Shown here: positions 1 to 35,846 of the stretch, one piece after another | Numbering within the stretch: the first letter of the stretch is position 1 | Layout: each line of letters starts with the position of its first letter | Virus record (IMG/VR): IMGVR_UViG_2529293061_000007 | Length of the DNA stretch: 35,846 bases | Source: a virus | Lineage: Duplodnaviria; Heunggongvirae; Uroviricota; Caudoviricetes | Reading direction: 5' to 3' (one strand) | Made by a program: the position numbers and the translations under genes | Notes under the pieces: model-generated | Database searches by the model: none | What the model was told of the DNA's origin: nothing | What the model saw: only the letters and a program-made list of their open reading frames with translations

Positions 1-1254
1 ATGCTGGAACAAATGGGCATTGCCGCGAAGCAAGCCTCGTATAAATTAGCGCAACTCTCCAGCCGCGAAAAAAATCGCGTGCTGGAAAAAATCGCCGATG
101 AACTGGAAGCACAAAGCGAAATCATCCTCAACGCTAACGCCCAGGATGTTGCTGACGCGCGTGCCAATGGCCTTGGCGAAGCGATGCTTGACCGTCTGGC
201 ACTGACGCCCGCACGGCTGAAAGGCATTGCCGATGATGTGCGCCAGGTGTGTAACCTCGCCGATCCGGTGGGGCAGGTAATCGATGGCAGCGTACTGGAC
301 AGCGGCCTGCGTCTTGAGCGTCGTCGCGTACCGCTGGGGGTTATTGGCGTGATTTATGAAGCGCGCCCGAACGTGACGGTTGATGTCGCTTCGCTGTGCC
401 TGAAAACCGGTAATGCGGTGATCCTGCGCGGTGGCAAAGAAACGTGTCGCACTAACGCTGCAACGGTGGCGGTGATTCAGGACGCCCTGAAATCCTGCGG
501 CTTACCGGCGGGTGCCGTGCAGGCGATTGATAATCCTGACCGTGCGCTGGTCAGTGAAATGCTGCGTATGGATAAATACATCGACATGCTGATCCCGCGT
601 GGTGGCGCTGGTTTGCATAAACTGTGCCGTGAACAGTCGACAATCCCGGTGATCACAGGTGGTATAGGCGTATGCCATATTTACGTTGATGAAAGTGTAG
701 AGATCGCTGAAGCATTAAAAGTGATCGTCAACGCGAAAACTCAGCGTCCGAGCACATGTAATACGGTTGAAACGTTGCTGGTGAATAAAAACATCGCCGA
801 TAGCTTCCTGCCCGCATTAAGCAAACAAATGGCGGAAAGCGGCGTGACATTACACGCAGATGCAGCTGCACTGGCGCAGTTGCAGGCAGGCCCTGCGAAG
901 GTGGTTGCTGTTAAAGCCGAAGAGTATGACGATGAGTTTCTGTCATTAGATTTGAACGTCAAAATCGTCAGCGATCTTGACGATGCCATCGCCCATATTC
1001 GTGAACACGGCACACAACACTCCGATGCGATCCTGACCCGCGATATGCGCAACGCCCAGCGTTTTGTTAACGAAGTGGATTCGTCCGCTGTTTACGTTAA
1101 CGCCTCTACGCGTTTTACCGACGGCGGCCAGTTTGGTCTGGGTGCGGAAGTGGCGGTAAGCACACAAAAACTCCACGCGCGTGGCCCAATGGGGCTGGAA
1201 GCACTGACCACTTACAAGTGGATCGGCATTGGTGATTACACCATTCGTGCGTAA
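1..1254 (+). CDS. proA: gamma-glutamyl phosphate reductase (glutamate-5-semialdehyde dehydrogenase)
   Basis: 417-aa ORF starting at base 1; translation recognisable end-to-end as enterobacterial ProA; stop TAA at 1252-1254. Confidence 0.95.
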
Positions 1255-1368
1255 ATAAAACCGGGTGATGCAAAAGTAGCCATTTGATTCACAAGGCCAT
1301 TGACGCATCGCCCGGTTAGTTTTAACCTTGTCCACCGTGATTCACGTTCGTGAACATGTCCTTTCAGG

Positions 1369-1444
1369 GCCGATATAGCTCAGTTGGTAGAGCAGCGCAT
1401 TCGTAATGCGAAGGTCGTAGGTTCGACTCCTATTATCGGCACCA
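1369..1444 (+). tRNA. thrW: tRNA-Thr (anticodon CGU)
   Basis: 76-nt sequence GCCGATATAGCTCAGTTGGTAGAGCAGCGCATTCGTAATGCG...TCGACTCC...GGCACCA; anticodon loop TTCGTAA; T-loop GGTTCGA; encoded CCA end. Confidence 0.9.
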
Positions 1445-1458
1445 TTTAAATCAATAAG
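1400..1458. other. probable prophage left attachment junction (attL) overlapping the tRNA 3' end
   Basis: Integrase stop lies 15 nt downstream of the tRNA; tRNA 3' ends are the usual att core for this integrase type. Exact core not determinable without attR. Confidence 0.35.
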
Positions 1459-2622
1459 TTACACATCATTAGTACCTTCCTTATTTTTTGACTGGGACAA
1501 ATTTGGGACCGATGGGTTCAGGATCGAGTCTATTTGCCGTGCGTGTTCGGTAAGGTGATTAGGTGCGAGGTGAGCATATCGACGAACCATTTCGATAGAC
1601 TCCCAGCCTCTCATTTCCTGTAACACTGACAACGGGACACCGGCTTGAACCAGCCAGCTTGCCCAGGTGTGTCTCAAGTCGTGAAATCTGAAATCATCAA
1701 TACCAGCCCGTCTCAGCGCCGCTTTCCAGGCTGTGTTTGCGTCATACCGCATCTTCCTTACTGTTGGCGCTTTCGTTCCGTCTGGTTTGGTACAGCTTTC
1801 CTTGTACACAAATACCCAACGGTGATGATTCCCGATTTGTTTTTTCAATACGCGACATGCAGTATCATTCAGCGCAACGCCAATTGCGCGGTTTGATTTA
1901 CTCTCTTCCGGGTTTATCCATGCCACCCGGCGCTGCATATCTATTTGTTGCCATTCAAGGTTGATGATGTTCGAGCGTCTTAAGCCTGTTGCCAGTGCAA
2001 ATTCAACAACAGACTTTAATGGCTCCGGACATTCATCAATCAGCCTTTGTGCTTCATGGGGCTCCAGCCAGCGGATCCGTTTATTCTTTGGTTGAGGCAC
2101 TTTAATAATTGGTGCCTTATCCAGCATTTTCCATTCACGCTCTGCGGCTCTTAGTAGGGCCTTTATAAATGAAAGATGCGTAGCCTTCGTTGCAACGGAC
2201 GCTGGTTTTGGCGTGTATTCTGGAACAGGTTTCCCTTTTTTTCTGCATGCTTCTGCCCTGAGTTTCCAGTTTTCCTCATGACGCCGGTTCGTCATTTTCT
2301 GCATTGCTGAATAAATTTTTGATTCAGTAATGTCTCTTAGTTGCATTCCTGCGAAATGTTGAAGCCAGAATCCGATCCGGCTTTTGTCATCGTCCAGTGA
2401 TTTTTTATGTGCTTTCTCTTCAAGCCACCTGACACACGCTTCCTCGAACGTTATATCAGGTATTTCACCAAGTTTGCTGCCCCGCCATGCTTCAGCCTTT
2501 AGCTTGTCATGGAGTTCTGTCGCCTGCCTTTTGTCCTTTGTTCCAAGAGACTGTTTAAATCTTTTACCGTTCGGCAATGTGAAACTGGCGTACCATATTT
2601 CACCTCTGCGGAAGAGTGACAT
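1459..2622 (-). CDS. int: tyrosine site-specific integrase (P22/SfV-like)
   Basis: 387-aa ORF; C-terminal catalytic signature HDLRHTWAS...[19 protein letters not shown] at 2620-2622 with AGGAAA RBS; adjacent to tRNA. Confidence 0.9.
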
Positions 2623-2849
2623 TTTCTTTCCTCTGTTATGCCATCACCCGCGCTCACCTGGACAGTATGCAGCGGAGACTGAAGAGCCGCAATGCAGGCT
2701 TGTCGTGTTGTGAGGTAAGGAGATTTATTCTTAGTGGGATCTTTGCGTGTTGCCTGAAGACGCCCTGTGCGTATCCAGTTAATGGCAGTCGGTCTGGATA
2801 TCTTGAGAAAATGACAGGCCTCATCGAGTGTGAGGCTGTATGGCTCCAT
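2499..2849 (-). CDS. xis: excisionase (Xis, P22-type)
   Basis: Internal start [36 protein letters not shown] (excisionase-type HTH) preceded by GAGGGG RBS; 3' end overlaps int out of frame. Confidence 0.6.
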
Positions 2850-3154
2850 TATTTCCCCTCTTGCTGTGACATTGTTGAAAAATGGATACCAGCTCGTTGC
2901 TGCCAGACGATCCAACCGAGAGTCATATCCCATGCCATGTATTCGTTATCGCCGTTTTTTGCTCTCCGACGATCTACTAAGTCACCGAAACGCTTTTCCA
3001 TGAATAATTCATAAGCTTCGCGTTCATCTGGTTCTACTTCCAGAGATAGGAGTGCGATTTCATAAGCACGGCGCTCAATATCGTCTCGCACGTCAAGGCT
3101 GCTGATACGCTCTTTAATTTCTTTAATTAGTTCTTTGTCGGTAAAAGTGGTCAT
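2849..3154 (-). CDS. hypothetical early-left protein (101 aa; resembles CPS-53 YfdT by size and position)
   Basis: ORF with GGAG RBS; translationally coupled to neighbours; acidic, helical-looking translation. Confidence 0.6.
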   Translation of the reverse strand: MTTFTDKELIKEIKERISSLDVRDDIERRAYEIALLSLEVEPDEREAYELFMEKRFGDLVDRRRAKNGDNEYMAWDMTLGWIVWQQRAGIHFSTMSQQEGK

Positions 3155-3516
3155 TATGCTCCAGCCTCCGGTGCTTTTGGCATTACTGCCCAGTGAGTGA
3201 TATTGACGTTTTCAAGGTCCCCGACCTGAAATGTCCACTGCCATTCTCCGGTTTCTTTTTGTCCCCAGGTGTACCAGAGAGAACGCCAGCCAATTAGCCA
3301 GCCTTCTCCGTTAGCATCGAATAACAAAACACTTTCATTTGCTGGTGGCAGTTCAGTTGACACTGGTATTACTTTGTTTTCCTGTGCTGCACATTTAGCT
3401 TCAAGCGCATCGAATTTACGCACCAGGTATTCAGTATCTGTTTCATTTACTTTCAGATCTCGCGGTACACATCTCCCACGAAGAAACCCTTCCATTTCGA
3501 AAACATTCATGCGCAT
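3154..3516 (-). CDS. hypothetical early-left protein (120 aa; resembles CPS-53 YfdS)
   Basis: ORF with GGAG RBS 8 nt upstream of ATG; overlaps upstream gene by 10 nt. Confidence 0.6.
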   Translation of the reverse strand: MRMNVFEMEGFLRGRCVPRDLKVNETDTEYLVRKFDALEAKCAAQENKVIPVSTELPPANESVLLFDANGEGWLIGWRSLWYTWGQKETGEWQWTFQVGDLENVNITHWAVMPKAPEAGA

Positions 3517-4043
3517 TTGCGTAACTCCGATAACTCGTTAAAGCGTTCCATAAACATCCCGTAGGCATGGCCCGGTGCCAGTGGAATCACGTTGAACATC
3601 TCTGTTGCCGGGATACCTTCCAGTACAGGCCAGAAAGAGCCATCATCAAGCCCGAGATCGCGGCGTTCGGTTGCCAGCATGATGAGATCGGCATATTTCA
3701 CGGGCGTACTCATAACTGGGGGTAACCCGTATTTCTCACGGATTACGGCGTCTATTTTTTCTTCCATTTGTTTATAGTCAGGAAGAAGGCGTTTCAGTGG
3801 TGCGGGAATGTCCTGGCAATACGCTTCTGTTGCATCATGCATTAACGCTTCAAAAGCAAATTCCTGCGGCACCAGCTGGCTGCAAAGAACCGCATGTTGG
3901 GCGACGCTGTAGAAGTGCGAAAGATGACCGGCAAAGCGACAGATATTTGAAAGGGAAACCGCGATATCGTTAATATCGATGTCGTCTTTATTTATCCTGT
4001 CATAATAAAAATGCTTCCCGGAAAAAGTTTTAATAAATGACAT
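3507..4043 (-). CDS. HD-domain phosphohydrolase (YfdR-like 5'-deoxynucleotidase family)
   Basis: His/Asp metal-binding motifs (...FAGHLSHFYSVAQHAV...LMHDATEAY...); likely start is ATG at 4041-4043 with GTGGAG RBS rather than the upstream GTG at 4070. Confidence 0.7.
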   Translation of the reverse strand: MSFIKTFSGKHFYYDRINKDDIDINDIAVSLSNICRFAGHLSHFYSVAQHAVLCSQLVPQEFAFEALMHDATEAYCQDIPAPLKRLLPDYKQMEEKIDAVIREKYGLPPVMSTPVKYADLIMLATERRDLGLDDGSFWPVLEGIPATEMFNVIPLAPGHAYGMFMERFNELSELRKCA

Positions 4044-4170
4044 TTTGTTCTCCACGTATATGCGCTGCACCGCGCTGAATTCTGGTAAAAAGAATCCCTC
4101 ACCATCCGGCGATTATTGAGTAAATTACGTTTCCATAAATGCCCCCGCAGGGGCATTTGCAGTAATGAAA

Positions 4171-4995
4171 TCAGGCGGTGAAAGTACCAATAAAGGTTTC
4201 TACTTTGCTGTCCTTGAATTTCTCAACAAGCAGATCACGAAATTCGTTAGCCATTTCTTCCTGCACCGCCTCCAGCTGAATAATGCGCAGAACCAGTACC
4301 GGACGATCGCCAGTGATAATGCTGAGGCGTAATTTAAACGGACGTTCTTTCAGACCTTCAAACGGAATGCATTTAAATTCAAATGCCACTGGCATAATGT
4401 CTTTGGTCTTCGCTTCGACAGACTCCATCAGGGAGCGTTTGCCGCTGAAGTCATTATCTTCAAAATCAGCGGTCTGGTTTGCTTCAATCGTGATTTTACG
4501 GACCGCCGCAGCCGCTTTTGTTGCCTGAATGGTGTCACCATTAGCATCAAAGCCCACAAGGTAGTCGGCCCAGTCTTCAATCCATTCTGCCAGTGATTTC
4601 TGGGAGTTACGCTCGCCATTAACAGACAACAGAGCAGAGAACGGTGCTGTCTTTTTCAGTTTGAGAGTGGCGGTGTTATCTGCGTGACCTGGTTCATCAA
4701 TAGTACCCAGGTTAAGCACACTGACGGCACGCATATTATCAGCATCGATAAAGCAGCGGGTGCCTTCATCTGCAAGATCTTTAGAATAACGGGTAAAGTC
4801 ATCGATGCTGGCAGTGGAAAGCGCACCACGGAAACGGAAGCGATTTAAATTAAATTTTTCCAGATCATGAATGCGGAAATTCTCAGGCAATGCCACAGCA
4901 TCGGCACCAATCTTACTGATAATTTCATTAACACCCTGAGCAGAAATAAGGGCATGGATTTGATTAATTGCGGTTGCGTCTAAGTTCTGAGACAT
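4171..4995 (-). CDS. DUF2303-family protein (YfdQ-like)
   Basis: 274-aa ORF; translation recalled as YfdQ-like; typical coding composition. Confidence 0.65.
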
Positions 4996-5060
4996 AATAA
5001 GTCCTCACTATATAAAGATATTCAGTGATGAGATAAATAATCAGTTAATTAAGAACGATA

Positions 5061-5423
5061 TTAATGACCTGCTGCGCGGAGTTTTCCGTCAGGTTCACCG
5101 GCAAGAGTCAGTAATTGTCCCTGGTCTTCCTGCAGAATAGTCAGGCGACCACCGCGATTGACATACATCGGCGTTTCGGTGGTGTCTTCTTCGGAAATTT
5201 TCCCGCGGTTAGTCGGGCGAACATATGAGAGTTTGTGTTTGATTTTCACACGGTTCTCATCAAATGGTTCGATTTCCAGGTTGAGTGAGACCTTACCTTT
5301 GGTTTTCGTGTTCATCACACCGGAAGCGACTTCACTGAGAACTGCGCCGATTTTGGTTTCAAATACGCCGCCGTCCAGCTCCCCGATAAATGCCTGCACA
5401 TCAGTACTGCGTTCGCTAGCCAT
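5061..5423 (-). CDS. hypothetical protein (YfdP-like, 120 aa)
   Basis: Protein-like translation begins at internal ATG 5421-5423 (MASERSTDVQAFIGELDGG...) with GAGGAG RBS; the 5' extension of the 226-aa ORF translates to junk. Confidence 0.6.
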   Translation of the reverse strand: MASERSTDVQAFIGELDGGVFETKIGAVLSEVASGVMNTKTKGKVSLNLEIEPFDENRVKIKHKLSYVRPTNRGKISEEDTTETPMYVNRGGRLTILQEDQGQLLTLAGEPDGKLRAAGH

Positions 5424-5471
5424 TTTGCTGCTCCTCATCATATCGACCCTGCAAGGCCGATTAGTTTCTCC

Positions 5472-5560
5472 ACAAAACAGAGAAGAACACCTGCGGTGGC
5501 AGCCGCCAGGATGGATTGGGTTATGAGCCCGTCGTCCGGTGATGCTCTTCTCTGTTTTGT
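5472..5560. repeat. perfect 15-bp inverted repeat (ACAAAACAGAGAAGA / TCTTCTCTGTTTTGT) flanking a 59-bp GC-rich spacer
   Basis: Read directly: 5472-5486 is the reverse complement of 5546-5560; lies in an ORF-free GC-rich segment. Confidence 0.7.
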
Positions 5561-5860
5561 AAAAAGGACGGTCCCAGCCGTAAGCAAGGGTACAAACTGG
5601 TACCGCCAGGACTACACACAGCATAAAGTTGTGGTGCCGGGTGCCTCCCGGTGCCTGGCGAAGGTTGCACACCAGACGGGTGGGTATCCACAGAAGGTCG
5701 ACTGTCAGCCTCAACCTTAACCCGCGTGCGCTGAGCCGCATTCACCACAACGCTAAGGATTCTCTTTGGTTGAAAATACTTAGCTGTTATGTGCCTGTCT
5801 TTTCACCACTTCAGGCTCGGTGGTATCCTTTTAAGCCCGTATACATAAAAGGAAAATCAA

Positions 5861-6106
5861 ATGACTTTTGATGAAAAAGAACTTGATAATGCAATTAATA
5901 AAATCATCGTAACGTCGCTCTTTTCCTGTCTCAGCGACACTCAGCAGAAACAGTTCTACGAATCGGCTTTCAACATGATCGAGCGTTGTTGTTTCTGCGA
6001 TGCCGACGAGTTACCTGAAAAAATCAGGAAACAGTTGGCTGATGCTCTTCGAGTGCGACTTTCTGACCAATTTTCTGAAATGTGCTCTCCGAATTTGGAC
6101 AAATAG
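5861..6106 (+). CDS. hypothetical small protein (81 aa), transcribed opposite to the early-left operon
   Basis: ATG with AAGGA RBS; AT-rich; helical-looking translation; stop TAG followed by a hairpin. Confidence 0.5.
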   Translation: MTFDEKELDNAINKIIVTSLFSCLSDTQQKQFYESAFNMIERCCFCDADELPEKIRKQLADALRVRLSDQFSEMCSPNLDK

Positions 6107-6299
6107 AAAAAGGCCATTTCCATTCAGGGTCTGATGGAAATACTTCAGCCTGTTCCAAAGCACGGCGTAAAGAGAACACAACTCCAGCCATAATCTGATG
6201 TTTCCCATTGGTCCAGCTATCGCCGCTCTGATCTACAGGGGCGGCTATGTCGTATGACCAAACGACTTCACAGTTATTGTTTAAAATCTGGACTTTCAT
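6024..6299 (-). CDS. hypothetical protein (first ORF downstream of PL; start probably ATG at 6297-6299)
   Basis: AGGTG RBS before internal ATG; but the ORF reads through a terminator-like hairpin and overlaps the convergent + ORF, so it is uncertain. Confidence 0.3.
   Translation of the reverse strand: MKVQILNNNCEVVWSYDIAAPVDQSGDSWTNGKHQIMAGVVFSLRRALEQAEVFPSDPEWKWPFSICPNSESTFQKIGQKVALEEHQPTVS
6101..6141 (-). terminator. candidate intrinsic terminator (tL1-like) on the minus strand
   Basis: 8-bp stem ATTTCCAT/ATGGAAAT (6116-6123 / 6134-6141), 10-nt loop, then CCTTTTTCTATTT on the minus strand; stem is AT-rich, so weak. Confidence 0.35.
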
Positions 6300-6404
6300 T
6301 TCATACACCTGCTTTAACATGAGTGCCTAGTGGCACAACATGACTCAACGAATCATCCTGGACTTCATATGCCCCAGGCGGCTACTTCGTGGGCGTCCTG
6401 CCTG

Positions 6405-6455
6405 TTCGTTGTTTCGCTTGGGTACATTATGTATCTCAAAGGTACATTGTCAAGT
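6405..6455 (-). promoter_or_regulatory. candidate PL promoter with OL operators
   Basis: Minus-strand TTGACA (6448-6453), 16-nt spacer, CATAAT (6426-6431); two GGTACAT motifs overlap, matching the half-sites seen in the cI-cro intergenic region. Confidence 0.5.
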
Positions 6456-6480
6456 ATAAAAAAACCTGCCGAAGCAGGTT
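6456..6480 (-). terminator. intrinsic terminator downstream of cI
   Basis: Hairpin AACCTGC-CGAA-GCAGGTT (6463-6480) followed on the minus strand by a U-tract (6456-6462); 13 nt past the cI stop. Confidence 0.55.
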
Positions 6481-6492
6481 CATAAACATTGA

Positions 6493-7167
6493 TTAGGCTT
6501 TGATTTTGTATCTTCTTGGTTTTCCTGAGAAAATCACTGTACCAATTATAGAGCAATTACCGTTGATCTTAATGTAAGGCTCAGGCCAATTTGGGTTTAA
6601 CGCTTTGAGATAACGCTGTGTCCCATCTTCTATCAACCTTTTGAAGGTGGTTTCACCTGTATCGTGCATCAATGCAATAACGTCGTCACCGTGGCAGGCA
6701 GGTACTTCAGGATCGACAAAAATCATGTCTCCCGGGCGGTACTCATCAATCATTGAATCACCTATCACCCGCAAGATATAAGTCATTTCCCCACAGGGTA
6801 CAGGGCAGGGATACGTTTCTGCTGTGCTCAAATCAACCTCAGAATATCCAACTTCTTTCCATGCTCCGGCCTGTACCCATGATATGACAGGGACTAATGT
6901 GATTTGTTTATTAGTGATTGAAACATCAGGTTTTTTTGTGATGTTCGTTGTCTGGTGTTCTTGATCGAGCCATCCGACAGGCAGGTCGAAACATTTTTCG
7001 ATGTGTCGTGCCATGCTGTCACCGATATTTTTAGTAGCACCATCTCCCATAAACCTGCTGGTCTGGGTTGGCTCGCGATCAATCATAGTGGCAAAGGAAG
7101 AATTCCCGCCAACACCATCTCTCAGTTTTCTGGCGTTAGACCGCCGGATGTCATGGATTGTTTTCAT
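6493..7167 (-). CDS. cI: CI-type phage repressor (N-terminal DNA-binding domain + S24 LexA-like autopeptidase domain)
   Basis: C-terminal GDSM (catalytic Ser) and FKRL (Lys) S24 motifs; divergent from a cro-like gene; essentially leaderless start. Confidence 0.85.
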   Translation of the reverse strand: MKTIHDIRRSNARKLRDGVGGNSSFATMIDREPTQTSRFMGDGATKNIGDSMARHIEKCFDLPVGWLDQEHQTTNITKKPDVSITNKQITLVPVISWVQAGAWKEVGYSEVDLSTAETYPCPVPCGEMTYILRVIGDSMIDEYRPGDMIFVDPEVPACHGDDVIALMHDTGETTFKRLIEDGTQRYLKALNPNWPEPYIKINGNCSIIGTVIFSGKPRRYKIKA

Positions 7168-7257
7168 AACGAAATTAAAACCCTTGTACCGTTAAGGTAC
7201 AAGTATCTTGAAGGTTCATTTCAATCATGTAATATGTACACCGGAGGTACATATTGT
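7168..7257. promoter_or_regulatory. OR/PR/PRM region between cI and cro
   Basis: Palindrome CTTGTACC-GTTAA-GGTACAAG (7183-7203) and AATATGTAC-ACCGGAG-GTACATATT (7231-7255); PR candidate TTGAAG (7208-7213) / TAATAT (7230-7235). Confidence 0.55.
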
Positions 7258-7458
7258 ATGAAAGCGTATTGGGACTCTTTAACCAAAGAACAGCAGGGCG
7301 AGTTGGCCGGAAAAGTTGGCTCAACACCTGGCTACTTACGGCTGGGTTTCAATGGCTATAAAAAAGCCAGTTTTGTGCTGGCTAAAAAACTTGAGCAATG
7401 CACGTCAGGTGCAATTACGAAATCTGACTTAAGACCGGATATCTATCCGAAAGATTAG
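7258..7458 (+). CDS. cro: Cro-like HTH regulator (66 aa)
   Basis: Internal ATG at 7258 with GGAGG RBS; HTH-like segment ...ELAGKVGSTPGYLRL...; divergent from cI. Confidence 0.7.
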   Translation: MKAYWDSLTKEQQGELAGKVGSTPGYLRLGFNGYKKASFVLAKKLEQCTSGAITKSDLRPDIYPKD

Positions 7459-7489
7459 CAGAACACTTTCAATTTTTAACCACAGAACG

Positions 7490-8059
7490 ATGAGGCTAAT
7501 CGTGGGTAAGCATCACTGGAAAATAGAAAAACAGCCTGAGTGGTACGTGAAAGCTGTCAGAAAAACTATCGCGGCGTTGCCGGGTGGTTACGCTGAAGCG
7601 GCTGACTGGCTCGATGTAACAGAAAACGCTTTATTCAACCGCCTTCGTGCAGATGGCGATCAGATTTTCCCGCTGGGATGGGCAATGGTTTTACAGCGTG
7701 CTGGTGGCACTCACTTCATTGCTGATGCTGTGGCGCAGTCTGCAAATGGCGTCTTTGTGTCTCTTCCTGACGTCGAGGATGTGGACAACGCCGATATTAA
7801 CCAGCGTCTGCTGGAAGTCATTGAACAGATCGGCAGTTATTCAAAACAGATTCGTTCAGCAATCGAAGACGGTGTAGTGGAACCGCATGAGAAGACAGCA
7901 ATTAACGACGAGCTGTATCTCTCAATTTCGAAGCTGCAGGAGCATGCAGCACTTGTCTACAAAATTTTTTGCATTTCAGAAAGTAATGACGCCCGCGAGT
8001 GTGCAGCTCCGGGCGTCGTGGCGTCGATTGCTTCTGGTTGTGGAGAAACTAACGCATGA
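7490..8059 (+). CDS. hypothetical protein at the cII position (189 aa)
   Basis: First gene after cro; protein-like translation; family not assigned with confidence. Confidence 0.5.
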
Positions 8060-8394
8060 ACAGTTTAACAACACACTACCGTCGCTCGCAACTGATTGCG
8101 CTTCCTGTACCGGGTGGAAAAGCGAAGGTGGAATATTGCTATGCAGTGAATGTACCAGGTGACAGGGAAATTGTAACCCACAGCTTTGCAGAGTGGGCTG
8201 TGGGTGATTTCAACCGGCAGAAGGAGACAGTCCTTTGCGACAAGTTAACCGCTGGTTCAAAGATCACTACGGAGTGCCCGTCAGAGTCATTCGTTGGGAG
8301 CCGGAAACACAACGTGTTATCTACCTCCGCGAAGGCTATGAGCATGAGTGCTTCAGCCCGCTCGAACAGTTTCGTCGTAAATTCAGGGAAATAG
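8056..8394 (+). CDS. hypothetical protein with apparent frameshift (frame continues more plausibly in the next frame to 8414)
   Basis: ATGA-coupled start; N-terminal ~55 aa protein-like, C-terminal part low-complexity; the adjacent frame gives ...[39 protein letters not shown]...GHEH ending ATGA-coupled to the O-like gene; T-run at 8234-8236. Confidence 0.4.
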
Positions 8395-8403
8395 AGGTCG
8401 GTC

Positions 8404-9345
8404 ATGAGCACTAAATTAACCGGCTATGTATGGGATGGTTGCGCTGCATCAGGCATGAAATTATCCAGCGTGGCAATTATGGCCCGCCTGGCTGATTTCA
8501 GTAATGACGAAGGTGTGTGCTGGCCATCAATTGAAACCATTGCCCGCCAGATTGGCGCGGGAATGAGTACCGTCAGAACGGCTATCGCACGGCTGGAAGC
8601 AGAAGGCTGGTTAACGCGTAAGGCGCGTCGCCAGGGTAACCGCAATGCGTCGAATGTTTATCAGCTTAACGTTGCGAAGCTTCAGGCAGCGGCATTTTCT
8701 CAACTGTCAGATTCTGACCCGTCAAAATCTGACGCATCAAAATCTGACCCGTCAAAATTTGATGCGTCGAAATCTGGCAAAAAAGCGGGTTTTCACCCGT
8801 CAGAATCTGGCGGGGATCCGTCAGTAAAATCAAAACATGATCCGTCAGATAAAAAAACTTCTCGTCCGGACGCTTCGCAACCGGACACGCAGACGGCTGA
8901 ACAGGAGTTTTTAACTCGCCATCCTGATGCGGTTGTATTCAGCCCTAAAAAGCGCCAGTGGGGAACGCAGGGTGATTTGACCTGCGCACAGTGGCTCTGG
9001 AAAAAAATCATCGCCCTGTACGAGCAGGCCGCCGAATGTGACGGCGAGGTGGTTCGTCCCAAAGAACCGAACTGGACAGCCTGGGCAAACGAAATTCGCC
9101 TGATGTGTGTGCAGGATGGTCGTACTCATAAACAAATCTGCGAGATGTACAGCCGCGTCAGTCGCGATCCGTTCTGGTGCCGTAACGTGCTCAGCCCGTC
9201 GAAGCTGCGGGAAAAATGGGATGAGCTTTCCCTGCGCTTATCGCCGTCCGTCAGCACGTACACCGAAAAACGCGAAGACCCGTACTTCAAAGCCAGTTAC
9301 GACAACGTGGACTACAGCCAGATCCCGGCAGGATTCAGGGGGTGA
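8404..9345 (+). CDS. phage replication initiation protein (O-like, N-terminal HTH) with iteron-containing linker
   Basis: 313-aa ORF; N-terminal HTH-like region; central SDPSK/SDASK repeats encoded by tandem DNA repeats; sits at the lambda O position. Confidence 0.7.
   Translation: MSTKLTGYVWDGCAASGMKLSSVAIMARLADFSNDEGVCWPSIETIARQIGAGMSTVRTAIARLEAEGWLTRKARRQGNRNASNVYQLNVAKLQAAAFSQLSDSDPSKSDASKSDPSKFDASKSGKKAGFHPSESGGDPSVKSKHDPSDKKTSRPDASQPDTQTAEQEFLTRHPDAVVFSPKKRQWGTQGDLTCAQWLWKKIIALYEQAAECDGEVVRPKEPNWTAWANEIRLMCVQDGRTHKQICEMYSRVSRDPFWCRNVLSPSKLREKWDELSLRLSPSVSTYTEKREDPYFKASYDNVDYSQIPAGFRG
8705..8850 (+). repeat. tandem iterons (probable phage origin of replication) inside the O-like gene
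   Basis: Four tandem 15-bp units TCTGACCCGTCAAAA / TCTGACGCATCAAAA / TCTGACCCGTCAAAA / TTTGATGCGTCGAAA (8713-8772), further CCGTCAG motifs, then an A-rich tract GATAAAAAAA. Confidence 0.65.
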
Positions 9346-9347
9346 GC

Positions 9348-9836
9348 ATGAGTCTTTTGAATGACGTTCAGAAATTCATTGAAGCCCATCCGGGCTGTAC
9401 TTCCGGAGATATTGCGGATGCTTTTGCCGGTTACTCACGGCAGCGCGTTCTGCAGTCAGCAAGCAAGTTACGTCAGAGTGGGCGTGTGGCTCACCGTTGT
9501 GAAGGAGATACACGCAGACATTTCCCGCGCCTGACTGAGAGAGCGCAGGAACCGGAACCACAACCAGTTCGTGAAACCAGACCTGTGCGCAATTTCTATG
9601 TCGGCACTAACGATCCCCGTGTGATTTTGTGCCTGACCCGCCAGGCGGAAGAACTGGAGTCCAGGGGCTTATACCGTCGTGCTGCAACCGTGTGGATGGC
9701 GGCATTCCGTGAAAGCCACTCCCAGCCAGAACGAAACAATTTTCTGGCGCGTCGTGAGCGGTGCTTACGGAAAAGCAGCAAGCGCGCTGCATCGGGTGAA
9801 GAGTGGTATCTGTCAGGGAATTACGTGGGGGCTTAA
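9348..9836 (+). CDS. putative PerC-family (Pch-like) transcriptional regulator
   Basis: C-terminal segment ...ELESRGLYRRAATVWMAAF...ERNNFLARRERCL resembles the PerC signature as recalled; ATG at 9348 with GGGGG RBS. Confidence 0.45.
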   Translation: MSLLNDVQKFIEAHPGCTSGDIADAFAGYSRQRVLQSASKLRQSGRVAHRCEGDTRRHFPRLTERAQEPEPQPVRETRPVRNFYVGTNDPRVILCLTRQAEELESRGLYRRAATVWMAAFRESHSQPERNNFLARRERCLRKSSKRAASGEEWYLSGNYVGA

Positions 9837-10489
9837 TGAGTAATAAATATTGCCAGGCGCTGGTGGAACTGCGGAACAAACCAGCCCATGAACTGAAGGA
9901 AGTGGGCGATCAGTGGCGCACGCCGGACAACATTTTCTGGGGAATTAACACCCTGTTTGGCCCGTTTGTTCTGGATCTGTTCACTGACGGTGATAACGCC
10001 AAATGTGCCGCGTATTACACGGCGGAAGACAACGCGCTGGCGCATGACTGGTCAGAACGTCTTGCGGAGCTTAAAGGTGCTGCCTTTGGTAATCCCCCAT
10101 ACAGCCGCGCCAGTCAGCATGAGGGGCAATACATCACCGGCATGCGTTACATCATGAAACATGCCAGTGCCATGCGTGATAAGGGCGGGCGCTATGTTTT
10201 CCTGATCAAAGCTGCCACCAGCGAAGTGTGGTGGCCGGAAGATGCAGATCATATTGCTTTTATTCGCGGGCGTATTGGTTTTGAACTGCCTGTCTGGTTT
10301 ATCCCGAAAGACGAGAAGCAGGTACCGACAGGAGCTTTTTTCGCTGGTGCTATTGCTGTTTTTGACAAGACCTGGAAGGGACCGGCAATCAGCTACATCG
10401 GGCGCGATGAACTTGAGGCATGTGGTGAGGCGTTTCTGGCGCAGGTTCGCCAGCAGGCGGAAAAACTGGTCAGGGAGATGGCGGCATGA
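9836..10489 (+). CDS. phage DNA N6-adenine methyltransferase (Dam-like)
   Basis: Catalytic motif GNPPYS; ATGA-coupled start at 9836; size about 217 aa. Confidence 0.8.
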   Translation: MSNKYCQALVELRNKPAHELKEVGDQWRTPDNIFWGINTLFGPFVLDLFTDGDNAKCAAYYTAEDNALAHDWSERLAELKGAAFGNPPYSRASQHEGQYITGMRYIMKHASAMRDKGGRYVFLIKAATSEVWWPEDADHIAFIRGRIGFELPVWFIPKDEKQVPTGAFFAGAIAVFDKTWKGPAISYIGRDELEACGEAFLAQVRQQAEKLVREMAA

Positions 10490-10812
10490 CGACGTTAACT
10501 CAATGCCAGCAGCAGGTGCTGGATATGCTGATTTCTTATCAGAAAGAACGTGGCTTCCCGCCAACCAATCAGGAGGTGGCAACCATGCTGGGATACCGTT
10601 CGGTGAATGCAGCGGTGGAGCATCTTCGCGCACTGGAGAAAAAAGGCGTCATCACGATAAAGCGTGGCGTGGCCCGGGGGATAACGCTTCATACCGCGGT
10701 GAAGGACGACGACAGCGAGGCGGTCGGGATTATCCGCGCACTGCTTGCCGGTGAGGAAAACGCAAGGCTGCGTGCAACCCACTGGTTACATGAGAGGGAC
10801 CTGAAAGTATGA
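10486..10812 (+). CDS. LexA N-terminal DNA-binding-domain protein (no peptidase domain)
   Basis: Translation ...TQCQQQVLDMLISYQKERGFPPTNQEVATMLGYRSVNAAVEHLRALEKKGVI... parallels the LexA winged-helix DBD; 108 aa only. Confidence 0.7.
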   Translation: MTTLTQCQQQVLDMLISYQKERGFPPTNQEVATMLGYRSVNAAVEHLRALEKKGVITIKRGVARGITLHTAVKDDDSEAVGIIRALLAGEENARLRATHWLHERDLKV

Positions 10813-11198
10813 AGCTGATCCTGCCTTTTCCGCCCAGCGTGAACACGTACTGGCGACACCCCAACAAAGGGGCGTTTGCTGGTAAGAGCCTGATAAGCGC
10901 GGCGGGGCGAAAATTCCAGAGCGCGGCGTGCGCAGCAATAGTTGAGCAGTTACGTCGTCTGCCGAAACCAACGTCGGCACCTGCTTCAGTGGAGATCGTG
11001 TTGTTTCCTCCGGATAACCGGATCCGCGATCTGGACAACTATAACAAGGCGCTGTTTGACGCCCTGACCCACGCGGGTGTGTGGGAGGACGACAGTCAGG
11101 TGAAAAGAATGCTGGTGGAGTGGGGACCGGTTATCCCGGAAGGGAAGGTCGAGATCACTATCAGTAAGTACGAGAAAACGGCGGGTGCAGCCGCCTGA
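10809..11198 (+). CDS. rusA: RusA-family Holliday junction resolvase
   Basis: ...PPSVNTYWRH...DLDNYNKALFDALTHAGVWEDDSQV... RusA signature with catalytic Asp cluster. Confidence 0.85.
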   Translation: MKLILPFPPSVNTYWRHPNKGAFAGKSLISAAGRKFQSAACAAIVEQLRRLPKPTSAPASVEIVLFPPDNRIRDLDNYNKALFDALTHAGVWEDDSQVKRMLVEWGPVIPEGKVEITISKYEKTAGAAA

Positions 11199-11217
11199 TC
11201 AAGAGGAGAAACGAAGT

Positions 11218-12015
11218 ATGAATAATCTGATGGTCATTGATGGTATTGAAGTTCGTCGTGATGCTTATGGTCGTTACAGCCTGAACGATCTGCACAGGGC
11301 TGCTGGTTCTCTGGATAAGCATAAGCCCGCATTCTGGCTCCGCAATGAGCAAACTGAACGCTTAATAAGCGAGTTGCAGATTTGCAACTCGGTCAATATA
11401 GCGCCAGTTAATGTCATTCGTGGTGGAAATAACCAGGGAACGTATGTCTGCAAGGAACTGGTGTATGCCTATGCAATGTGGATTAGCCCGTCATTCCATC
11501 TGAAGGTGATCCGTACTTTTGACATGGTAACCAGCATACCGGAAAAATTATCCGGGCAGGCTGCTGACAAGATGCAGGCTGGTGTGATTCTGCTGGACTT
11601 TATGCGTCGGGAGTTAAATCTGTCTAACTCATCTGTGCTTGGGGCCTGTCAGAAACTCCAGGAGGCTGTTGGCTTACCGAATCTGGCACCGCGCTATGCC
11701 ATTGATGCTCCTGCTGACGCGCCTGATGGCTCAAGCCGCCCCACGCTGTCACTGAGTGCACTGCTGAAGCAGTATGGTATCCGCCTGACAGCTAATCAGG
11801 CATATCACCAGATGGTGAAGCTGGGGATCGTCGAGCAGCGCGAACGATACAGCCGTACCGCGATTAACAACATCAAAAAATTCTGGTCGCTGACAGCGAA
11901 AGGCTGCATGTTCGGCAAGAATATCACCAGTCCCGCAAATCCGCGCGAGACGCAGCCGCATTTCTTCGAATCCCGATTCCCTGAGCTGTTAAAGCTGCTC
12001 GATACCGTTCATTGA
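11218..12015 (+). CDS. KilA-N domain protein (Roi-like; BstA-like alternative)
   Basis: N-terminal MNNLMVIDGIEVRRDAYGRYSLNDLHRAAG... KilA-N-type sequence; AGAGGAGA RBS; C-terminal domain unassigned. Confidence 0.65.
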   Translation: MNNLMVIDGIEVRRDAYGRYSLNDLHRAAGSLDKHKPAFWLRNEQTERLISELQICNSVNIAPVNVIRGGNNQGTYVCKELVYAYAMWISPSFHLKVIRTFDMVTSIPEKLSGQAADKMQAGVILLDFMRRELNLSNSSVLGACQKLQEAVGLPNLAPRYAIDAPADAPDGSSRPTLSLSALLKQYGIRLTANQAYHQMVKLGIVEQRERYSRTAINNIKKFWSLTAKGCMFGKNITSPANPRETQPHFFESRFPELLKLLDTVH

Positions 12016-12016
12016 G

Positions 12017-13012
12017 GTGACCGTGAGAGCACTACTGACCCCTGAAATAGCCCCGCGTATGGGGATCGTATTGTTCAGACCCGGTTCAGAGCTGATGCCC
12101 CTGTTTATGCAGGGGCGTGTCCTGCTGGAGCCTGAGCCGGAACGTTATTCATCTTTCGCCAGTGGTGCCGTTCCCGCGGCATCACAACCGCTGGCGGATG
12201 ATCCTGCCGTTCGAGCCGTGTTCTGCAATGAGGCAGTGATCCGTCGTGCTGGTGGCGTGGAATGTCTTGAAAGCTGGTTACTTCGTGAAAAGGGCTGTCA
12301 GTGGCCTCATTCCGACTGGCACAGCGAGAACATGACCACAATGCGACACGCGCCGGGCGCGATCCGTCTGTGCTGGCACTGCGATAACCAGCTGCGCGAT
12401 CAGTTCACGGAACGGCTGGAATCAATGGCAACGGATAACTGTGCCCGCTGGGTGTTGTCTGTTGTGCGTCGGGATCTCGGTTTTGATGACAGTCACGTTG
12501 TGACAATGCCGGAACTGTGCTGGTGGCTGATTCGTAATGACCTGGCGGATGCCTTACCGGAAAGTGCAGCCCGTAAGGCACTGAGATTACCGAAGCCTGT
12601 TGTGCCGTCTGTCACCCGGGAAAGTGACCTTGTGCCTTCGGTTCCTGCCACCAGCATCATCCAGGATAAGGCGAAAAAGGTGCTGGCGCTGAAAGTGGAT
12701 CCGGAGTCGCCGGAGTCTTTTATGTTACGCCCAAAACGTCGCCGCTGGGTTAATGAAAAGTACACGCGCTGGGTTAAGACACAGCCGTGTGCATGTTGTG
12801 GAAAGCCTGCTGATGATCCCCACCACCTGATAGGCCACGGTCAGGGTGGGATGGGTACAAAAGCGCATGACCTCTTTGTGTTGCCTTTGTGCAGAAAGCA
12901 TCACGACGATCTGCATGCGGATACCGTGGCATTTGAAGAGAAGTATGGCTCCCAGCTGGAGCTGATATTTCGTTTTATCGATCGTGCGCTGGCAATAGGC
13001 GTACTGGCGTAA
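12017..13012 (+). CDS. DUF968-type protein with C-terminal Cys/His (HNH-like) motif
   Basis: GTG start overlapping upstream stop; C-terminal ...CACCGKPADDPHHLIGHG...LCRKHHDDLH...; nin-region position. Confidence 0.5.
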   Translation: MTVRALLTPEIAPRMGIVLFRPGSELMPLFMQGRVLLEPEPERYSSFASGAVPAASQPLADDPAVRAVFCNEAVIRRAGGVECLESWLLREKGCQWPHSDWHSENMTTMRHAPGAIRLCWHCDNQLRDQFTERLESMATDNCARWVLSVVRRDLGFDDSHVVTMPELCWWLIRNDLADALPESAARKALRLPKPVVPSVTRESDLVPSVPATSIIQDKAKKVLALKVDPESPESFMLRPKRRRWVNEKYTRWVKTQPCACCGKPADDPHHLIGHGQGGMGTKAHDLFVLPLCRKHHDDLHADTVAFEEKYGSQLELIFRFIDRALAIGVLA

Positions 13013-13025
13013 GTGGAGAACGAGC

Positions 13026-13778
13026 ATGAACCTTGAAGCTTTACCAAAATATTACTCCCCAAAATCTCCAAAATTGAGTGATGACGCACCGGCGACAGGC
13101 TCGGGTGGTTTAACAATTACAGATGTGATGGCTGCGCAGGGGATGGTGCAGTCGAAAGCACCGCTTGGGTTTGCCTTATTCCTGGCAAAAGTTGGTGTTC
13201 AGGATCCTCAGTTTGCGATTGAAGGTCTGCTCAATTACGCGATGGGACTGGATAACCCGACATTGAACAAATTGAGTGAAGAAATCCGGTTACAGATCAT
13301 CCCTTACCTTGTGAATTTTGCCTTTGCTGATTATTCCAGGTCTGCGGCAAGTAAGGCTCGCTGTGAGCATTGTGCTGGTACTGGATTTCATAATGTATTG
13401 CGCGAGGTGGTGAAACACTCCAGAAGCGGGGAATCTGTTATCAAGGAAGAGTGGGTGAAGGAACTATGTCAGCATTGTCATGGTAAGGGAGAAGTCAGCA
13501 CAGCGTGCAGAGGGTGTAAGGGTAAAGGTATTGTCCTGGATGAAAAAAGGACCCGGCTTCATGGCACGCCTGTTTATAAGATTTGTGGGCGTTGCAATGG
13601 AAACCGATTTAGCCGTTTACCAACCACACTGGCGCGGAATCATGTCCAGAAGCTGGTACCAGACCTGACGGATTATCAGTGGTACAAAGGATATGCAGAT
13701 GTCATTGATAAACTGGTTACAAAGTGCTGGCAGGAAGAAGCATATGCAGAGACACAATTGAGAAAGGTGACAAGATAA
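13026..13778 (+). CDS. late-gene antitermination protein Q
   Basis: Cys-rich zinc-binding segment (CEHCAGTG...CQHCHGKG...CRGCKGKG...CGRCNG); immediately upstream of the lysis region; GGAG RBS. Confidence 0.8.
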   Translation: MNLEALPKYYSPKSPKLSDDAPATGSGGLTITDVMAAQGMVQSKAPLGFALFLAKVGVQDPQFAIEGLLNYAMGLDNPTLNKLSEEIRLQIIPYLVNFAFADYSRSAASKARCEHCAGTGFHNVLREVVKHSRSGESVIKEEWVKELCQHCHGKGEVSTACRGCKGKGIVLDEKRTRLHGTPVYKICGRCNGNRFSRLPTTLARNHVQKLVPDLTDYQWYKGYADVIDKLVTKCWQEEAYAETQLRKVTR

Positions 13779-13809
13779 ATGATTTTCGACGAAGATGGCG
13801 ACATGATAC

Positions 13810-13838
13810 TTGCATTTTTCAAAAAATCTGGATAAGAT
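13810..13838 (+). promoter_or_regulatory. candidate late promoter PR'
   Basis: TTGCAT (13810-13815), 17-nt spacer, TAAGAT (13833-13838), just downstream of Q. Confidence 0.35.
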
Positions 13839-13980
13839 TTTCTCAACGATGGGCTTTATGTATCTGCTGTTGATAACCTTCAAGAACTCGCCATTGAGCG
13901 GGTTTTTTATTGTGTAAAAACAGAATGACGGTATTAATTAGTAATATAATTATTCGACCATACAACTAGGGGTCGAAAAA

Positions 13981-14766
13981 ATGTATGTTTTTGAGTTAAT
14001 CAAGCCAGGCAGTAATCTTAAGTTTGAAAACAGAGAGTTAGAATGGACGTTTAATAACTTATTATCCCATTTAGAAACTGCATTTTATGATGCTAATGTA
14101 GCATTAAATTTATTCGAACAGGAAAGAACTAAGAATAACAGTAAATTCGATAATATTTCTCAGACATGGCAAGCTGATGTACAGAAACGACAAGCACTGG
14201 AAATGCTGGTTCGTAAAGAGTTTGGTTATCAACCTTATGAATATTCAGAACAGGTTTTTTCAGAGGTCGAGCTACGTCTAAAAAGAGAAAAATGGAATAA
14301 CGGTGAATATCCGTTGGCTCATCAACACAGATTGATCTTCTTACATGCAAAATCATTTCTCTACGCTTTGGATGCTATTGATAAATTTTTAAAGGTAATT
14401 TCAAAAGAAAATGGCGCGCCAGAGAACATTAAAAAATTGCATGAACAGCTTTCTAAAGACTTTCCGGATTTAAGAAAGGTAAGGAATTCAGCTCAACACA
14501 TGGAAGACAGAGTTCGTGGGCTTGGTGCAGAGAAAGAACCAAAGCCAATAAAACTCAAACCTGTAAATAATATTCATGTTGTTGCACCTCAGGGGGCATT
14601 GATGTTGAATAACTTATTCGGAACTAAATTTGGGTGCACTATGGCTGATGGCTATTATGGTGAAGTAGATATTTCGACAGAGTCTTTGGCAAAGTTGCAA
14701 AATTTAATCCAAAAAGTTTTTAATTCCTTCAGTTGGGAAGGACCAAAGCAACACCTTCCTCGATAA
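13981..14766 (+). CDS. AT-rich moron protein (261 aa) with two Rx4H motifs; candidate HEPN-type ribonuclease / Abi protein
   Basis: Visibly AT-rich codon usage versus flanks; motifs RLIFLH and RNSAQH; sits between Q and the holin (the stx position of Stx phages); terminator follows. Confidence 0.6.
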   Translation: MYVFELIKPGSNLKFENRELEWTFNNLLSHLETAFYDANVALNLFEQERTKNNSKFDNISQTWQADVQKRQALEMLVRKEFGYQPYEYSEQVFSEVELRLKREKWNNGEYPLAHQHRLIFLHAKSFLYALDAIDKFLKVISKENGAPENIKKLHEQLSKDFPDLRKVRNSAQHMEDRVRGLGAEKEPKPIKLKPVNNIHVVAPQGALMLNNLFGTKFGCTMADGYYGEVDISTESLAKLQNLIQKVFNSFSWEGPKQHLPR

Positions 14767-14783
14767 CATTTTCTTTTTTATTG

Positions 14784-14815
14784 AAAGCCGCCAAATAATT
14801 GGCGGCTTTTTTATT
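14784..14815 (+). terminator. intrinsic terminator after the Q-S moron
   Basis: Stem AAAGCCGCCAA / TTGGCGGCTTT with loop ATAA followed by a T-tract. Confidence 0.7.
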
Positions 14816-14855
14816 TCACAGTACCCGCAAATATCGCGAGGTGAGAGATGACGAA

Positions 14856-15182
14856 ATGCCTCATAACCCAAATACCTGGCTGGAGTTGGTCCAGAGCTGG
14901 TGGCGTGGAGACACGCCGCTGGGCGCAGTAATTATGTCGATCGTTATGGCTGGCTTGCGCATTGCCTATTTTGGCGGTGGTGGTGGCTGGAAGCGAAAAA
15001 CGCTCGAGATTTTGCTCTGTGGCGCTCTGACACTGACTTTTGCATCCGCTCTTGAGTATGTCGGATGGCCTAAATCACTTTCTGTTGCCATTGGTGGTGG
15101 GGTGGGGCTGATCGGTGTCGATGCTATTCGTGGGGCTGCAATGCGAGTAATCGGTAATAAATTTGGTAGCTCGAAGGAGTAA
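14856..15182 (+). CDS. holin (lambda S-like class)
   Basis: ATG at 14856 with GAGGTGAGAG RBS; about 108 aa with hydrophobic TM segments and charged C-terminus; directly upstream of the endolysin. Confidence 0.75.
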   Translation: MPHNPNTWLELVQSWWRGDTPLGAVIMSIVMAGLRIAYFGGGGGWKRKTLEILLCGALTLTFASALEYVGWPKSLSVAIGGGVGLIGVDAIRGAAMRVIGNKFGSSKE

Positions 15183-15185
15183 TTT

Positions 15186-15662
15186 ATGCAGGCTCTAAAT
15201 TCCCAGCGTAAAGCTTTCCTTGATATGGTGGCATGGTCAGAAGGAACGGATAACGGGCGACAACCGACACGTAACCACGGTTATGATGTTATTGTTGGTG
15301 GCGAACTGTTCACTGATTACTCCGATCACCCTCGCAAACTTGTCACGCTAAACCCCAAACTCAAATCAACAGCCGCCGGGCGTTATCAGCTTCTTTCACG
15401 CTGGTGGGATGCTTACCGTAAACAGCTTGGTTTGAAAGACTTCTCCCCCAAAAGCCAGGACGCAGTGGCATTGCAGCAGATTAAAGAGCGTGGCGCTTTA
15501 GCGATGATTGATCGCGGTGATATTCGTCAGGCTATCGACCGTTGCAGCAATATCTGGGCTTCACTGCCGGGGGCTGGTTACGGTCAGTTCGAGCATAAGG
15601 CTGACAGCCTGATTGCAAAATTTAAAGAAGCTGGCGGAACGGTCAGAGAGATGGAGGCATGA
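15186..15662 (+). CDS. R: endolysin, lambda R-type lytic transglycosylase
   Basis: Translation near-identical over long stretches to lambda R as recalled (...[55 protein letters not shown]...). Confidence 0.95.
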
Positions 15663-16126
15663 GCAGAGTCACCGCGATTATCTCCGCTCTGGTTATCTGC
15701 ATCATCGTCTGCCTGTCATGGTCTGTTAATCATTACCGTGACAACGCCATCACCTATAAAGACCAGCGCGATAAAAAAGTCAGTGAGCTGCAGCTGGCGA
15801 CCGCCACCATTACTGACATGCAGCAGCGCCAGCGTGATGCTGATGCACTTGATGCTAAATACACGAAGGAGTTAGCTGATGCGAAAGCTGAAAATGATGC
15901 TCTTCGGCGCAAGCTTGATAATGGTGGTAGGGTGCTCGTCAAAGGCAGATGTCCAGTGCCAGCCACAACAAAAGCCTCCGGCACCGCCAGCGTGGGCAAT
16001 GATGCCACCGTCGAACTCTCTCCAATTGCTGGACGAAACCTTCTCGGTATCAGATCCGGAATTATCAGAGATCAAGCATCATTGAGAGCGTTACAGGAAT
16101 ATATTGACACTCAGTGTCGGAAGTAA
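15659..16126 (+). CDS. Rz: i-spanin Rz
   Basis: N-terminal TM anchor, coiled-coil periplasmic domain; ATGA-coupled to R. Confidence 0.85.
15879..16085 (+). CDS. Rz1: o-spanin Rz1 (lipoprotein, embedded in Rz in the +1 frame)
   Basis: [21 protein letters not shown] lipobox; Pro-rich mature part; AAGGAG RBS; wholly inside Rz. Confidence 0.75.
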
Positions 16127-16192
16127 ACTCTTTTGCTGGAATAAATAGTTATTGCGAATAGGTGCTGCTAAATGTTGGTCGCTTGTGTAAAA

Positions 16193-16226
16193 TATAGTGG
16201 TAAGGTGTCTTTTTTATAGTGGTAAG
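16193..16226 (+). repeat. 12-bp direct repeat TATAGTGGTAAG (x2) just upstream of the post-lysis moron
   Basis: Copies at 16193-16204 and 16215-16226, separated by 10 bp; each contains a -10-like TATAGT. Confidence 0.6.
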
Positions 16227-16231
16227 TACGC

Positions 16232-16840
16232 ATGGACTATTTTTACATAGCAACTAAATCGCAAAATCCTTGGGTTAAGTATAGGCCTTTGGCAGTAGGA
16301 GATTTAGCTAGCACCTCATTCCCAAATCCCTTTTTTAATTATTTCTTAAGTTCAAACATCCCTCCAATACCAGTAAATGTTAACGGGCATCTAACTGACT
16401 ATACGAGAATGCAGTGGCTTTATGGCCTAAAGACAGGGTCACTTACTACTAAGTGTTCTGTACAAGATATAGCGGCAGTTGGTCAAGAATTGGCTATGCA
16501 TTTTTGTAAATATACTAGAGAACTGATTTGGGAAGCCGTTCGAGTTGAATGTTACCCAAAAAAGCCTTCAAGACAGAAATGCTTATGGGTTTCACAAGGT
16601 GAAGAAAGTCTTCACTATTGGATTTCGCAGTTGGGATTGGGGGACAATCAGACTGTGTTCAGAGTTGAGTTGGATGGAGTTATACATGAGGCGAGTGATG
16701 AACATTTGATGAATGACGATATACCGTATGATATTGCCTTAGAAAAAGCTCATAAATATTGGAGTGGTGAAATAGTTGATCCGTTAAAAAAGGAAATACT
16801 TTTTGAAGGAAATATGCGGATTCTAGAGCACATTTTATAG
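16232..16840 (+). CDS. AT-rich moron protein (202 aa), function unknown
   Basis: Located after Rz/Rz1 (the lambda bor-region equivalent); AT-rich; terminator-like element follows; no family recognised. Confidence 0.55.
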   Translation: MDYFYIATKSQNPWVKYRPLAVGDLASTSFPNPFFNYFLSSNIPPIPVNVNGHLTDYTRMQWLYGLKTGSLTTKCSVQDIAAVGQELAMHFCKYTRELIWEAVRVECYPKKPSRQKCLWVSQGEESLHYWISQLGLGDNQTVFRVELDGVIHEASDEHLMNDDIPYDIALEKAHKYWSGEIVDPLKKEILFEGNMRILEHIL

Positions 16841-16841
16841 C

Positions 16842-16860
16842 CGCCTTCTGGCGTTTTTTG
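16842..16860 (+). terminator. candidate intrinsic terminator after the post-lysis moron
   Basis: Short GC stem CGCC/GGCG with loop TTCT followed by TTTTTTG. Confidence 0.4.
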
Positions 16861-16911
16861 TTGCCATCACCATGGACAAACATCATCGTGATGATTGCAG
16901 GAAAACTTTAA

Positions 16912-17262
16912 ATGCCACCACGAACCCCAAAAGCCTGCCGTGTTCGCGGCTGCCGCAATACCACGACTGACCCGTCAGGCTACTGCGAAAGCCACAAAAG
17001 CGAAGGCTGGAAGCAATACAAGCCAGGACAATCCCGTCATCAGCGCGGTTATGGTTCGAAATGGGATGTTATCCGTGAACGTGTGCTCAAGCGTGACAAA
17101 GGCCTGTGTCAGTTATGTCGGCGTGCTGGTGTGGTGCGTGAGGCGAAGACCGTTGACCACATCATCCCTAAATCGCATGGCGGCACTGATGTCGACAGTA
17201 ATCTGCAGAGTTTGTGCTGGCCGTGTCATAAGGCGAAGACGGCCCGTGAACGGCTGAAGTAA
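16912..17262 (+). CDS. HNH endonuclease (packaging-associated)
   Basis: Cys/His-rich ...CQLCRRAG...VDHIIPKSHGGTDVDSNLQSLCWPCHKAK...; immediately upstream of terminase genes as in HK97-like phages. Confidence 0.85.
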   Translation: MPPRTPKACRVRGCRNTTTDPSGYCESHKSEGWKQYKPGQSRHQRGYGSKWDVIRERVLKRDKGLCQLCRRAGVVREAKTVDHIIPKSHGGTDVDSNLQSLCWPCHKAKTARERLK

Positions 17263-17387
17263 GAACCAGTTCCCACTGCCAGAGGGGAGGGGCGGGTCAA
17301 ATCCCTGTGACCTGACGTCTTCCGGACTGCCCGCCCCATCGTTTTTTTATACCCGCGAAAAATGAAATTTAACCAGGAGTGCCGCAT
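17263..17387. other. candidate cos / packaging-site region
   Basis: Intergenic segment between HNH and TerS with GC-rich inverted repeat GGGGCGGG...CCCGCCCC and a T-tract; by analogy with HK97-like genomes. Not directly demonstrable. Confidence 0.3.
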
Positions 17388-17882
17388 ATGGCTGGAACGG
17401 CGGGGCGTTCCGGGCGTCGCCCCAAGCCAACGGCGCGCAAGGCGCTGGCCGGAAACCCCGGCAAGCGAGCCCTGAATAAAGATGAACCTGTTTTTACGCC
17501 CATCAAAGGTGTTGAGCCACCGGAGTGGTTCGCTGAAGAAGATCTCCCTCTCGCTACGATCATGTGGCAACTGACAACTAAAGAACTCTGCGGTCAGGGC
17601 CTGCTGTGCGTGACTGACCTCGCGGTTCTTGAGCGGTGGTGCGTGGCCTACGAGTTCTGGCGACGTGCCGTGAAAAATATTGCCAGACAGGGCAACACCA
17701 TCACCGGTGCAATGGGCGGTATGGTCAAAAATCCGGAGCTGACCGCCAAAAAAGAACAGGAGTCCGAGATGAGCAGTACGGGGGCAATGCTCGGACTCGA
17801 CCCCAGCAGCCGCCAGCGTCTGATTGGCCTGGCGGGGAAGAAGAAAGCCACTAACCCGTTTCTGAAAATCATCGAATCATGA
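17388..17882 (+). CDS. terminase small subunit
   Basis: ATG at 17388 with AGGAG RBS; basic N-terminus; coupled to the large subunit. Confidence 0.75.
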
Positions 17883-19612
17883 GCCGGAAATCTTACCCCA
17901 ACGTAAATACTGCCAATCAGTATGCCCGGGATGTCGTGCGCGGAAAGATTGTGGCCTGCCAGTTTGTGATTCAGGCCTGCCAGCGCCATCTTGATGACCT
18001 GATGGCGGAAAAAAGTAAGTCGTTTCGTTACCGCTTCGACAAGGACCTGGCTGAACGGGCCGCCAAATTTATTCAGCTGTTGCCGCACACCAAGGGTGAG
18101 TGGGCATTTAAGAGGATGCCCATCACGCTGGAGCCGTGGCAGCTCTTTGTGATCTGCTGCGCGTTTGGCTGGGTCAATAAAGGCTCCCGGCTGCGCCGCT
18201 TCCGTGAGGTGTATACCGAAATCCCCCGTAAGAACGGCAAATCGGCAATCTCTGCCGGTGTCGCCCTGTATTGTTTTGCCTGTGATAACGAGTTCGGCGC
18301 GGAAGTGTATTCCGGTGCCACGACGGAGAAACAGGCATGGGAAGTCTTTCGTCCGGCAAGACTGATGTGTAAACGCACACCCATGCTGACGGAAGCGTTC
18401 GGGATTGAGGTTAACGCCTCAAACATGAACCGTCCGGAGGATGGTGCGCGTTTTGAACCGCTGATTGGTAACCCCGGTGATGGTTCATCACCCCACTGTG
18501 CGGTGGTGGATGAATATCACGAGCACGCCACAGATGCGCTTTACACCACGATGCTTACCGGGATGGGGGCGCGACGTCAGCCACTGATGTGGGCTATCAC
18601 TACCGCCGGGTACAACATTGAGGGGCCGTGCTACGACAAACGGCGGGAAGTCATCGAGATGCTCAACGGTTCGGTACCCAACGATGAACTGTTCGGGATC
18701 ATCTATACCGTTGATGAAGGTGACGACTGGACCGACCCGCAGGTGCTGGAAAAAGCCAATCCAAATATTGGCGTGTCGGTTTATCGCGAATTTTTGTTAA
18801 GTCAGCAGCAGCGTGCGAAAAATAACGCCCGTCTGGCAAACGTCTTTAAAACAAAACACCTCAATATCTGGGTGTCGGCGCGTTCGGCGTATTTCAACCT
18901 GGTGAGCTGGCAGAGCTGCGAGGATAAATCACTGACCCTTGAGCAGTTCGAGGGGCAGCCGTGCATTCTGGCCTTTGACCTGGCGCGTAAGCTGGATATG
19001 AACAGCATGGCGCGACTTTATACCCGCGAGATTGACGGTAAAACGCATTACTACAGTGTGGCCCCGCGTTTCTGGGTACCGTATGACACGGTGTACAGCG
19101 TCGAGAAAAATGAAGATCGACGGACAGCCGAACGCTTTCAGAAATGGGTGGAAATGGGCGTTCTGACCGTTACCGATGGTGCGGAGGTGGATTATCGCTA
19201 CATCCTCGAGGAGGCCAAAGCGGCGAACAAAATCAGTCCGGTCAGTGAGTCACCCATCGACCCCTTCGGGGCGACCGGGTTGTCACATGACCTTGCTGAT
19301 GAAGACCTGAACCCCATCACTATCATTCAGAACTACACCAACATGTCCGACCCGATGAAAGAGCTGGAAGCGGCAATTGAATCGGGGCGCTTTCATCATG
19401 ATGGCAATCCCATCATGACCTGGTGTATCGGCAACGTGGTCGGCAAAACCATTCCGGGTAACGATGATGTGGTGAAGCCCGTCAAAGAGCAGGCGGAAAA
19501 CAAAATTGACGGTGCAGTTGCGCTGATTATGGCGATTGGCAGAGCCATGCTGTACGAGAAAGAAGACACGCTGTCTGACCACATTGAGTCCTATGGGATC
19601 CGCTCGCTTTAA
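17879..19612 (+). CDS. terminase large subunit
   Basis: 577-aa ORF; ATPase and nuclease regions typical of TerL; ATGA-coupled to TerS. Confidence 0.9.
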
Positions 19613-19623
19613 CTGAGGTAATT

Positions 19624-19806
19624 ATGATCATGCTGATTCTCGCGCCTCTGGTGGGCGTGCTGGGGGCGCTTTTGCTGGCGTATGGTGCCTGGCTGATTTA
19701 TCCCCCGGCGGGGTTTGTTGTTGCCGGGGCGTTGTGCCTGTTCTGGTCGTGGCTGGTGGCGCGATATCTCGACCGTACACAGCTGTCTGTTGGTGGAGGT
19801 AAATAG
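19624..19806 (+). CDS. small hydrophobic protein (60 aa, two predicted TM helices)
   Basis: GAGG RBS 5 nt upstream of ATG; translation almost entirely hydrophobic; wedged between TerL and portal. Confidence 0.4.
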
Positions 19807-21047
19807 TGTTCTTTTCGGGATTATTTCAACGAAAAAGTGACGCACCGGTGACCACGTCAGCAGAGCTGGCGGATGCCATCGGGTTGTCCTACGACACCTA
19901 TACCGGAAAGCAGATCAGCAGTCAGCGAGCCATGCGACTGACGGCGGTTTTTTCCTGCGTCAGAGTGCTGGCAGAGTCGGTCGGGATGTTGCCCTGCAAT
20001 CTGTATCACCTGAACGGCAGCCTGAAGCAGAGAGCCACCGGCGAACGTCTGCATAAACTGATCTCCACGCATCCCAATAGCTATATGACGCCGCAGGAGT
20101 TCTGGGAGCTGGTGGTCACCTGTCTGTGCCTGCGGGGAAATTTTTACGCCTACAAAGTGAAAGCATTTGGCGAAGTGGCTGAACTGCTGCCCGTCGATCC
20201 CGGCTGTGTGGTACCGAAGCTTAACAGTAGCTGGGAGCCGGTCTATCAGGTCACATTCCCGGATGGCTCCACGGATGTACTGAGCCAGGAGGATATCTGG
20301 CATGTGCGCACGCTGACGCTGGACGGACTGGTGGGGCTGAATCCCATCGCCTATGCCCGCGAGGCAATATCGCTGGCGGCAGCGACCGAAGAGCACGGGG
20401 CCAGACTGTTCAGCAATGGCGCGGTGACGTCGGGTGTGTTGCGTACAGAGCAGACGCTGTCAGATCAGGCTTATGAGCGCCTGAAGAAAGATTTTGAGGA
20501 GCGTCACACCGGGCTTGGCAATGCTCACCGCCCGATGATCCTTGAGATGGGGCTGGACTGGAAGTCGATGGCGCTGAACGCCGAGGACAGCCAGTTCCTG
20601 GAAACCCGCAAGTTTCAGCTTGAAGAAATCTGTCGTCTGTTCCGGGTGCCGTTGCACATGGTGCAGAACACCGATCGCGCCACCTTCAACAATATCGAAG
20701 AGCTGGGGCTGGGATTTATCAACTATTCACTGGTGCCGTATCTGACCCGCATCGAGCAGCGGATCAACACCGGACTGGTTCGAAAAAGTAAGCAGGGCGT
20801 TTATTACGCCAAATTTAACGCCGGGGCGTTACTGCGCGGGGATATGAAGTCCCGTTTTGAAGCCTACGCCACCGGGATCAACTGGGGAATTTACTCTCCC
20901 AATGACTGCCGCGACCTGGAAGATATGAATCCGCGTCCCGGTGGGGATGTCTATCTCACACCGATGAATATGACCACGAAACCCTCCGATGGCAGTAAAG
21001 CCGGTAAGCAGAAGGATAACGCCAATGCAGACGAAACAACGTCTTGA
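19806..21047 (+). CDS. portal protein (HK97 family)
   Basis: 413-aa ORF; GTG start with GGAGG RBS (true start may be downstream); sits between terminase and protease. Confidence 0.85.
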   Translation: MFFSGLFQRKSDAPVTTSAELADAIGLSYDTYTGKQISSQRAMRLTAVFSCVRVLAESVGMLPCNLYHLNGSLKQRATGERLHKLISTHPNSYMTPQEFWELVVTCLCLRGNFYAYKVKAFGEVAELLPVDPGCVVPKLNSSWEPVYQVTFPDGSTDVLSQEDIWHVRTLTLDGLVGLNPIAYAREAISLAAATEEHGARLFSNGAVTSGVLRTEQTLSDQAYERLKKDFEERHTGLGNAHRPMILEMGLDWKSMALNAEDSQFLETRKFQLEEICRLFRVPLHMVQNTDRATFNNIEELGLGFINYSLVPYLTRIEQRINTGLVRKSKQGVYYAKFNAGALLRGDMKSRFEAYATGINWGIYSPNDCRDLEDMNPRPGGDVYLTPMNMTTKPSDGSKAGKQKDNANADETTS

Positions 21048-21675
21048 TGTACCGCTGAGTCTGAAATCTGTCAGTGACTCCGGTGAGTTTGAAGGGTATG
21101 GCTCCGTCTTTGGTGTAAAGGACAGCCACGATGATGTGGTGATGTCCGGGGCATTTGCTGCTTCCCTGCGGGCGTGGAGTGACAGAAAAGCGTTACCTGC
21201 GCTGCTCTGGCAGCACCGCATGGATGAACCCATCGGTGTTTACACCGAAATGAAGGAAGACGATGTCGGGCTTTACGTCAGGGGACGGTTGCTTATTGAT
21301 GATGATCCCCTCGCAAAACGCGCACATGCACACATGAAGGCCGGTTCGTTAACCGGCCTTTCTATTGGGTACGTCCTGAAAGACTGGGAATACGACCGGA
21401 GCAAAGAAGCCTTTCTGCTGAAAGAAATCGACCTCTGGGAAGTCAGCCTGGTGACGTTCCCGTCTAACGACGAGGCGCGGATCAGCGACGTCAAGAACGC
21501 ACTGGCCCGCGGGGAAATCCCCGAACAGAAAAAAATCGAAAGAGTCCTGCGTGATGTCGGACTCTCCCGTACCCAGGCCAAAGCATTCATGGCCGGGGGC
21601 TATGGCGCACTGTCCCTGCGCGACGCTGAGGATGTGGGCTCTGCACTGAATGCACTGAAAAATCTGAACTTCTAA
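21025..21675 (+). CDS. prohead maturation protease (HK97 family)
   Basis: ATG at 21025 with AAGGA RBS overlapping the portal 3' end; position and size fit the HK97 protease. Confidence 0.8.
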   Translation: MQTKQRLDVPLSLKSVSDSGEFEGYGSVFGVKDSHDDVVMSGAFAASLRAWSDRKALPALLWQHRMDEPIGVYTEMKEDDVGLYVRGRLLIDDDPLAKRAHAHMKAGSLTGLSIGYVLKDWEYDRSKEAFLLKEIDLWEVSLVTFPSNDEARISDVKNALARGEIPEQKKIERVLRDVGLSRTQAKAFMAGGYGALSLRDAEDVGSALNALKNLNF

Positions 21676-21689
21676 TCAGGAGAAATACG

Positions 21690-22895
21690 ATGGCGGTTGA
21701 TATTAAAGATGTCGAACAGGTCGCGCAGGAGCTGCAGCAGAAGTTTGACGACTTCAAAGCAAAGAACGACAAGCGCGTGGATGCGATTGAGCAGGAAAAA
21801 GGTAAACTTGCCGGGCAGGTGGAAACCCTGAACGGGAAACTCAGCGAGCTGGAAAATCTCAAAAGCGACCTTGAAAAAGAGCTGCTTGAGCTGAAACGTC
21901 CGGCAGGTGGTGCGCAAAATAAACTGGCCACCGAGCATAAAGAAGCGTTTGTGGGCTTCCTGCGTAAAGGCCGTGAAGATGGTCTGCGCGATCTGGAGCG
22001 CAAGGCATTGCAGGTGGGCACCGATGAAGACGGTGGCTATGCCGTGCCGGAAGCACTGGATCGCAACATTCTCACCCTGCTTAAAGATGAAGTGGTGATG
22101 CGCCAGGAAGCCACGGTGATCACTGTTGGCGGTTCCGACTACAAAAAACTGGTGAATCTGGGCGGCACGGCTTCCGGATGGGTGGGCGAGACTGACGCGC
22201 GCTCCCAGACTGCCACCTCAAAACTGGGACTGATTGAACCTTTCATGGGGGAAATCTACGGCAACCCGCAGGCCACCCAGAAAATGCTGGACGATGCCTT
22301 CTTCAACGTGGAGGCCTGGATCAACAGCGAGCTGGCAACCGAATTTGCCGAACAGGAAGAAATTGCCTTTACCTCAGGCGATGGCACCAAGAAGCCGAAA
22401 GGGTTCCTGGCGTATGAATCCACTGATGAAACCGATAAGGTCCGGGCGTTCGGCAAACTTCAGCATATTGTATCCGGCGAAGCGACGGCGGTGACCGCAG
22501 ACGCCATTATCAAACTGATTTACACGCTGCGTAAGGCACACCGCACTGGCGCGAAGTTCATGATGAACAACAACAGCCTGTTTGCCATCCGTCTGCTGAA
22601 AGACAGCGAGGGTAACTATCTGTGGCGTCCGGGGCTGGAGCTGGGGCAGCCGTCCTCTCTGGCGGGTTACGGTATCGCTGAAAACGAACAGATGCCGGAT
22701 ATCGCCGCTGATGCGAAAGCCATTGCATTTGGTAACTTCAAACGGGGTTACACCATCGTTGACCGTATCGGCACCCGCATTCTGCGTGACCCGTACACCA
22801 ATAAACCGTTTGTCGGTTTTTATACCACCAAACGCACCGGCGGCATGTTGGTCGATTCGCAGGCCATCAAACTGCTGAAGATTGCAGTGGCGTAA
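21690..22895 (+). CDS. major capsid protein (HK97 fold) with N-terminal coiled-coil delta domain
   Basis: 401-aa ORF; AGGAGA RBS; N-terminal about 100 aa coiled-coil followed by capsid body. Confidence 0.9.
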   Translation: MAVDIKDVEQVAQELQQKFDDFKAKNDKRVDAIEQEKGKLAGQVETLNGKLSELENLKSDLEKELLELKRPAGGAQNKLATEHKEAFVGFLRKGREDGLRDLERKALQVGTDEDGGYAVPEALDRNILTLLKDEVVMRQEATVITVGGSDYKKLVNLGGTASGWVGETDARSQTATSKLGLIEPFMGEIYGNPQATQKMLDDAFFNVEAWINSELATEFAEQEEIAFTSGDGTKKPKGFLAYESTDETDKVRAFGKLQHIVSGEATAVTADAIIKLIYTLRKAHRTGAKFMMNNNSLFAIRLLKDSEGNYLWRPGLELGQPSSLAGYGIAENEQMPDIAADAKAIAFGNFKRGYTIVDRIGTRILRDPYTNKPFVGFYTTKRTGGMLVDSQAIKLLKIAVA

Positions 22896-22902
22896 TCACT
22901 CA

Positions 22903-22922
22903 GGGGCGCGGAACCGCGCCCC
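22903..22922 (+). other. GC-rich hairpin after the capsid gene (no U-tract)
   Basis: 8-bp stem GGGGCGCG / CGCGCCCC with 4-nt loop GAAC; followed by TGTTCTGACGG. Confidence 0.45.
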
Positions 22923-22943
22923 TGTTCTGACGGGTGAAGAATC

Positions 22944-23144
22944 ATGATCCTGAAACAAGATCTGAAATGGTCACCGGACGGTATGCGTGTTGAGGTCATT
23001 CGGGCCGGTGAGTATGACGACGGGGCGCTTCCTGCCCGGGTGCAGGAGATTGCACTTCAGGCCGGGTTAGCAGAGCGCGGAACCAGTGCAAAAAGCAGTA
23101 AAGCGACAAAAGAGAAAAAAGCCACGACCAGTAAAGAGGGCTGA
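22944..23144 (+). CDS. hypothetical small protein (66 aa)
   Basis: ATG after the capsid hairpin; C-terminal K/S/T/A-rich low-complexity tail; uncertain. Confidence 0.3.
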   Translation: MILKQDLKWSPDGMRVEVIRAGEYDDGALPARVQEIALQAGLAERGTSAKSSKATKEKKATTSKEG

Positions 23145-23146
23145 GT

Positions 23147-23470
23147 ATGCTTCTGACAATGGAAGAGATTAAAGCCCAACTCCGGCTGGATGAGGATTTC
23201 GATGCTGATGACCGCCATCTGCAACTGCTGGCCTGTGCGGCACAAAAGCGGACGGAAACGTATCTGAACCGGAAGCTCTATGCACCGGATGAAACCATTC
23301 CGGACAGCGATCCGGACGGGCTGCACCTGCCGGATGATATTCGTCTGGGGATGCTGATGCTTATCAGCCATTTTTACGAAAACCGCTCGTCGGTTACGGA
23401 AGTGGAGAAACTCGACATGCCGCAGAGTTTTGGCTGGCTTGTCGGCCCGTACAGGTACTTTCCGCAATGA
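23147..23470 (+). CDS. head-tail connector (gp6-like)
   Basis: 107-aa ORF right after the capsid module; acidic; standard position. Confidence 0.7.
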   Translation: MLLTMEEIKAQLRLDEDFDADDRHLQLLACAAQKRTETYLNRKLYAPDETIPDSDPDGLHLPDDIRLGMLMLISHFYENRSSVTEVEKLDMPQSFGWLVGPYRYFPQ

Positions 23471-23877
23471 AAATTCGTCAGGCGCAGACCAGCGCAACCT
23501 ACATTCTGCCGGACCCCGGTGAACTGAATAAACGCGTCCTGATCCGCCAGCGGGTGGATATGCCCGCGGATAACTTTGGCGTGGAGCCTCAATACCCGGT
23601 TACGTTCCGGACATGGGCGAAGGTTATCCAGACCAGTGCTACCACCTGGCAGGAAACCGCGCAGACCGGGGACGCCATCACCCATTACATCACCATTCGT
23701 TACCGCCGGGGGATCACTGCTGATTATGAGGTGGTCTGTGATGACAGTGTGTACCGGGTGAAACGTCAGCGTGATCTGAACGGGGCGCGGCGCTTTCTGC
23801 TGCTGGAGTGTACGGAGCTGGGCGAATGTAGGCAGAGTCACGGAGGCAGCAATGGCGACTCCCTTTTTTCACGTTGA
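23467..23877 (+). CDS. head closure / head-tail joining protein
   Basis: ATGA-coupled; about 135 aa; position in the head-tail joining block. Confidence 0.65.
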   Translation: MKIRQAQTSATYILPDPGELNKRVLIRQRVDMPADNFGVEPQYPVTFRTWAKVIQTSATTWQETAQTGDAITHYITIRYRRGITADYEVVCDDSVYRVKRQRDLNGARRFLLLECTELGECRQSHGGSNGDSLFSR

Positions 23878-24358
23878 TGTTCAGCAGCCCGCCGAGATGC
23901 GCTTTAACCGCGCCCGTGTCCGGCGGGCGTTTGTCACGATTGGGCAGCGTCATATGCGTGATGCCCGTCGGCTGGTGATGCGCCGTGCGCGGTCGGCACC
24001 GGGTGAAAACCCCGGTTATCAGACCGGACGCCTGGCTCGTTCGATTGGTTATATGGTGCCGAGAGCCAGTAAAAAGCGAGCCGGTTTTATGACACGCATT
24101 GCCCCTAACCAGCGCAACGGGAAGGGGAACCGGATGATCTCAGGTGACTTCTATCCGGCGTTTCTGTTTTTTGGTGTCCGGGGAGGAGCAAAACGTCGTC
24201 GTAGTCATCATCGTGGTGCATCCGGTGGCAGCGGCTGGCGACTGGCTCCACGTAATAACTTCATGGTGGAAACGCTTGAAAAGAACCGCAGCTGGACACG
24301 CTATTTTCTGGCGCGGGAATTGCGTAAATCACTGAAGCCGGAGCGACGACACCGATGA
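23852..24358 (+). CDS. HK97 gp10-family tail-component protein
   Basis: GGAGG RBS; basic protein of 168 aa; position. Confidence 0.65.
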   Translation: MATPFFHVDVQQPAEMRFNRARVRRAFVTIGQRHMRDARRLVMRRARSAPGENPGYQTGRLARSIGYMVPRASKKRAGFMTRIAPNQRNGKGNRMISGDFYPAFLFFGVRGGAKRRRSHHRGASGGSGWRLAPRNNFMVETLEKNRSWTRYFLARELRKSLKPERRHR

Positions 24359-24915
24359 AACTGACTCCTGTTATTGCTGCACTGCGTGCCCGTTGTCCGT
24401 ATTTTGAAAACCGGGTTGCAGGCGCGGCCCAGTTCAAAAATCTGCCGGAGGTCGGAAAGCTGAAACTCCCGGCGGCATATGTTGTACCGGGTGATGATTC
24501 TCCGGGAGAAAACAAAAGCCAGACCGACTACTGGCAGGAGCTGAAAGAGGGTTTCTCCGTGGTTGTCATACTGAGTAACGGGCGTGATGAGCGCGGTCAG
24601 TTTGCCTCGTATGATGTGGTGGACGATGTCCGGCAGATGCTCTTTAAGGCTCTGCTGGGCTGGAACCCGGAGGCGTGCGGTAACCCGATTACCTATGACG
24701 GCGGCACGCTGCTGGATCTGAATCGTCATGAGCTGATTTATCAGTTCGATTTTTCGGTCATCAGCGAGCTGACTGAAGACGATCCCCGCCAGCAGGATGA
24801 TCTGAACAGTCTGGATGAACTGCAAACGCTGGCGATTGATGTTGATTATCTCGAGCCCGGTAACGGGCCTGACGGCGATATCGAACATCACACCGAAATA
24901 ACCCTTCCTTCCTGA
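24355..24915 (+). CDS. tail-associated protein (tail completion/terminator-like)
   Basis: ATGA-coupled 186-aa ORF upstream of the sheath gene. Confidence 0.55.
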   Translation: MKLTPVIAALRARCPYFENRVAGAAQFKNLPEVGKLKLPAAYVVPGDDSPGENKSQTDYWQELKEGFSVVVILSNGRDERGQFASYDVVDDVRQMLFKALLGWNPEACGNPITYDGGTLLDLNRHELIYQFDFSVISELTEDDPRQQDDLNSLDELQTLAIDVDYLEPGNGPDGDIEHHTEITLPS

Positions 24916-24923
24916 GGATCCTC

Positions 24924-25094
24924 ATGTTTGTCAAACCTGTTAAAGGGCGGTCAGTGCCTGACCCTGCCCGCGGCGACCTTTTGCCCGCCGAAGGGCGAAA
25001 TGTTGACGAGAACAACTACTGGCTGCGCCGTGAAGCAGCGGGTGATATCCGGCGCGTGAATAAAAAGGTGAACACCGATGACGATAAGCTTTAA
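24924..25094 (+). CDS. small DUF2635-like protein (56 aa), not in the supplied ORF track
   Basis: Found by hand: ATG 24924 with GAGGA RBS, translation MFVKPVKGRSVPDPARGDLLPAEGRNVDENNYWLRREAAGDIRRVNKKVNTDDDKL, stop TAA 25092-25094; typical small gene preceding Mu-like sheath genes. Confidence 0.5.
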   Translation: MFVKPVKGRSVPDPARGDLLPAEGRNVDENNYWLRREAAGDIRRVNKKVNTDDDKL

Positions 25095-35519: not shown

Positions 35520-35846
35520 ATGGAAAAGACATATTATTTTAATCCCTCTGATTCGGGATTTTATATTTCACCAGATAGCCAAACCATTCCTGAGAACGCT
35601 ACGAAAATAAACTTTACTATTTATTCTGAGTTCGCAGGAGTTGCATGGCCTGATGGTAAAATACTTGGTTCAGATAAAAATGGTTTTCCAGCATGGCAGG
35701 ATGCGCCACCACTTACCAGCGAAGAATTAATCTCAATCGCTGAATCAAATAAACAGCGATTAGTTAATCAGGCCAACGAATACATGAACAGTAAACAATG
35801 GCCTGGTAAAGCGGCGATTGGTCGTCTGAAAGGTGAGGAACTGGCG
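35520..35846 (+). CDS. tail fiber assembly protein (partial, truncated by window end)
   Basis: GGGG RBS; translation MEKTYYFNPSDSGFYISPDSQTIPENATKINFTIYSEFAGVAWPDGKILGSDKNGFPAWQDAPP... typical of Tfa chaperones; follows the fiber gene. Confidence 0.6.
   Translation, partial: MEKTYYFNPSDSGFYISPDSQTIPENATKINFTIYSEFAGVAWPDGKILGSDKNGFPAWQDAPPLTSEELISIAESNKQRLVNQANEYMNSKQWPGKAAIGRLKGEELA

Follow-up and report, generated by a model that had tools for sequence, protein, structure and literature searches.

The yfdPQRST block of an SfV-type prophage is a named early-left gene set carrying an invariant yfdP-yfdQ pair

The gene block at positions 2849-5423 of the window (the whole 35,846-nucleotide stretch of viral DNA analyzed here) is, judging from its sequence, the already named yfdPQRST set, and it is ordinary apart from the invariant yfdP-yfdQ pair. 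The best explanation, which we hold with slightly better than even confidence, is that these are the yfdPQRST genes of an SfV-type phage, located in the distal part of the early-left operon, with a role in the takeover of host replication. As a finding in itself the block adds little, being a named and very common prophage module with a published DnaA activity.

Five minus-strand ORFs, all running in the same direction, fill the interval 2849-5423. They are yfdP (SfV orf32; 5061..5423, 120 aa), yfdQ (SfV orf31; 4171..4995, 274 aa), yfdR (SfV orf30; 3507..4043, 178 aa), yfdS (SfV orf29; 3154..3516, 120 aa) and yfdT (SfV orf28; 2849..3154, 101 aa). The preliminary description had placed five co-oriented genes here, and the same ORFs were recovered with identical limits. 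It had also called them yfdP-yfdT-like, a label that turned out to be exact, with 95.0-99.2% identity to the K-12 proteins. The global identities to K-12 were 99.2% for YfdP, 98.5% for YfdQ, 97.8% for YfdR and 95.0% for both YfdS and YfdT, and the lengths were identical. Each of the five encodes a small, acidic protein. The region was 99.7% identical in DNA sequence over 4 kb to the Shigella phage SfV, and the phage is of the SfV type, integrated at thrW beside proA. In RefSeq, the block genes of 99.8%-identical genomes are named yfdP, yfdQ, yfdR, yfdS and yfdT, and 3640 of the 5426 complete E. coli genomes contained a match to the block.

The placement of the block between the immunity region and int was also borne out. 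On one side lie, on the minus strand, xis (2499-2933, or 2499-2849 when started at the Met that fits the excisionase profile; Pfam HTH_17, phrog_2907) and int (1459-2622; Pfam Phage_integrase), the latter adjoined by a tRNA-Thr gene (1369-1444); on the other side lies the cI repressor gene, encoding an S24-peptidase (6493-7167). The phrog_2907 alignment begins at residue 29 of xis, and the Met of the shorter start overlaps the yfdT stop codon (TAATG). The leftward gene string that includes the yfd block has xis and int at its distal end. Gene order, gene lengths and junctions are the same as in CPS-53 (KplE1) of K-12. In contrast to CPS-53, a remnant in which the module lies beside torI and intS occupies the opposite end, the prophage described here is apparently intact, and its cI, operators, xis and int adjoin the yfd module. 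Translational coupling, which had been proposed for the block as a whole, held for three of five junctions, namely yfdR/yfdS (a 10-nt overlap), yfdS/yfdT and yfdT/xis (TAATG in each case). It did not hold for yfdP/yfdQ, separated by 65 nt, or for yfdQ/yfdR, separated by 127 nt that include a strong hairpin.

The five genes differed widely in how often they occur together. In 84 of 85 diverse loci, drawn from a species-level genome collection, a yfdP homologue was found directly upstream of the DUF2303 gene, yfdQ. Among the same 85 yfdQ loci, yfdR was present in 54, yfdS in six and yfdT in four. A 12-sequence locus search of viral contigs returned 99-100% identical loci only and so gave no diversity. 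The block is a composite of an invariant YfdP-YfdQ unit, a frequent add-on (YfdR), and two mosaic accessories of the xis-proximal variable region (YfdS and YfdT).

A candidate PL promoter was located on the minus strand at 6410..6453, just downstream of the cI terminator (6481-6462). It has a -35 element TTGACA (6453-6448), a 16-nt spacer and a -10 element CATAAT (6431-6426), and matched the consensus at 11 of 12 positions in the promoter scan. Two 17-bp operator-like palindromes (6430-6446 and 6410-6426) overlap it, and the same motif, TGTAYC-N5-GGTACA, recurs in the cI-cro intergenic region at 7185-7201, 7202-7218 and 7235-7251. Across the 35.8-kb window, all sites with at most one mismatch fell inside these two clusters (6410-6446 and 7185-7251). 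With at most two mismatches, 12 sites were observed compared to 3.06 expected, a number reached in none of 100 shuffles. The first ORF downstream of the candidate promoter is orf33 (SfV; 6024..6320, minus strand; phrog_3195, E 6e-70). On the minus strand from 6400 to 2500, no strong intrinsic terminator was seen, only weak terminator-like sites, and the promoter scan found no separate promoter upstream of yfdP. A leftward promoter, operators shared with the cI-cro region and a co-oriented gene string ending in xis-int fit the features of a lambdoid early-left operon, and the yfd cluster was common in such operons in a survey of lambdoid phages (PMC12315714). The product of orf33 was considered as an N-type antiterminator of this operon; it is acidic (pI 5.0) and not N-like.

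We infer that the yfd block sits in the distal part of a repressor-controlled early-left operon, with a predicted gene order from PL of orf33, yfdP, yfdQ, yfdR, yfdS, yfdT, xis and int. Because the promoter is overlapped by operators and the string contains no strong terminator, the yfd genes would be silent in the lysogen and switched on at induction or infection. It is improbable, in our judgment, that the block is instead expressed in the prophage and helps the host to tolerate stress (oxidative, acid or DNA damage), for instance through slower replication initiation. Deletions of CPS-53, yfdQ and yfdS in K-12 are reported to cause sensitivity to H2O2 and acid, and that of yfdQ also to MMS (cited in PMC4776307), and the retention of the block in many E. 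coli (3640/5426 complete genomes) would agree with a benefit to the lysogen. However, the operator-overlapped promoter predicts repression of the block here, and the lack of a separate promoter hit upstream of yfdP in the scan points the same way. Moreover, CPS-53 is decayed, so its expression may mislead about the intact phage, and the prevalence of the block may merely mirror that of common SfV- and lambdoid-type prophages.

The role of the block had been described as uncharacterized. This is outdated, since DnaA binding by K-12 YfdR and inhibition of oriC have been published (PMC4776307, Noguchi and Katayama 2016). According to that report, YfdR binds domain I of DnaA via Phe46, in competition with DiaA and DnaB. 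Initiation at oriC was inhibited in vivo by multicopy yfdQ and yfdR together with either yfdS or yfdT, all of which were required, and yfdP was dispensable for the suppression; extracts oversupplied with YfdQRST inhibited initiation in vitro. The same source names SfV orf29-31 as homologues. It reports no stable pull-down of YfdQ, YfdS or YfdT with DnaA or YfdR, and initiation was unaffected by deletion of yfdQRST; its authors allow for a possible artefact. The replication effect was seen by multicopy overexpression in K-12, not in a phage context (PMC4776307). The YfdR of the window differs from K-12 YfdR at four of 178 residues, and the K-12 data on DnaA binding and oriC should apply to the near-identical proteins of this block.

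Takeover of host replication would be the most likely role, with oriC firing turned off while the phage replicates and the phage borrowing the DnaB and DnaC of the host, which are thereby freed. The use of host DnaB and DnaC is proposed because the phage appears to encode an O-like initiator alone (8404-9345); no family match to a helicase or loader was found among the early-right genes in family searches. Noguchi and Katayama (PMC4776307) drew an analogy between YfdR and two other small DnaA-binding inhibitors of oriC initiation, lambda P and B. subtilis SirA. As described there, SirA acts through the residue of domain I equivalent to Phe46, and lambda P binds domain III and is itself a helicase loader. 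Unlike lambda P and SirA, YfdR is an HD enzyme whose action in vivo depends on YfdQ together with either YfdS or YfdT (PMC4776307), and it is unrelated to them in sequence and fold.

The His/Asp motifs of an HD domain, noted previously in one of the five genes, were confirmed in YfdR. In 52 distinct YfdR-like proteins (29-98% identity), H50, H69-D70, D119, R36, E73 and D78 were each at least 95% conserved, and H50, H69, D70 and D119 at least 98% conserved; the metal-binding residues, whose loss would speak against an HD protein, were thus retained in the alignment. The nearest solved structure, with which H50, H69, D70 and D119 align, was that of the HD protein Atu1052 (2gz4; E 3e-14). YfdR scored 25.0 bits against the Pfam YfbR-like family (cut-off 25.9) and 17.3 bits against HD_3 (cut-off 22.5), just under the Pfam cut-offs, so YfdR is assigned to the HD superfamily on the basis of the motif and 2gz4. 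Its score against the NCBIfam equivalog NF003009 was far below the cut-off (20.5 compared to 122 bits), indicating that YfdR is a remote relative and not an orthologue of YfbR. The identification of the gene as coding for a 5'-deoxynucleotidase-type HD protein was right, with the relation to YfbR being remote. The start codon is an ATG at 4043 with GGAG 8 nt upstream, and an extension to a GTG at 4070 is possible.

Both YfdR and E. coli YfbR (PDB 2paq) have the HD fold. By eye, they share the motif pattern R-F/W, H, HD-x-x-E-x4-D-x-P-x-P-x-K and K-x-A-D, and R36, H50, H69-D70, E73, D78 and D119 of YfdR correspond to R18, H33, H68-D69, E72, D77 and D137 of YfbR, although MAFFT placed YfbR's N- and C-terminal motifs out of register with those of YfdR, and H33 and D137 were paired by visual inspection only. 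The two proteins are remote in sequence (phmmer E 0.88) and differ in that YfdR, as the K-12 protein, binds DnaA. The affinity of YfdR for nucleotides is reported to be much lower than that of YfbR (Zimmerman et al. 2008, as cited in PMC4776307). With an intact HD active site, YfdR is probably still a weak 5'-deoxynucleotidase, and this activity is likely secondary.

Two other readings center on the action of YfdR on nucleotides. In one, YfdR would dephosphorylate dNMPs from host DNA as its primary function, in the manner of the phage T5 Dmp. YfdR matches PHROG 318 (E 1e-111), which with its relatives is named deoxyribonucleoside 5' monophosphate phosphatase, the RefSeq name is 5'-deoxynucleotidase, and the active-site residues are conserved. 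However, the enzyme name was transferred by homology rather than from a test of the family, the reported nucleotide affinity is low, and in an engineered strain the CMP yield was unchanged on deletion of yfdR. Degradation of host DNA is not known from temperate lambdoid phages, and we consider disposal or salvage of this kind highly improbable. In the other, which had been raised in the preliminary description, the HD enzyme would cut immune signaling nucleotides or reshape dNTP/dNMP pools to counter CBASS, Thoeris or nucleotide-depletion defenses, and the other four proteins would be further anti-defense factors. This is in line with the strong conservation of the HD catalytic residues, with the predicted early expression of the genes in a mosaic accessory region beside xis, and with the five products being small and acidic like many anti-defense proteins. 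Against it, neither an experimental nor a homology link to counter-defense was found, and none of the five proteins matched a PADLOC model (E <= 0.01), PADLOC being a collection of defense systems rather than of anti-defense proteins. [quoted passage not shown] A counter-defense or signaling-nucleotide role thus found no support and seems very unlikely. Anti-CBASS and anti-Thoeris enzymes known to degrade nucleotides have folds other than that of the HD protein.

Like the accessory genes of the lambda ea/b region (the Ea22 family and further proteins carrying DUF551), YfdS and YfdT lie in a xis-proximal position and are mosaics of two modules. Residues 50-117 of YfdS, in its C-terminal part, matched DUF551 (PF04448) marginally, with 22.3 bits compared to a cut-off of 22, and its N- and C-terminal halves matched different PHROGs. 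DUF551 is described as a portable domain that also occurs in an Ea22 variant. The Ead_Ea22 coiled-coil signature is, in contrast, absent from YfdS and YfdT. YfdT matches phrog_660 and has no Pfam domain; its residues 1-50, which it shares with other phage accessory proteins, also matched phrog_5117, phrog_60 and phrog_3323. The sole activity reported for YfdS and YfdT in PMC4776307 is that either one supports the inhibition of oriC by YfdQ and YfdR.

The identification of a DUF2303 protein was confirmed for YfdQ, which scored 307.7 bits in Pfam (cut-off 26.6) and covered positions 2-269 of the 269-position DUF2303 profile (PF10065), a family with over 1400 clusters at the 50% identity level. 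The AF2 model of YfdQ had a pLDDT of 92.9 and a pTM of 0.85. A Foldseek search of the PDB (releases up to April 2026) gave no fold match for this model; the top entries were Hsp90 N-domains, with a best E of 0.05 and TM values below 0.2. In a viral structure library, only unnamed or DUF2303 proteins were matched, one of them from Gordonia phage Herod. As Foldseek returned no significant match, assignment of YfdQ as a recombinase, Gam/Ku protein, clamp or nuclease was dropped. For YfdP, the family PF27127 is carried as a precomputed tag by a 99%-identical cluster representative and by all 120 homologues listed. Its AF2 model (pLDDT 85.7) consists of one long helix and three long strands and gave only weak, partial NTF2-like matches in the PDB (E 0.02-0.09, TM <= 0.38), too weak and partial for an NTF2 fold to be claimed.

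PDB entry 9o7m, deposited as 'YfdQ Protein' with 36 chains, matched YfdQ over residues 16-273 (E 1.9e-44, approximately 40% identity). The entry is a homologue in the DUF2303 family, encoded by a Xanthomonas phage that belongs to the MET23-P3 / Xylella Usme group. In the source phage, a yfdP homologue precedes yfdQ, as in the present block; unlike in the present block, no HD gene is adjacent, and the pair is followed by a gene for a long coiled-coil-like protein and then by recombinase, exonuclease and SSB genes. The deposition of 36 YfdQ chains suggests a large oligomeric assembly. Neither the YfdP partner nor the downstream 401-aa protein of this phage was found in the PDB, and a literature search returned no paper on 9o7m, the YfdQ structure or MET23-P3.

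A hairpin with a perfect 9-bp GC-rich stem (AAAUGCCCC-UGCG-GGGGCAUUU) was found by RNA folding of the intergenic region at 4137..4158 on the minus strand, 13 nt past the yfdQ stop codon and without a U-tract. Of 76 distinct loci, 62 had a stem of at least 8 bp no more than 60 nt from the yfdQ stop, compared to 16% of control windows; the stem sequence varied between genera, and a U-tract followed in three loci only. The hairpin at 4137..4158 may act as a terminator that leaks, or it may close the yfdP-yfdQ unit as a processing or 3'-end hairpin of the mRNA.

Outside this block, the pair is usually found in the company of phage genes for recombinase, exonuclease and SSB. Its neighbors in distant phages and prophages were genes for SSB (four cases), YqaJ exonuclease, DEDD exonuclease, RecT/exo, recombinase/exonuclease/SSB sets and a T7 gp5.9-like RecBCD-inhibitor domain. 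Such neighbors are what would be expected if YfdP-YfdQ, with or without YfdR, were an accessory of recombination or ssDNA metabolism that protects ends, modulates SSB or stands in for missing Rec functions, the DnaA effect being a by-product of overexpression. The early-left operon of the present phage contains no exo, bet, erf or recT, and deletion of yfdQ is reported to cause MMS and H2O2 sensitivity (PMC4776307). Nevertheless, adjacency in early operons is weak evidence, and the cluster, which has no tie to Rec-less phages, is also carried by phages whose Rec module is complete (PMC12315714). Members of the YfdQ family are acidic throughout (median pI 5.1), and the YfdQ model is unlike any solved recombinase, annealing protein, Gam or Ku. 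We consider this accessory role unlikely.

The linkage of yfdP to yfdQ is not explained by replication inhibition, since YfdP was dispensable in the sole functional assay. Our best guess is that YfdP-YfdQ binds proteins and, as a multi-subunit complex, assists the replication or recombination of phage DNA. More tentatively, the pair is possibly an autonomous and widely mobile two-gene cassette coding for an oligomeric factor of novel fold that acts on the replication or recombination machinery, with YfdR as an interchangeable partner. Such a cassette may be closed by its own conserved 3' hairpin and may target host or phage machinery, for example as a takeover factor for DnaA, DnaB or SSB, or as a shield of DNA ends.

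The strict pairing, the terminal hairpin, the replication and recombination neighbors and the unmatched fold mark yfdP-yfdQ as a very widespread phage gene pair, the function of which is not accounted for by the DnaA work. The DnaA activity has so far come from overexpression and a decayed prophage, and an intact SfV-type prophage would be the right test system. Its apparently repressor-controlled module would be suited to testing whether temperate phages switch off oriC during lytic growth.

Five ORFs were called on the minus strand at 2849-5423, with exactly the coordinates of the preliminary description: yfdT (SfV orf28, 2849-3154), yfdS (SfV orf29, 3154-3516), yfdR (SfV orf30, 178 aa, 3507-4043/4070), yfdQ (SfV orf31, 274 aa, 4171-4995) and yfdP (SfV orf32, 5061-5423). 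The assignment of the 274-aa product to DUF2303 was borne out by a match over its full length (307.7 bits). The window opens with proA (1-1254), followed by a tRNA-Thr gene (1369-1444) and by a tyrosine integrase gene (int, 1459-2622) and an excisionase ORF (xis, 2499-2933), both on the minus strand. Beyond the block lie an S24-peptidase repressor gene (cI, 6493-7167), cro/cII-like genes to the right of the repressor gene and divergent to it, and a gene for an O-like replication initiator (8404-9345). The five genes had also been described as translationally coupled. This held for yfdR/yfdS, with an overlap of 10 nt, and for yfdS/yfdT and yfdT/xis, each with a TAATG overlap when xis is taken from the Met at which the excisionase profile starts, but not for yfdP/yfdQ and yfdQ/yfdR, which are spaced apart by 65 nt and 127 nt, respectively.

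When a 4-kb query of the block was compared with SfV, the Shigella flexneri serotype-converting phage, the identity was 99.7%, and many E. coli chromosomes, in which RefSeq names the genes yfdT, yfdS, yfdR, yfdQ and yfdP, were 99.8% identical. The query was matched in 3640 of 5426 complete E. coli genomes, with at least 80% query coverage in 872 of these. All five products are acidic by pI and have the same lengths as YfdP-YfdT of the K-12 cryptic prophage CPS-53, to which the global protein identity was 99.2% for YfdP, 98.5% for YfdQ, 97.8% for YfdR and 95.0% for both YfdS and YfdT. As a prophage module, the block is thus already named and very common, with a published function that is tentative.

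A candidate sigma-70 promoter of near-consensus sequence (TTGACA, 16 nt, CATAAT; 11 of 12 positions matching) was found on the minus strand at 6453-6426, with the cI terminator (6481-6462) directly before it. Its spacer is filled by the 17-bp palindrome TGTATCTCAAAGGTACA (6430-6446), a second copy of which lies at 6410-6426, and the motif recurs at three positions between cI and cro (7185-7201, 7202-7218 and 7235-7251). In a pattern search of the 35.8 kb, all sites matching TGTAYC-N5-GGTACA with at most one mismatch fell within these two clusters; with up to two mismatches, 12 sites were found compared to 3.06 expected, and no shuffle reached 12. The candidate promoter and palindromes match the layout expected of the lambdoid early-left promoter and operators (OL/PL) and of OR. 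Between the promoter and int, only weak terminator-like sites were found on the minus strand. As judged from the sequence, the block would lie distally in an early-left operon that is controlled by the repressor and ends in xis-int; lying behind such a promoter, it should therefore be silent in the lysogen and on upon induction. This putative operon context is new to the present analysis.

Two candidate convergent ORFs that overlap by 83 nt were observed between the candidate PL and yfdP: a minus-strand ORF of 98 aa (SfV orf33, 6024-6320, phrog_3195) and a plus-strand ORF of 81 aa (5861-6106, phrog_3311, E 1e-55), whose ATG is preceded at 7-8 nt by a strong AAGGA ribosome-binding site. Of the two, the minus-strand ORF alone is annotated by PGAP, and a plus-strand gene facing against the early-left operon would be odd. 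The 437 nt upstream of yfdP (5424-5860) are without an annotated gene in SfV. The yfdP frame is open as far as 5741, and the region contains a 75-aa ORF (5521-5748), a 25-nt inverted repeat (5472-5496 and 5536-5560, 84% complementary) and a plus-strand terminator-like hairpin (5805-5824). RefSeq marks a frameshifted pseudogene at the corresponding position of E. coli strain E8, and this region is probably a decayed gene.

The role of the block had been called uncharacterised, which is out of date: in the report by Noguchi and Katayama (Front Microbiol 2016, PMC4776307), the K-12 genes act on initiation when present in multicopy. There, yfdQ-yfdR-yfdS-yfdT was isolated as a multicopy suppressor of the over-initiating hda-185 mutant, and suppression required yfdQ, yfdR and either yfdS or yfdT, while yfdP was dispensable. 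Extra copies inhibited initiation in wild-type, dnaAcos, seqA, DARS and diaA backgrounds, purified YfdR bound DnaA, and oriC replication in vitro was inhibited in extracts with oversupplied YfdQRST. In the same study, deletion of the genes left initiation unaffected, and the authors concede a possible overexpression artefact. They name SfV orf29-31 explicitly as homologues and propose an ancestral role resembling that of lambda P, that is, shut-down of host replication. Sensitivity to H2O2 of yfdQ and yfdS deletions and to MMS of the yfdQ deletion is also cited there, and production of YfdQ has been published to trigger plaque formation by another resident phage. A stress benefit to the lysogen has no direct support.

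YfdR scored just under the Pfam HD cut-offs (YfbR-like, 25.0 compared to 25.9; HD_3, 17.3 compared to 22.5) and far below that of the NCBIfam YfbR equivalog (20.5 compared to 122). It was matched by the solved HD protein Atu1052 (2gz4, E 3e-14) and by PHROG 318 (E 1e-111). When 52 distinct YfdR-like proteins of other genomes (29-98% identity) were aligned, R36, H50, H69, D70, E73, D78, K84, D119 and E126 were each at least 95% conserved, and therefore the H...HD...D metal site of YfdR is intact. The metal-binding residues on which the earlier reading as an HD phosphohydrolase depended are thus kept. Their conservation suggests that YfdR is still an enzyme, probably a weak dNMP phosphatase; according to Zimmerman et al. 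(2008), as cited in PMC4776307, it is structurally homologous to YfbR and has much lower affinities for nucleotides. Disposal of nucleotides in the manner of T5 Dmp has no direct support. The same applies to the counter-defence role entertained in the preliminary description, for which the presence of the HD domain is the sole basis.

Family searches found no helicase or loader family in the early-right region, which has the O-like initiator, and we infer that the phage has to rely on the DnaB and DnaC of its host. Upon induction, derepression of the promoter at 6426-6453 would lead to transcription of the block ahead of xis-int. YfdR may then bind DnaA domain I at the Phe46 surface that DiaA and DnaB use, as described for the K-12 proteins in PMC4776307, and together with YfdQ and either YfdS or YfdT would prevent initiation at oriC, an effect reported there for the K-12 proteins in oversupply. 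Stopping host initiation would free DnaB and DnaC, a plausible gain for a phage with an O-like initiator in which no helicase or loader was found.

After the O-like initiator, the early-right region (8404-13778) encodes a PerC-like activator, a Dam methylase, a protein with a LexA DNA-binding domain, RusA, a KilA-N protein, a DUF968/HNH protein and a Q antiterminator with a DnaJ-type zinc-finger motif. Three islands of low GC (0.38-0.44 compared to approximately 0.55 in the flanks) were also observed: a 261-aa ORF (13981-14766, phrog_5322) between the Q antiterminator and holin genes, a 202-aa DUF2441 protein (16232-16840) after the Rz gene, and a 176-aa ORF (29264-29794, phrog_5485) between tape-measure-like and DNA-circulation-like tail genes. 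All three are without functional annotation, and their position and composition suggest that they are morons (cargo genes).

DUF2303 is a large family, for which 1465 representative clusters were counted at 50% identity (E <= 0.001). Its gene context was compared in 85 yfdQ loci, 80 from one-genome-per-species bacterial assemblies and five from phages, which span Enterobacterales, Marinobacter, Hahella, Pseudomonas, Azorhizophilus, Vibrio, Halomonas and Xanthomonas/Xylella phages and in which YfdQ identity ranged from 99% down to 38%. A YfdP homologue was encoded immediately 5' of the DUF2303 gene in 84 of the 85 loci, mostly with gaps of 0-66 nt, and the sole exception was cut by a contig end. 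YfdP and YfdQ therefore form an invariant pair. A YfdR-like HD gene lay downstream in 54 loci, YfdS-like genes were found in six and YfdT-like genes in four. YfdR is thus a frequent but optional partner of the pair, mostly in Enterobacterales, and YfdS and YfdT are part of a mosaic accessory set near xis; by their PHROG matches each consists of two separately shared modules, and DUF551 has been described as a portable domain. The DnaA model leaves the invariant pairing of YfdP with YfdQ unexplained, since yfdP was dispensable in the assay.

Where the HD gene was absent downstream, the pair was flanked by SSB (Vibrio phage 34E29.1, Proteus, Kistimonas and Hahella), a DEDD 3'-5' exonuclease, YqaJ-type exonucleases, a T7 gp5.9-like RecBCD-inhibitor domain or Gp157. 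RecT/exo flank it in the Stx2a phage phiON-2011, and recombinase, exonuclease and SSB genes in Xylella phage Usme and Xanthomonas phage MET23-P3. These neighbours point, by association only, to DNA replication or recombination. A role as a recombination accessory has no direct support. In the early-left operon of this phage, ORF, Pfam and PHROG searches found no exo/bet/erf/recT-type gene. In a 2025 survey of lambdoid phages (PMC12315714), a 'yfbR/yfdQ/yfdP' cluster was common in early-left operons, its first product labelled a putative 5'-nucleotide phosphatase and the other two without known function, and it was neither limited to nor universal among phages lacking a recombination module. 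We regard YfdP-YfdQ as a separate unit linked to phage DNA metabolism. The gene that follows yfdQ in the Xylella and Xanthomonas phages (4904-6316 in locus L086 and 6991-8196 in locus L088) encodes a 400-470-aa protein, for which a PDB search found no relative. Its long central stretch has an extremely high content of A, E, R and Q and resembles a coiled coil or a region of low complexity.

A hairpin with a perfect, GC-rich 9-bp stem, a 4-nt loop and no U-tract was located at 4137-4158, 13 nt past the yfdQ stop. Of 76 distinct loci, 62 (82%) had a stem of 8 bp or more without interruption no further than 60 nt from the yfdQ stop, compared to 16% of control windows inside the gene. Stem sequences varied between genera, and the helix rather than the sequence appears to be conserved. 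A U-run followed only three of the stems. The hairpin occurred both with and without a downstream HD gene and looks like a feature of the yfdPQ unit, possibly a leaky terminator, a pause site or a 3'-end stabiliser.

An AlphaFold2 model of YfdQ, built from an alignment of 139 diverse family members, was confident (mean pLDDT 92.9, pTM 0.85). A Foldseek search of PDB entries to 8 April 2026 found nothing similar (best E 0.05, TM <= 0.2), and in a library of viral predicted structures the model matched only DUF2303 or unnamed phage proteins, one of them from a Gordonia phage. A sequence search of a later PDB copy found 9o7m, 'YfdQ Protein', which is missing from the Foldseek copy. This entry holds 36 chains of a 274-aa protein that matched the family profile with E 2.9e-86 and the YfdQ of the window with E 1.9e-44, and a protein of Xanthomonas phage MET23-P3 is 98.8% identical to the chain. 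The number of chains suggests a large assembly. A literature search found no published paper describing 9o7m, and no entry was found in the PDB for the YfdP homologue of MET23-P3. In the YfdP model (pLDDT 85.7), one long helix packs against three long strands that run antiparallel, and similarities were found to NTF2-like folds only, weak and partial (E >= 0.02). The YfdQ family is acidic throughout (median pI 5.1), which counts weakly against non-specific DNA binding. YfdQ is of further interest as a protein with no solved fold relative before 2026 and with a 36-chain structure that is unpublished. The residual interest of the block lies in the YfdP-YfdQ pair, which has no known function and is marked by strict linkage and a conserved terminal hairpin.

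Follow-up and report, generated by a model that had tools for sequence, protein, structure and literature searches.

The segment at 5424-5860 of the window (the whole stretch of DNA analysed here, 35,846 nt of IMG/VR record IMGVR_UViG_2529293061_000007) lies in an SfV-type prophage, where, on the minus strand, it forms the non-coding leader of the early-left operon; it carries several elements, not one. We favor, with a probability of about 0.65, a reading in which this leader joins a terminator-ended, pseudoknotted small RNA to a separate hairpin of 25-30 bp, the two working in the way proposed below. As predicted from its sequence, the small RNA is an SfV-type variant of a known prophage family, sRNA-17 / STnc100 / PasD. 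The inverted repeat that had first drawn attention to the segment is a second RNA element, separate from the small RNA.

The early-left leader and its coding content

The window is 99.4% identical to phage SfV, and a match to the exact segment is found in 2,864 of 5,426 complete E. coli genomes. The early-left promoter PL (TTGACA-16-CATAAT, 6426-6453, minus strand) lies just past the cI terminator. At the other end of the leader (5421-5458, minus strand) are a small hairpin (5445-5458), a Shine-Dalgarno sequence GAGGAG (5431-5436) and the yfdP start codon (5421-5423). The E. coli K-12 element CPS-53 shares sequence from the yfdP Shine-Dalgarno onwards only, and for that reason was rejected as a source of expression data. 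The segment had been described as conspicuously GC-rich, which is true of 5470-5760 (GC 0.57, against 0.44-0.45 in the flanks) but not of the whole interval, whose 0.519 is close to the window mean of 0.516. The initial annotation also called it ORF-free; that stands in substance, as there is no conserved reading frame, although ORFs of 49-80 aa do occur on both strands.

A decayed or frameshifted protein-coding gene is what the PGAP annotation sees here, in the form of a 'frameshifted' hypothetical protein pseudogene at ~5438-5748 on the minus strand, and PHROG families, themselves built from other annotators' calls, match both a 49-aa minus-strand ORF and a 74-aa plus-strand ORF. We regard such a gene as extremely improbable. 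Annotators are at odds over both the strand and the frame of the ORFs; the spacing between invariant anchors takes all three values modulo 3 (0, 1 or 2 according to lineage; 20/16/3); a Pfam search gave no match; and the 49-aa ORF begins with a TTG codon inside the terminator stem and is truncated by a premature stop in phage LLS. Substitutions preserve base pairs, not codons. A decayed gene had been expected to lack compensatory stem changes, and these are seen both in the hairpin and in the small-RNA domain.

Three further features lie toward the promoter side of the segment. Motif M1 (CCACCGAGCCUGAAGUGGUGAAAAGACAGGC, 5793-5823, minus strand) occurs with 57 flank variants and has a sharp mosaic junction at its 5' edge; it starts ~15 nt past the PL start in phage LLS and 12 nt before a Shine-Dalgarno sequence in a Klebsiella phage. 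M1 could fold as an H-type pseudoknot with CCAC/GUGG and GCCUG/CAGGC as its stems and a third loop rich in A, for which covariation offers no proof because the M1 stems never vary. An AT-rich hairpin at 5844-5873 (minus strand), which overlaps the start of a plus-strand 81-aa ORF, is entered as a 'putative rho-independent terminator' in SfV record U82619.2; our terminator scan made no call at this hairpin. The scan did find a plus-strand hairpin at 5805-5824 terminator-like, and this was set aside, as no U tract follows it in other M1 variants checked by eye.

A predicted pseudoknotted small RNA of the sRNA-17 / STnc100 / PasD family

The predicted small RNA (5561-5752, minus strand, ~190 nt) was delimited by a match to STnc100 and by ends inferred, through primers and alignment, from the RACE-mapped ends of sRNA-17. 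From 5' to 3' it has a pseudoknotted domain of 124 nt with five helices, then 14 nt of conserved single strand and last an intrinsic terminator. The domain (5628-5751, minus strand) scores 145.8 bits with R1, a model that we built from SfV-type sequences, and comprises P1 (5743-5751 with 5628-5636), P2 (5727-5740), P2b and P4 (both between 5653 and 5723) and P5 (CCGGG-AGGCA-CCCGG, 5637-5651, the single match in the window). In the pseudoknot, AAGGUUG (within 5709-5718) is joined to CAACCUU in the loop of P4 (within 5657-5667). The CCGGG-TGCCT-CCCGG hairpin reported earlier is present, and is P5 viewed on the opposite strand. The initial annotation was thus right to propose a structured RNA and right about its strand and operon, but the main RNA is this domain, adjacent to the inverted repeat, and not the repeat itself.

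Homologues bear the fold out. In a joint alignment of SfV-type and STnc100-type sequences, which was fitted to the model and so leans towards its structure, 92.4% of cells pair and both-sided changes occur in 25 of 30 pairs; the covariation score is 0.46 in register and at most 0.118 when the structure is slid, and none of 500 shuffles did as well. A covariance-model alignment was used because MAFFT, given all SfV-type cores, put the variable middle out of register. The P5 pairs are 100% paired in this alignment (A6), and phage LLS has a compensated P5 stem, GGUGG-AGGCA-CCACC. The pseudoknot covaries in 31 sequence types. Its significance was first gauged by shuffling the variable region or the loop, which discriminated weakly (joint criterion 0.74 for real sequences and 0.10 for shuffles, with per-type p values from 0.0005 to 0.6), and was then judged instead by permuting own-versus-cross pairings, where none of 10,000 permutations reached the observed sum. 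So elaborate and well-kept a fold is not usual in an RNA that acts by base pairing alone, which counts against the trans-acting role proposed below.

Downstream of the domain lies a conserved single-stranded stretch (UGCUGUGUGUAGUC, 5610-5623, minus strand), a candidate seed or Hfq-contact region, which is kept in SfV, ST64B, phiES15 and LLS; the mEp460 type has another linker. It has no exact complement in the window outside its own locus, and the duplex energies predicted for it, -14.4 against the yfdP start and -18.3 against the hairpin loop, stay close to the background of -13.3 ± 3.3, so that no convincing target emerged within the window. The linker is followed by terminator t1 (5561-5609, minus strand), which can be read directly from the sequence as a stem (5566-5609) and a U5 tract (5561-5565). 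The earlier statement that no U tract follows the stem is correct for the inverted repeat, but it missed this canonical minus-strand terminator directly upstream. The position of t1 corresponds to the RACE-mapped 3' end of sRNA-17, its stem and U5 provide the U-tailed terminator of Hfq-dependent trans-acting small RNAs, and a terminator follows 177 of 193 unique family elements. Ten SfV-type elements (in Buttiauxella, Lelliottia and Pseudescherichia genomes and three viral contigs) have none; there an ORF starts 34-68 nt past the domain, an arrangement that looks like a cis-acting leader.

The promoter scan called no strong local promoter in the region, and next to P1 there is no good sigma-70 promoter; 32 of 33 SfV-type upstream regions score at most 7/12. 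Two candidate promoters were discarded: AAGACA-17-TATTTT at ~5776-5804, which by eye agrees at only 8/12 positions, and GAGAAT, which sits at about -12 to -7 relative to the inferred 5' end and lacks a -35 element. As P1 has no good sigma-70 promoter beside it, the 5' end of the small RNA may come from processing of the PL transcript.

Family membership was examined with Rfam, as had been suggested. At gathering thresholds the whole window yields just a tRNA-Thr, but below threshold Rfam RF02076 (STnc100) matches over its full length at 5558-5773 on the minus strand, with 36 bits against a gathering score of 47 (E 8.5e-6 in a 1.6-kb scan). STnc100 also matches the same locus in ST64B, 118970_sal3, phiES15 and Kp4882-1 (35-41 bits, E 1e-4 to 5e-6), and the shared consensus helices (the closing helix, internal hairpins and CCGGG-AGGCA-CCCGG) are kept by covariation, in an alignment fitted to the model. 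Conversely, R1 finds STnc100-type elements (24-54 bits) and the sRNA-17 locus of mEp460 (24 bits, E 6e-4). The window RNA and STnc100 have in common P1 (GGUGAAU...CACCA), an invariant CACCGGGAGGCACCCGGCACCA segment, the multi-helix layout, the 3' terminator and a pseudoknot from loop to strand. They differ in P2, which is UGCG/CGCA in the window and CCCCC/GGGG in STnc100, in the extra helix P2b that encloses the pseudoknot strand in the window, and in setting: canonical STnc100 copies are neighbors of Q, stx or lysis genes and often have a strong promoter of their own, while the window RNA is in the early-left leader. In many members of the family the RNA comes with a strong promoter and a terminator of its own, is placed in a late region, or is repeated in a tandem array of 3-4 copies. 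In EHEC, Northern blots have verified the expression of STnc100 copies, and the literature lists STnc100 as one of the most abundant small RNA families annotated in bacterial genomes.

sRNA-17 was described from an mEp460-like prophage of E. coli K1 RS218 as a 193-nt RNA beside yfdP, with Northern and 5'/3' RACE support (Front Microbiol 2020, PMC7719688); mEp460 and the primer table of that paper stood in for RS218 in our comparisons. Its ends (CGUUGUGGUGAAUGCG... and ...GGUACCGCUCUUUU; PMC7719688) match the P1 start and the t1 U tract of the window element. The two RNAs agree in their position between the immunity region and yfdP, in strand, in the 5' sequence CGUUGUGGUGAAUGCG, in P1 and in length (193 and ~190 nt); the alignment with mEp460 holds at both ends of the RNA and on through the yfdP leader, the terminators being ~95% identical and the downstream hairpin and yfdP leader nearly identical. 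The domain interior differs, with P2 as GCGC-AGGCUGAU-GCGC and P5 as CCGG-AGAUCAGCA-CCGG in sRNA-17, and with another pseudoknot arrangement and linker. It is the mEp460-type RNA that was measured, accumulating as a discrete, ArcA- and growth-phase-regulated RNA in the lysogen; in that paper no relative turned up in Rfam, and SfV-type sequences were classed as 'degenerative' copies (PMC7719688). Our comparison suggests that sRNA-17 and STnc100 describe one pseudoknotted fold, and on this view what the 2020 paper called 'degenerate' copies look like structural variants that are intact. PasD is tied to STnc100 via a 2026 preprint alone, according to which both are prophage-borne and share structure and a common origin. 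It was found by Hfq RIL-seq (PasD1 and PasD2 of EPEC), and Hfq association is reported for PasD alone. By way of STnc100 it would be a relative of the window RNA; it adjoins Q and lpxR rather than lying in an early-left leader.

The leader hairpin between t1 and yfdP

The 15-bp inverted repeat was confirmed: 5546-5560 is the exact complement of ACAAAACAGAGAAGA (5472-5486), with 59 nt between the two. At 84% complementarity the arms can be lengthened to 25 nt (5472-5496 and 5536-5560). No inverted repeat in the window is longer, and none but this is an exact 15-mer repeat with a gap of at most 120 nt; none of 100 first-order Markov resamples contained such a 15-mer. The distance of about 50 nt to yfdP also holds, the 3' arm ending 48 nt before the ATG at 5421-5423. 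As minus-strand RNA the element is a hairpin of 25-30 bp (5472-5560) whose pairing extends to ~5467-5565, including the U tract, and it folds with -57.5 kcal/mol (z = -3.6). Its start adjoins the U tract of t1, and a U tract lies upstream of the hairpin in 136 of 139 contexts. An alignment of four phages (SfV, mEp460, ST64B and LLS) shows an essentially unchanged loop motif, GACGGGCUCAUAACCCAAUCCA (5512-5533, minus strand), the 3' part of which, CUCAUAACCCAAUCC, is C-rich and G-free; the motif occurs in at least 120 viral contigs. Among 29 arm variants we counted 507 Watson-Crick pairs, 42 G·U, 5 A·C and 26 other combinations, with both-sided changes at stem columns 4, 9, 11, 12 and 15. These compensatory changes, together with the 42:5 asymmetry of G·U over A·C, show that the hairpin is selected as minus-strand RNA.

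The same counts bear on the suggestion of a protein-binding DNA element. A perfect 15-bp palindromic pair kept in many phages could be a bound palindrome, a cruciform or a recombination site, but the 42 G·U positions would be mismatches in DNA or in plus-strand RNA, and the arms covary while the spacer ranges from 41 to 74 nt; we hold a role at the DNA level to be very unlikely. A second terminator, possibly bidirectional and giving yfdP tandem insulation, is less far-fetched and still clearly improbable. On this reading the upper stem would act as terminator hairpin, its U-rich 3' segment coming from the base, ACAAAACA / UGUUUUGU. The base does pair an A-run with UGUUUUGU and could serve on either strand, the hairpin stands directly 3' of t1, and yfdP is silent in the RS218 lysogen (0.49 reads; PMC7719688). 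Intrinsic terminators have a GC-rich, short-loop hairpin and then a U tract; this stem is AU-rich, its loop is 39-75 nt long and internally structured, and the full hairpin is followed not by a free U tract but by GGAGAAAC. The terminator scan made no call on the repeat, and the wobble asymmetry speaks against selection on the plus strand.

Proposed working and comparison with known systems

In the reading we favor, homology indicates that minus-strand transcription stops at t1 and frees a stable RNA whose 5' end is at the foot of P1. As the family suggests, this RNA would act in trans as an Hfq-type regulator, the fold serving as scaffold or protein contact and the variable linker giving specificity. 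On induction, polymerase would pass t1 into yfdPQR, and may be made resistant to termination by a put-like leader beside PL. The long hairpin would then form in the read-through yfdP leader as a processing or insulating element, an RNase III-sized duplex displaying the C-rich loop. It may part the small RNA from the mRNA and keep yfdP low in the lysogen. Our confidence in the exact activity of the hairpin is low, and RNase III cleavage or Rho entry there is a guess. Deletion of sRNA-17 raised yfdP 2^6.6-fold (PMC7719688), which may be an effect of the inserted cassette; a small RNA fused to a terminator and a long hairpin before yfdP offers a concrete cis explanation for that rise.

The pseudoknotted domain might instead work in cis on the nascent transcript, possibly with M1. 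By changing RNA polymerase, or by responding to a factor or ligand, it would settle whether transcription ends at t1 or continues into yfdPQR, and would be, in lambdoid phages without N, a functional counterpart of HK022 put or of a riboswitch. The high conservation of both fold and unpaired residues would suit such a role, as would the constant place in the early-left leader ahead of varied first genes (yfdP, kil, an rdgC-like gene, small membrane proteins), the terminator directly 3' of the domain, and the ten terminator-less elements with an ORF close downstream. SfV-type copies have no good promoter of their own, the 5' strand of the pseudoknot can pair locally instead and might so permit a switch, and the phages concerned are without N, one of them, LLS, having been noted in print as possibly using put-type antitermination. 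We still think a purely cis role unlikely. HK022 has a putL and a putR, but the window has one copy of the element and its early-right operon none; putL and putR were also rejected as homologues, as the HK022 immunity region has no STnc100 or R1 match. The own promoters and terminators, late sites and 3-4-copy arrays of many members fit trans-acting small RNA genes, and sRNA-17 is a discrete RNA in the lysogen. A separate and better antiterminator candidate is the put-like segment at 6346-6411 beside PL, which resembles HK022 put. A combined scheme, to which we also give a small chance, would make the STnc100/sRNA-17 fold, M1, the put-like leader, the terminator and the hairpin into one RNA-only termination/read-through switch of the early-left operon in phages without N (SfV, ST64B, LLS, mEp460, phiES15), with the small RNA as by-product or second output.

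The initial annotation had pointed to nut-type elements, that is, boxA plus boxB RNA bound by an N-like protein. The place in the early-left transcript would allow this, and we counted in its favor a loop motif, GCUCAUAAC, loosely like boxA, and a stretch of M1, GCCUGAAG, loosely like the boxB of lambda nutL. A nut site is nevertheless highly improbable here: no N-like protein is annotated or was found between PL and yfdP, no boxA/boxB pair was seen, and reading by eye revealed no short boxB-type hairpin with a GNRA-like pentaloop. A Pfam search gave nothing for the small protein orf33, which shows no conservation with the small proteins at this place in other phages, and no gene carries an N annotation; the idea of an N-like small protein conserved upstream of M1 was discarded, the three candidates being mutually unrelated and without Pfam match. 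The elements also lie 600-950 nt from PL, the small-RNA domain at ~670 nt. The leader, with the put-like segment by PL, offers defined candidate elements for the passage of early terminators in lambdoid phages without N.

Among known systems, HK022 put is like the window element in being a structured early-transcript RNA, upstream of terminators, in a lambdoid phage without N. The put RNAs are processive antiterminators that work in cis through the beta' zinc-binding domain of RNA polymerase. It differs as an RNA of ~70 nt with two stem-loops that directly follows PL and PR, whereas the window element has 124 nt and five helices, lies ~670 nt from PL and is present as a single copy; on reading, no sequence likeness to HK022 putL was seen. 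StxS, a small RNA produced by early termination of the Stx phage late transcript, resembles the proposed working of the window RNA in being a regulatory RNA freed at a leader terminator that antiterminated polymerase later passes, and is different in operon, sequence and fold. The RNase III sites of the lambda N leader and of the T7 early region are long, nearly perfect RNA duplexes in early leaders. The leader hairpin resembles them as a duplex between an upstream RNA element and the ribosome-binding site of the first gene, and differs from them in its large loop with a conserved C-rich motif.

Setting and coding potential of the segment

The window is an SfV-type prophage: positions 5400-5880 are 99.4% identical to Shigella phage SfV, and the same query finds matches in 2,864 of 5,426 complete E. 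coli genomes. A plus-strand tRNA-Thr gene with anticodon CGU (thrW, 1369-1444) marks the attachment side; SfV-type prophages attach at thrW, which would place host DNA at the left end of the window. The repressor gene cI (minus strand, 6493-7167) is followed by its terminator (6462-6481) and directly after that by PL, a near-consensus minus-strand promoter (TTGACA-16-CATAAT, 6426-6453), which makes the minus strand the early-left sense. The transcript from PL runs through orf33 (phrog_3195, minus strand, 6024-6320), the segment studied here (5424-5860), yfdP (minus strand, start codon at 5421-5423), yfdQ and yfdR, which agrees with the early-left location assigned in the initial annotation. 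An 81-aa ORF on the plus strand (phrog_3311, 5861-6106) is convergent with orf33, overlapping it by 83 nt, and is antisense to the PL transcript. Elsewhere, at 8708-8809, lie iteron-like inverted and direct repeats (GACGCATCAAAATCTGAC and related words) that are probably a replication origin; in E. coli K-12 CPS-53 the spacer between yfdO and yfdP is full of similar words.

ORFs of 49-80 aa are present on both strands of the segment, and annotators disagree about them, calling different ORFs on different strands; the PGAP call is a pseudogene described as "frameshifted", and in phage LLS the expert annotators left the entire gap empty. None of the ORFs has a Pfam match, and some match PHROG families, which were built from the calls of such annotators. 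Among 39 distinct homologues the distance separating two invariant anchors, divided by 3, leaves a remainder of 1 in 20 sequences, 0 in 16 and 2 in 3 (SfV and ST64B differ by 1 base), so that no frame can be conserved through the region. This argues strongly against the decayed or frameshifted gene of the PGAP call; the segment is in substance ORF-free, as first described. Its description as conspicuously GC-rich was overstated: GC is 0.57 over 5470-5760 against 0.44-0.45 in the flanks, but 0.519 for the whole interval, level with the window mean of 0.516.

The small RNA and its fold

The segment adds a new, SfV-type member to a known family of prophage small RNAs, joined to a conserved leader hairpin. 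The Rfam scan suggested in the initial annotation, run permissively, gave a sole meaningful match, to STnc100 (RF02076) at full length on the minus strand (5558-5773); its 36 bits (E 8.5e-6) fall short of the gathering score, which is 47. Sub-threshold STnc100 matches (35-41 bits) occupy the same locus in Salmonella phages ST64B and 118970_sal3, Cronobacter phage phiES15 and Klebsiella phage Kp4882-1. Next in order comes yfdP in ST64B and 118970_sal3 but kil in phiES15; because the downstream gene differs, the element is an independent module. In Salmonella phage F1055, whose first gene is rdgC-like, the Rfam scan yielded no match, yet a core of a third subtype is present. Cores of this subtype (GUUGUGGUAAUCCGCGAAAUGGCGCGGCGG...CCCCACCACAAC) take the same place ahead of the terminator and hairpin in the sequences L006 (F1055), L248, L254 and L255.

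The core of the minus-strand RNA is closed by helix P1 (GUUGUGGUG/CACCACAAC, 5743-5751 with 5628-5636), within which are P2 (UGCG-GCUCAG-CGCA, 5727-5740), P2b (GGGU/ACCC, between 5653 and 5723), P4 (GUCUGGUG/CGCCAGGC, between 5653 and 5681) and P5 (CCGGG-AGGCA-CCCGG, 5637-5651), all on the minus strand. P5 is the short GC hairpin noted initially as CCGGG-TGCCT-CCCGG, read from the opposite strand. The P4 loop CAACCUU (within 5657-5667) forms a minus-strand pseudoknot with AAGGUUG (within 5709-5718), which follows P2b. A covariance model built from five sequences recovered all SfV-type copies and scored LLS at 51.5 bits, STnc100-type elements at 24-54 bits and the mEp460 locus at 24 bits (E 6e-4). 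In a 60-sequence alignment, which was fitted to the model and is therefore biased toward the structure, 92.4% of cells pair, 25 of 30 pairs have changed on both sides, and the covariation score is 0.46 versus at most 0.118 with partners slid; none of 500 shuffles reached any of these measures. Covariation, a check also proposed initially, is visible in raw sequence as well: P5 becomes GGUGG-AGGCA-CCACC in LLS, P1 becomes GCAGUG/CACUGC in Kp4882-1, and P2b occurs as GCGGGU/ACCCGU, GCGGGG/CCCCGU, GCGGAA/UUCCGC and GCGAUGA/UCAUCGC. The pseudoknot strands are wholly replaced between lineages with complementarity kept (AAGGUUG/CAACCUU, AAGGCUGG/UCAGCCUU, GACUGAC/GUCAGUC, CAGUUA/UAACUG, GGCAAA/UUUGCC, UGGUUAG/CUAACCA). 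Over 31 sequence types the mean complementary run is 6.61 for a strand and its own loop versus 4.66 for cross-pairs, the observed sum being reached in 0 of 10,000 permutations. A structured RNA is present, as had been supposed, but the main element is this small RNA adjacent to the inverted repeat, not the repeat.

P1 is followed by a conserved single-stranded stretch, UGCUGUGUGUAGUC (minus strand, 5610-5623), common to SfV, ST64B, phiES15 and LLS, and then by an intrinsic terminator, t1 (minus strand; stem 5566-5609, U5 at 5561-5565). The initial statement that no U-tract follows the stem holds for the inverted repeat itself and overlooked this terminator (5561-5609). A terminator is present in 177 of 193 unique family elements, its U tract 35-191 nt (median 53-69 nt) beyond the conserved core pattern. 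LLS (L243, ~2315-2365) and ST64B (L003, ~1880-1925) have an extra minus-strand intrinsic terminator between PL or M1 (a conserved motif, below) and the domain, which gives the early-left leader of these N-less phages two or three terminators ahead of the first gene. No good sigma-70 promoter was found at P1 of SfV-type copies (32 of 33 score 7/12 or less), so the 5' end may arise by processing; half of the STnc100-type copies score at least 8/12.

Exact-pattern scans found hundreds of copies in viral and genome collections, including 39 distinct SfV-type cores that span at least nine lineages (Escherichia/Shigella and Salmonella phages; Cronobacter, Buttiauxella, Lelliottia, Pseudescherichia and Pantoea genomes or phages). 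Some viral contigs carry tandem arrays: four copies within ~1.1 kb (L018, 2324-3351), three (L027, 374-990) or two (L151, 6308-6808; L221, 9821-10399).

The inverted repeat as a leader hairpin

The perfect 15-bp inverted repeat (5472-5560) was correctly described: its arms pair without mismatch over 15 nt and at 84% over 25 nt, and form the longest inverted repeat in the window and its only exact 15-mer inverted pair within 120 nt, with none in 100 Markov resamples. On the minus strand the base of the hairpin extends to the terminator U tract, UUUUUACAAAACAGAGAAGAGCAUC pairing with GGUGUUCUUCUCUGUUUUGUGGAGA, and the fold energy is -57.5 kcal/mol (z = -3.6). Its loop motif, GACGGGCUCAUAACCCAAUCC, is nearly invariant and served as a search handle. 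Over the 29 distinct arm pairs among the matches listed, Watson-Crick pairs number 507, G·U 42, A·C 5 and other mismatches 26, and five stem columns have changed on both sides (column 4, for instance, from A-U to C-G, and column 9 from G-C to C-G). This 42:5 excess of G·U over A·C indicates selection as a minus-strand RNA rather than as a DNA palindrome or plus-strand RNA, and argues against the protein-binding DNA element offered initially. The hairpin directly follows a terminator U tract in 136 of the 139 contexts listed, and that terminator is usually part of a family RNA, whose core may be of any of at least three subtypes; the three elements (small RNA, terminator, hairpin) therefore travel as a unit with an exchangeable core. 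In phiES15 the RNA and terminator are present and the hairpin is absent.

Possible working and known relatives

The initial suggestion of a nut-type antitermination site is not borne out: annotations, a Pfam search and comparison of small proteins upstream of M1 revealed no N-like protein, and inspection of the sequence showed no boxB-type hairpin. M1 (CCACCGAGCCUGAAGUGGUGAAAAGACAGGC, minus strand, 5793-5823) is a 31-nt conserved, sharply bounded unit at a sharp mosaic junction, found both with and without the small RNA; it begins ~15 nt past the PL start in LLS and lies 12 nt ahead of the ribosome-binding site in a Klebsiella phage. It could be an H-type pseudoknot, unproven since its stems never vary. 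M1 also occurs at L243 2390-2420, L242 1502-1532 and L241 1510-1540. As judged from sequence, a better candidate antiterminator RNA than anything within 5424-5860 is a structured leader outside the segment, just downstream of PL (minus strand, 6346-6411). It is kept in ST64B through two compensations (CCUGG/CCAGG to CCGGU/ACCGG; CAACGAA/UUCGUUG to CAGCGAA/UUCGCUG) and can be aligned to putL and putR of HK022 at CGAAC.GGC and GUYCAGGAUGA. In this N-less phage it is a candidate antiterminator RNA of the put type.

That the pseudoknotted RNA is conserved and finishes at a functional terminator, and that its mEp460 version accumulates in a lysogen, is shown or strongly supported. The small RNA would act in trans, as its Hfq-associated relatives do, and take its specificity from the linker (5610-5623). 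The domain may instead act in cis, as might be expected from its very conserved fold and from ten SfV-type elements (in Buttiauxella, Lelliottia and Pseudescherichia genomes and three viral contigs) that have no terminator and an ORF 34-68 nt downstream; however, there is a single copy in the window, tandem arrays of 3-4 copies occur in other contigs, and many relatives stand alone as units that run from promoter to terminator. Read-through into yfdPQR would require a termination-resistant polymerase, and the hairpin would form in the yfdP leader of read-through transcripts. We can only guess at its activity: it is long enough to suit RNase III, and Rho could make use of the conserved loop, which is C-rich and G-free; either would part the small RNA from the mRNA and hold yfdP low.

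sRNA-17 was reported in 2020 from an mEp460-like prophage of E. coli K1 RS218 as a 193-nt RNA, mapped by 5'/3' RACE and confirmed by Northern blot, that is more abundant in stationary phase and is under repression by ArcA; in the deletion mutant yfdP rises 2^6.6-fold and yfdR also goes up (PMC7719688). The authors found no Rfam relatives and listed SfV-type sequences as "degenerative" copies (PMC7719688). Its ends, from the primer table (CGUUGUGGUGAAUGCG... and ...GGUACCGCUCUUUU; PMC7719688), fall in mEp460 at the foot of P1 and the terminator U tract. The EHEC STnc100 copies are expressed and Northern-verified, and the literature lists the family's function as unknown. The sequence comparison suggests that sRNA-17 and STnc100 are linked; for the further link to PasD the one source is a 2026 preprint, which connects STnc100 with the Hfq-bound PasD RNAs of EPEC. 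New here are the sRNA-17-STnc100 link, the covariation of the pseudoknot, the finding that small RNA, terminator and hairpin are coupled, and the evidence for the repeat as minus-strand RNA; the literature searched held no earlier description of the conserved leader hairpin. The window aligns with mEp460 at both RNA ends, and near-perfectly from the terminator to yfdP, whereas the interior of the domain is unlike.

Follow-up and report, generated by a model that had tools for sequence, protein, structure and literature searches.

Two small ORFs meet head-on beside the PL promoter of a lambdoid prophage, their 3′ ends overlapping on opposite strands. Are both of them genes, and what might such an arrangement do for the phage? 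We examined this in a viral DNA stretch of 35,846 nucleotides (IMG/VR record IMGVR_UViG_2529293061_000007; "the window" below means this whole stretch), which is a lambdoid prophage of E. coli/Shigella resembling SfV and e14. Over the 801 bases around the pair, it matches several E. coli chromosomes at 100% identity and phage SfV at 99.3%. The pair and its surroundings consist of the following features.

5861-6106, plus strand: ORF81, 81 aa, from the ORF listing and a PHROG profile match.
6024-6106, both strands: 3′-to-3′ dual-coding overlap of ORF81 and ORF91, 83 nt.
6299-6024, minus strand: ORF91, the orf33 of SfV, 91 aa, with the conserved start MKVQ at 6299; first gene of the PL transcript.
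6340-6412, minus strand: conserved, structured RNA of the PL leader, lying upstream of ORF91; context, outside the cassette.
6453-6426, minus strand: PL-like sigma-70 promoter, TTGACA-16-CATAAT, an 11/12 consensus match read directly from the sequence.
6481-6462, minus strand: cI terminator, from the terminator scan.
6493-7167, minus strand: cI-like S24 (LexA-family) repressor gene, a ymfK homologue (Peptidase_S24 match, 1.5e-26; annotated cI or ymfK).

A first-pass annotation of this DNA had placed the pair at a position equivalent to that of rexAB in lambda. On the minus strand, the cI-like gene is followed by its terminator and just then by the PL-like promoter, which is surrounded by repeated GGTACATT operator-like motifs; ORF91 begins 120 nt downstream of this promoter. 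The coordinates of the cI gene, the terminator and PL therefore put the pair downstream of PL, where lambda has N, and not between cI and PL. The same annotation had held that neither ORF resembles N, and this stands: both proteins are acidic (pI 4.6 for ORF81 and 4.9 for ORF91) and neither has an arginine-rich motif. An N-like role for ORF91, the gene in the N position, is rejected on its composition (pI 4.95, 7 K+R in 91 aa, no arginine-rich motif), and the protein gave no N-like profile match. The leader RNA between PL and ORF91 follows PL in phages with unrelated immunity regions and is also present where ORF91 is absent. RNAalifold assigns it 15 pairs, 8 of them with compensatory changes; its covariance model finds a single copy within the window, and the element has no match in Rfam.

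ORF81 was found as described, an 81-aa plus-strand frame with a good ribosome-binding site: the Shine-Dalgarno sequence AAGGAAAA lies at 5849-5856, 4 nt before the ATG. The protein matches phrog_3311 (E = 1.2e-55 over positions 1-81 of 81), which carries the PHROG label "unknown function". It has no membrane segment and is predicted to be all-helical, with three helices modeled at low confidence (AlphaFold2 from the single sequence, pLDDT 58). Neither the SfV annotation nor PGAP includes it. The minus-strand ORF had been given as 91 to 98 aa, beginning just downstream of PL. It is present there, and its conserved start is MKVQ at 6299, giving 91 aa and preceded by a conserved Shine-Dalgarno sequence. 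The 98-aa form, which starts at 6320, is specific to the window allele; among IMG/VR haplotypes, sequence relatedness is lost from 6302 on, just ahead of the start codon at 6299. ORF91 matches phrog_3195 (E = 3.8e-65 over positions 8-98 of 98 of the longer form), again labeled "unknown function". It is the only one of the two that SfV annotates (as orf33), and PGAP lists only its 91-aa form.

Whether both frames encode proteins can be judged from diverged relatives. Plain protein searches returned mostly near-identical sequences. We assembled loci from the contigs of a profile search with the minus-strand ORF and from loci found via distant relatives of ORF81. Ten versions were examined: the window, L006, L096, L099, L094 (Salmonella), L101, L102, L098, L105 and L111; the L102 cassette is identical to that of L101. 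Frameshifted database variants (P0037, P0043, P0050, P0020 and P0022) are single reads or assemblies and were left out. Both ORFs are intact in all ten versions, which align without gaps, and the distance from the ATG of ORF91 to the ATG of ORF81 is exactly 439 nt in every one of them. The eight versions compared quantitatively have 60-68% nucleotide identity to the window. Among near-identical IMG/VR loci, both ORFs are likewise intact in 80 of 80 (51 haplotypes). At the protein level, ORF81 homologues share 34-63% identity and are intact in every relative examined, and ORF91 homologues share 51-67%; the profile search with the minus-strand ORF had brought in relatives at 58-68%.

The pattern of change is that of two coding sequences. 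Across seven alleles, the dN/dS of ORF81 is 0.15-0.19 when its own frame is read but exceeds 1 for the antisense frame; the corresponding values for the non-overlapped part of ORF91 are 0.24 and above 1. Between the window and L006, changes at the first, second and third codon positions number 15/4/30 in the ORF81-only part and 17/7/37 in the ORF91-only part. Purifying selection thus acts in both frames. The first-pass annotation had called for a search of homologues for conservation of each ORF and had named conservation of one ORF only as an outcome that would speak against it; both are conserved across the relatives, so that outcome is not what was found. The two are very probably real genes that are inherited together as one cassette.

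The overlap itself, estimated earlier at about 80 nt, measures 83 nt in the window. The stretch that is overlapped in all alleles corresponds roughly to window positions 6042-6083, or ORF91 residues 73-86 or so. There, 8 of 14 third-position columns of ORF81 are variable, compared with 50 of 54 outside it (Fisher p = 0.0036); for ORF91, the counts are 4 of 14 inside and 53 of 64 outside (Fisher p = 0.00015). This reduced third-position variability fits real dual coding or an added constraint at the RNA level. The codons flanking the commonly overlapped stretch belong to the least constrained parts of both proteins. The stop of ORF91 shifts among alleles, giving proteins of 91, 93, 107 or 122 aa. 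We rejected the 122-aa form as a genuine product: its tails have dN/dS above 1, and their variation is biased to second codon positions. Such long tails (P0040, for example) are antisense read-through of ORF81 without a coding signature, and spurious tails of 30 residues, read from the strand opposite ORF81, are found on many ORF91-family "proteins" in the databases. A CCxC metal site was likewise considered as a family feature of ORF81 and dropped; it is invariant in close alleles and missing from P0060, P0062, P0063 and P0065.

How the pair travels is seen from its surroundings in other genomes. The slot just downstream of PL is variable between conserved flanks, which e14, SfII, SfIV, PhiR29 and Kati share while their inserts differ. 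The e14 element of K-12 is nearly exact in the left flank (window 5717-5829) and in the right flank (from about 6345 to cI); its insert is ymfI (plus strand) and ymfJ (minus strand), a convergent pair with a 63-nt overlap that is unrelated to ORF81/ORF91, BLASTP between the two pairs giving no significant match. SfII carries SfII_36 (plus) and an unannotated 68-aa minus-strand ORF overlapping by 39 nt; SfIV and Kati carry an ECs1072-family gene (plus) and a minus-strand ORF of 68-73 aa overlapping by 29 nt; PhiR29 has a lone plus-strand gene of 242 aa. Convergent 3′-overlapping pairs thus make up four of the five cassette types at the slot, as judged by ORF layout, the coding signature having been established for ORF81/ORF91 only. 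In L111, the ORF81/ORF91 pair is followed in tandem by a second, unrelated convergent pair. The window allele is found in about 380 of 5,426 complete E. coli genomes and the hotspot in about 1,950; two scans of the species-representative genomes of GTDB turned up no relative of either protein.

Orientation is constant across these settings. The neighboring immunity regions differ (S24 cI, HTH_3 repressors, YdaS/YdaT or P22_Cro/CII partners), and ORF91 comes first or second among the genes behind the promoter on the repressor side, with ORF81 facing it. In L105, the pair lies just upstream of the holin genes, again with the 439-nt spacing and with ORF91 co-oriented with the lytic genes; its two proteins are 50% and 51% identical to those of the window (hhalign probability, 100%). 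Context thus shows ORF91 always co-oriented with the lytic operon and ORF81 always against it. Distant ORF81 relatives (34-41% identity) occur without an ORF91 partner, at other classic moron sites and antisense to phage lytic operons: in L104 and L110 the gene is located in the interval from Q to the holin and runs antisense to the late operon, and in L107 it adjoins the icd attachment site. ORF81 therefore behaves as cargo. The earlier suggestion of a small cargo gene is borne out both by these positions and by the place of ORF81 in a variable hotspot between conserved flanks. Judged from these loci, the closer ORF81 subfamily is one that has acquired ORF91 as a fixed partner. Together the two genes make up a compact, mobile cassette, and the cargo hotspot that it occupies lies immediately downstream of PL in lambdoid prophages of the SfV/e14 type.

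If ORF91 belongs to the PL transcript, what would drive ORF81? Upstream of it lies one candidate.

5802-5829, plus strand: candidate ORF81 promoter, TTCACC (5802-5807), a 16-nt spacer and TATCCT (5824-5829), an 8/12 consensus match.

Because the element agrees with consensus at only 8 of 12 positions and falls below the threshold of the promoter scan, which did not report it, its promoter role is one that we infer. Ahead of ORF81, conservation of the module extends as far as TGCCTGTCTTTTCACCACTTCAGGCTCGGTGGTATCCTT, which holds TTCACC-16-TATCCT. The -10 hexamer TATCCT is invariant in the seven diverged PL-proximal alleles; in L105, the most distant one, it reads TAACCT. The promoter-like element also stands upstream of e14 ymfI and of SfII_36, which share the conserved Shine-Dalgarno sequence as well. 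The -35 element and spacer are spanned by an inverted repeat, ACCAC (5805-5809) and GTGGT (5820-5824). L105 preserves both arms, with an unrelated 7-nt loop between them, and L098 has compensatory changes in them (ACCGC/GCGGT); this is the pattern to be expected of an operator or, with lower likelihood, of an RNA hairpin. One of the two proteins may use the repeat as its operator. The terminator scan found no terminator of ORF81's own, and the nearest terminator-like site on the plus strand (6389-6405, weak) lies beyond ORF91, so the predicted ORF81 transcript is antisense to the whole of ORF91.

Neither protein has a significant match in profile searches of Pfam, NCBIfam, PADLOC or PDB. The AlphaFold2 model of ORF91, built from a 10-sequence alignment, reached a pLDDT of 50; like that of ORF81, it is too poor for fold comparison, and Foldseek searches of PDB with both models gave only hits with E > 1. 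Given no family match and models of low confidence, a defense or antidote role therefore has no direct support, and the mechanism that we propose is drawn from the architecture of the locus. During PL repression, ORF81 alone would be transcribed, from its own weak constitutive-type promoter (TTCACC-16-TATCCT), and would therefore be made in the lysogen as an accessory protein, where it might, for example, exclude other phages or modify the host. Upon induction, the strong PL would fire through ORF91 and then antisense through ORF81; ORF91 would be made, while colliding transcription and the formation of RNA duplexes would shut ORF81 down. PL-driven ORF91 together with antisense silencing of ORF81 would thus give mutually exclusive expression states, and we regard the odds of such exclusion by convergent transcription as about even. 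The most speculative step is the last one, in which ORF91 would be the cognate antagonist or partner of ORF81 and would protect the phage's own lytic growth. That the two form an effector and its cognate antidote is suggested by analogy, and we hold this part to be rather doubtful. Taken as a whole, a lysogen-expressed effector with a lytic-cycle partner is the reading we rank first, tentatively, with a probability of roughly 0.45.

The main rival, which we consider somewhat unlikely, is that the two are functionally unrelated neighbors: ORF91 would be an early lytic accessory or host-takeover protein and ORF81 an independent moron, their overlap would come from the compactness of phage genomes, and they would travel jointly because recombination cannot split an overlap. 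The overlap alone does force co-inheritance, so linkage is no proof of functional coupling. This view also accommodates the distant ORF81 homologues that stand alone, as well as the finding that the least conserved parts of both proteins are their overlapped C-terminal tails. It has more difficulty with the spacing of 439 nt, which is constant across 60-68% nucleotide identity and two genomic contexts, and with the recurrence of the same convergent overlapping layout in four unrelated cassettes of the hotspot, which would be unexpected if the arrangement were accidental.

A different account was part of the first-pass annotation, which had the antisense transcription gated by antitermination at a hairpin shared by the two genes.

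6100-6150, minus strand: hairpin and U tract inside ORF91, intrinsic-terminator-like, allele-specific.

According to this account, the hairpin at 6116-6141 would be a tL1-like terminator of PL transcripts, and antisense transcription through ORF81 would need antitermination. Its arms are ATTTCCAT (6116-6123) and ATGGAAAT (6134-6141). ORF81 had been said to stop 7 nt before it; the hairpin begins 9 nt past the stop, and counting the outer GGCC/GGCU pairs brings this down to 5 nt. Read as minus-strand RNA, the extended hairpin (6150-6112) has a folding energy of -14.2 kcal/mol, and UUUUUCUAUUUG (U5CUAU3) comes directly after it. The plus-strand version is less stable (-10.3 kcal/mol, z of -0.3 against shuffles) and lacks a U tract. 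The earlier remark that it looks like a terminator on the minus strand only thus holds for the SfV-type allele, and this appearance speaks for the account, as does the presence of a conserved structured RNA in the PL leader, where HK022 has putL. The minus-strand fold has, however, a z of only -1.8, with 11 of 200 shuffles folding equally well and an AT-rich stem, and the consensus terminator scan did not list the hairpin at 6112-6150. Termination there would leave the mRNA of ORF91 itself truncated near codon 65. No such stem exists in L006, L094 or L098, and the hairpin that L101 has at this place is a different one and not significant. What is conserved is TGGCCTTTTTC, which codes for the W-P-F-S motif of ORF91, so that the U run itself encodes a conserved part of the protein. 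Nor is the leader RNA detectably put-like: its covariance model (R1) gave no match on the HK022 immunity region with putL and putR (E ≤ 10), and the two share short motifs only. Since the stem is absent from relatives, gating by antitermination is no conserved feature of the module. With four diverged alleles lacking a comparable hairpin, it could at best be specific to the SfV type, and we consider the account improbable. The hairpin is probably a by-product of the codons of the window allele, not a conserved control element.

Equally improbable, in our estimate, is a toxin-antitoxin or addiction pair, in which one protein would be toxic, the other would neutralize it, and the prophage would be stabilized. 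Two small proteins, tightly linked and mobile as a unit, are what such a pair would look like, and other morons of toxin-antitoxin type occur nearby (Phd/Doc in L105 and HicAB in L110). Type II toxin-antitoxin genes are, however, co-directional, co-transcribed and autoregulated, whereas ORF81 and ORF91 converge; Pfam, NCBIfam and PADLOC returned no toxin-antitoxin family; and an ORF91 behind a repressed PL would leave the toxin unopposed in the lysogen. The idea that just one of the two is a gene and the other an open antisense frame is hardly credible: SfV and PGAP annotate the minus ORF alone, and the antisense tails of the 122-aa database proteins are truly spurious, but each ORF is third-position-biased, with a dN/dS of 0.15-0.24 in its own non-overlapped part, and its amino acid changes are conservative down to 34-51% identity.

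These comparisons leave the effector with a lytic-cycle partner in first place. The observation made in the first-pass annotation is confirmed, and its interpretation is partly supported: the pair is a prophage accessory cassette with an antisense partner, from two uncharacterized protein families. ORF81 is clearly a conserved gene, yet it is missing from the SfV and RefSeq annotations. For a well-studied phage group, the pair also offers a clean, small example of dual coding in a convergent overlap, and one that can be tested. The layout of the other inserts raises a broader notion, which we consider unlikely: that the slot exchanges self-contained modules, each with a lysogen-expressed effector (anti-phage or host-modifying), a cognate opposite-strand lytic antidote, convergent switching and a shared inverted-repeat promoter. 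If this modular reading were true, ORF81/ORF91 would be a new effector-antidote family, and it would stand with ymfI/ymfJ, the SfII pair and the SfIV pair as four unrelated examples. An effector-antidote role, if true, would make the hotspot a source of new small anti-phage or host-modifying proteins and would extend the self-immunity principle of Tha/Ith from staphylococcal to enterobacterial phages. If it is false, the pair is two overlapping hypothetical phage genes.

The closest known parallel is Tha/Ith of the S. aureus phage 80alpha, in which a prophage defense gene is paired with a small overlapping antisense inhibitor gene in a switch based on antisense transcription (PMC11087260). As there, a prophage accessory gene is joined here to a small opposite-strand gene whose transcription unit overlaps with it; one member is tied to a promoter controlled by the phage life cycle, and the other has a promoter of its own, here a candidate. 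ORF81 and ORF91 differ from Tha and Ith in having no sequence or domain similarity to them and no HEPN domain. The polarity is reversed as well, with the presumed accessory gene, ORF81, under its own promoter and its partner ORF91 in the repressed lytic PL operon; and the overlap of ORF81 and ORF91 is 3′-to-3′ and dual-coding. The idea of self-immunity comes from BstA and its aba element (cited in PMC11087260). In e14, the SOS response brings strong late induction of ymfJ, the first PL gene, whose protein has been detected, while ymfI is little changed (PMC11002266). The e14 pair occupies the same hotspot, with the promoter/inverted-repeat element on the left and the PL leader RNA on the right, and ymfJ, like ORF91, is the PL-proximal gene of a convergent overlapping pair; the proteins of the two pairs are unrelated.

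Like N of lambda and Nun of HK022, ORF91 comes first after PL and a leader RNA element. Unlike them, it is acidic, without an arginine-rich motif and without similarity to either protein. With rexAB of lambda and exclusion genes of the BstA type, the pair has in common that it is cargo beside an immunity region and, as we infer, associated with lysogeny. In lambda, rexAB is placed between cI and PL and shares a transcript with cI, whereas the pair is downstream of PL and set off from cI by a terminator (6462-6481) and by PL itself (6426-6453). The pair also has neither sequence similarity to rexAB or BstA nor a membrane segment, both of its proteins being soluble, while RexB is a membrane protein. 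Switches built on convergent transcription are familiar from temperate phages: the PRE transcript of lambda is antisense to cro, and oop is antisense to cII. As in those cases, face-to-face transcription and antisense RNA would tie the expression of ORF81 and ORF91 to the lysis-lysogeny state. PRE and oop involve regulatory genes or non-coding RNAs; in the pair described here, by contrast, both strands encode conserved proteins.

Immediately 3' of PL lies an RNA element of about 70 nt that is conserved in many lambdoid prophages whose immunity regions are unrelated. It is present as a single copy within the window, and lies in the relative loci at the following positions.

Positions of the PL leader RNA element
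6340-6412, minus strand: window
4607-4680, minus strand: e14 (L003)
2526-2598, plus strand: L006, carrying another version of the ORF91/ORF81 pair
3910-3982, plus strand: Salmonella prophage (L094), likewise
2833-2905, plus strand: L096, likewise
2912-2984, plus strand: L099, likewise
2910-2982, plus strand: L102, likewise
Also present: L090 (SfII), L091 (SfIV), L092 and L093

The closing helix is AACGAA/UUCGUU, replaced in other phages by GUCAUC/GAUGAC, and the hairpin stem is either CCUGG/CCAGG or CCCGG/CCGGG. Compensatory changes occur in 8 of the 15 pairs, and the G-U pairs are consistent with the minus strand. A search of Rfam with the element gave no match, and a covariance model made from it did not match putL or putR of HK022. 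In phages without N, this RNA may act in processive antitermination or as a leader element.

The leaders of some relatives (L096, L006, L098 and L101) carry a second short conserved motif, AAACGTTC[CA]GC, after the leader RNA and ahead of the first gene of the PL operon (for example, at about 2930-2975 in L096); the window lacks it. It is followed on its 3' side by a small GC hairpin with a covarying stem (GCUGG/CCAGC, CCGG/CCGG, CGCC/GGCG).

Elsewhere, the PL-proximal slot is occupied by other convergent small-ORF pairs that overlap at their 3' ends and are unrelated to one another.

Other pairs at the PL-proximal slot
3998-4585, e14 (L003): ymfI/ymfJ
1621-2022, SfII (L090): SfII_36 and an unannotated 68-aa ORF
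1693-2320, SfIV (L091): ECs1072-family gene and a 73-aa ORF
1882-2326, L111: a second, tandem convergent pair

Finding unrelated convergent pairs in one slot suggests, judged from ORF layout, that two-gene modules are exchanged at this hotspot. In the Salmonella prophage, an inserted gene for a 384-aa protein with a restriction-enzyme-like HSDR_N domain (L094 2552-3706) separates the repressor gene from the ORF91/ORF81 pair and is additional cargo at the repressor/cassette boundary.

Several ORF91-family database proteins of 122 aa (P0040, P0051, P0052 and P0054-P0056; e.g., L006 3001-3369) are over-extended: their C-terminal ~35 residues are ORF81 read antisense, with variation skewed to second codon positions. 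ORF81 is uncalled in their contigs. ORF81 itself has an RCC[YF]C.AD motif (residues 42-48, window 5943-5963) which, together with a near-C-terminal cysteine, is invariant across all close alleles. Relatives with less than about 50% identity have lost both, so any metal or disulfide site would be restricted to the subfamily. Within the promoter-like element 5' of ORF81, an ACCAC-N10-GTGGT inverted repeat (window 5805-5824) may be an operator; its arms are kept in L105 despite an unrelated loop and show compensatory changes in L098.

Adjoining the cassette on its downstream side in the PL direction, window 5558-5773 (minus strand), annotated by PGAP as a frameshifted pseudogene, matches the prophage sRNA family STnc100 over its full length, although the score falls below threshold (36 bits versus a gathering score of 47; E=1.5e-5). 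A 2026 preprint connects STnc100 with the PasD sRNAs found in pathogenic E. coli.

Follow-up and report, generated by a model that had tools for sequence, protein, structure and literature searches.

The dam gene and the LexA-like gene of an SfV-type prophage are probably separately gained and lost cargo genes

Do an orphan phage gene for a DNA adenine methyltransferase and the gene for a truncated LexA protein whose start codon overlaps the methyltransferase stop codon form a functional unit, and what could a LexA DNA-binding domain devoid of its protease domain accomplish for a phage? Both questions are raised by a locus on a 35,846-nucleotide stretch of DNA (IMG/VR record IMGVR_UViG_2529293061_000007; hereafter the window), whose gene map comprises an integrase gene, a cI gene with an S24 domain, a cII-like gene, an O-like replication gene, the Q antiterminator gene, lysis genes and a terminase gene. 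This prophage gene map bears out the first-pass annotation of the element as a phage; we read the window as a lambdoid prophage of the SfV/mEp460 type that is inserted at a tRNA-Thr gene (thrW). The two genes of interest lie where the replication genes meet the nin-type module (LexA-like, rusA, KilA-N/Ant, DUF968, Q), and their position and orientation suggest that they are members of the early-rightward operon. The features relevant for the analysis are the following.

1369-1444: tRNA-Thr, a feature of the prophage map
9342..9836, plus strand: yfdN (RefSeq annotation), PerC family (Pfam PerC, 7.9e-09), upstream neighbour
9834-9838, plus strand: overlap of the yfdN TAA stop with the dam ATG (TAATG), from the junction sequence
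9836..10489, plus strand: dam, orphan phage N6-adenine DNA methyltransferase, 217 aa (PF05869, TIGR01712, PADLOC)
10088..10105, plus strand: catalytic motif IV, GNPPYS, Dam residues 85-90
10486..10489, plus strand: overlap of the dam TGA stop with the ATG of the LexA-like gene (ATGA)
10486..10812, plus strand: LexA-like gene, homologue of SfV orf42, 108 aa (PF01726, 2.9e-19; phrog_362, 3.8e-59)
10486..10695, plus strand: winged helix-turn-helix DNA-binding domain, residues 1-70 (Foldseek and alignments)
10711..10794, plus strand: predicted C-terminal helical hairpin, helices 76-87 and 93-103 (AF2, pLDDT about 87)
10809-10812: ATGA overlap of the LexA-like gene with rusA
10809..11198, plus strand: rusA, Holliday-junction resolvase, near-constant downstream neighbour (PF05866, 6e-15)
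11185..13778, plus strand: KilA-N protein, DUF968 (HNH-like) and antiterminator Q, the remainder of the conserved nin-type module (Pfam matches)

This module is found at 98-99.9% identity in 51 phage records, among them SfV, SfII, mEp460 and Stx2 phages, and is present in 2,702 of the 5,426 complete E. coli genomes, that is in about half of them. There is essentially no difference in gene order between the window and phage SfV (GenBank U82619; orf40/yfdN, dam, orf42, rusA, orf44, orf45, Q), whose Dam protein (orf-41), annotated as "DNA adenine methylase", is 100% identical to that of the window and whose orf42 product is 96% identical to the LexA-like protein. These data settle that we are dealing with the standard early-region module of SfV, mEp460 and Stx2 phages, and not with a new system.

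The proposal that the first gene encodes a Dam-like N6-adenine methyltransferase with a GNPPYS motif proved correct. Its product matches the Pfam family PF05869 (Dam) with an E-value of 9.7e-46 and 156 bits (cutoff 28.1) over profile positions 3-167 of 169, and the NCBIfam model TIGR01712 (phage_N6A_met) with 256.5 bits (cutoff 97.05) over positions 1-165 of 165; the PADLOC model MTase_II PDLC03263 covers 217 of 217 positions, and the orphan-MTase (oMTase) models match as well. Residues N86, P87, P88, Y89 and S90 of the catalytic motif are invariant in our alignment (A4), including the 31%-identical M.EcoVT2Dam. No restriction endonuclease family or domain of a type II restriction-modification system was detected among the scanned genes (window positions 1-17882), and the genes flanking dam encode PerC/YfdN, LexA-like, RusA, KilA-N, DUF968 and Q proteins; the earlier statement that dam has no cognate endonuclease therefore holds within this region. 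The AF2 model of Dam, built from a shallow alignment, reached a mean pLDDT of 40.9, too low for the model to be used, and a sequence search returned no relative in the PDB. GATC sites are not depleted (144 found, about 139 expected), and a promoter scan revealed no strong sigma-70 site ahead of dam. Phase variation through frameshifts in a G5 run that would fuse YfdN to Dam was considered as well and left no sign, since the length of the run varied in just one of 85 distinct junctions.

GATC specificity has been reported for M.EcoVT2Dam (PMC6602927). The Dam protein of VT2-Sakai, the prophage that the same study gives for this enzyme, is 31% identical to the window Dam and has a length of 175 instead of 217 amino acids; unlike the gene in the window, VT2 dam is positioned between ninB and ninE and has no LexA-like neighbour. 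Common to M.EcoVT2Dam, HP1 Dam, T1 Dam and the window protein are the PF05869 and TIGR01712 signatures, the NPPY motif, the orphan state and the location in a phage nin region. From these characterised family members and the annotation of the SfV protein, we infer by analogy that the window Dam methylates GATC. The protein belongs to the HP1/T1/VT2 phage Dam family and is an orphan N6-adenine DNA methyltransferase that depends on S-adenosyl-methionine. Such an enzyme, probably made during lytic development, could top up methylation on rapidly replicating phage DNA, and the methylated progeny would be shielded from restriction enzymes specific for unmethylated sites; in doing so, it would duplicate the activity of the host Dam. 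Allison et al. reportedly showed experimentally in 2002 that SfV orf-41 is a Dam methylase.

The second gene had been described as encoding a 108-aa LexA winged helix without the autopeptidase domain, a description that proved right. The protein matches the LexA_DNA_bind profile (PF01726) over 65 of 65 positions (E 2.9e-19), gives a gap-free alignment with residues 2-70 in the N-terminal domain of E. coli LexA (PDB 1lea, E 6e-16) and is 43% identical to LexA residues 1-86. It scores 70.6 bits against TIGR00498, below the cutoff of 110.95, and covers model positions 1-91 only. There is no match to Peptidase_S24, and the protein ends at residue 108; as the S24 protease/dimerisation domain is missing, so are the counterparts of Ser119 and Lys156. 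Foldseek superimposed the AF2 model (mean pLDDT 82.9) onto the LexA structures 1lea and 3jso with an rmsd of 1.1-1.3 A over 66-69 residues at 50-52% identity. Residues 1-70 share with E. coli LexA the winged-helix fold and an almost identical recognition helix (residues 40-52). When the DNA-contact residues of LexA (listed in PMC3091678) are inspected, S39, N41, A42 and E45 are kept in the LexA-like protein and E44 is replaced by valine. Position 44 is never Glu across the LexA-like family; V, A, F, T, L or Y, usually a hydrophobic residue, are found instead. At positions Q8, K53, R64 and G65 the family does not vary, and E. coli LexA has the same residues there.

Behind a low-confidence linker (residues 71-75), the AF2 model adds a C-terminal two-helix hairpin that none of the PDB matches found by Foldseek covers and whose motif is kept in homologues down to 38-49% identity. 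This conserved hairpin, which replaces the S24 domain, is probably the dimerisation module of the protein; since such a module is unlike that of LexA, the spacing of the half-sites need not be 16 bp. A remnant of the LexA cleavage site was considered at the AG dipeptide 88-89, where LLA-GEE of the window copy aligns to VAA-GEP of LexA (Ala84-Gly85 site). This candidate was ruled out since the LexA-like family does not conserve the Gly: Citrobacter-type members carry Asn at this position, and distant ones lack the entire site. Compared with the Citrobacter homologue, the gene shows a dN of 0.23 at saturated dS, and the dN/dS ratio against SfV is 0.31. About 2,270 of the 5,426 complete E. coli genomes carry the gene, and Shiga-toxin phages are among its carriers.

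The first-pass annotation had further proposed that dam is translationally coupled to the LexA-like gene. The ATGA overlap is indeed there, and an SD-like GGAG is found 8 nt upstream of the LexA-like start. A special pairing of the two genes, however, did not emerge, because the same kind of overlap is present at the O/yfdN, yfdN/dam, LexA-like/rusA and rusA/KilA-N junctions; all junctions between the replication gene and the KilA-N gene overlap alike. The 4-nt start/stop overlap is best viewed as a reflection of how tightly the whole operon is packed, and not of a dedicated partnership. The distribution of the genes likewise speaks against dam and the LexA-like gene as a functional unit, since each of them occurs without the other. 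Among 78 IMG/VR loci that keep the LexA-like gene, dam is absent in 17, and it behaves as a precise 650-bp single-ORF indel bounded by ATGA: in the dam-less loci the LexA-like ATG overlaps the yfdN stop just as the dam ATG does in the window. In complete E. coli genomes, yfdN is joined directly to the LexA-like gene in 761 cases, in comparison with 1,667 that carry dam, and SfIV, Ayreon, 2H10 and mEp390 possess the LexA-like gene but no dam. The reverse is seen at Dam-centred IMG/VR loci, where 46 of 150 distinct junctions lack the LexA-like gene; in 17 of these, Dam abuts rusA. The Salmonella-type Dam (88% identity) overlaps rusA directly, and none of its nine loci contains the LexA-like gene. 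Homologues of the PF05869 Dam were found in 586 phage records, those of the LexA-like protein in 63. We conclude that dam and the LexA-like gene are ordinary cargo, gained and lost separately, in a prophage that is very common in E. coli and Shigella.

A small winged-helix protein encoded next to a methyltransferase could nevertheless serve as its specificity or targeting subunit, and there is a precedent for this in a related phage group: M.EcoPA8orf6770P of the Stx phage PA8 requires the winged-helix protein PNB-2 to act as a 16S rRNA methylase, with which it forms a 1:1 holoenzyme (PMC10810198). As in the window, a prophage methyltransferase annotated as a DNA adenine methylase is encoded there beside a small winged-helix protein. 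The ATGA overlap with dam, rare Dam-LexA-like fusion proteins on record (P0270 and P0272) and the finding that methyltransferases of three unrelated families are encoded directly upstream of LexA-like genes in five of the 12 lineages examined would fit such a partnership; the upstream methyltransferases could hint at a link, or else they are read as different genes sharing a slot. Against it stand the 761 E. coli genomes, SfIV, mEp390 and other lineages in which the LexA-like gene has no methyltransferase beside it, the presence of Dam proteins of the same subfamily next to rusA with no LexA-like gene, and the 586 to 63 ratio in phage records. In contrast to the obligatory pairing of a holoenzyme, co-occurrence is facultative in both directions (17 of 78 loci, 761 genomes, 46 of 150 junctions). 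Moreover, M.EcoPA8orf6770P is an MT-A70 enzyme whose motif is DPPW, as opposed to PF05869 with NPPY; it is encoded in a different genome region, and its partner gene is positioned upstream and not downstream as in the window. Each of the fusions is known as a variant on a single contig, and one indel where the two genes overlap would be enough to create it. On these co-occurrence data we have rejected the idea of a methyltransferase partner and give it hardly any credence. We judge it very improbable, too, that the LexA-like protein works together with RusA and DUF968, for instance by targeting or regulating junction resolution and not transcription, despite the constancy of its downstream neighbours (rusA, DUF968, Q). 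The rusA gene directly follows in 78 of 78 close loci and lies within two genes in 10 of the 12 lineages, down to 38% identity; DUF968 follows in nearly all of them, and the order KilA-N, DUF968, Q is also seen beside distant homologues. The pair even survives mosaic exchange, as seen in the Citrobacter locus L084, where the LexA-like protein is 67% and RusA 91% identical. Yet rusA directly follows dam with no LexA-like gene in the 17 junctions mentioned above, two lineages have the LexA-like gene and DUF968 but no rusA, and a gene order shared inside one phage module can be a matter of inheritance and not of function. In other prophages, DLP12 for example, rusA presumably has no LexA-like neighbour either, which also counts against such a partnership.

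If neither neighbour is its partner, which DNA does the LexA-like protein recognise? With one mismatch allowed, the window contains 18 SOS boxes, where 11.2 are expected, which is not an enrichment, and a perfect box occurs just once, within a coding region (position 26083). Inverted, everted and direct arrangements of CTGT/ACAG with spacers of 0-14 likewise yielded nothing above shuffled sequences in promoter position. A de novo search of the window for repeated 5-6-mer palindromes gave no candidate site for the LexA-like protein; it returned just two palindromes, 7185/7235 and 6429/7234, in the immunity region beside cI, and these are taken as the cI operators. Because no candidate operator was found in the window, the LexA-like protein is regarded as a putative regulator. 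We found no functional study of SfV orf42, which is annotated as "unknown", in the literature searched.

It is against this background that one has to consider the suggestion of the first-pass annotation that the LexA-like protein is a cleavage-resistant binder of LexA boxes. It would then be a mimic of LexA that acts on canonical SOS boxes (CTGT-N8-ACAG) and re-represses, after induction, host SOS genes or the LexA-controlled antirepressors of rival prophages. The close structural match of its DNA-binding domain to that of E. coli LexA, the four of five listed contact residues that are kept, the four family-invariant residues shared with LexA, and the genes for DinI and a C-terminal RecA fragment just upstream of distant LexA-like homologues are in keeping with this idea. 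We nevertheless regard it as rather unlikely, in view of the consistent loss of Glu44, the replacement of the LexA dimerisation domain, the setter of the 16-bp spacing, by an unrelated hairpin, and the lack of SOS-box enrichment in the phage at any spacing, with the sole perfect box in a coding region. A truncated LexA homologue of the Bacillus tectivirus GIL01, the closest counterpart with a known function, also argues against it: gp6 shares 44% identity with the LexA of its host, yet it binds a palindrome unlike the LexA box and activates the late promoter P3 (PMC6182141). Like the protein studied here, gp6 is a phage-encoded LexA DNA-binding domain without a protease domain, and it is made from early genes. 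It differs in its size (66 amino acids versus 108), in the absence of the hairpin and in its origin from a Gram-positive LexA, and BLASTP gave no alignment between the two proteins at E <= 100; they look like independent acquisitions. Late genes of the window phage appear to be controlled by the Q antiterminator, in contrast to the gp6-activated P3 of GIL01.

Taken together, we consider it probable that the two neighbouring genes are independent pieces of cargo, with Dam as an orphan GATC methylase and the LexA-like protein as a putative RecA-insensitive DNA-binding regulator. In this preferred reading of independent cargo, the latter, a LexA-derived protein, would act in a sequence-specific manner in lytic growth, presumably on a site related to, and not identical with, the SOS box. 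In practical terms, the methylase and LexA-like genes should be annotated individually and not as an operonic pair. The example of GIL01 gp6 shows that truncated LexA proteins can acquire both a different binding site and a different function in evolution. A more speculative and quite improbable generalisation is that the LexA-domain-plus-hairpin proteins (about 105 amino acids) of enterobacterial lambdoid phages are constitutive, RecA-insensitive, dimeric LexA mimics that re-occupy SOS-like operators once induction has destroyed the host LexA. If this were true, they would shut down, during phage replication, some of the SOS functions of the host or the antirepressors that LexA controls in competing prophages, and the DinI, RecA-fragment and methyltransferase genes found repeatedly just upstream would form a small cluster that manages the DNA-damage state of the host. 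If promoters under SOS control are among the targets of the LexA-like protein, both prophage induction and the release of Shiga toxin could be affected by it.

The window is a lambdoid prophage, which we place at thrW (the attachment site of the SfV-group phages) because a proA-like fragment and a tRNA-Thr(CGT) gene lie at its left end (window 1-1458), with an integrase gene after them. Its layout is as follows:

1-1254: proA-like aldehyde dehydrogenase fragment, left end of the window
1369-1444: tRNA-Thr(CGT) gene
1459-2622: integrase gene, directly after tRNA-Thr
6493-7167: cI repressor gene with S24 domain
before the O-like gene: cII-like gene
8404-9345: O-like replication gene
9342-9836: yfdN (PerC family)
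9836-10489 (+): dam
10486-10812 (+): LexA-like gene
10809-11198: rusA (Holliday-junction resolvase)
between rusA and the lysis genes: KilA-N gene, then DUF968, then Q (13026-13778)
3' of Q: lysis genes, then an HNH gene and terminase

Palindromes on both sides of cI, TGTAC-N7-GTACA (7185, 7235) and ATGTA-N9-TACAT (6429, 7234), probably represent cI/Cro operators (7185-7251 and 6429-6447). A simple scan of window 6000-14500 returned 23 terminator-like sites against 8.5 (sd 3.0) in shuffles, many of them on the minus strand within early-right genes.

The 217-aa dam product matches Pfam PF05869 (Dam; E 9.7e-46), scores 256 bits against NCBIfam TIGR01712 ("phage N-6-adenine-methyltransferase"; cutoff 97) and aligns over its full length with the PADLOC Type II methyltransferase model. 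GNPPYS occupies residues 85-90, and NPPYS is kept without exception in the family alignment. No endonuclease family adjoins the methylase or occurs among the scanned genes (window 1-17882). The first-pass annotation was thus right in describing a Dam-like N6-adenine methyltransferase without a cognate endonuclease, and the boundaries of its interval, 9836-10812, coincide exactly with the start of dam and the stop of the LexA-like gene. The protein is 100% identical to that of SfV dam (orf41), which GenBank annotates as "DNA adenine methylase" and provides with a -35 and a -10 signal of its own; Allison et al. (J Bacteriol 2002;184:1974) are reported to have confirmed by experiment that SfV orf-41 is a Dam methylase gene. 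Dam proteins 77-83% identical to it occur in Cronobacter, Atlantibacter, Enterobacter and related hosts; they reach 285-392 aa through additional C-terminal regions (loci L105, L185 and related loci; L094:2826-4004; database proteins P0298, P0307, P0361) that the 217-aa E. coli/Shigella form does not have. GATC specificity is documented for one family member, M.EcoVT2Dam, VT2-Sakai being the prophage named for it (PMC6602927); the VT2-Sakai dam is only 31% identical to the window's and is located between ninB and ninE.

[quoted passage not shown] Its score against the LexA equivalog falls short of the cutoff because the match stops at model position 91, in keeping with the earlier description of a LexA winged helix without the autopeptidase domain. 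An AlphaFold2 model (19 sequences, mean pLDDT 82.9) has a winged helix (helices 6-22, 28-35, 40-52; strands 56-58, 66-68), a low-confidence linker (71-75) and a helical hairpin (76-87 and 93-103). Over 66-69 residues, its N-terminal part (50-52% identical) superimposes on LexA (1lea, 3jso) with an rmsd of 1.1-1.3 A; the hairpin had no match in a PDB structure search with the model. Since the hairpin motif (..IIRALL..E.A..A..WL...G) is kept in homologues at 38-49% identity, it is a family feature and not a remnant, and we infer that it stands in for the LexA C-terminal domain as dimerisation element. Compared with its Citrobacter homologue (dN 0.23, dS saturated), the gene is under purifying selection. 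In a variant at the corresponding position of locus L148 (3675-4100), a different, longer C-terminal part replaces the hairpin after a LexA-type N-terminal domain. Proteins of ~160-220 aa carry two tandem LexA DNA-binding domains on one chain without a protease domain (P0130, P0156, P0162; also P0131, P0148, P0150, P0153, P0159) and are possibly single-chain pseudo-dimers.

[quoted passage not shown] The sole characterised one that we found, GIL01 gp6, is a shortened homologue of LexA; it recognises a palindrome of its own and switches on the late promoter (PMC6182141). It has no detectable sequence similarity to the LexA-like protein and no hairpin, and is an analogue, not a relative.

The Ala-Gly aligned with the LexA cleavage site is not kept across the family and the catalytic domain is absent, so that a protein insensitive to RecA is expected. 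The protein may act as an SOS mimic, but this idea is weakened. Among the five listed DNA-contact residues of LexA (S39, N41, A42, E44, E45; PMC3091678), S39, N41 and E45 are largely and A42 mostly kept, but family members have V, A, F, T, L or Y at position 44 and in no case Glu, and SOS-like boxes are not enriched in the phage at any spacing. The half-site spacing may differ from that of the SOS box, given the new dimerisation geometry. The only two repeated palindromes in the phage lie in the immunity region beside cI and are taken to be cI operators.

Do dam and the LexA-like gene form a unit, as their proposed translational coupling implied? The ATGA common to both (10486-10489) is real, but such overlaps also occur at the O/yfdN, yfdN/dam, LexA-like/rusA and rusA/KilA-N junctions, and each gene occurs without the other. 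Among 78 IMG/VR loci with the LexA-like gene at >=98% identity, rusA follows directly in all 78 and dam is missing in 17. At the dam-less junction (...GGGGGC(T/G)TAATGACGACG...), the LexA-like ATG occupies the place that the dam ATG has in the window, with an identical overlap with the yfdN stop; the indel measures 650 bp with ATGA at its bounds, and dam is a precise cassette. Junction-specific searches found dam/LexA-like in 1,667 and yfdN/LexA-like in 761 complete E. coli genomes; the published phages SfIV, Ayreon and 2H10 also have the LexA-like gene without dam. In reverse, across 150 distinct junctions 3' of Dam proteins of the window's subfamily, the LexA-like gene follows 59 of 60 copies at >=95% identity, none of nine Salmonella-type copies (88% identical; ATGA overlap with rusA instead), 45 of 53 at 75-85% and none of 28 below 75%. 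PF05869 homologues are present in 586 phage records and the LexA-like protein in 63. The two genes are not a unit, and the proposed coupling is explained by how closely the operon is packed. An analogy with the Stx-phage MT-A70 methyltransferase, which requires a winged-helix partner for 16S rRNA methylation (PMC10810198), breaks down on family (DPPW versus NPPY) and on co-occurrence.

Many database proteins (P0256-P0269) are YfdN(PerC)-Dam fusions of ~380 aa. The junction of P0263 (..FVGGLMSNK..) is what a single G added to the GGGGG run before TAATG (window 9826-9840) would give, a run whose length differs (G4) in only one of 85 distinct junctions among the loci compared; rare variants or sequencing errors in the homopolymer probably account for the fusions. 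Dam-LexA-like fusions are sporadic (P0270, 324 aa; P0272, 292 aa; P0334; each on one or two contigs), one being full length and the others carrying in-frame deletions that take out the first DNA-binding-domain helices.

Across twelve LexA-like lineages (identity down to 38%), rusA lies within two genes 3' in ten, and DUF968, then Q, follow in nearly all, while the 5' neighbour varies (replication gene, yfdN, small ORFs, DinI or methyltransferase). A methyltransferase lies immediately 5' in five lineages and belongs to one of three unrelated families: PF05869 (217, 284 or 392 aa), PF00145 (C5; 660 or 673 aa) or a PF00145+PF02086 fusion (609 aa). A functional link between these enzymes and the LexA-like genes may exist. 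Since loci with nothing in this position still keep the LexA-like gene, we read the position as a permissive cargo slot between the replication and nin-type modules, the regularity itself being unexplained. Methyltransferases lie immediately 5' of LexA-like genes 38-49% identical to the window's at L090:1171-4324, L094:2826-4336, L096:236-2424 and L098:1446-4357. Some distant homologues have an SOS-related gene one or two genes to their 5' side, namely DinI (L088:1-969; L100:552-1518) and a 95-aa RecA C-terminal-domain fragment (L101:3310-4405).

Fifty-one phage records, including SfV, SfII, mEp460, cdtI and the Stx2a, Stx2c and Stx2k phages, contain the yfdN-to-rusA stretch (1,951 bp) at 98-99.9% identity; this stretch is also matched in 2,702 of 5,426 complete E. 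coli genomes. In Stx2a phage WGPS2 (AP012537 / NC_049941), IS629 splits it into two match pieces over 3.26 kb; IS629 disruption of another Stx-phage methyltransferase is known, with effects on induction (PMC10810198). At the level of annotation, the first-pass description is correct and the element is real; the module was sequenced long ago and is very common, and its methylase is already characterised.

Follow-up and report, generated by a model that had tools for sequence, protein, structure and literature searches.

A moron between the Q and holin genes of an SfV-like Escherichia coli prophage encodes a candidate standalone HEPN-type ribonuclease

The window, that is the whole stretch of 35,846 nucleotides which we analysed, has the context of an SfV-like prophage of E. 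coli. The gene of the antiterminator Q (positions 13026–13778, plus strand; PF03589, E = 6.3e-54; phrog_127) is 96% identical to the Q region of SfV and Ayreon. It is followed, 3′ of the late promoter region, by a tR′-type intrinsic terminator on the same strand (13882–13907), which was found by a terminator scan and is annotated as terminator in SfV and Ayreon. This terminator is the last element common to SfV, Ayreon, mEp460, and the Stx2 phages. In blastn comparisons the homology to SfV breaks at position 13908 and picks up again at 14804. The 895 bp in between (13909–14803, plus strand), delimited by alignment with SfV and Ayreon as well as by composition, form an AT-rich cassette with a GC content of 0.350 (0.356 for its open reading frame), compared with 0.516 for the window, 0.467 for Q, and 0.51 for the region from the holin to Rz. 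The right flank is formed by the gene of a lambda-type holin (14856–15182 with the ATG at 14856, plus strand; PF05106, E = 4.3e-25; annotated by PGAP in JE86-ST05). Downstream of it are the genes of a glycoside-hydrolase-family endolysin (15186–15662), which has no Pfam match, and of an Rz-like lysis protein, both assigned by PGAP/SfV annotation.

Other phages carry other cargo at identical borders. In SfV orf47 and a DNA methyltransferase gene are found where the cassette is located here, Ayreon differs likewise, and in phiSTEC1575-Stx2k the same Q 3′ end and tR′ (92% identity) are followed by cargo, tRNAs, and the stx2k A and B genes. The site thus shows a presence/absence polymorphism. The original prediction placed an AT-rich gene at the cargo site between Q and the holin gene S and called this the stx-equivalent position; the composition and the flanking genes agree with the former, and the Stx2k phage shows that the latter is literally correct. 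In common with the known lambdoid cargo of this site (stx1/stx2, the orf48 methylase of SfV), the cassette uses the insertion point directly after tR′ and consists of a foreign gene rich in AT with a terminator between it and S, and stx2k in phiSTEC1575-Stx2k is driven by the same Q module. The cargo itself differs, being here a putative intracellular RNase in place of a methylase or of a toxin for export.

The single gene of the cassette (13981–14766, plus strand) has an ATG start after AGGGG and codes for a protein of 261 aa (WP_000289222.1). Upstream of it, alignments revealed a perfect –10 hexamer TATAAT (13945–13950, plus strand) within the 11-mer GTAATATAATT, which we regard as the putative moron promoter. 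The 11-mer is invariant in the diverged alleles of four other loci (L003, L076/L077, L079, and L081), and it is unchanged upstream of alleles of only 62–66% identity although the sequence around it has diverged. The –35 region is poor in the window; in three of the other loci –35-like elements are present upstream of the –10 box (TAGATA at 19 nt in L003, TAGATT at 18 nt in L076, and TGGATA at 18 nt in L079). Downstream of the gene the terminator scan identified an intrinsic terminator with a 12-bp stem, –18.7 kcal/mol, and a T-run (14783–14810, plus strand). The stem is specific for the cassette, and the T-run and the downstream sequence are common to SfV. Hairpin and T-run are found in all seven diverged alleles, with compensatory changes in the stem, and the moron's own terminator, as originally predicted, is supported. 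An Rfam scan of the interval gave only sub-threshold matches, which lie on the terminators. The probable role of the cassette terminator is to shield the holin gene from transcription starting at the moron promoter. The original prediction had also taken Q-modified polymerase to be the only one that reads this interval. This is incomplete, as the perfect –10 box is conserved across diverged alleles and makes expression in the lysogen likely. A foreign composition, the presence/absence polymorphism, a conserved –10 box as putative promoter, and a co-varying terminator are the marks of a moron, and we have hardly any doubt that the cassette is a real autonomous one.

The encoded protein belongs to phrog_5322 (PHROGs v4, function not annotated), which it matches over the full length (E = 4.7e-140; residues 1–261 on positions 1–259 of a profile of 259). 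The family is sizeable, as 988 representatives of 50%-identity clusters match at E ≤ 0.001. Pfam, NCBIfam, and PADLOC contain no model for it, neither its accession nor its PHROG nor a description of such a system turned up in the literature searched, and no experiments on any family member were found in the literature. A divergent homolog of 204 aa is encoded by the Marinitoga phage MPV1; it retains FPNLRYVRNSIAHFEDR and D-x3-K and is devoid of the coiled-coil arm described below. As a search seeded with this homolog gave only three matches, the family is isolated in sequence space. Two partial matches (L063 and L065) are degraded remnants.

The enterobacterial alleles, which form six allele groups with 38–67% identity, are located between Q and the holin gene in 16 of 16 loci examined, and the flanks of these loci comprise three unrelated Pfam families of Q and four families of holins. 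Such a fixed position, directly after Q and tR′ and in front of the holin in spite of three Q families and the divergence of the alleles, could mean that the gene is mainly the first, Q-antiterminated gene of the late operon and codes for an accessory nuclease, possibly still HEPN-like, which serves the phage during the burst by host RNA or tRNA shut-off or by exclusion of competitors and is not a defence of the lysogen. This is precisely how Stx is expressed from the site. We nevertheless judge this explanation as rather unlikely. The conserved –10 box and the own terminator are typical of a gene that is expressed apart from the late operon, and the fixed position can also arise by mosaic exchange of the flanking modules around a resident gene. 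In addition, relatives outside the Enterobacteriaceae are carried by chromosomal islands and, in marine bacteria such as Vibrio, Photobacterium, Pseudidiomarina, and Marinobacterium as well as others (among them the loci L082, L009, L005, L032, and L012), by integron cassettes, none of which has a late operon.

A conserved partner or antitoxin gene was searched for in 63 genome loci and none was found, nor is there a conserved small open reading frame alongside the gene in any context. The most widely shared neighbour cluster occurs in at most 8 of 61 loci, and 150 flanking proteins fall into 109 Pfam families. A conserved adjacent partner, as would define a two-gene system, is thus not seen. 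In Klebsiella prophages a tRNA-Thr gene, or tRNA-Asn and tRNA-Arg genes, lie between Q and the gene; an apparent open reading frame opposite the gene in the Klebsiella loci was rejected, as it corresponds to a tRNA gene read in antisense. Among the neighbours are an AbiU2 (HEPN) gene immediately next to a family member in Pseudomonas, AAA_21 and RloB genes, also in Pseudomonas, an AbiV cassette beside the family cassette in a Vibrio array, and DRT9, CBASS, Shedu, R-M, and MADS genes, all of them recorded as bare occurrences.

These contexts also bear on the possibility that the protein is a selfish or stress-related RNase toxin which is not aimed at phages and forms an addiction or dormancy module stabilising the cassette or the prophage. 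For HEPN RNases of integron cassettes a role in stress-induced dormancy has been proposed by Anantharaman et al. (PMC3710099), and this is a niche in which the family is found; in one Citrobacter Q–S interval a HicAB-type toxin–antitoxin pair is present as co-cargo. On the other hand, neither an antitoxin gene nor a small open reading frame accompanies the gene, and addiction is impossible for a solo toxin because there is no antidote. Moreover, about one-third of the tested integron cassettes of unknown function give phage resistance (bioRxiv 10.1101/2024.07.02.601719). We therefore assign a low probability to this explanation, below that of the late-phase nuclease.

The original prediction rested on two Rx4H motifs, RLIFLH at residues 117–122 and RNSAQH at residues 168–173, and both are indeed present. 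From the composition, a protein of this size is expected to contain 0.36 Rx4H and 0.028 RNx3H motifs by chance, and a single Rx4H is therefore unremarkable. The conservation among 272 relatives separates the two motifs. The first (codons 14329–14346, plus strand) is not conserved, since R117 is found in 76 relatives (28%) and H122 in 92 (34%), which is chance level; we reject it as a functional motif. The second (codons 14482–14499, plus strand) is nearly invariant and of the HEPN type: none of the other positions among the 261 is as well conserved as R168 and H173, each present in 268 of the 272 relatives, so that the homologs retain the pair of Arg and His on which the proposal depends. Behind the Arg, 235 relatives have N and 35 have D, E175, D176, and R177 just after the motif are nearly invariant, and in an alignment of 149 sequences reaching down to 25% identity H173 is the sole invariant column. 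As there is only one invariant His, a hemerythrin-like metal site was rejected. Upstream of the Rx4H motif, D131-x3-K135 (codons 14371–14385, plus strand) is conserved with D131 in 259 and K or R at position 135 in 252 of the 272 relatives, and this D-x3-K is present in the Marinitoga homolog as well. It is a candidate counterpart of the acidic HEPN motif, having D in place of E.

HEPN domains are described as four-helical up-down bundles of two alpha-hairpins with inserts (PMC3710099). [quoted passage not shown] R168 and H173 have the required spacing, and the residue between them that follows the Arg is polar. In an AlphaFold2 model computed from the 149 sequences (pLDDT 97.7, pTM 0.91) the motif ends a helix assigned to the core and shows the expected distortion, as helix 164–172 is broken at the non-helical H173 and continues with helix 174–178. 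The predicted core would be a four-helix up-down bundle of the helices ∼18–47, 112–142 (with D131-x3-K135), 149–172 (leading into the Rx4H motif), and the C-terminal helix 233–248. To this core the model adds a coiled-coil arm (∼48–106) and a small beta subdomain (∼181–230 and both termini); the predicted inserts thus lie between helices 1 and 2 and between helices 3 and 4, whereas the usual HEPN insert lies between helices 2 and 3.

The bundle anticipated by the original prediction is thus modelled in a form compatible with HEPN, but the proposed Foldseek check gave no match below E = 0.001 in the PDB, and generic bundles match as well. Generic bundles and HPt domains, the latter likewise with an exposed conserved His, rank first among the structural matches; the C-terminal domain of KNTase (kanamycin nucleotidyltransferase), Csx1, and Csm6 are in the list too. 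The structural matches do not separate HEPN from generic four-helix bundles. The profile searches were likewise negative: at E up to 10 no HEPN model came up when the protein was scanned against Pfam, NCBIfam, and PADLOC, 47 relatives, distant members, and fragments of the core gave no informative match in Pfam, sequence and profile searches of the PDB returned no HEPN chain but noise (choline kinase, SRP54), and hhalign against the single sequences of Tha-1, AbiU2, and AbiV yielded probabilities below 4% each.

One could thus suppose that the protein is a non-catalytic helical bundle with a binding, scaffold, regulatory, or anti-defence function, in which the Arg/His patch binds a ligand or partner and the likeness to HEPN is convergent or superficial. 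The generic nature of the best structural matches and the missing HEPN match would fit, and so would the H-x-E-D-R extension of this family, which to our knowledge is not a described HEPN feature. The combination of the canonical R-[ND]-x3-H with the upstream D-x3-K (PMC3710099) speaks against it, as do the absence of a kinase, response regulator, or other conserved partner and the life as a mobile cassette beside Abi, R-M, and CBASS genes, which suits toxins better than scaffolds. We consider this explanation unlikely, although of the alternatives it deserves the most attention. Most likely the family is a new branch of the HEPN superfamily made up of standalone proteins, and on balance we favour an HEPN-type RNase, with both the membership and the chemistry deduced from motif and model.

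Among the known systems the closest in organization is HepS (STM14_3211) of Salmonella Gifsy-1, a solo HEPN abortive-infection anticodon nuclease which acts without any partner (PMC13043305). Both are single proteins encoded at an accessory locus of a lambdoid prophage with a canonical Rx4H and without a partner or inhibitor gene, and the members of both families are mostly standalone and often prophage-borne. No sequence relation came to light in the searches made here, in which the family profile matched no PDB chain. Compared by description, HepS family proteins are smaller than 250 aa with the motif near residue 100, in contrast to 261 aa and residues 168–173 here, and the coiled-coil arm and beta subdomain set the phrog_5322 family apart. 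Tha-1 and Tha-2 from S. aureus prophages (PMC11087260) are prophage HEPN RNases with an RNSxxH-type motif (RNSIMH in Tha-1), and Tha is expressed in the lysogen without being toxic at rest. Like HepS, which is likewise non-toxic at rest, it is triggered by phage tail proteins (PMC13043305; PMC11087260). However, Tha is restrained by the cognate inhibitor Ith, encoded in an antisense operon of which no counterpart is seen at the 261-aa gene, it resides in the cI operon and not between Q and the holin, and the hhalign probability is 0.1%. The lactococcal and other HEPN Abi proteins encoded by one gene, AbiV (PF18728), AbiU2 (PF18734), and AbiD/F (PF07751), are also standalone proteins of ∼200–350 aa with Rx4-6H-type sites on mobile elements; there is no Pfam or PADLOC match to them, and hhalign to single AbiU2 and AbiV sequences was negative. 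The HEPN protein of an integron cassette (Vpc_cass2, PDB 3jrt; PMC3710099) shares with the family the helix distortion at the Rx4-6H motif and the niche of gammaproteobacterial integron cassettes, but it has 166 aa, only 10–11% identity, and no profile match. Homology to it is unproven because generic bundles score equally.

Taking these observations together, our best reading is that the cassette is an autonomous moron encoding a standalone, probably HEPN, RNase of the abortive-infection type, to which as a whole we give a probability of about 0.5. An anti-phage or abortive-infection role as such, suggested by the neighbours and the known HEPN systems, has in our estimate roughly even odds or slightly less. 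According to this reading a unit of sigma-70 –10 box, one open reading frame, and intrinsic terminator is inserted just behind tR′, where the late operon begins. A low level of protein would be made in the lysogen from the own promoter and may be kept inactive as an oligomer, until it is activated by a cue of infection, for which the arm or the beta subdomain would be the sensor. The active protein would cut RNA (tRNA or mRNA) in a metal-free reaction using H173 and R168 with N169, and the cutting would lead to cell arrest and abort the infection. The terminator would keep moron transcripts off the holin gene. Once the prophage is induced, polymerase modified by Q would pass both terminators, and in this way the gene would also be the first late gene.

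A bolder variant makes the position behind tR′ part of the mechanism. With basal expression in the lysogen and a burst at late onset, the protein would be an RNase for exclusion of kin or competitors in the phage's own lytic cycle, and the phage-borne tRNAs of the Klebsiella prophages mentioned above might be cleavage-resistant replacements, so that an anticodon nuclease and its tRNA antidote would be combined at the stx site. We regard this as very improbable.

The principle is not new, as solo HEPN defence proteins are already known with HepS, AbiV, and AbiU2, and with Tha alongside its inhibitor Ith. If our reading is true, the family would add a sizeable group of HEPN-type effectors, with about 1,000 cluster representatives at 50% identity, that has no Pfam, NCBIfam, or PADLOC model, and it would be the recurrent occupant of the Shiga-toxin site in enterobacterial lambdoid prophages. 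It would offer a single-gene candidate anti-phage or abortive-infection system with R168A, N169A, and H173A as the obvious mutants. Prophage morons and chromosomal-integron cassettes would be two vehicles of one effector, and the locus would lend itself as a model of the tolerance for a potentially lethal RNase gene at the start of a late operon.

The interval between the antiterminator gene Q (13026–13778; PF03589, 6e-54) and the gene of a lambda-type holin (PF05106, ATG at 14856) contains a single long open reading frame on the plus strand (13981–14766), which codes for a protein of 261 amino acids and whose ATG is preceded by AGGGG. As proposed in the original prediction, this gene is AT-rich: the GC content is 0.356 for the reading frame and 0.350 for the enclosing 895 bp, compared to 0.516 for the window, 0.467 for Q and 0.51 for the lysis genes. 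An endolysin of the glycoside-hydrolase-family type (15186–15662) and an Rz-like lysis protein (15659–16126) follow downstream of the holin; both are named from the PGAP and SfV annotations, and Pfam gave no match for either. A terminator scan placed intrinsic terminators on both sides of the gene (13882–13907 and 14783–14810), and Rfam detected no RNA family in the interval, with sub-threshold matches on the terminators only. Like SfV, the prophage combines a contractile tail with early and lysis modules of lambdoid type; it is probably integrated at tRNA-Thr beside proA, and the interval is nearly identical in 22 of 5,426 complete E. coli genomes (at least 98.3% identity among the 20 matches listed), where the protein, WP_000289222.1, is annotated as ‘hypothetical protein’.

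Two further features of the prophage may be mentioned here. At the left end a tRNA-Thr (CGU) gene (1369–1444, plus strand) adjoins the integrase, as in E. coli JE86-ST05 with its prophage beside proA, and probably serves as the attachment site. Another AT-rich cargo gene (16232–16840, plus strand, 202 amino acids, GC 0.38) codes for a DUF2441 protein (PF10386, 2.6e-10; phrog_9842), for which PADLOC gave no match; it separates Rz from the HNH/terminase genes and is located immediately upstream of the packaging module. In phi80 the site between Rz and HNH/terminase is occupied by the Tai tail-assembly-inhibition defence genes (PMC11364771).

The borders of the cassette were defined by comparison with related phages. 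In blastn searches the DNA of SfV and Ayreon is 96% identical through Q up to position 13908, directly after the first terminator, and the identity to SfV restarts at 14804 within the T-run of the second. Between these same borders SfV carries orf47 and a DNA methyltransferase, and Ayreon several small genes with one terminator each. Phage phiSTEC1575-Stx2k has the same MTase-LexA-RusA-KilA-N-DUF968-Q module and a Q/tR′ sequence that is 92% identical at its 3′ part, followed by cargo, three tRNAs and then stx2k A/B. Because other phages, including this stx2k phage, have different cargo between common insertion borders, the position was correctly described as equivalent to that of stx.

We compared the signals of the cassette across twelve enterobacterial copies with protein identities of 38–67%. 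In the E. coli copy of the window as well as in Leclercia, Citrobacter and Enterobacter the tR′ hairpin is followed after ∼40 nt by GTAATATAATT and after a further 25–30 nt by the ATG. This 11-mer contains a perfect −10 box and is invariant in these copies while the surrounding sequence has diverged. A −35-like element (TAGATA, TAGATT or TGGATA) is located 18–19 nt upstream in three of these lineages; the −35 of the window itself is poor. Downstream of every allele compared there is a GC-rich hairpin with a T-run (−12 to −18.7 kcal/mol), whose stem varies by compensatory changes (GCCGCC/GGCGGC, GCTACC/GGTAGC, GCCACT/AGTGGC). Morons are classically defined by a conserved promoter element together with a co-varying terminator, and judged from its sequence the cassette is an autonomous transcription unit, that is, a moron with a putative promoter. 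These two elements argue that the gene is expressed from the predicted promoter without Q as well; thus the earlier statement that the interval is read by Q-modified polymerase would have to lose its ‘only’. The second terminator would shield the holin gene from constitutive moron transcription. In addition, a 7-bp inverted repeat (TTCGACC...GGTCGAA, 13953–13977, plus strand) directly upstream of the ATG overlaps the Shine–Dalgarno sequence. A comparable hairpin is present in the Leclercia allele, where a C-G pair is replaced by T-A as a compensatory change (two sequences compared). The repeat may hide the Shine–Dalgarno sequence in transcripts reading through from the late promoter pR′ and leave it accessible in those starting at the −10 box of the moron.

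The gene product had been suggested to be a HEPN-like ribonuclease on the basis of two Rx4H motifs. By chance alone, 0.36 Rx4H motifs would be expected in a protein of this composition, and among 272 aligned relatives the first motif (RLIFLH, 117–122) behaves accordingly, with R117 in 76 and H122 in 92 sequences. The second (RNSAQH, 168–173) stands: R168 and H173 are each found in 268 of the 272 relatives and rank as the two most conserved of the 261 positions, and the rare relatives without them are truncated or degenerate. In an alignment of 149 sequences reaching down to 25% identity H173 is the sole invariant column. R168 is followed by asparagine (235 of 272) or aspartate (35) and hardly any other residue, E175, D176 and R177 are near-invariant, and the long helix preceding the motif harbors a D-x3-K/R element (D131 in 259/272, K/R135 in 252/272). 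Even the 204-amino-acid homolog of the Marinitoga phage MPV1 (Thermotogae) keeps FPNLRYVRNSIAHFEDR and the D-x3-K, as KLDMCVK, but is devoid of residues ∼48–98. This homolog, gp37 (3911–4525 of its locus), is located between the tape-measure and tail genes.

[quoted passage not shown] 2013, PMC3710099). The R-[N/D]-x3-H motif and D131-x3-K/R135 match these sequence features. With 47 sequences AlphaFold yielded a pLDDT of 88.7 and a low-confidence coil at residues 161–190; with 149 diverse sequences the values rose to a pLDDT of 97.7 and a pTM of 0.91, and the helices (18–81, 89–106, 112–142, 149–160, 164–172 and 174–178) break exactly at H173. The N terminus, residues 181–230 and 257–259 form a small sheet, and a C-terminal helix spans 233–248. 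Combining this model with the Marinitoga deletion, we infer a core bundle of helices ∼18–47, 112–142, 149–172 and 233–248, a coiled-coil arm (∼48–106) and a beta subdomain inserted after the motif; gp37, as a minimal homolog without the arm, would naturally define the family core.

The predicted fold fits a HEPN protein without being proof of one, as the structural matches are non-specific, with the C-terminal domain of kanamycin nucleotidyltransferase, Csx1-Crn2 and Csm6 in the lower ranks, and Foldseek returned no significant match in the PDB. Pfam, NCBIfam and PADLOC assigned the protein to no named HEPN family, nor did Pfam for 47 relatives, fragments and distant members; phmmer and profile searches of the PDB and hhalign against single sequences of Tha-1, AbiU2 and AbiV gave no link, so that HEPN membership is demonstrated by none of the profile methods run. 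The sole family assignment is phrog_5322, ‘unknown function’, and a search seeded with the divergent Marinitoga member retrieved three proteins only, which shows how isolated the family is in sequence space. The non-specific fold matches and the missing HEPN profile match would also suit a bundle without catalytic activity, in which the Arg/His patch would serve for binding. Nevertheless, we consider a putative HEPN-type RNase the most likely reading, with a probability of about 0.65, based on the second motif, the D-x3-K upstream of it, the class of the predicted fold and the genomic lifestyle; the suggested RNase thus keeps its second motif and a suitable fold, whereas its first motif is spurious and a profile link is missing. 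The family would be new to annotation, of a kind that is already known.

The family comprises 375 clusters at 90% identity, and 988 representatives of 50%-identity clusters match its profile (E ≤ 0.001). Nearly all members are single-domain proteins of ∼260 amino acids, mostly from Proteobacteria. No conserved neighbour, partner or antitoxin gene was found in 63 genomes, where 150 flanking proteins match 109 Pfam families. At every place examined in Enterobacteriaceae (the window, Leclercia, two Citrobacter lineages, four Klebsiella prophages, Enterobacter and a 51%-identical E. coli allele) the gene lies between Q and holin, although the adjacent Q genes fall into three unrelated Pfam families (PF03589, PF06323 and PF06530/DUF1133), four families of holin are represented, and the packaging modules are not alike either. 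This strict Q-adjacent position could be taken to mean a late-phase nuclease serving the phage itself, against which speak the cassette's own putative promoter and terminator and the non-phage contexts of the family.

In the four Klebsiella prophages (L070–L073, about 5620–5790) tRNA-Thr UGU, or tRNA-Asn and tRNA-Arg UCU, lie between Q and the family gene, resembling the tRNAs upstream of stx; the opposite-strand ‘genes’ of 80–86 amino acids in these loci are antisense of the tRNAs and not genes. One Citrobacter prophage (L076, 6020–6653, minus strand) has further cargo behind the family gene: a gene for a HicB-like antitoxin and a 60-amino-acid opposite-strand ORF, probably a HicAB pair.

The copies of marine Gammaproteobacteria are integron cassettes. 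In V. parahaemolyticus (L082, 1–9500) the gene lies between two of twelve attC-like repeats (ATAACAAA...GCGTTA), and in Photobacterium, Pseudidiomarina, Marinobacterium, Oceanisphaera and an uncultured gammaproteobacterium comparable repeats are located on both sides of the gene or next to it. The twelve repeats of the chromosomal V. parahaemolyticus array are spaced by 480–930 bp, its cassettes include glyoxalase, HEPN_AbiV, GNAT and PNPOx genes besides the family gene, and beyond the array come a group II intron reverse transcriptase gene and one that is SMC/AAA_15-like. When integron cassettes of unknown function were tested, about one third, among them an AbiV cassette, conferred phage resistance (bioRxiv 10.1101/2024.07.02.601719). 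In Pseudomonas parafulva (L083, 6064–11796) a HEPN_AbiU2 gene is located immediately upstream of the family gene and an AAA_21 and RloB pair two genes downstream; this element also has a DUF927 primase-like gene and the appearance of a small defence island. Elsewhere PADLOC detected DRT9, a CBASS cyclase with effectors, Shedu, PD-T4-6, R-M methylases and MADS parts among the flanking genes. As raw occurrences these neighbours are only suggestive of a defence association, and a stress or dormancy toxin whose target is not phages is a further explanation. In Shewanella kaireitica (L046, 4613–5376) a few kb separate the family gene from two identical 82-nt tRNA-like copies, which are spaced by 458 bp and have three 70-nt tandem repeats after them.

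We suggest that the family protein would be a standalone HEPN-type RNase that the lysogen would make from the promoter of the moron and that would be inactive at rest; upon a phage cue it would be activated, cut RNA via H173, R168 and N169 and thereby arrest the infected cell. We infer every step of this scheme that goes beyond a helical bundle with a conserved motif. Two prophage HEPN proteins that have been studied experimentally behave in the proposed way. HepS of Gifsy-1, which has no partner gene, forms a tetramer with occluded sites; its trigger is the tail-tip protein J, and it cuts tRNAs in their anticodon loops (PMC13043305). In S. aureus phages, Tha is a non-specific RNase triggered by minor tail proteins and, unlike HepS, is restrained by a cognate inhibitor, Ith (PMC11087260). 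The main value of the family lies in offering a clean single-gene candidate that is a recurrent occupant of the Shiga-toxin site.
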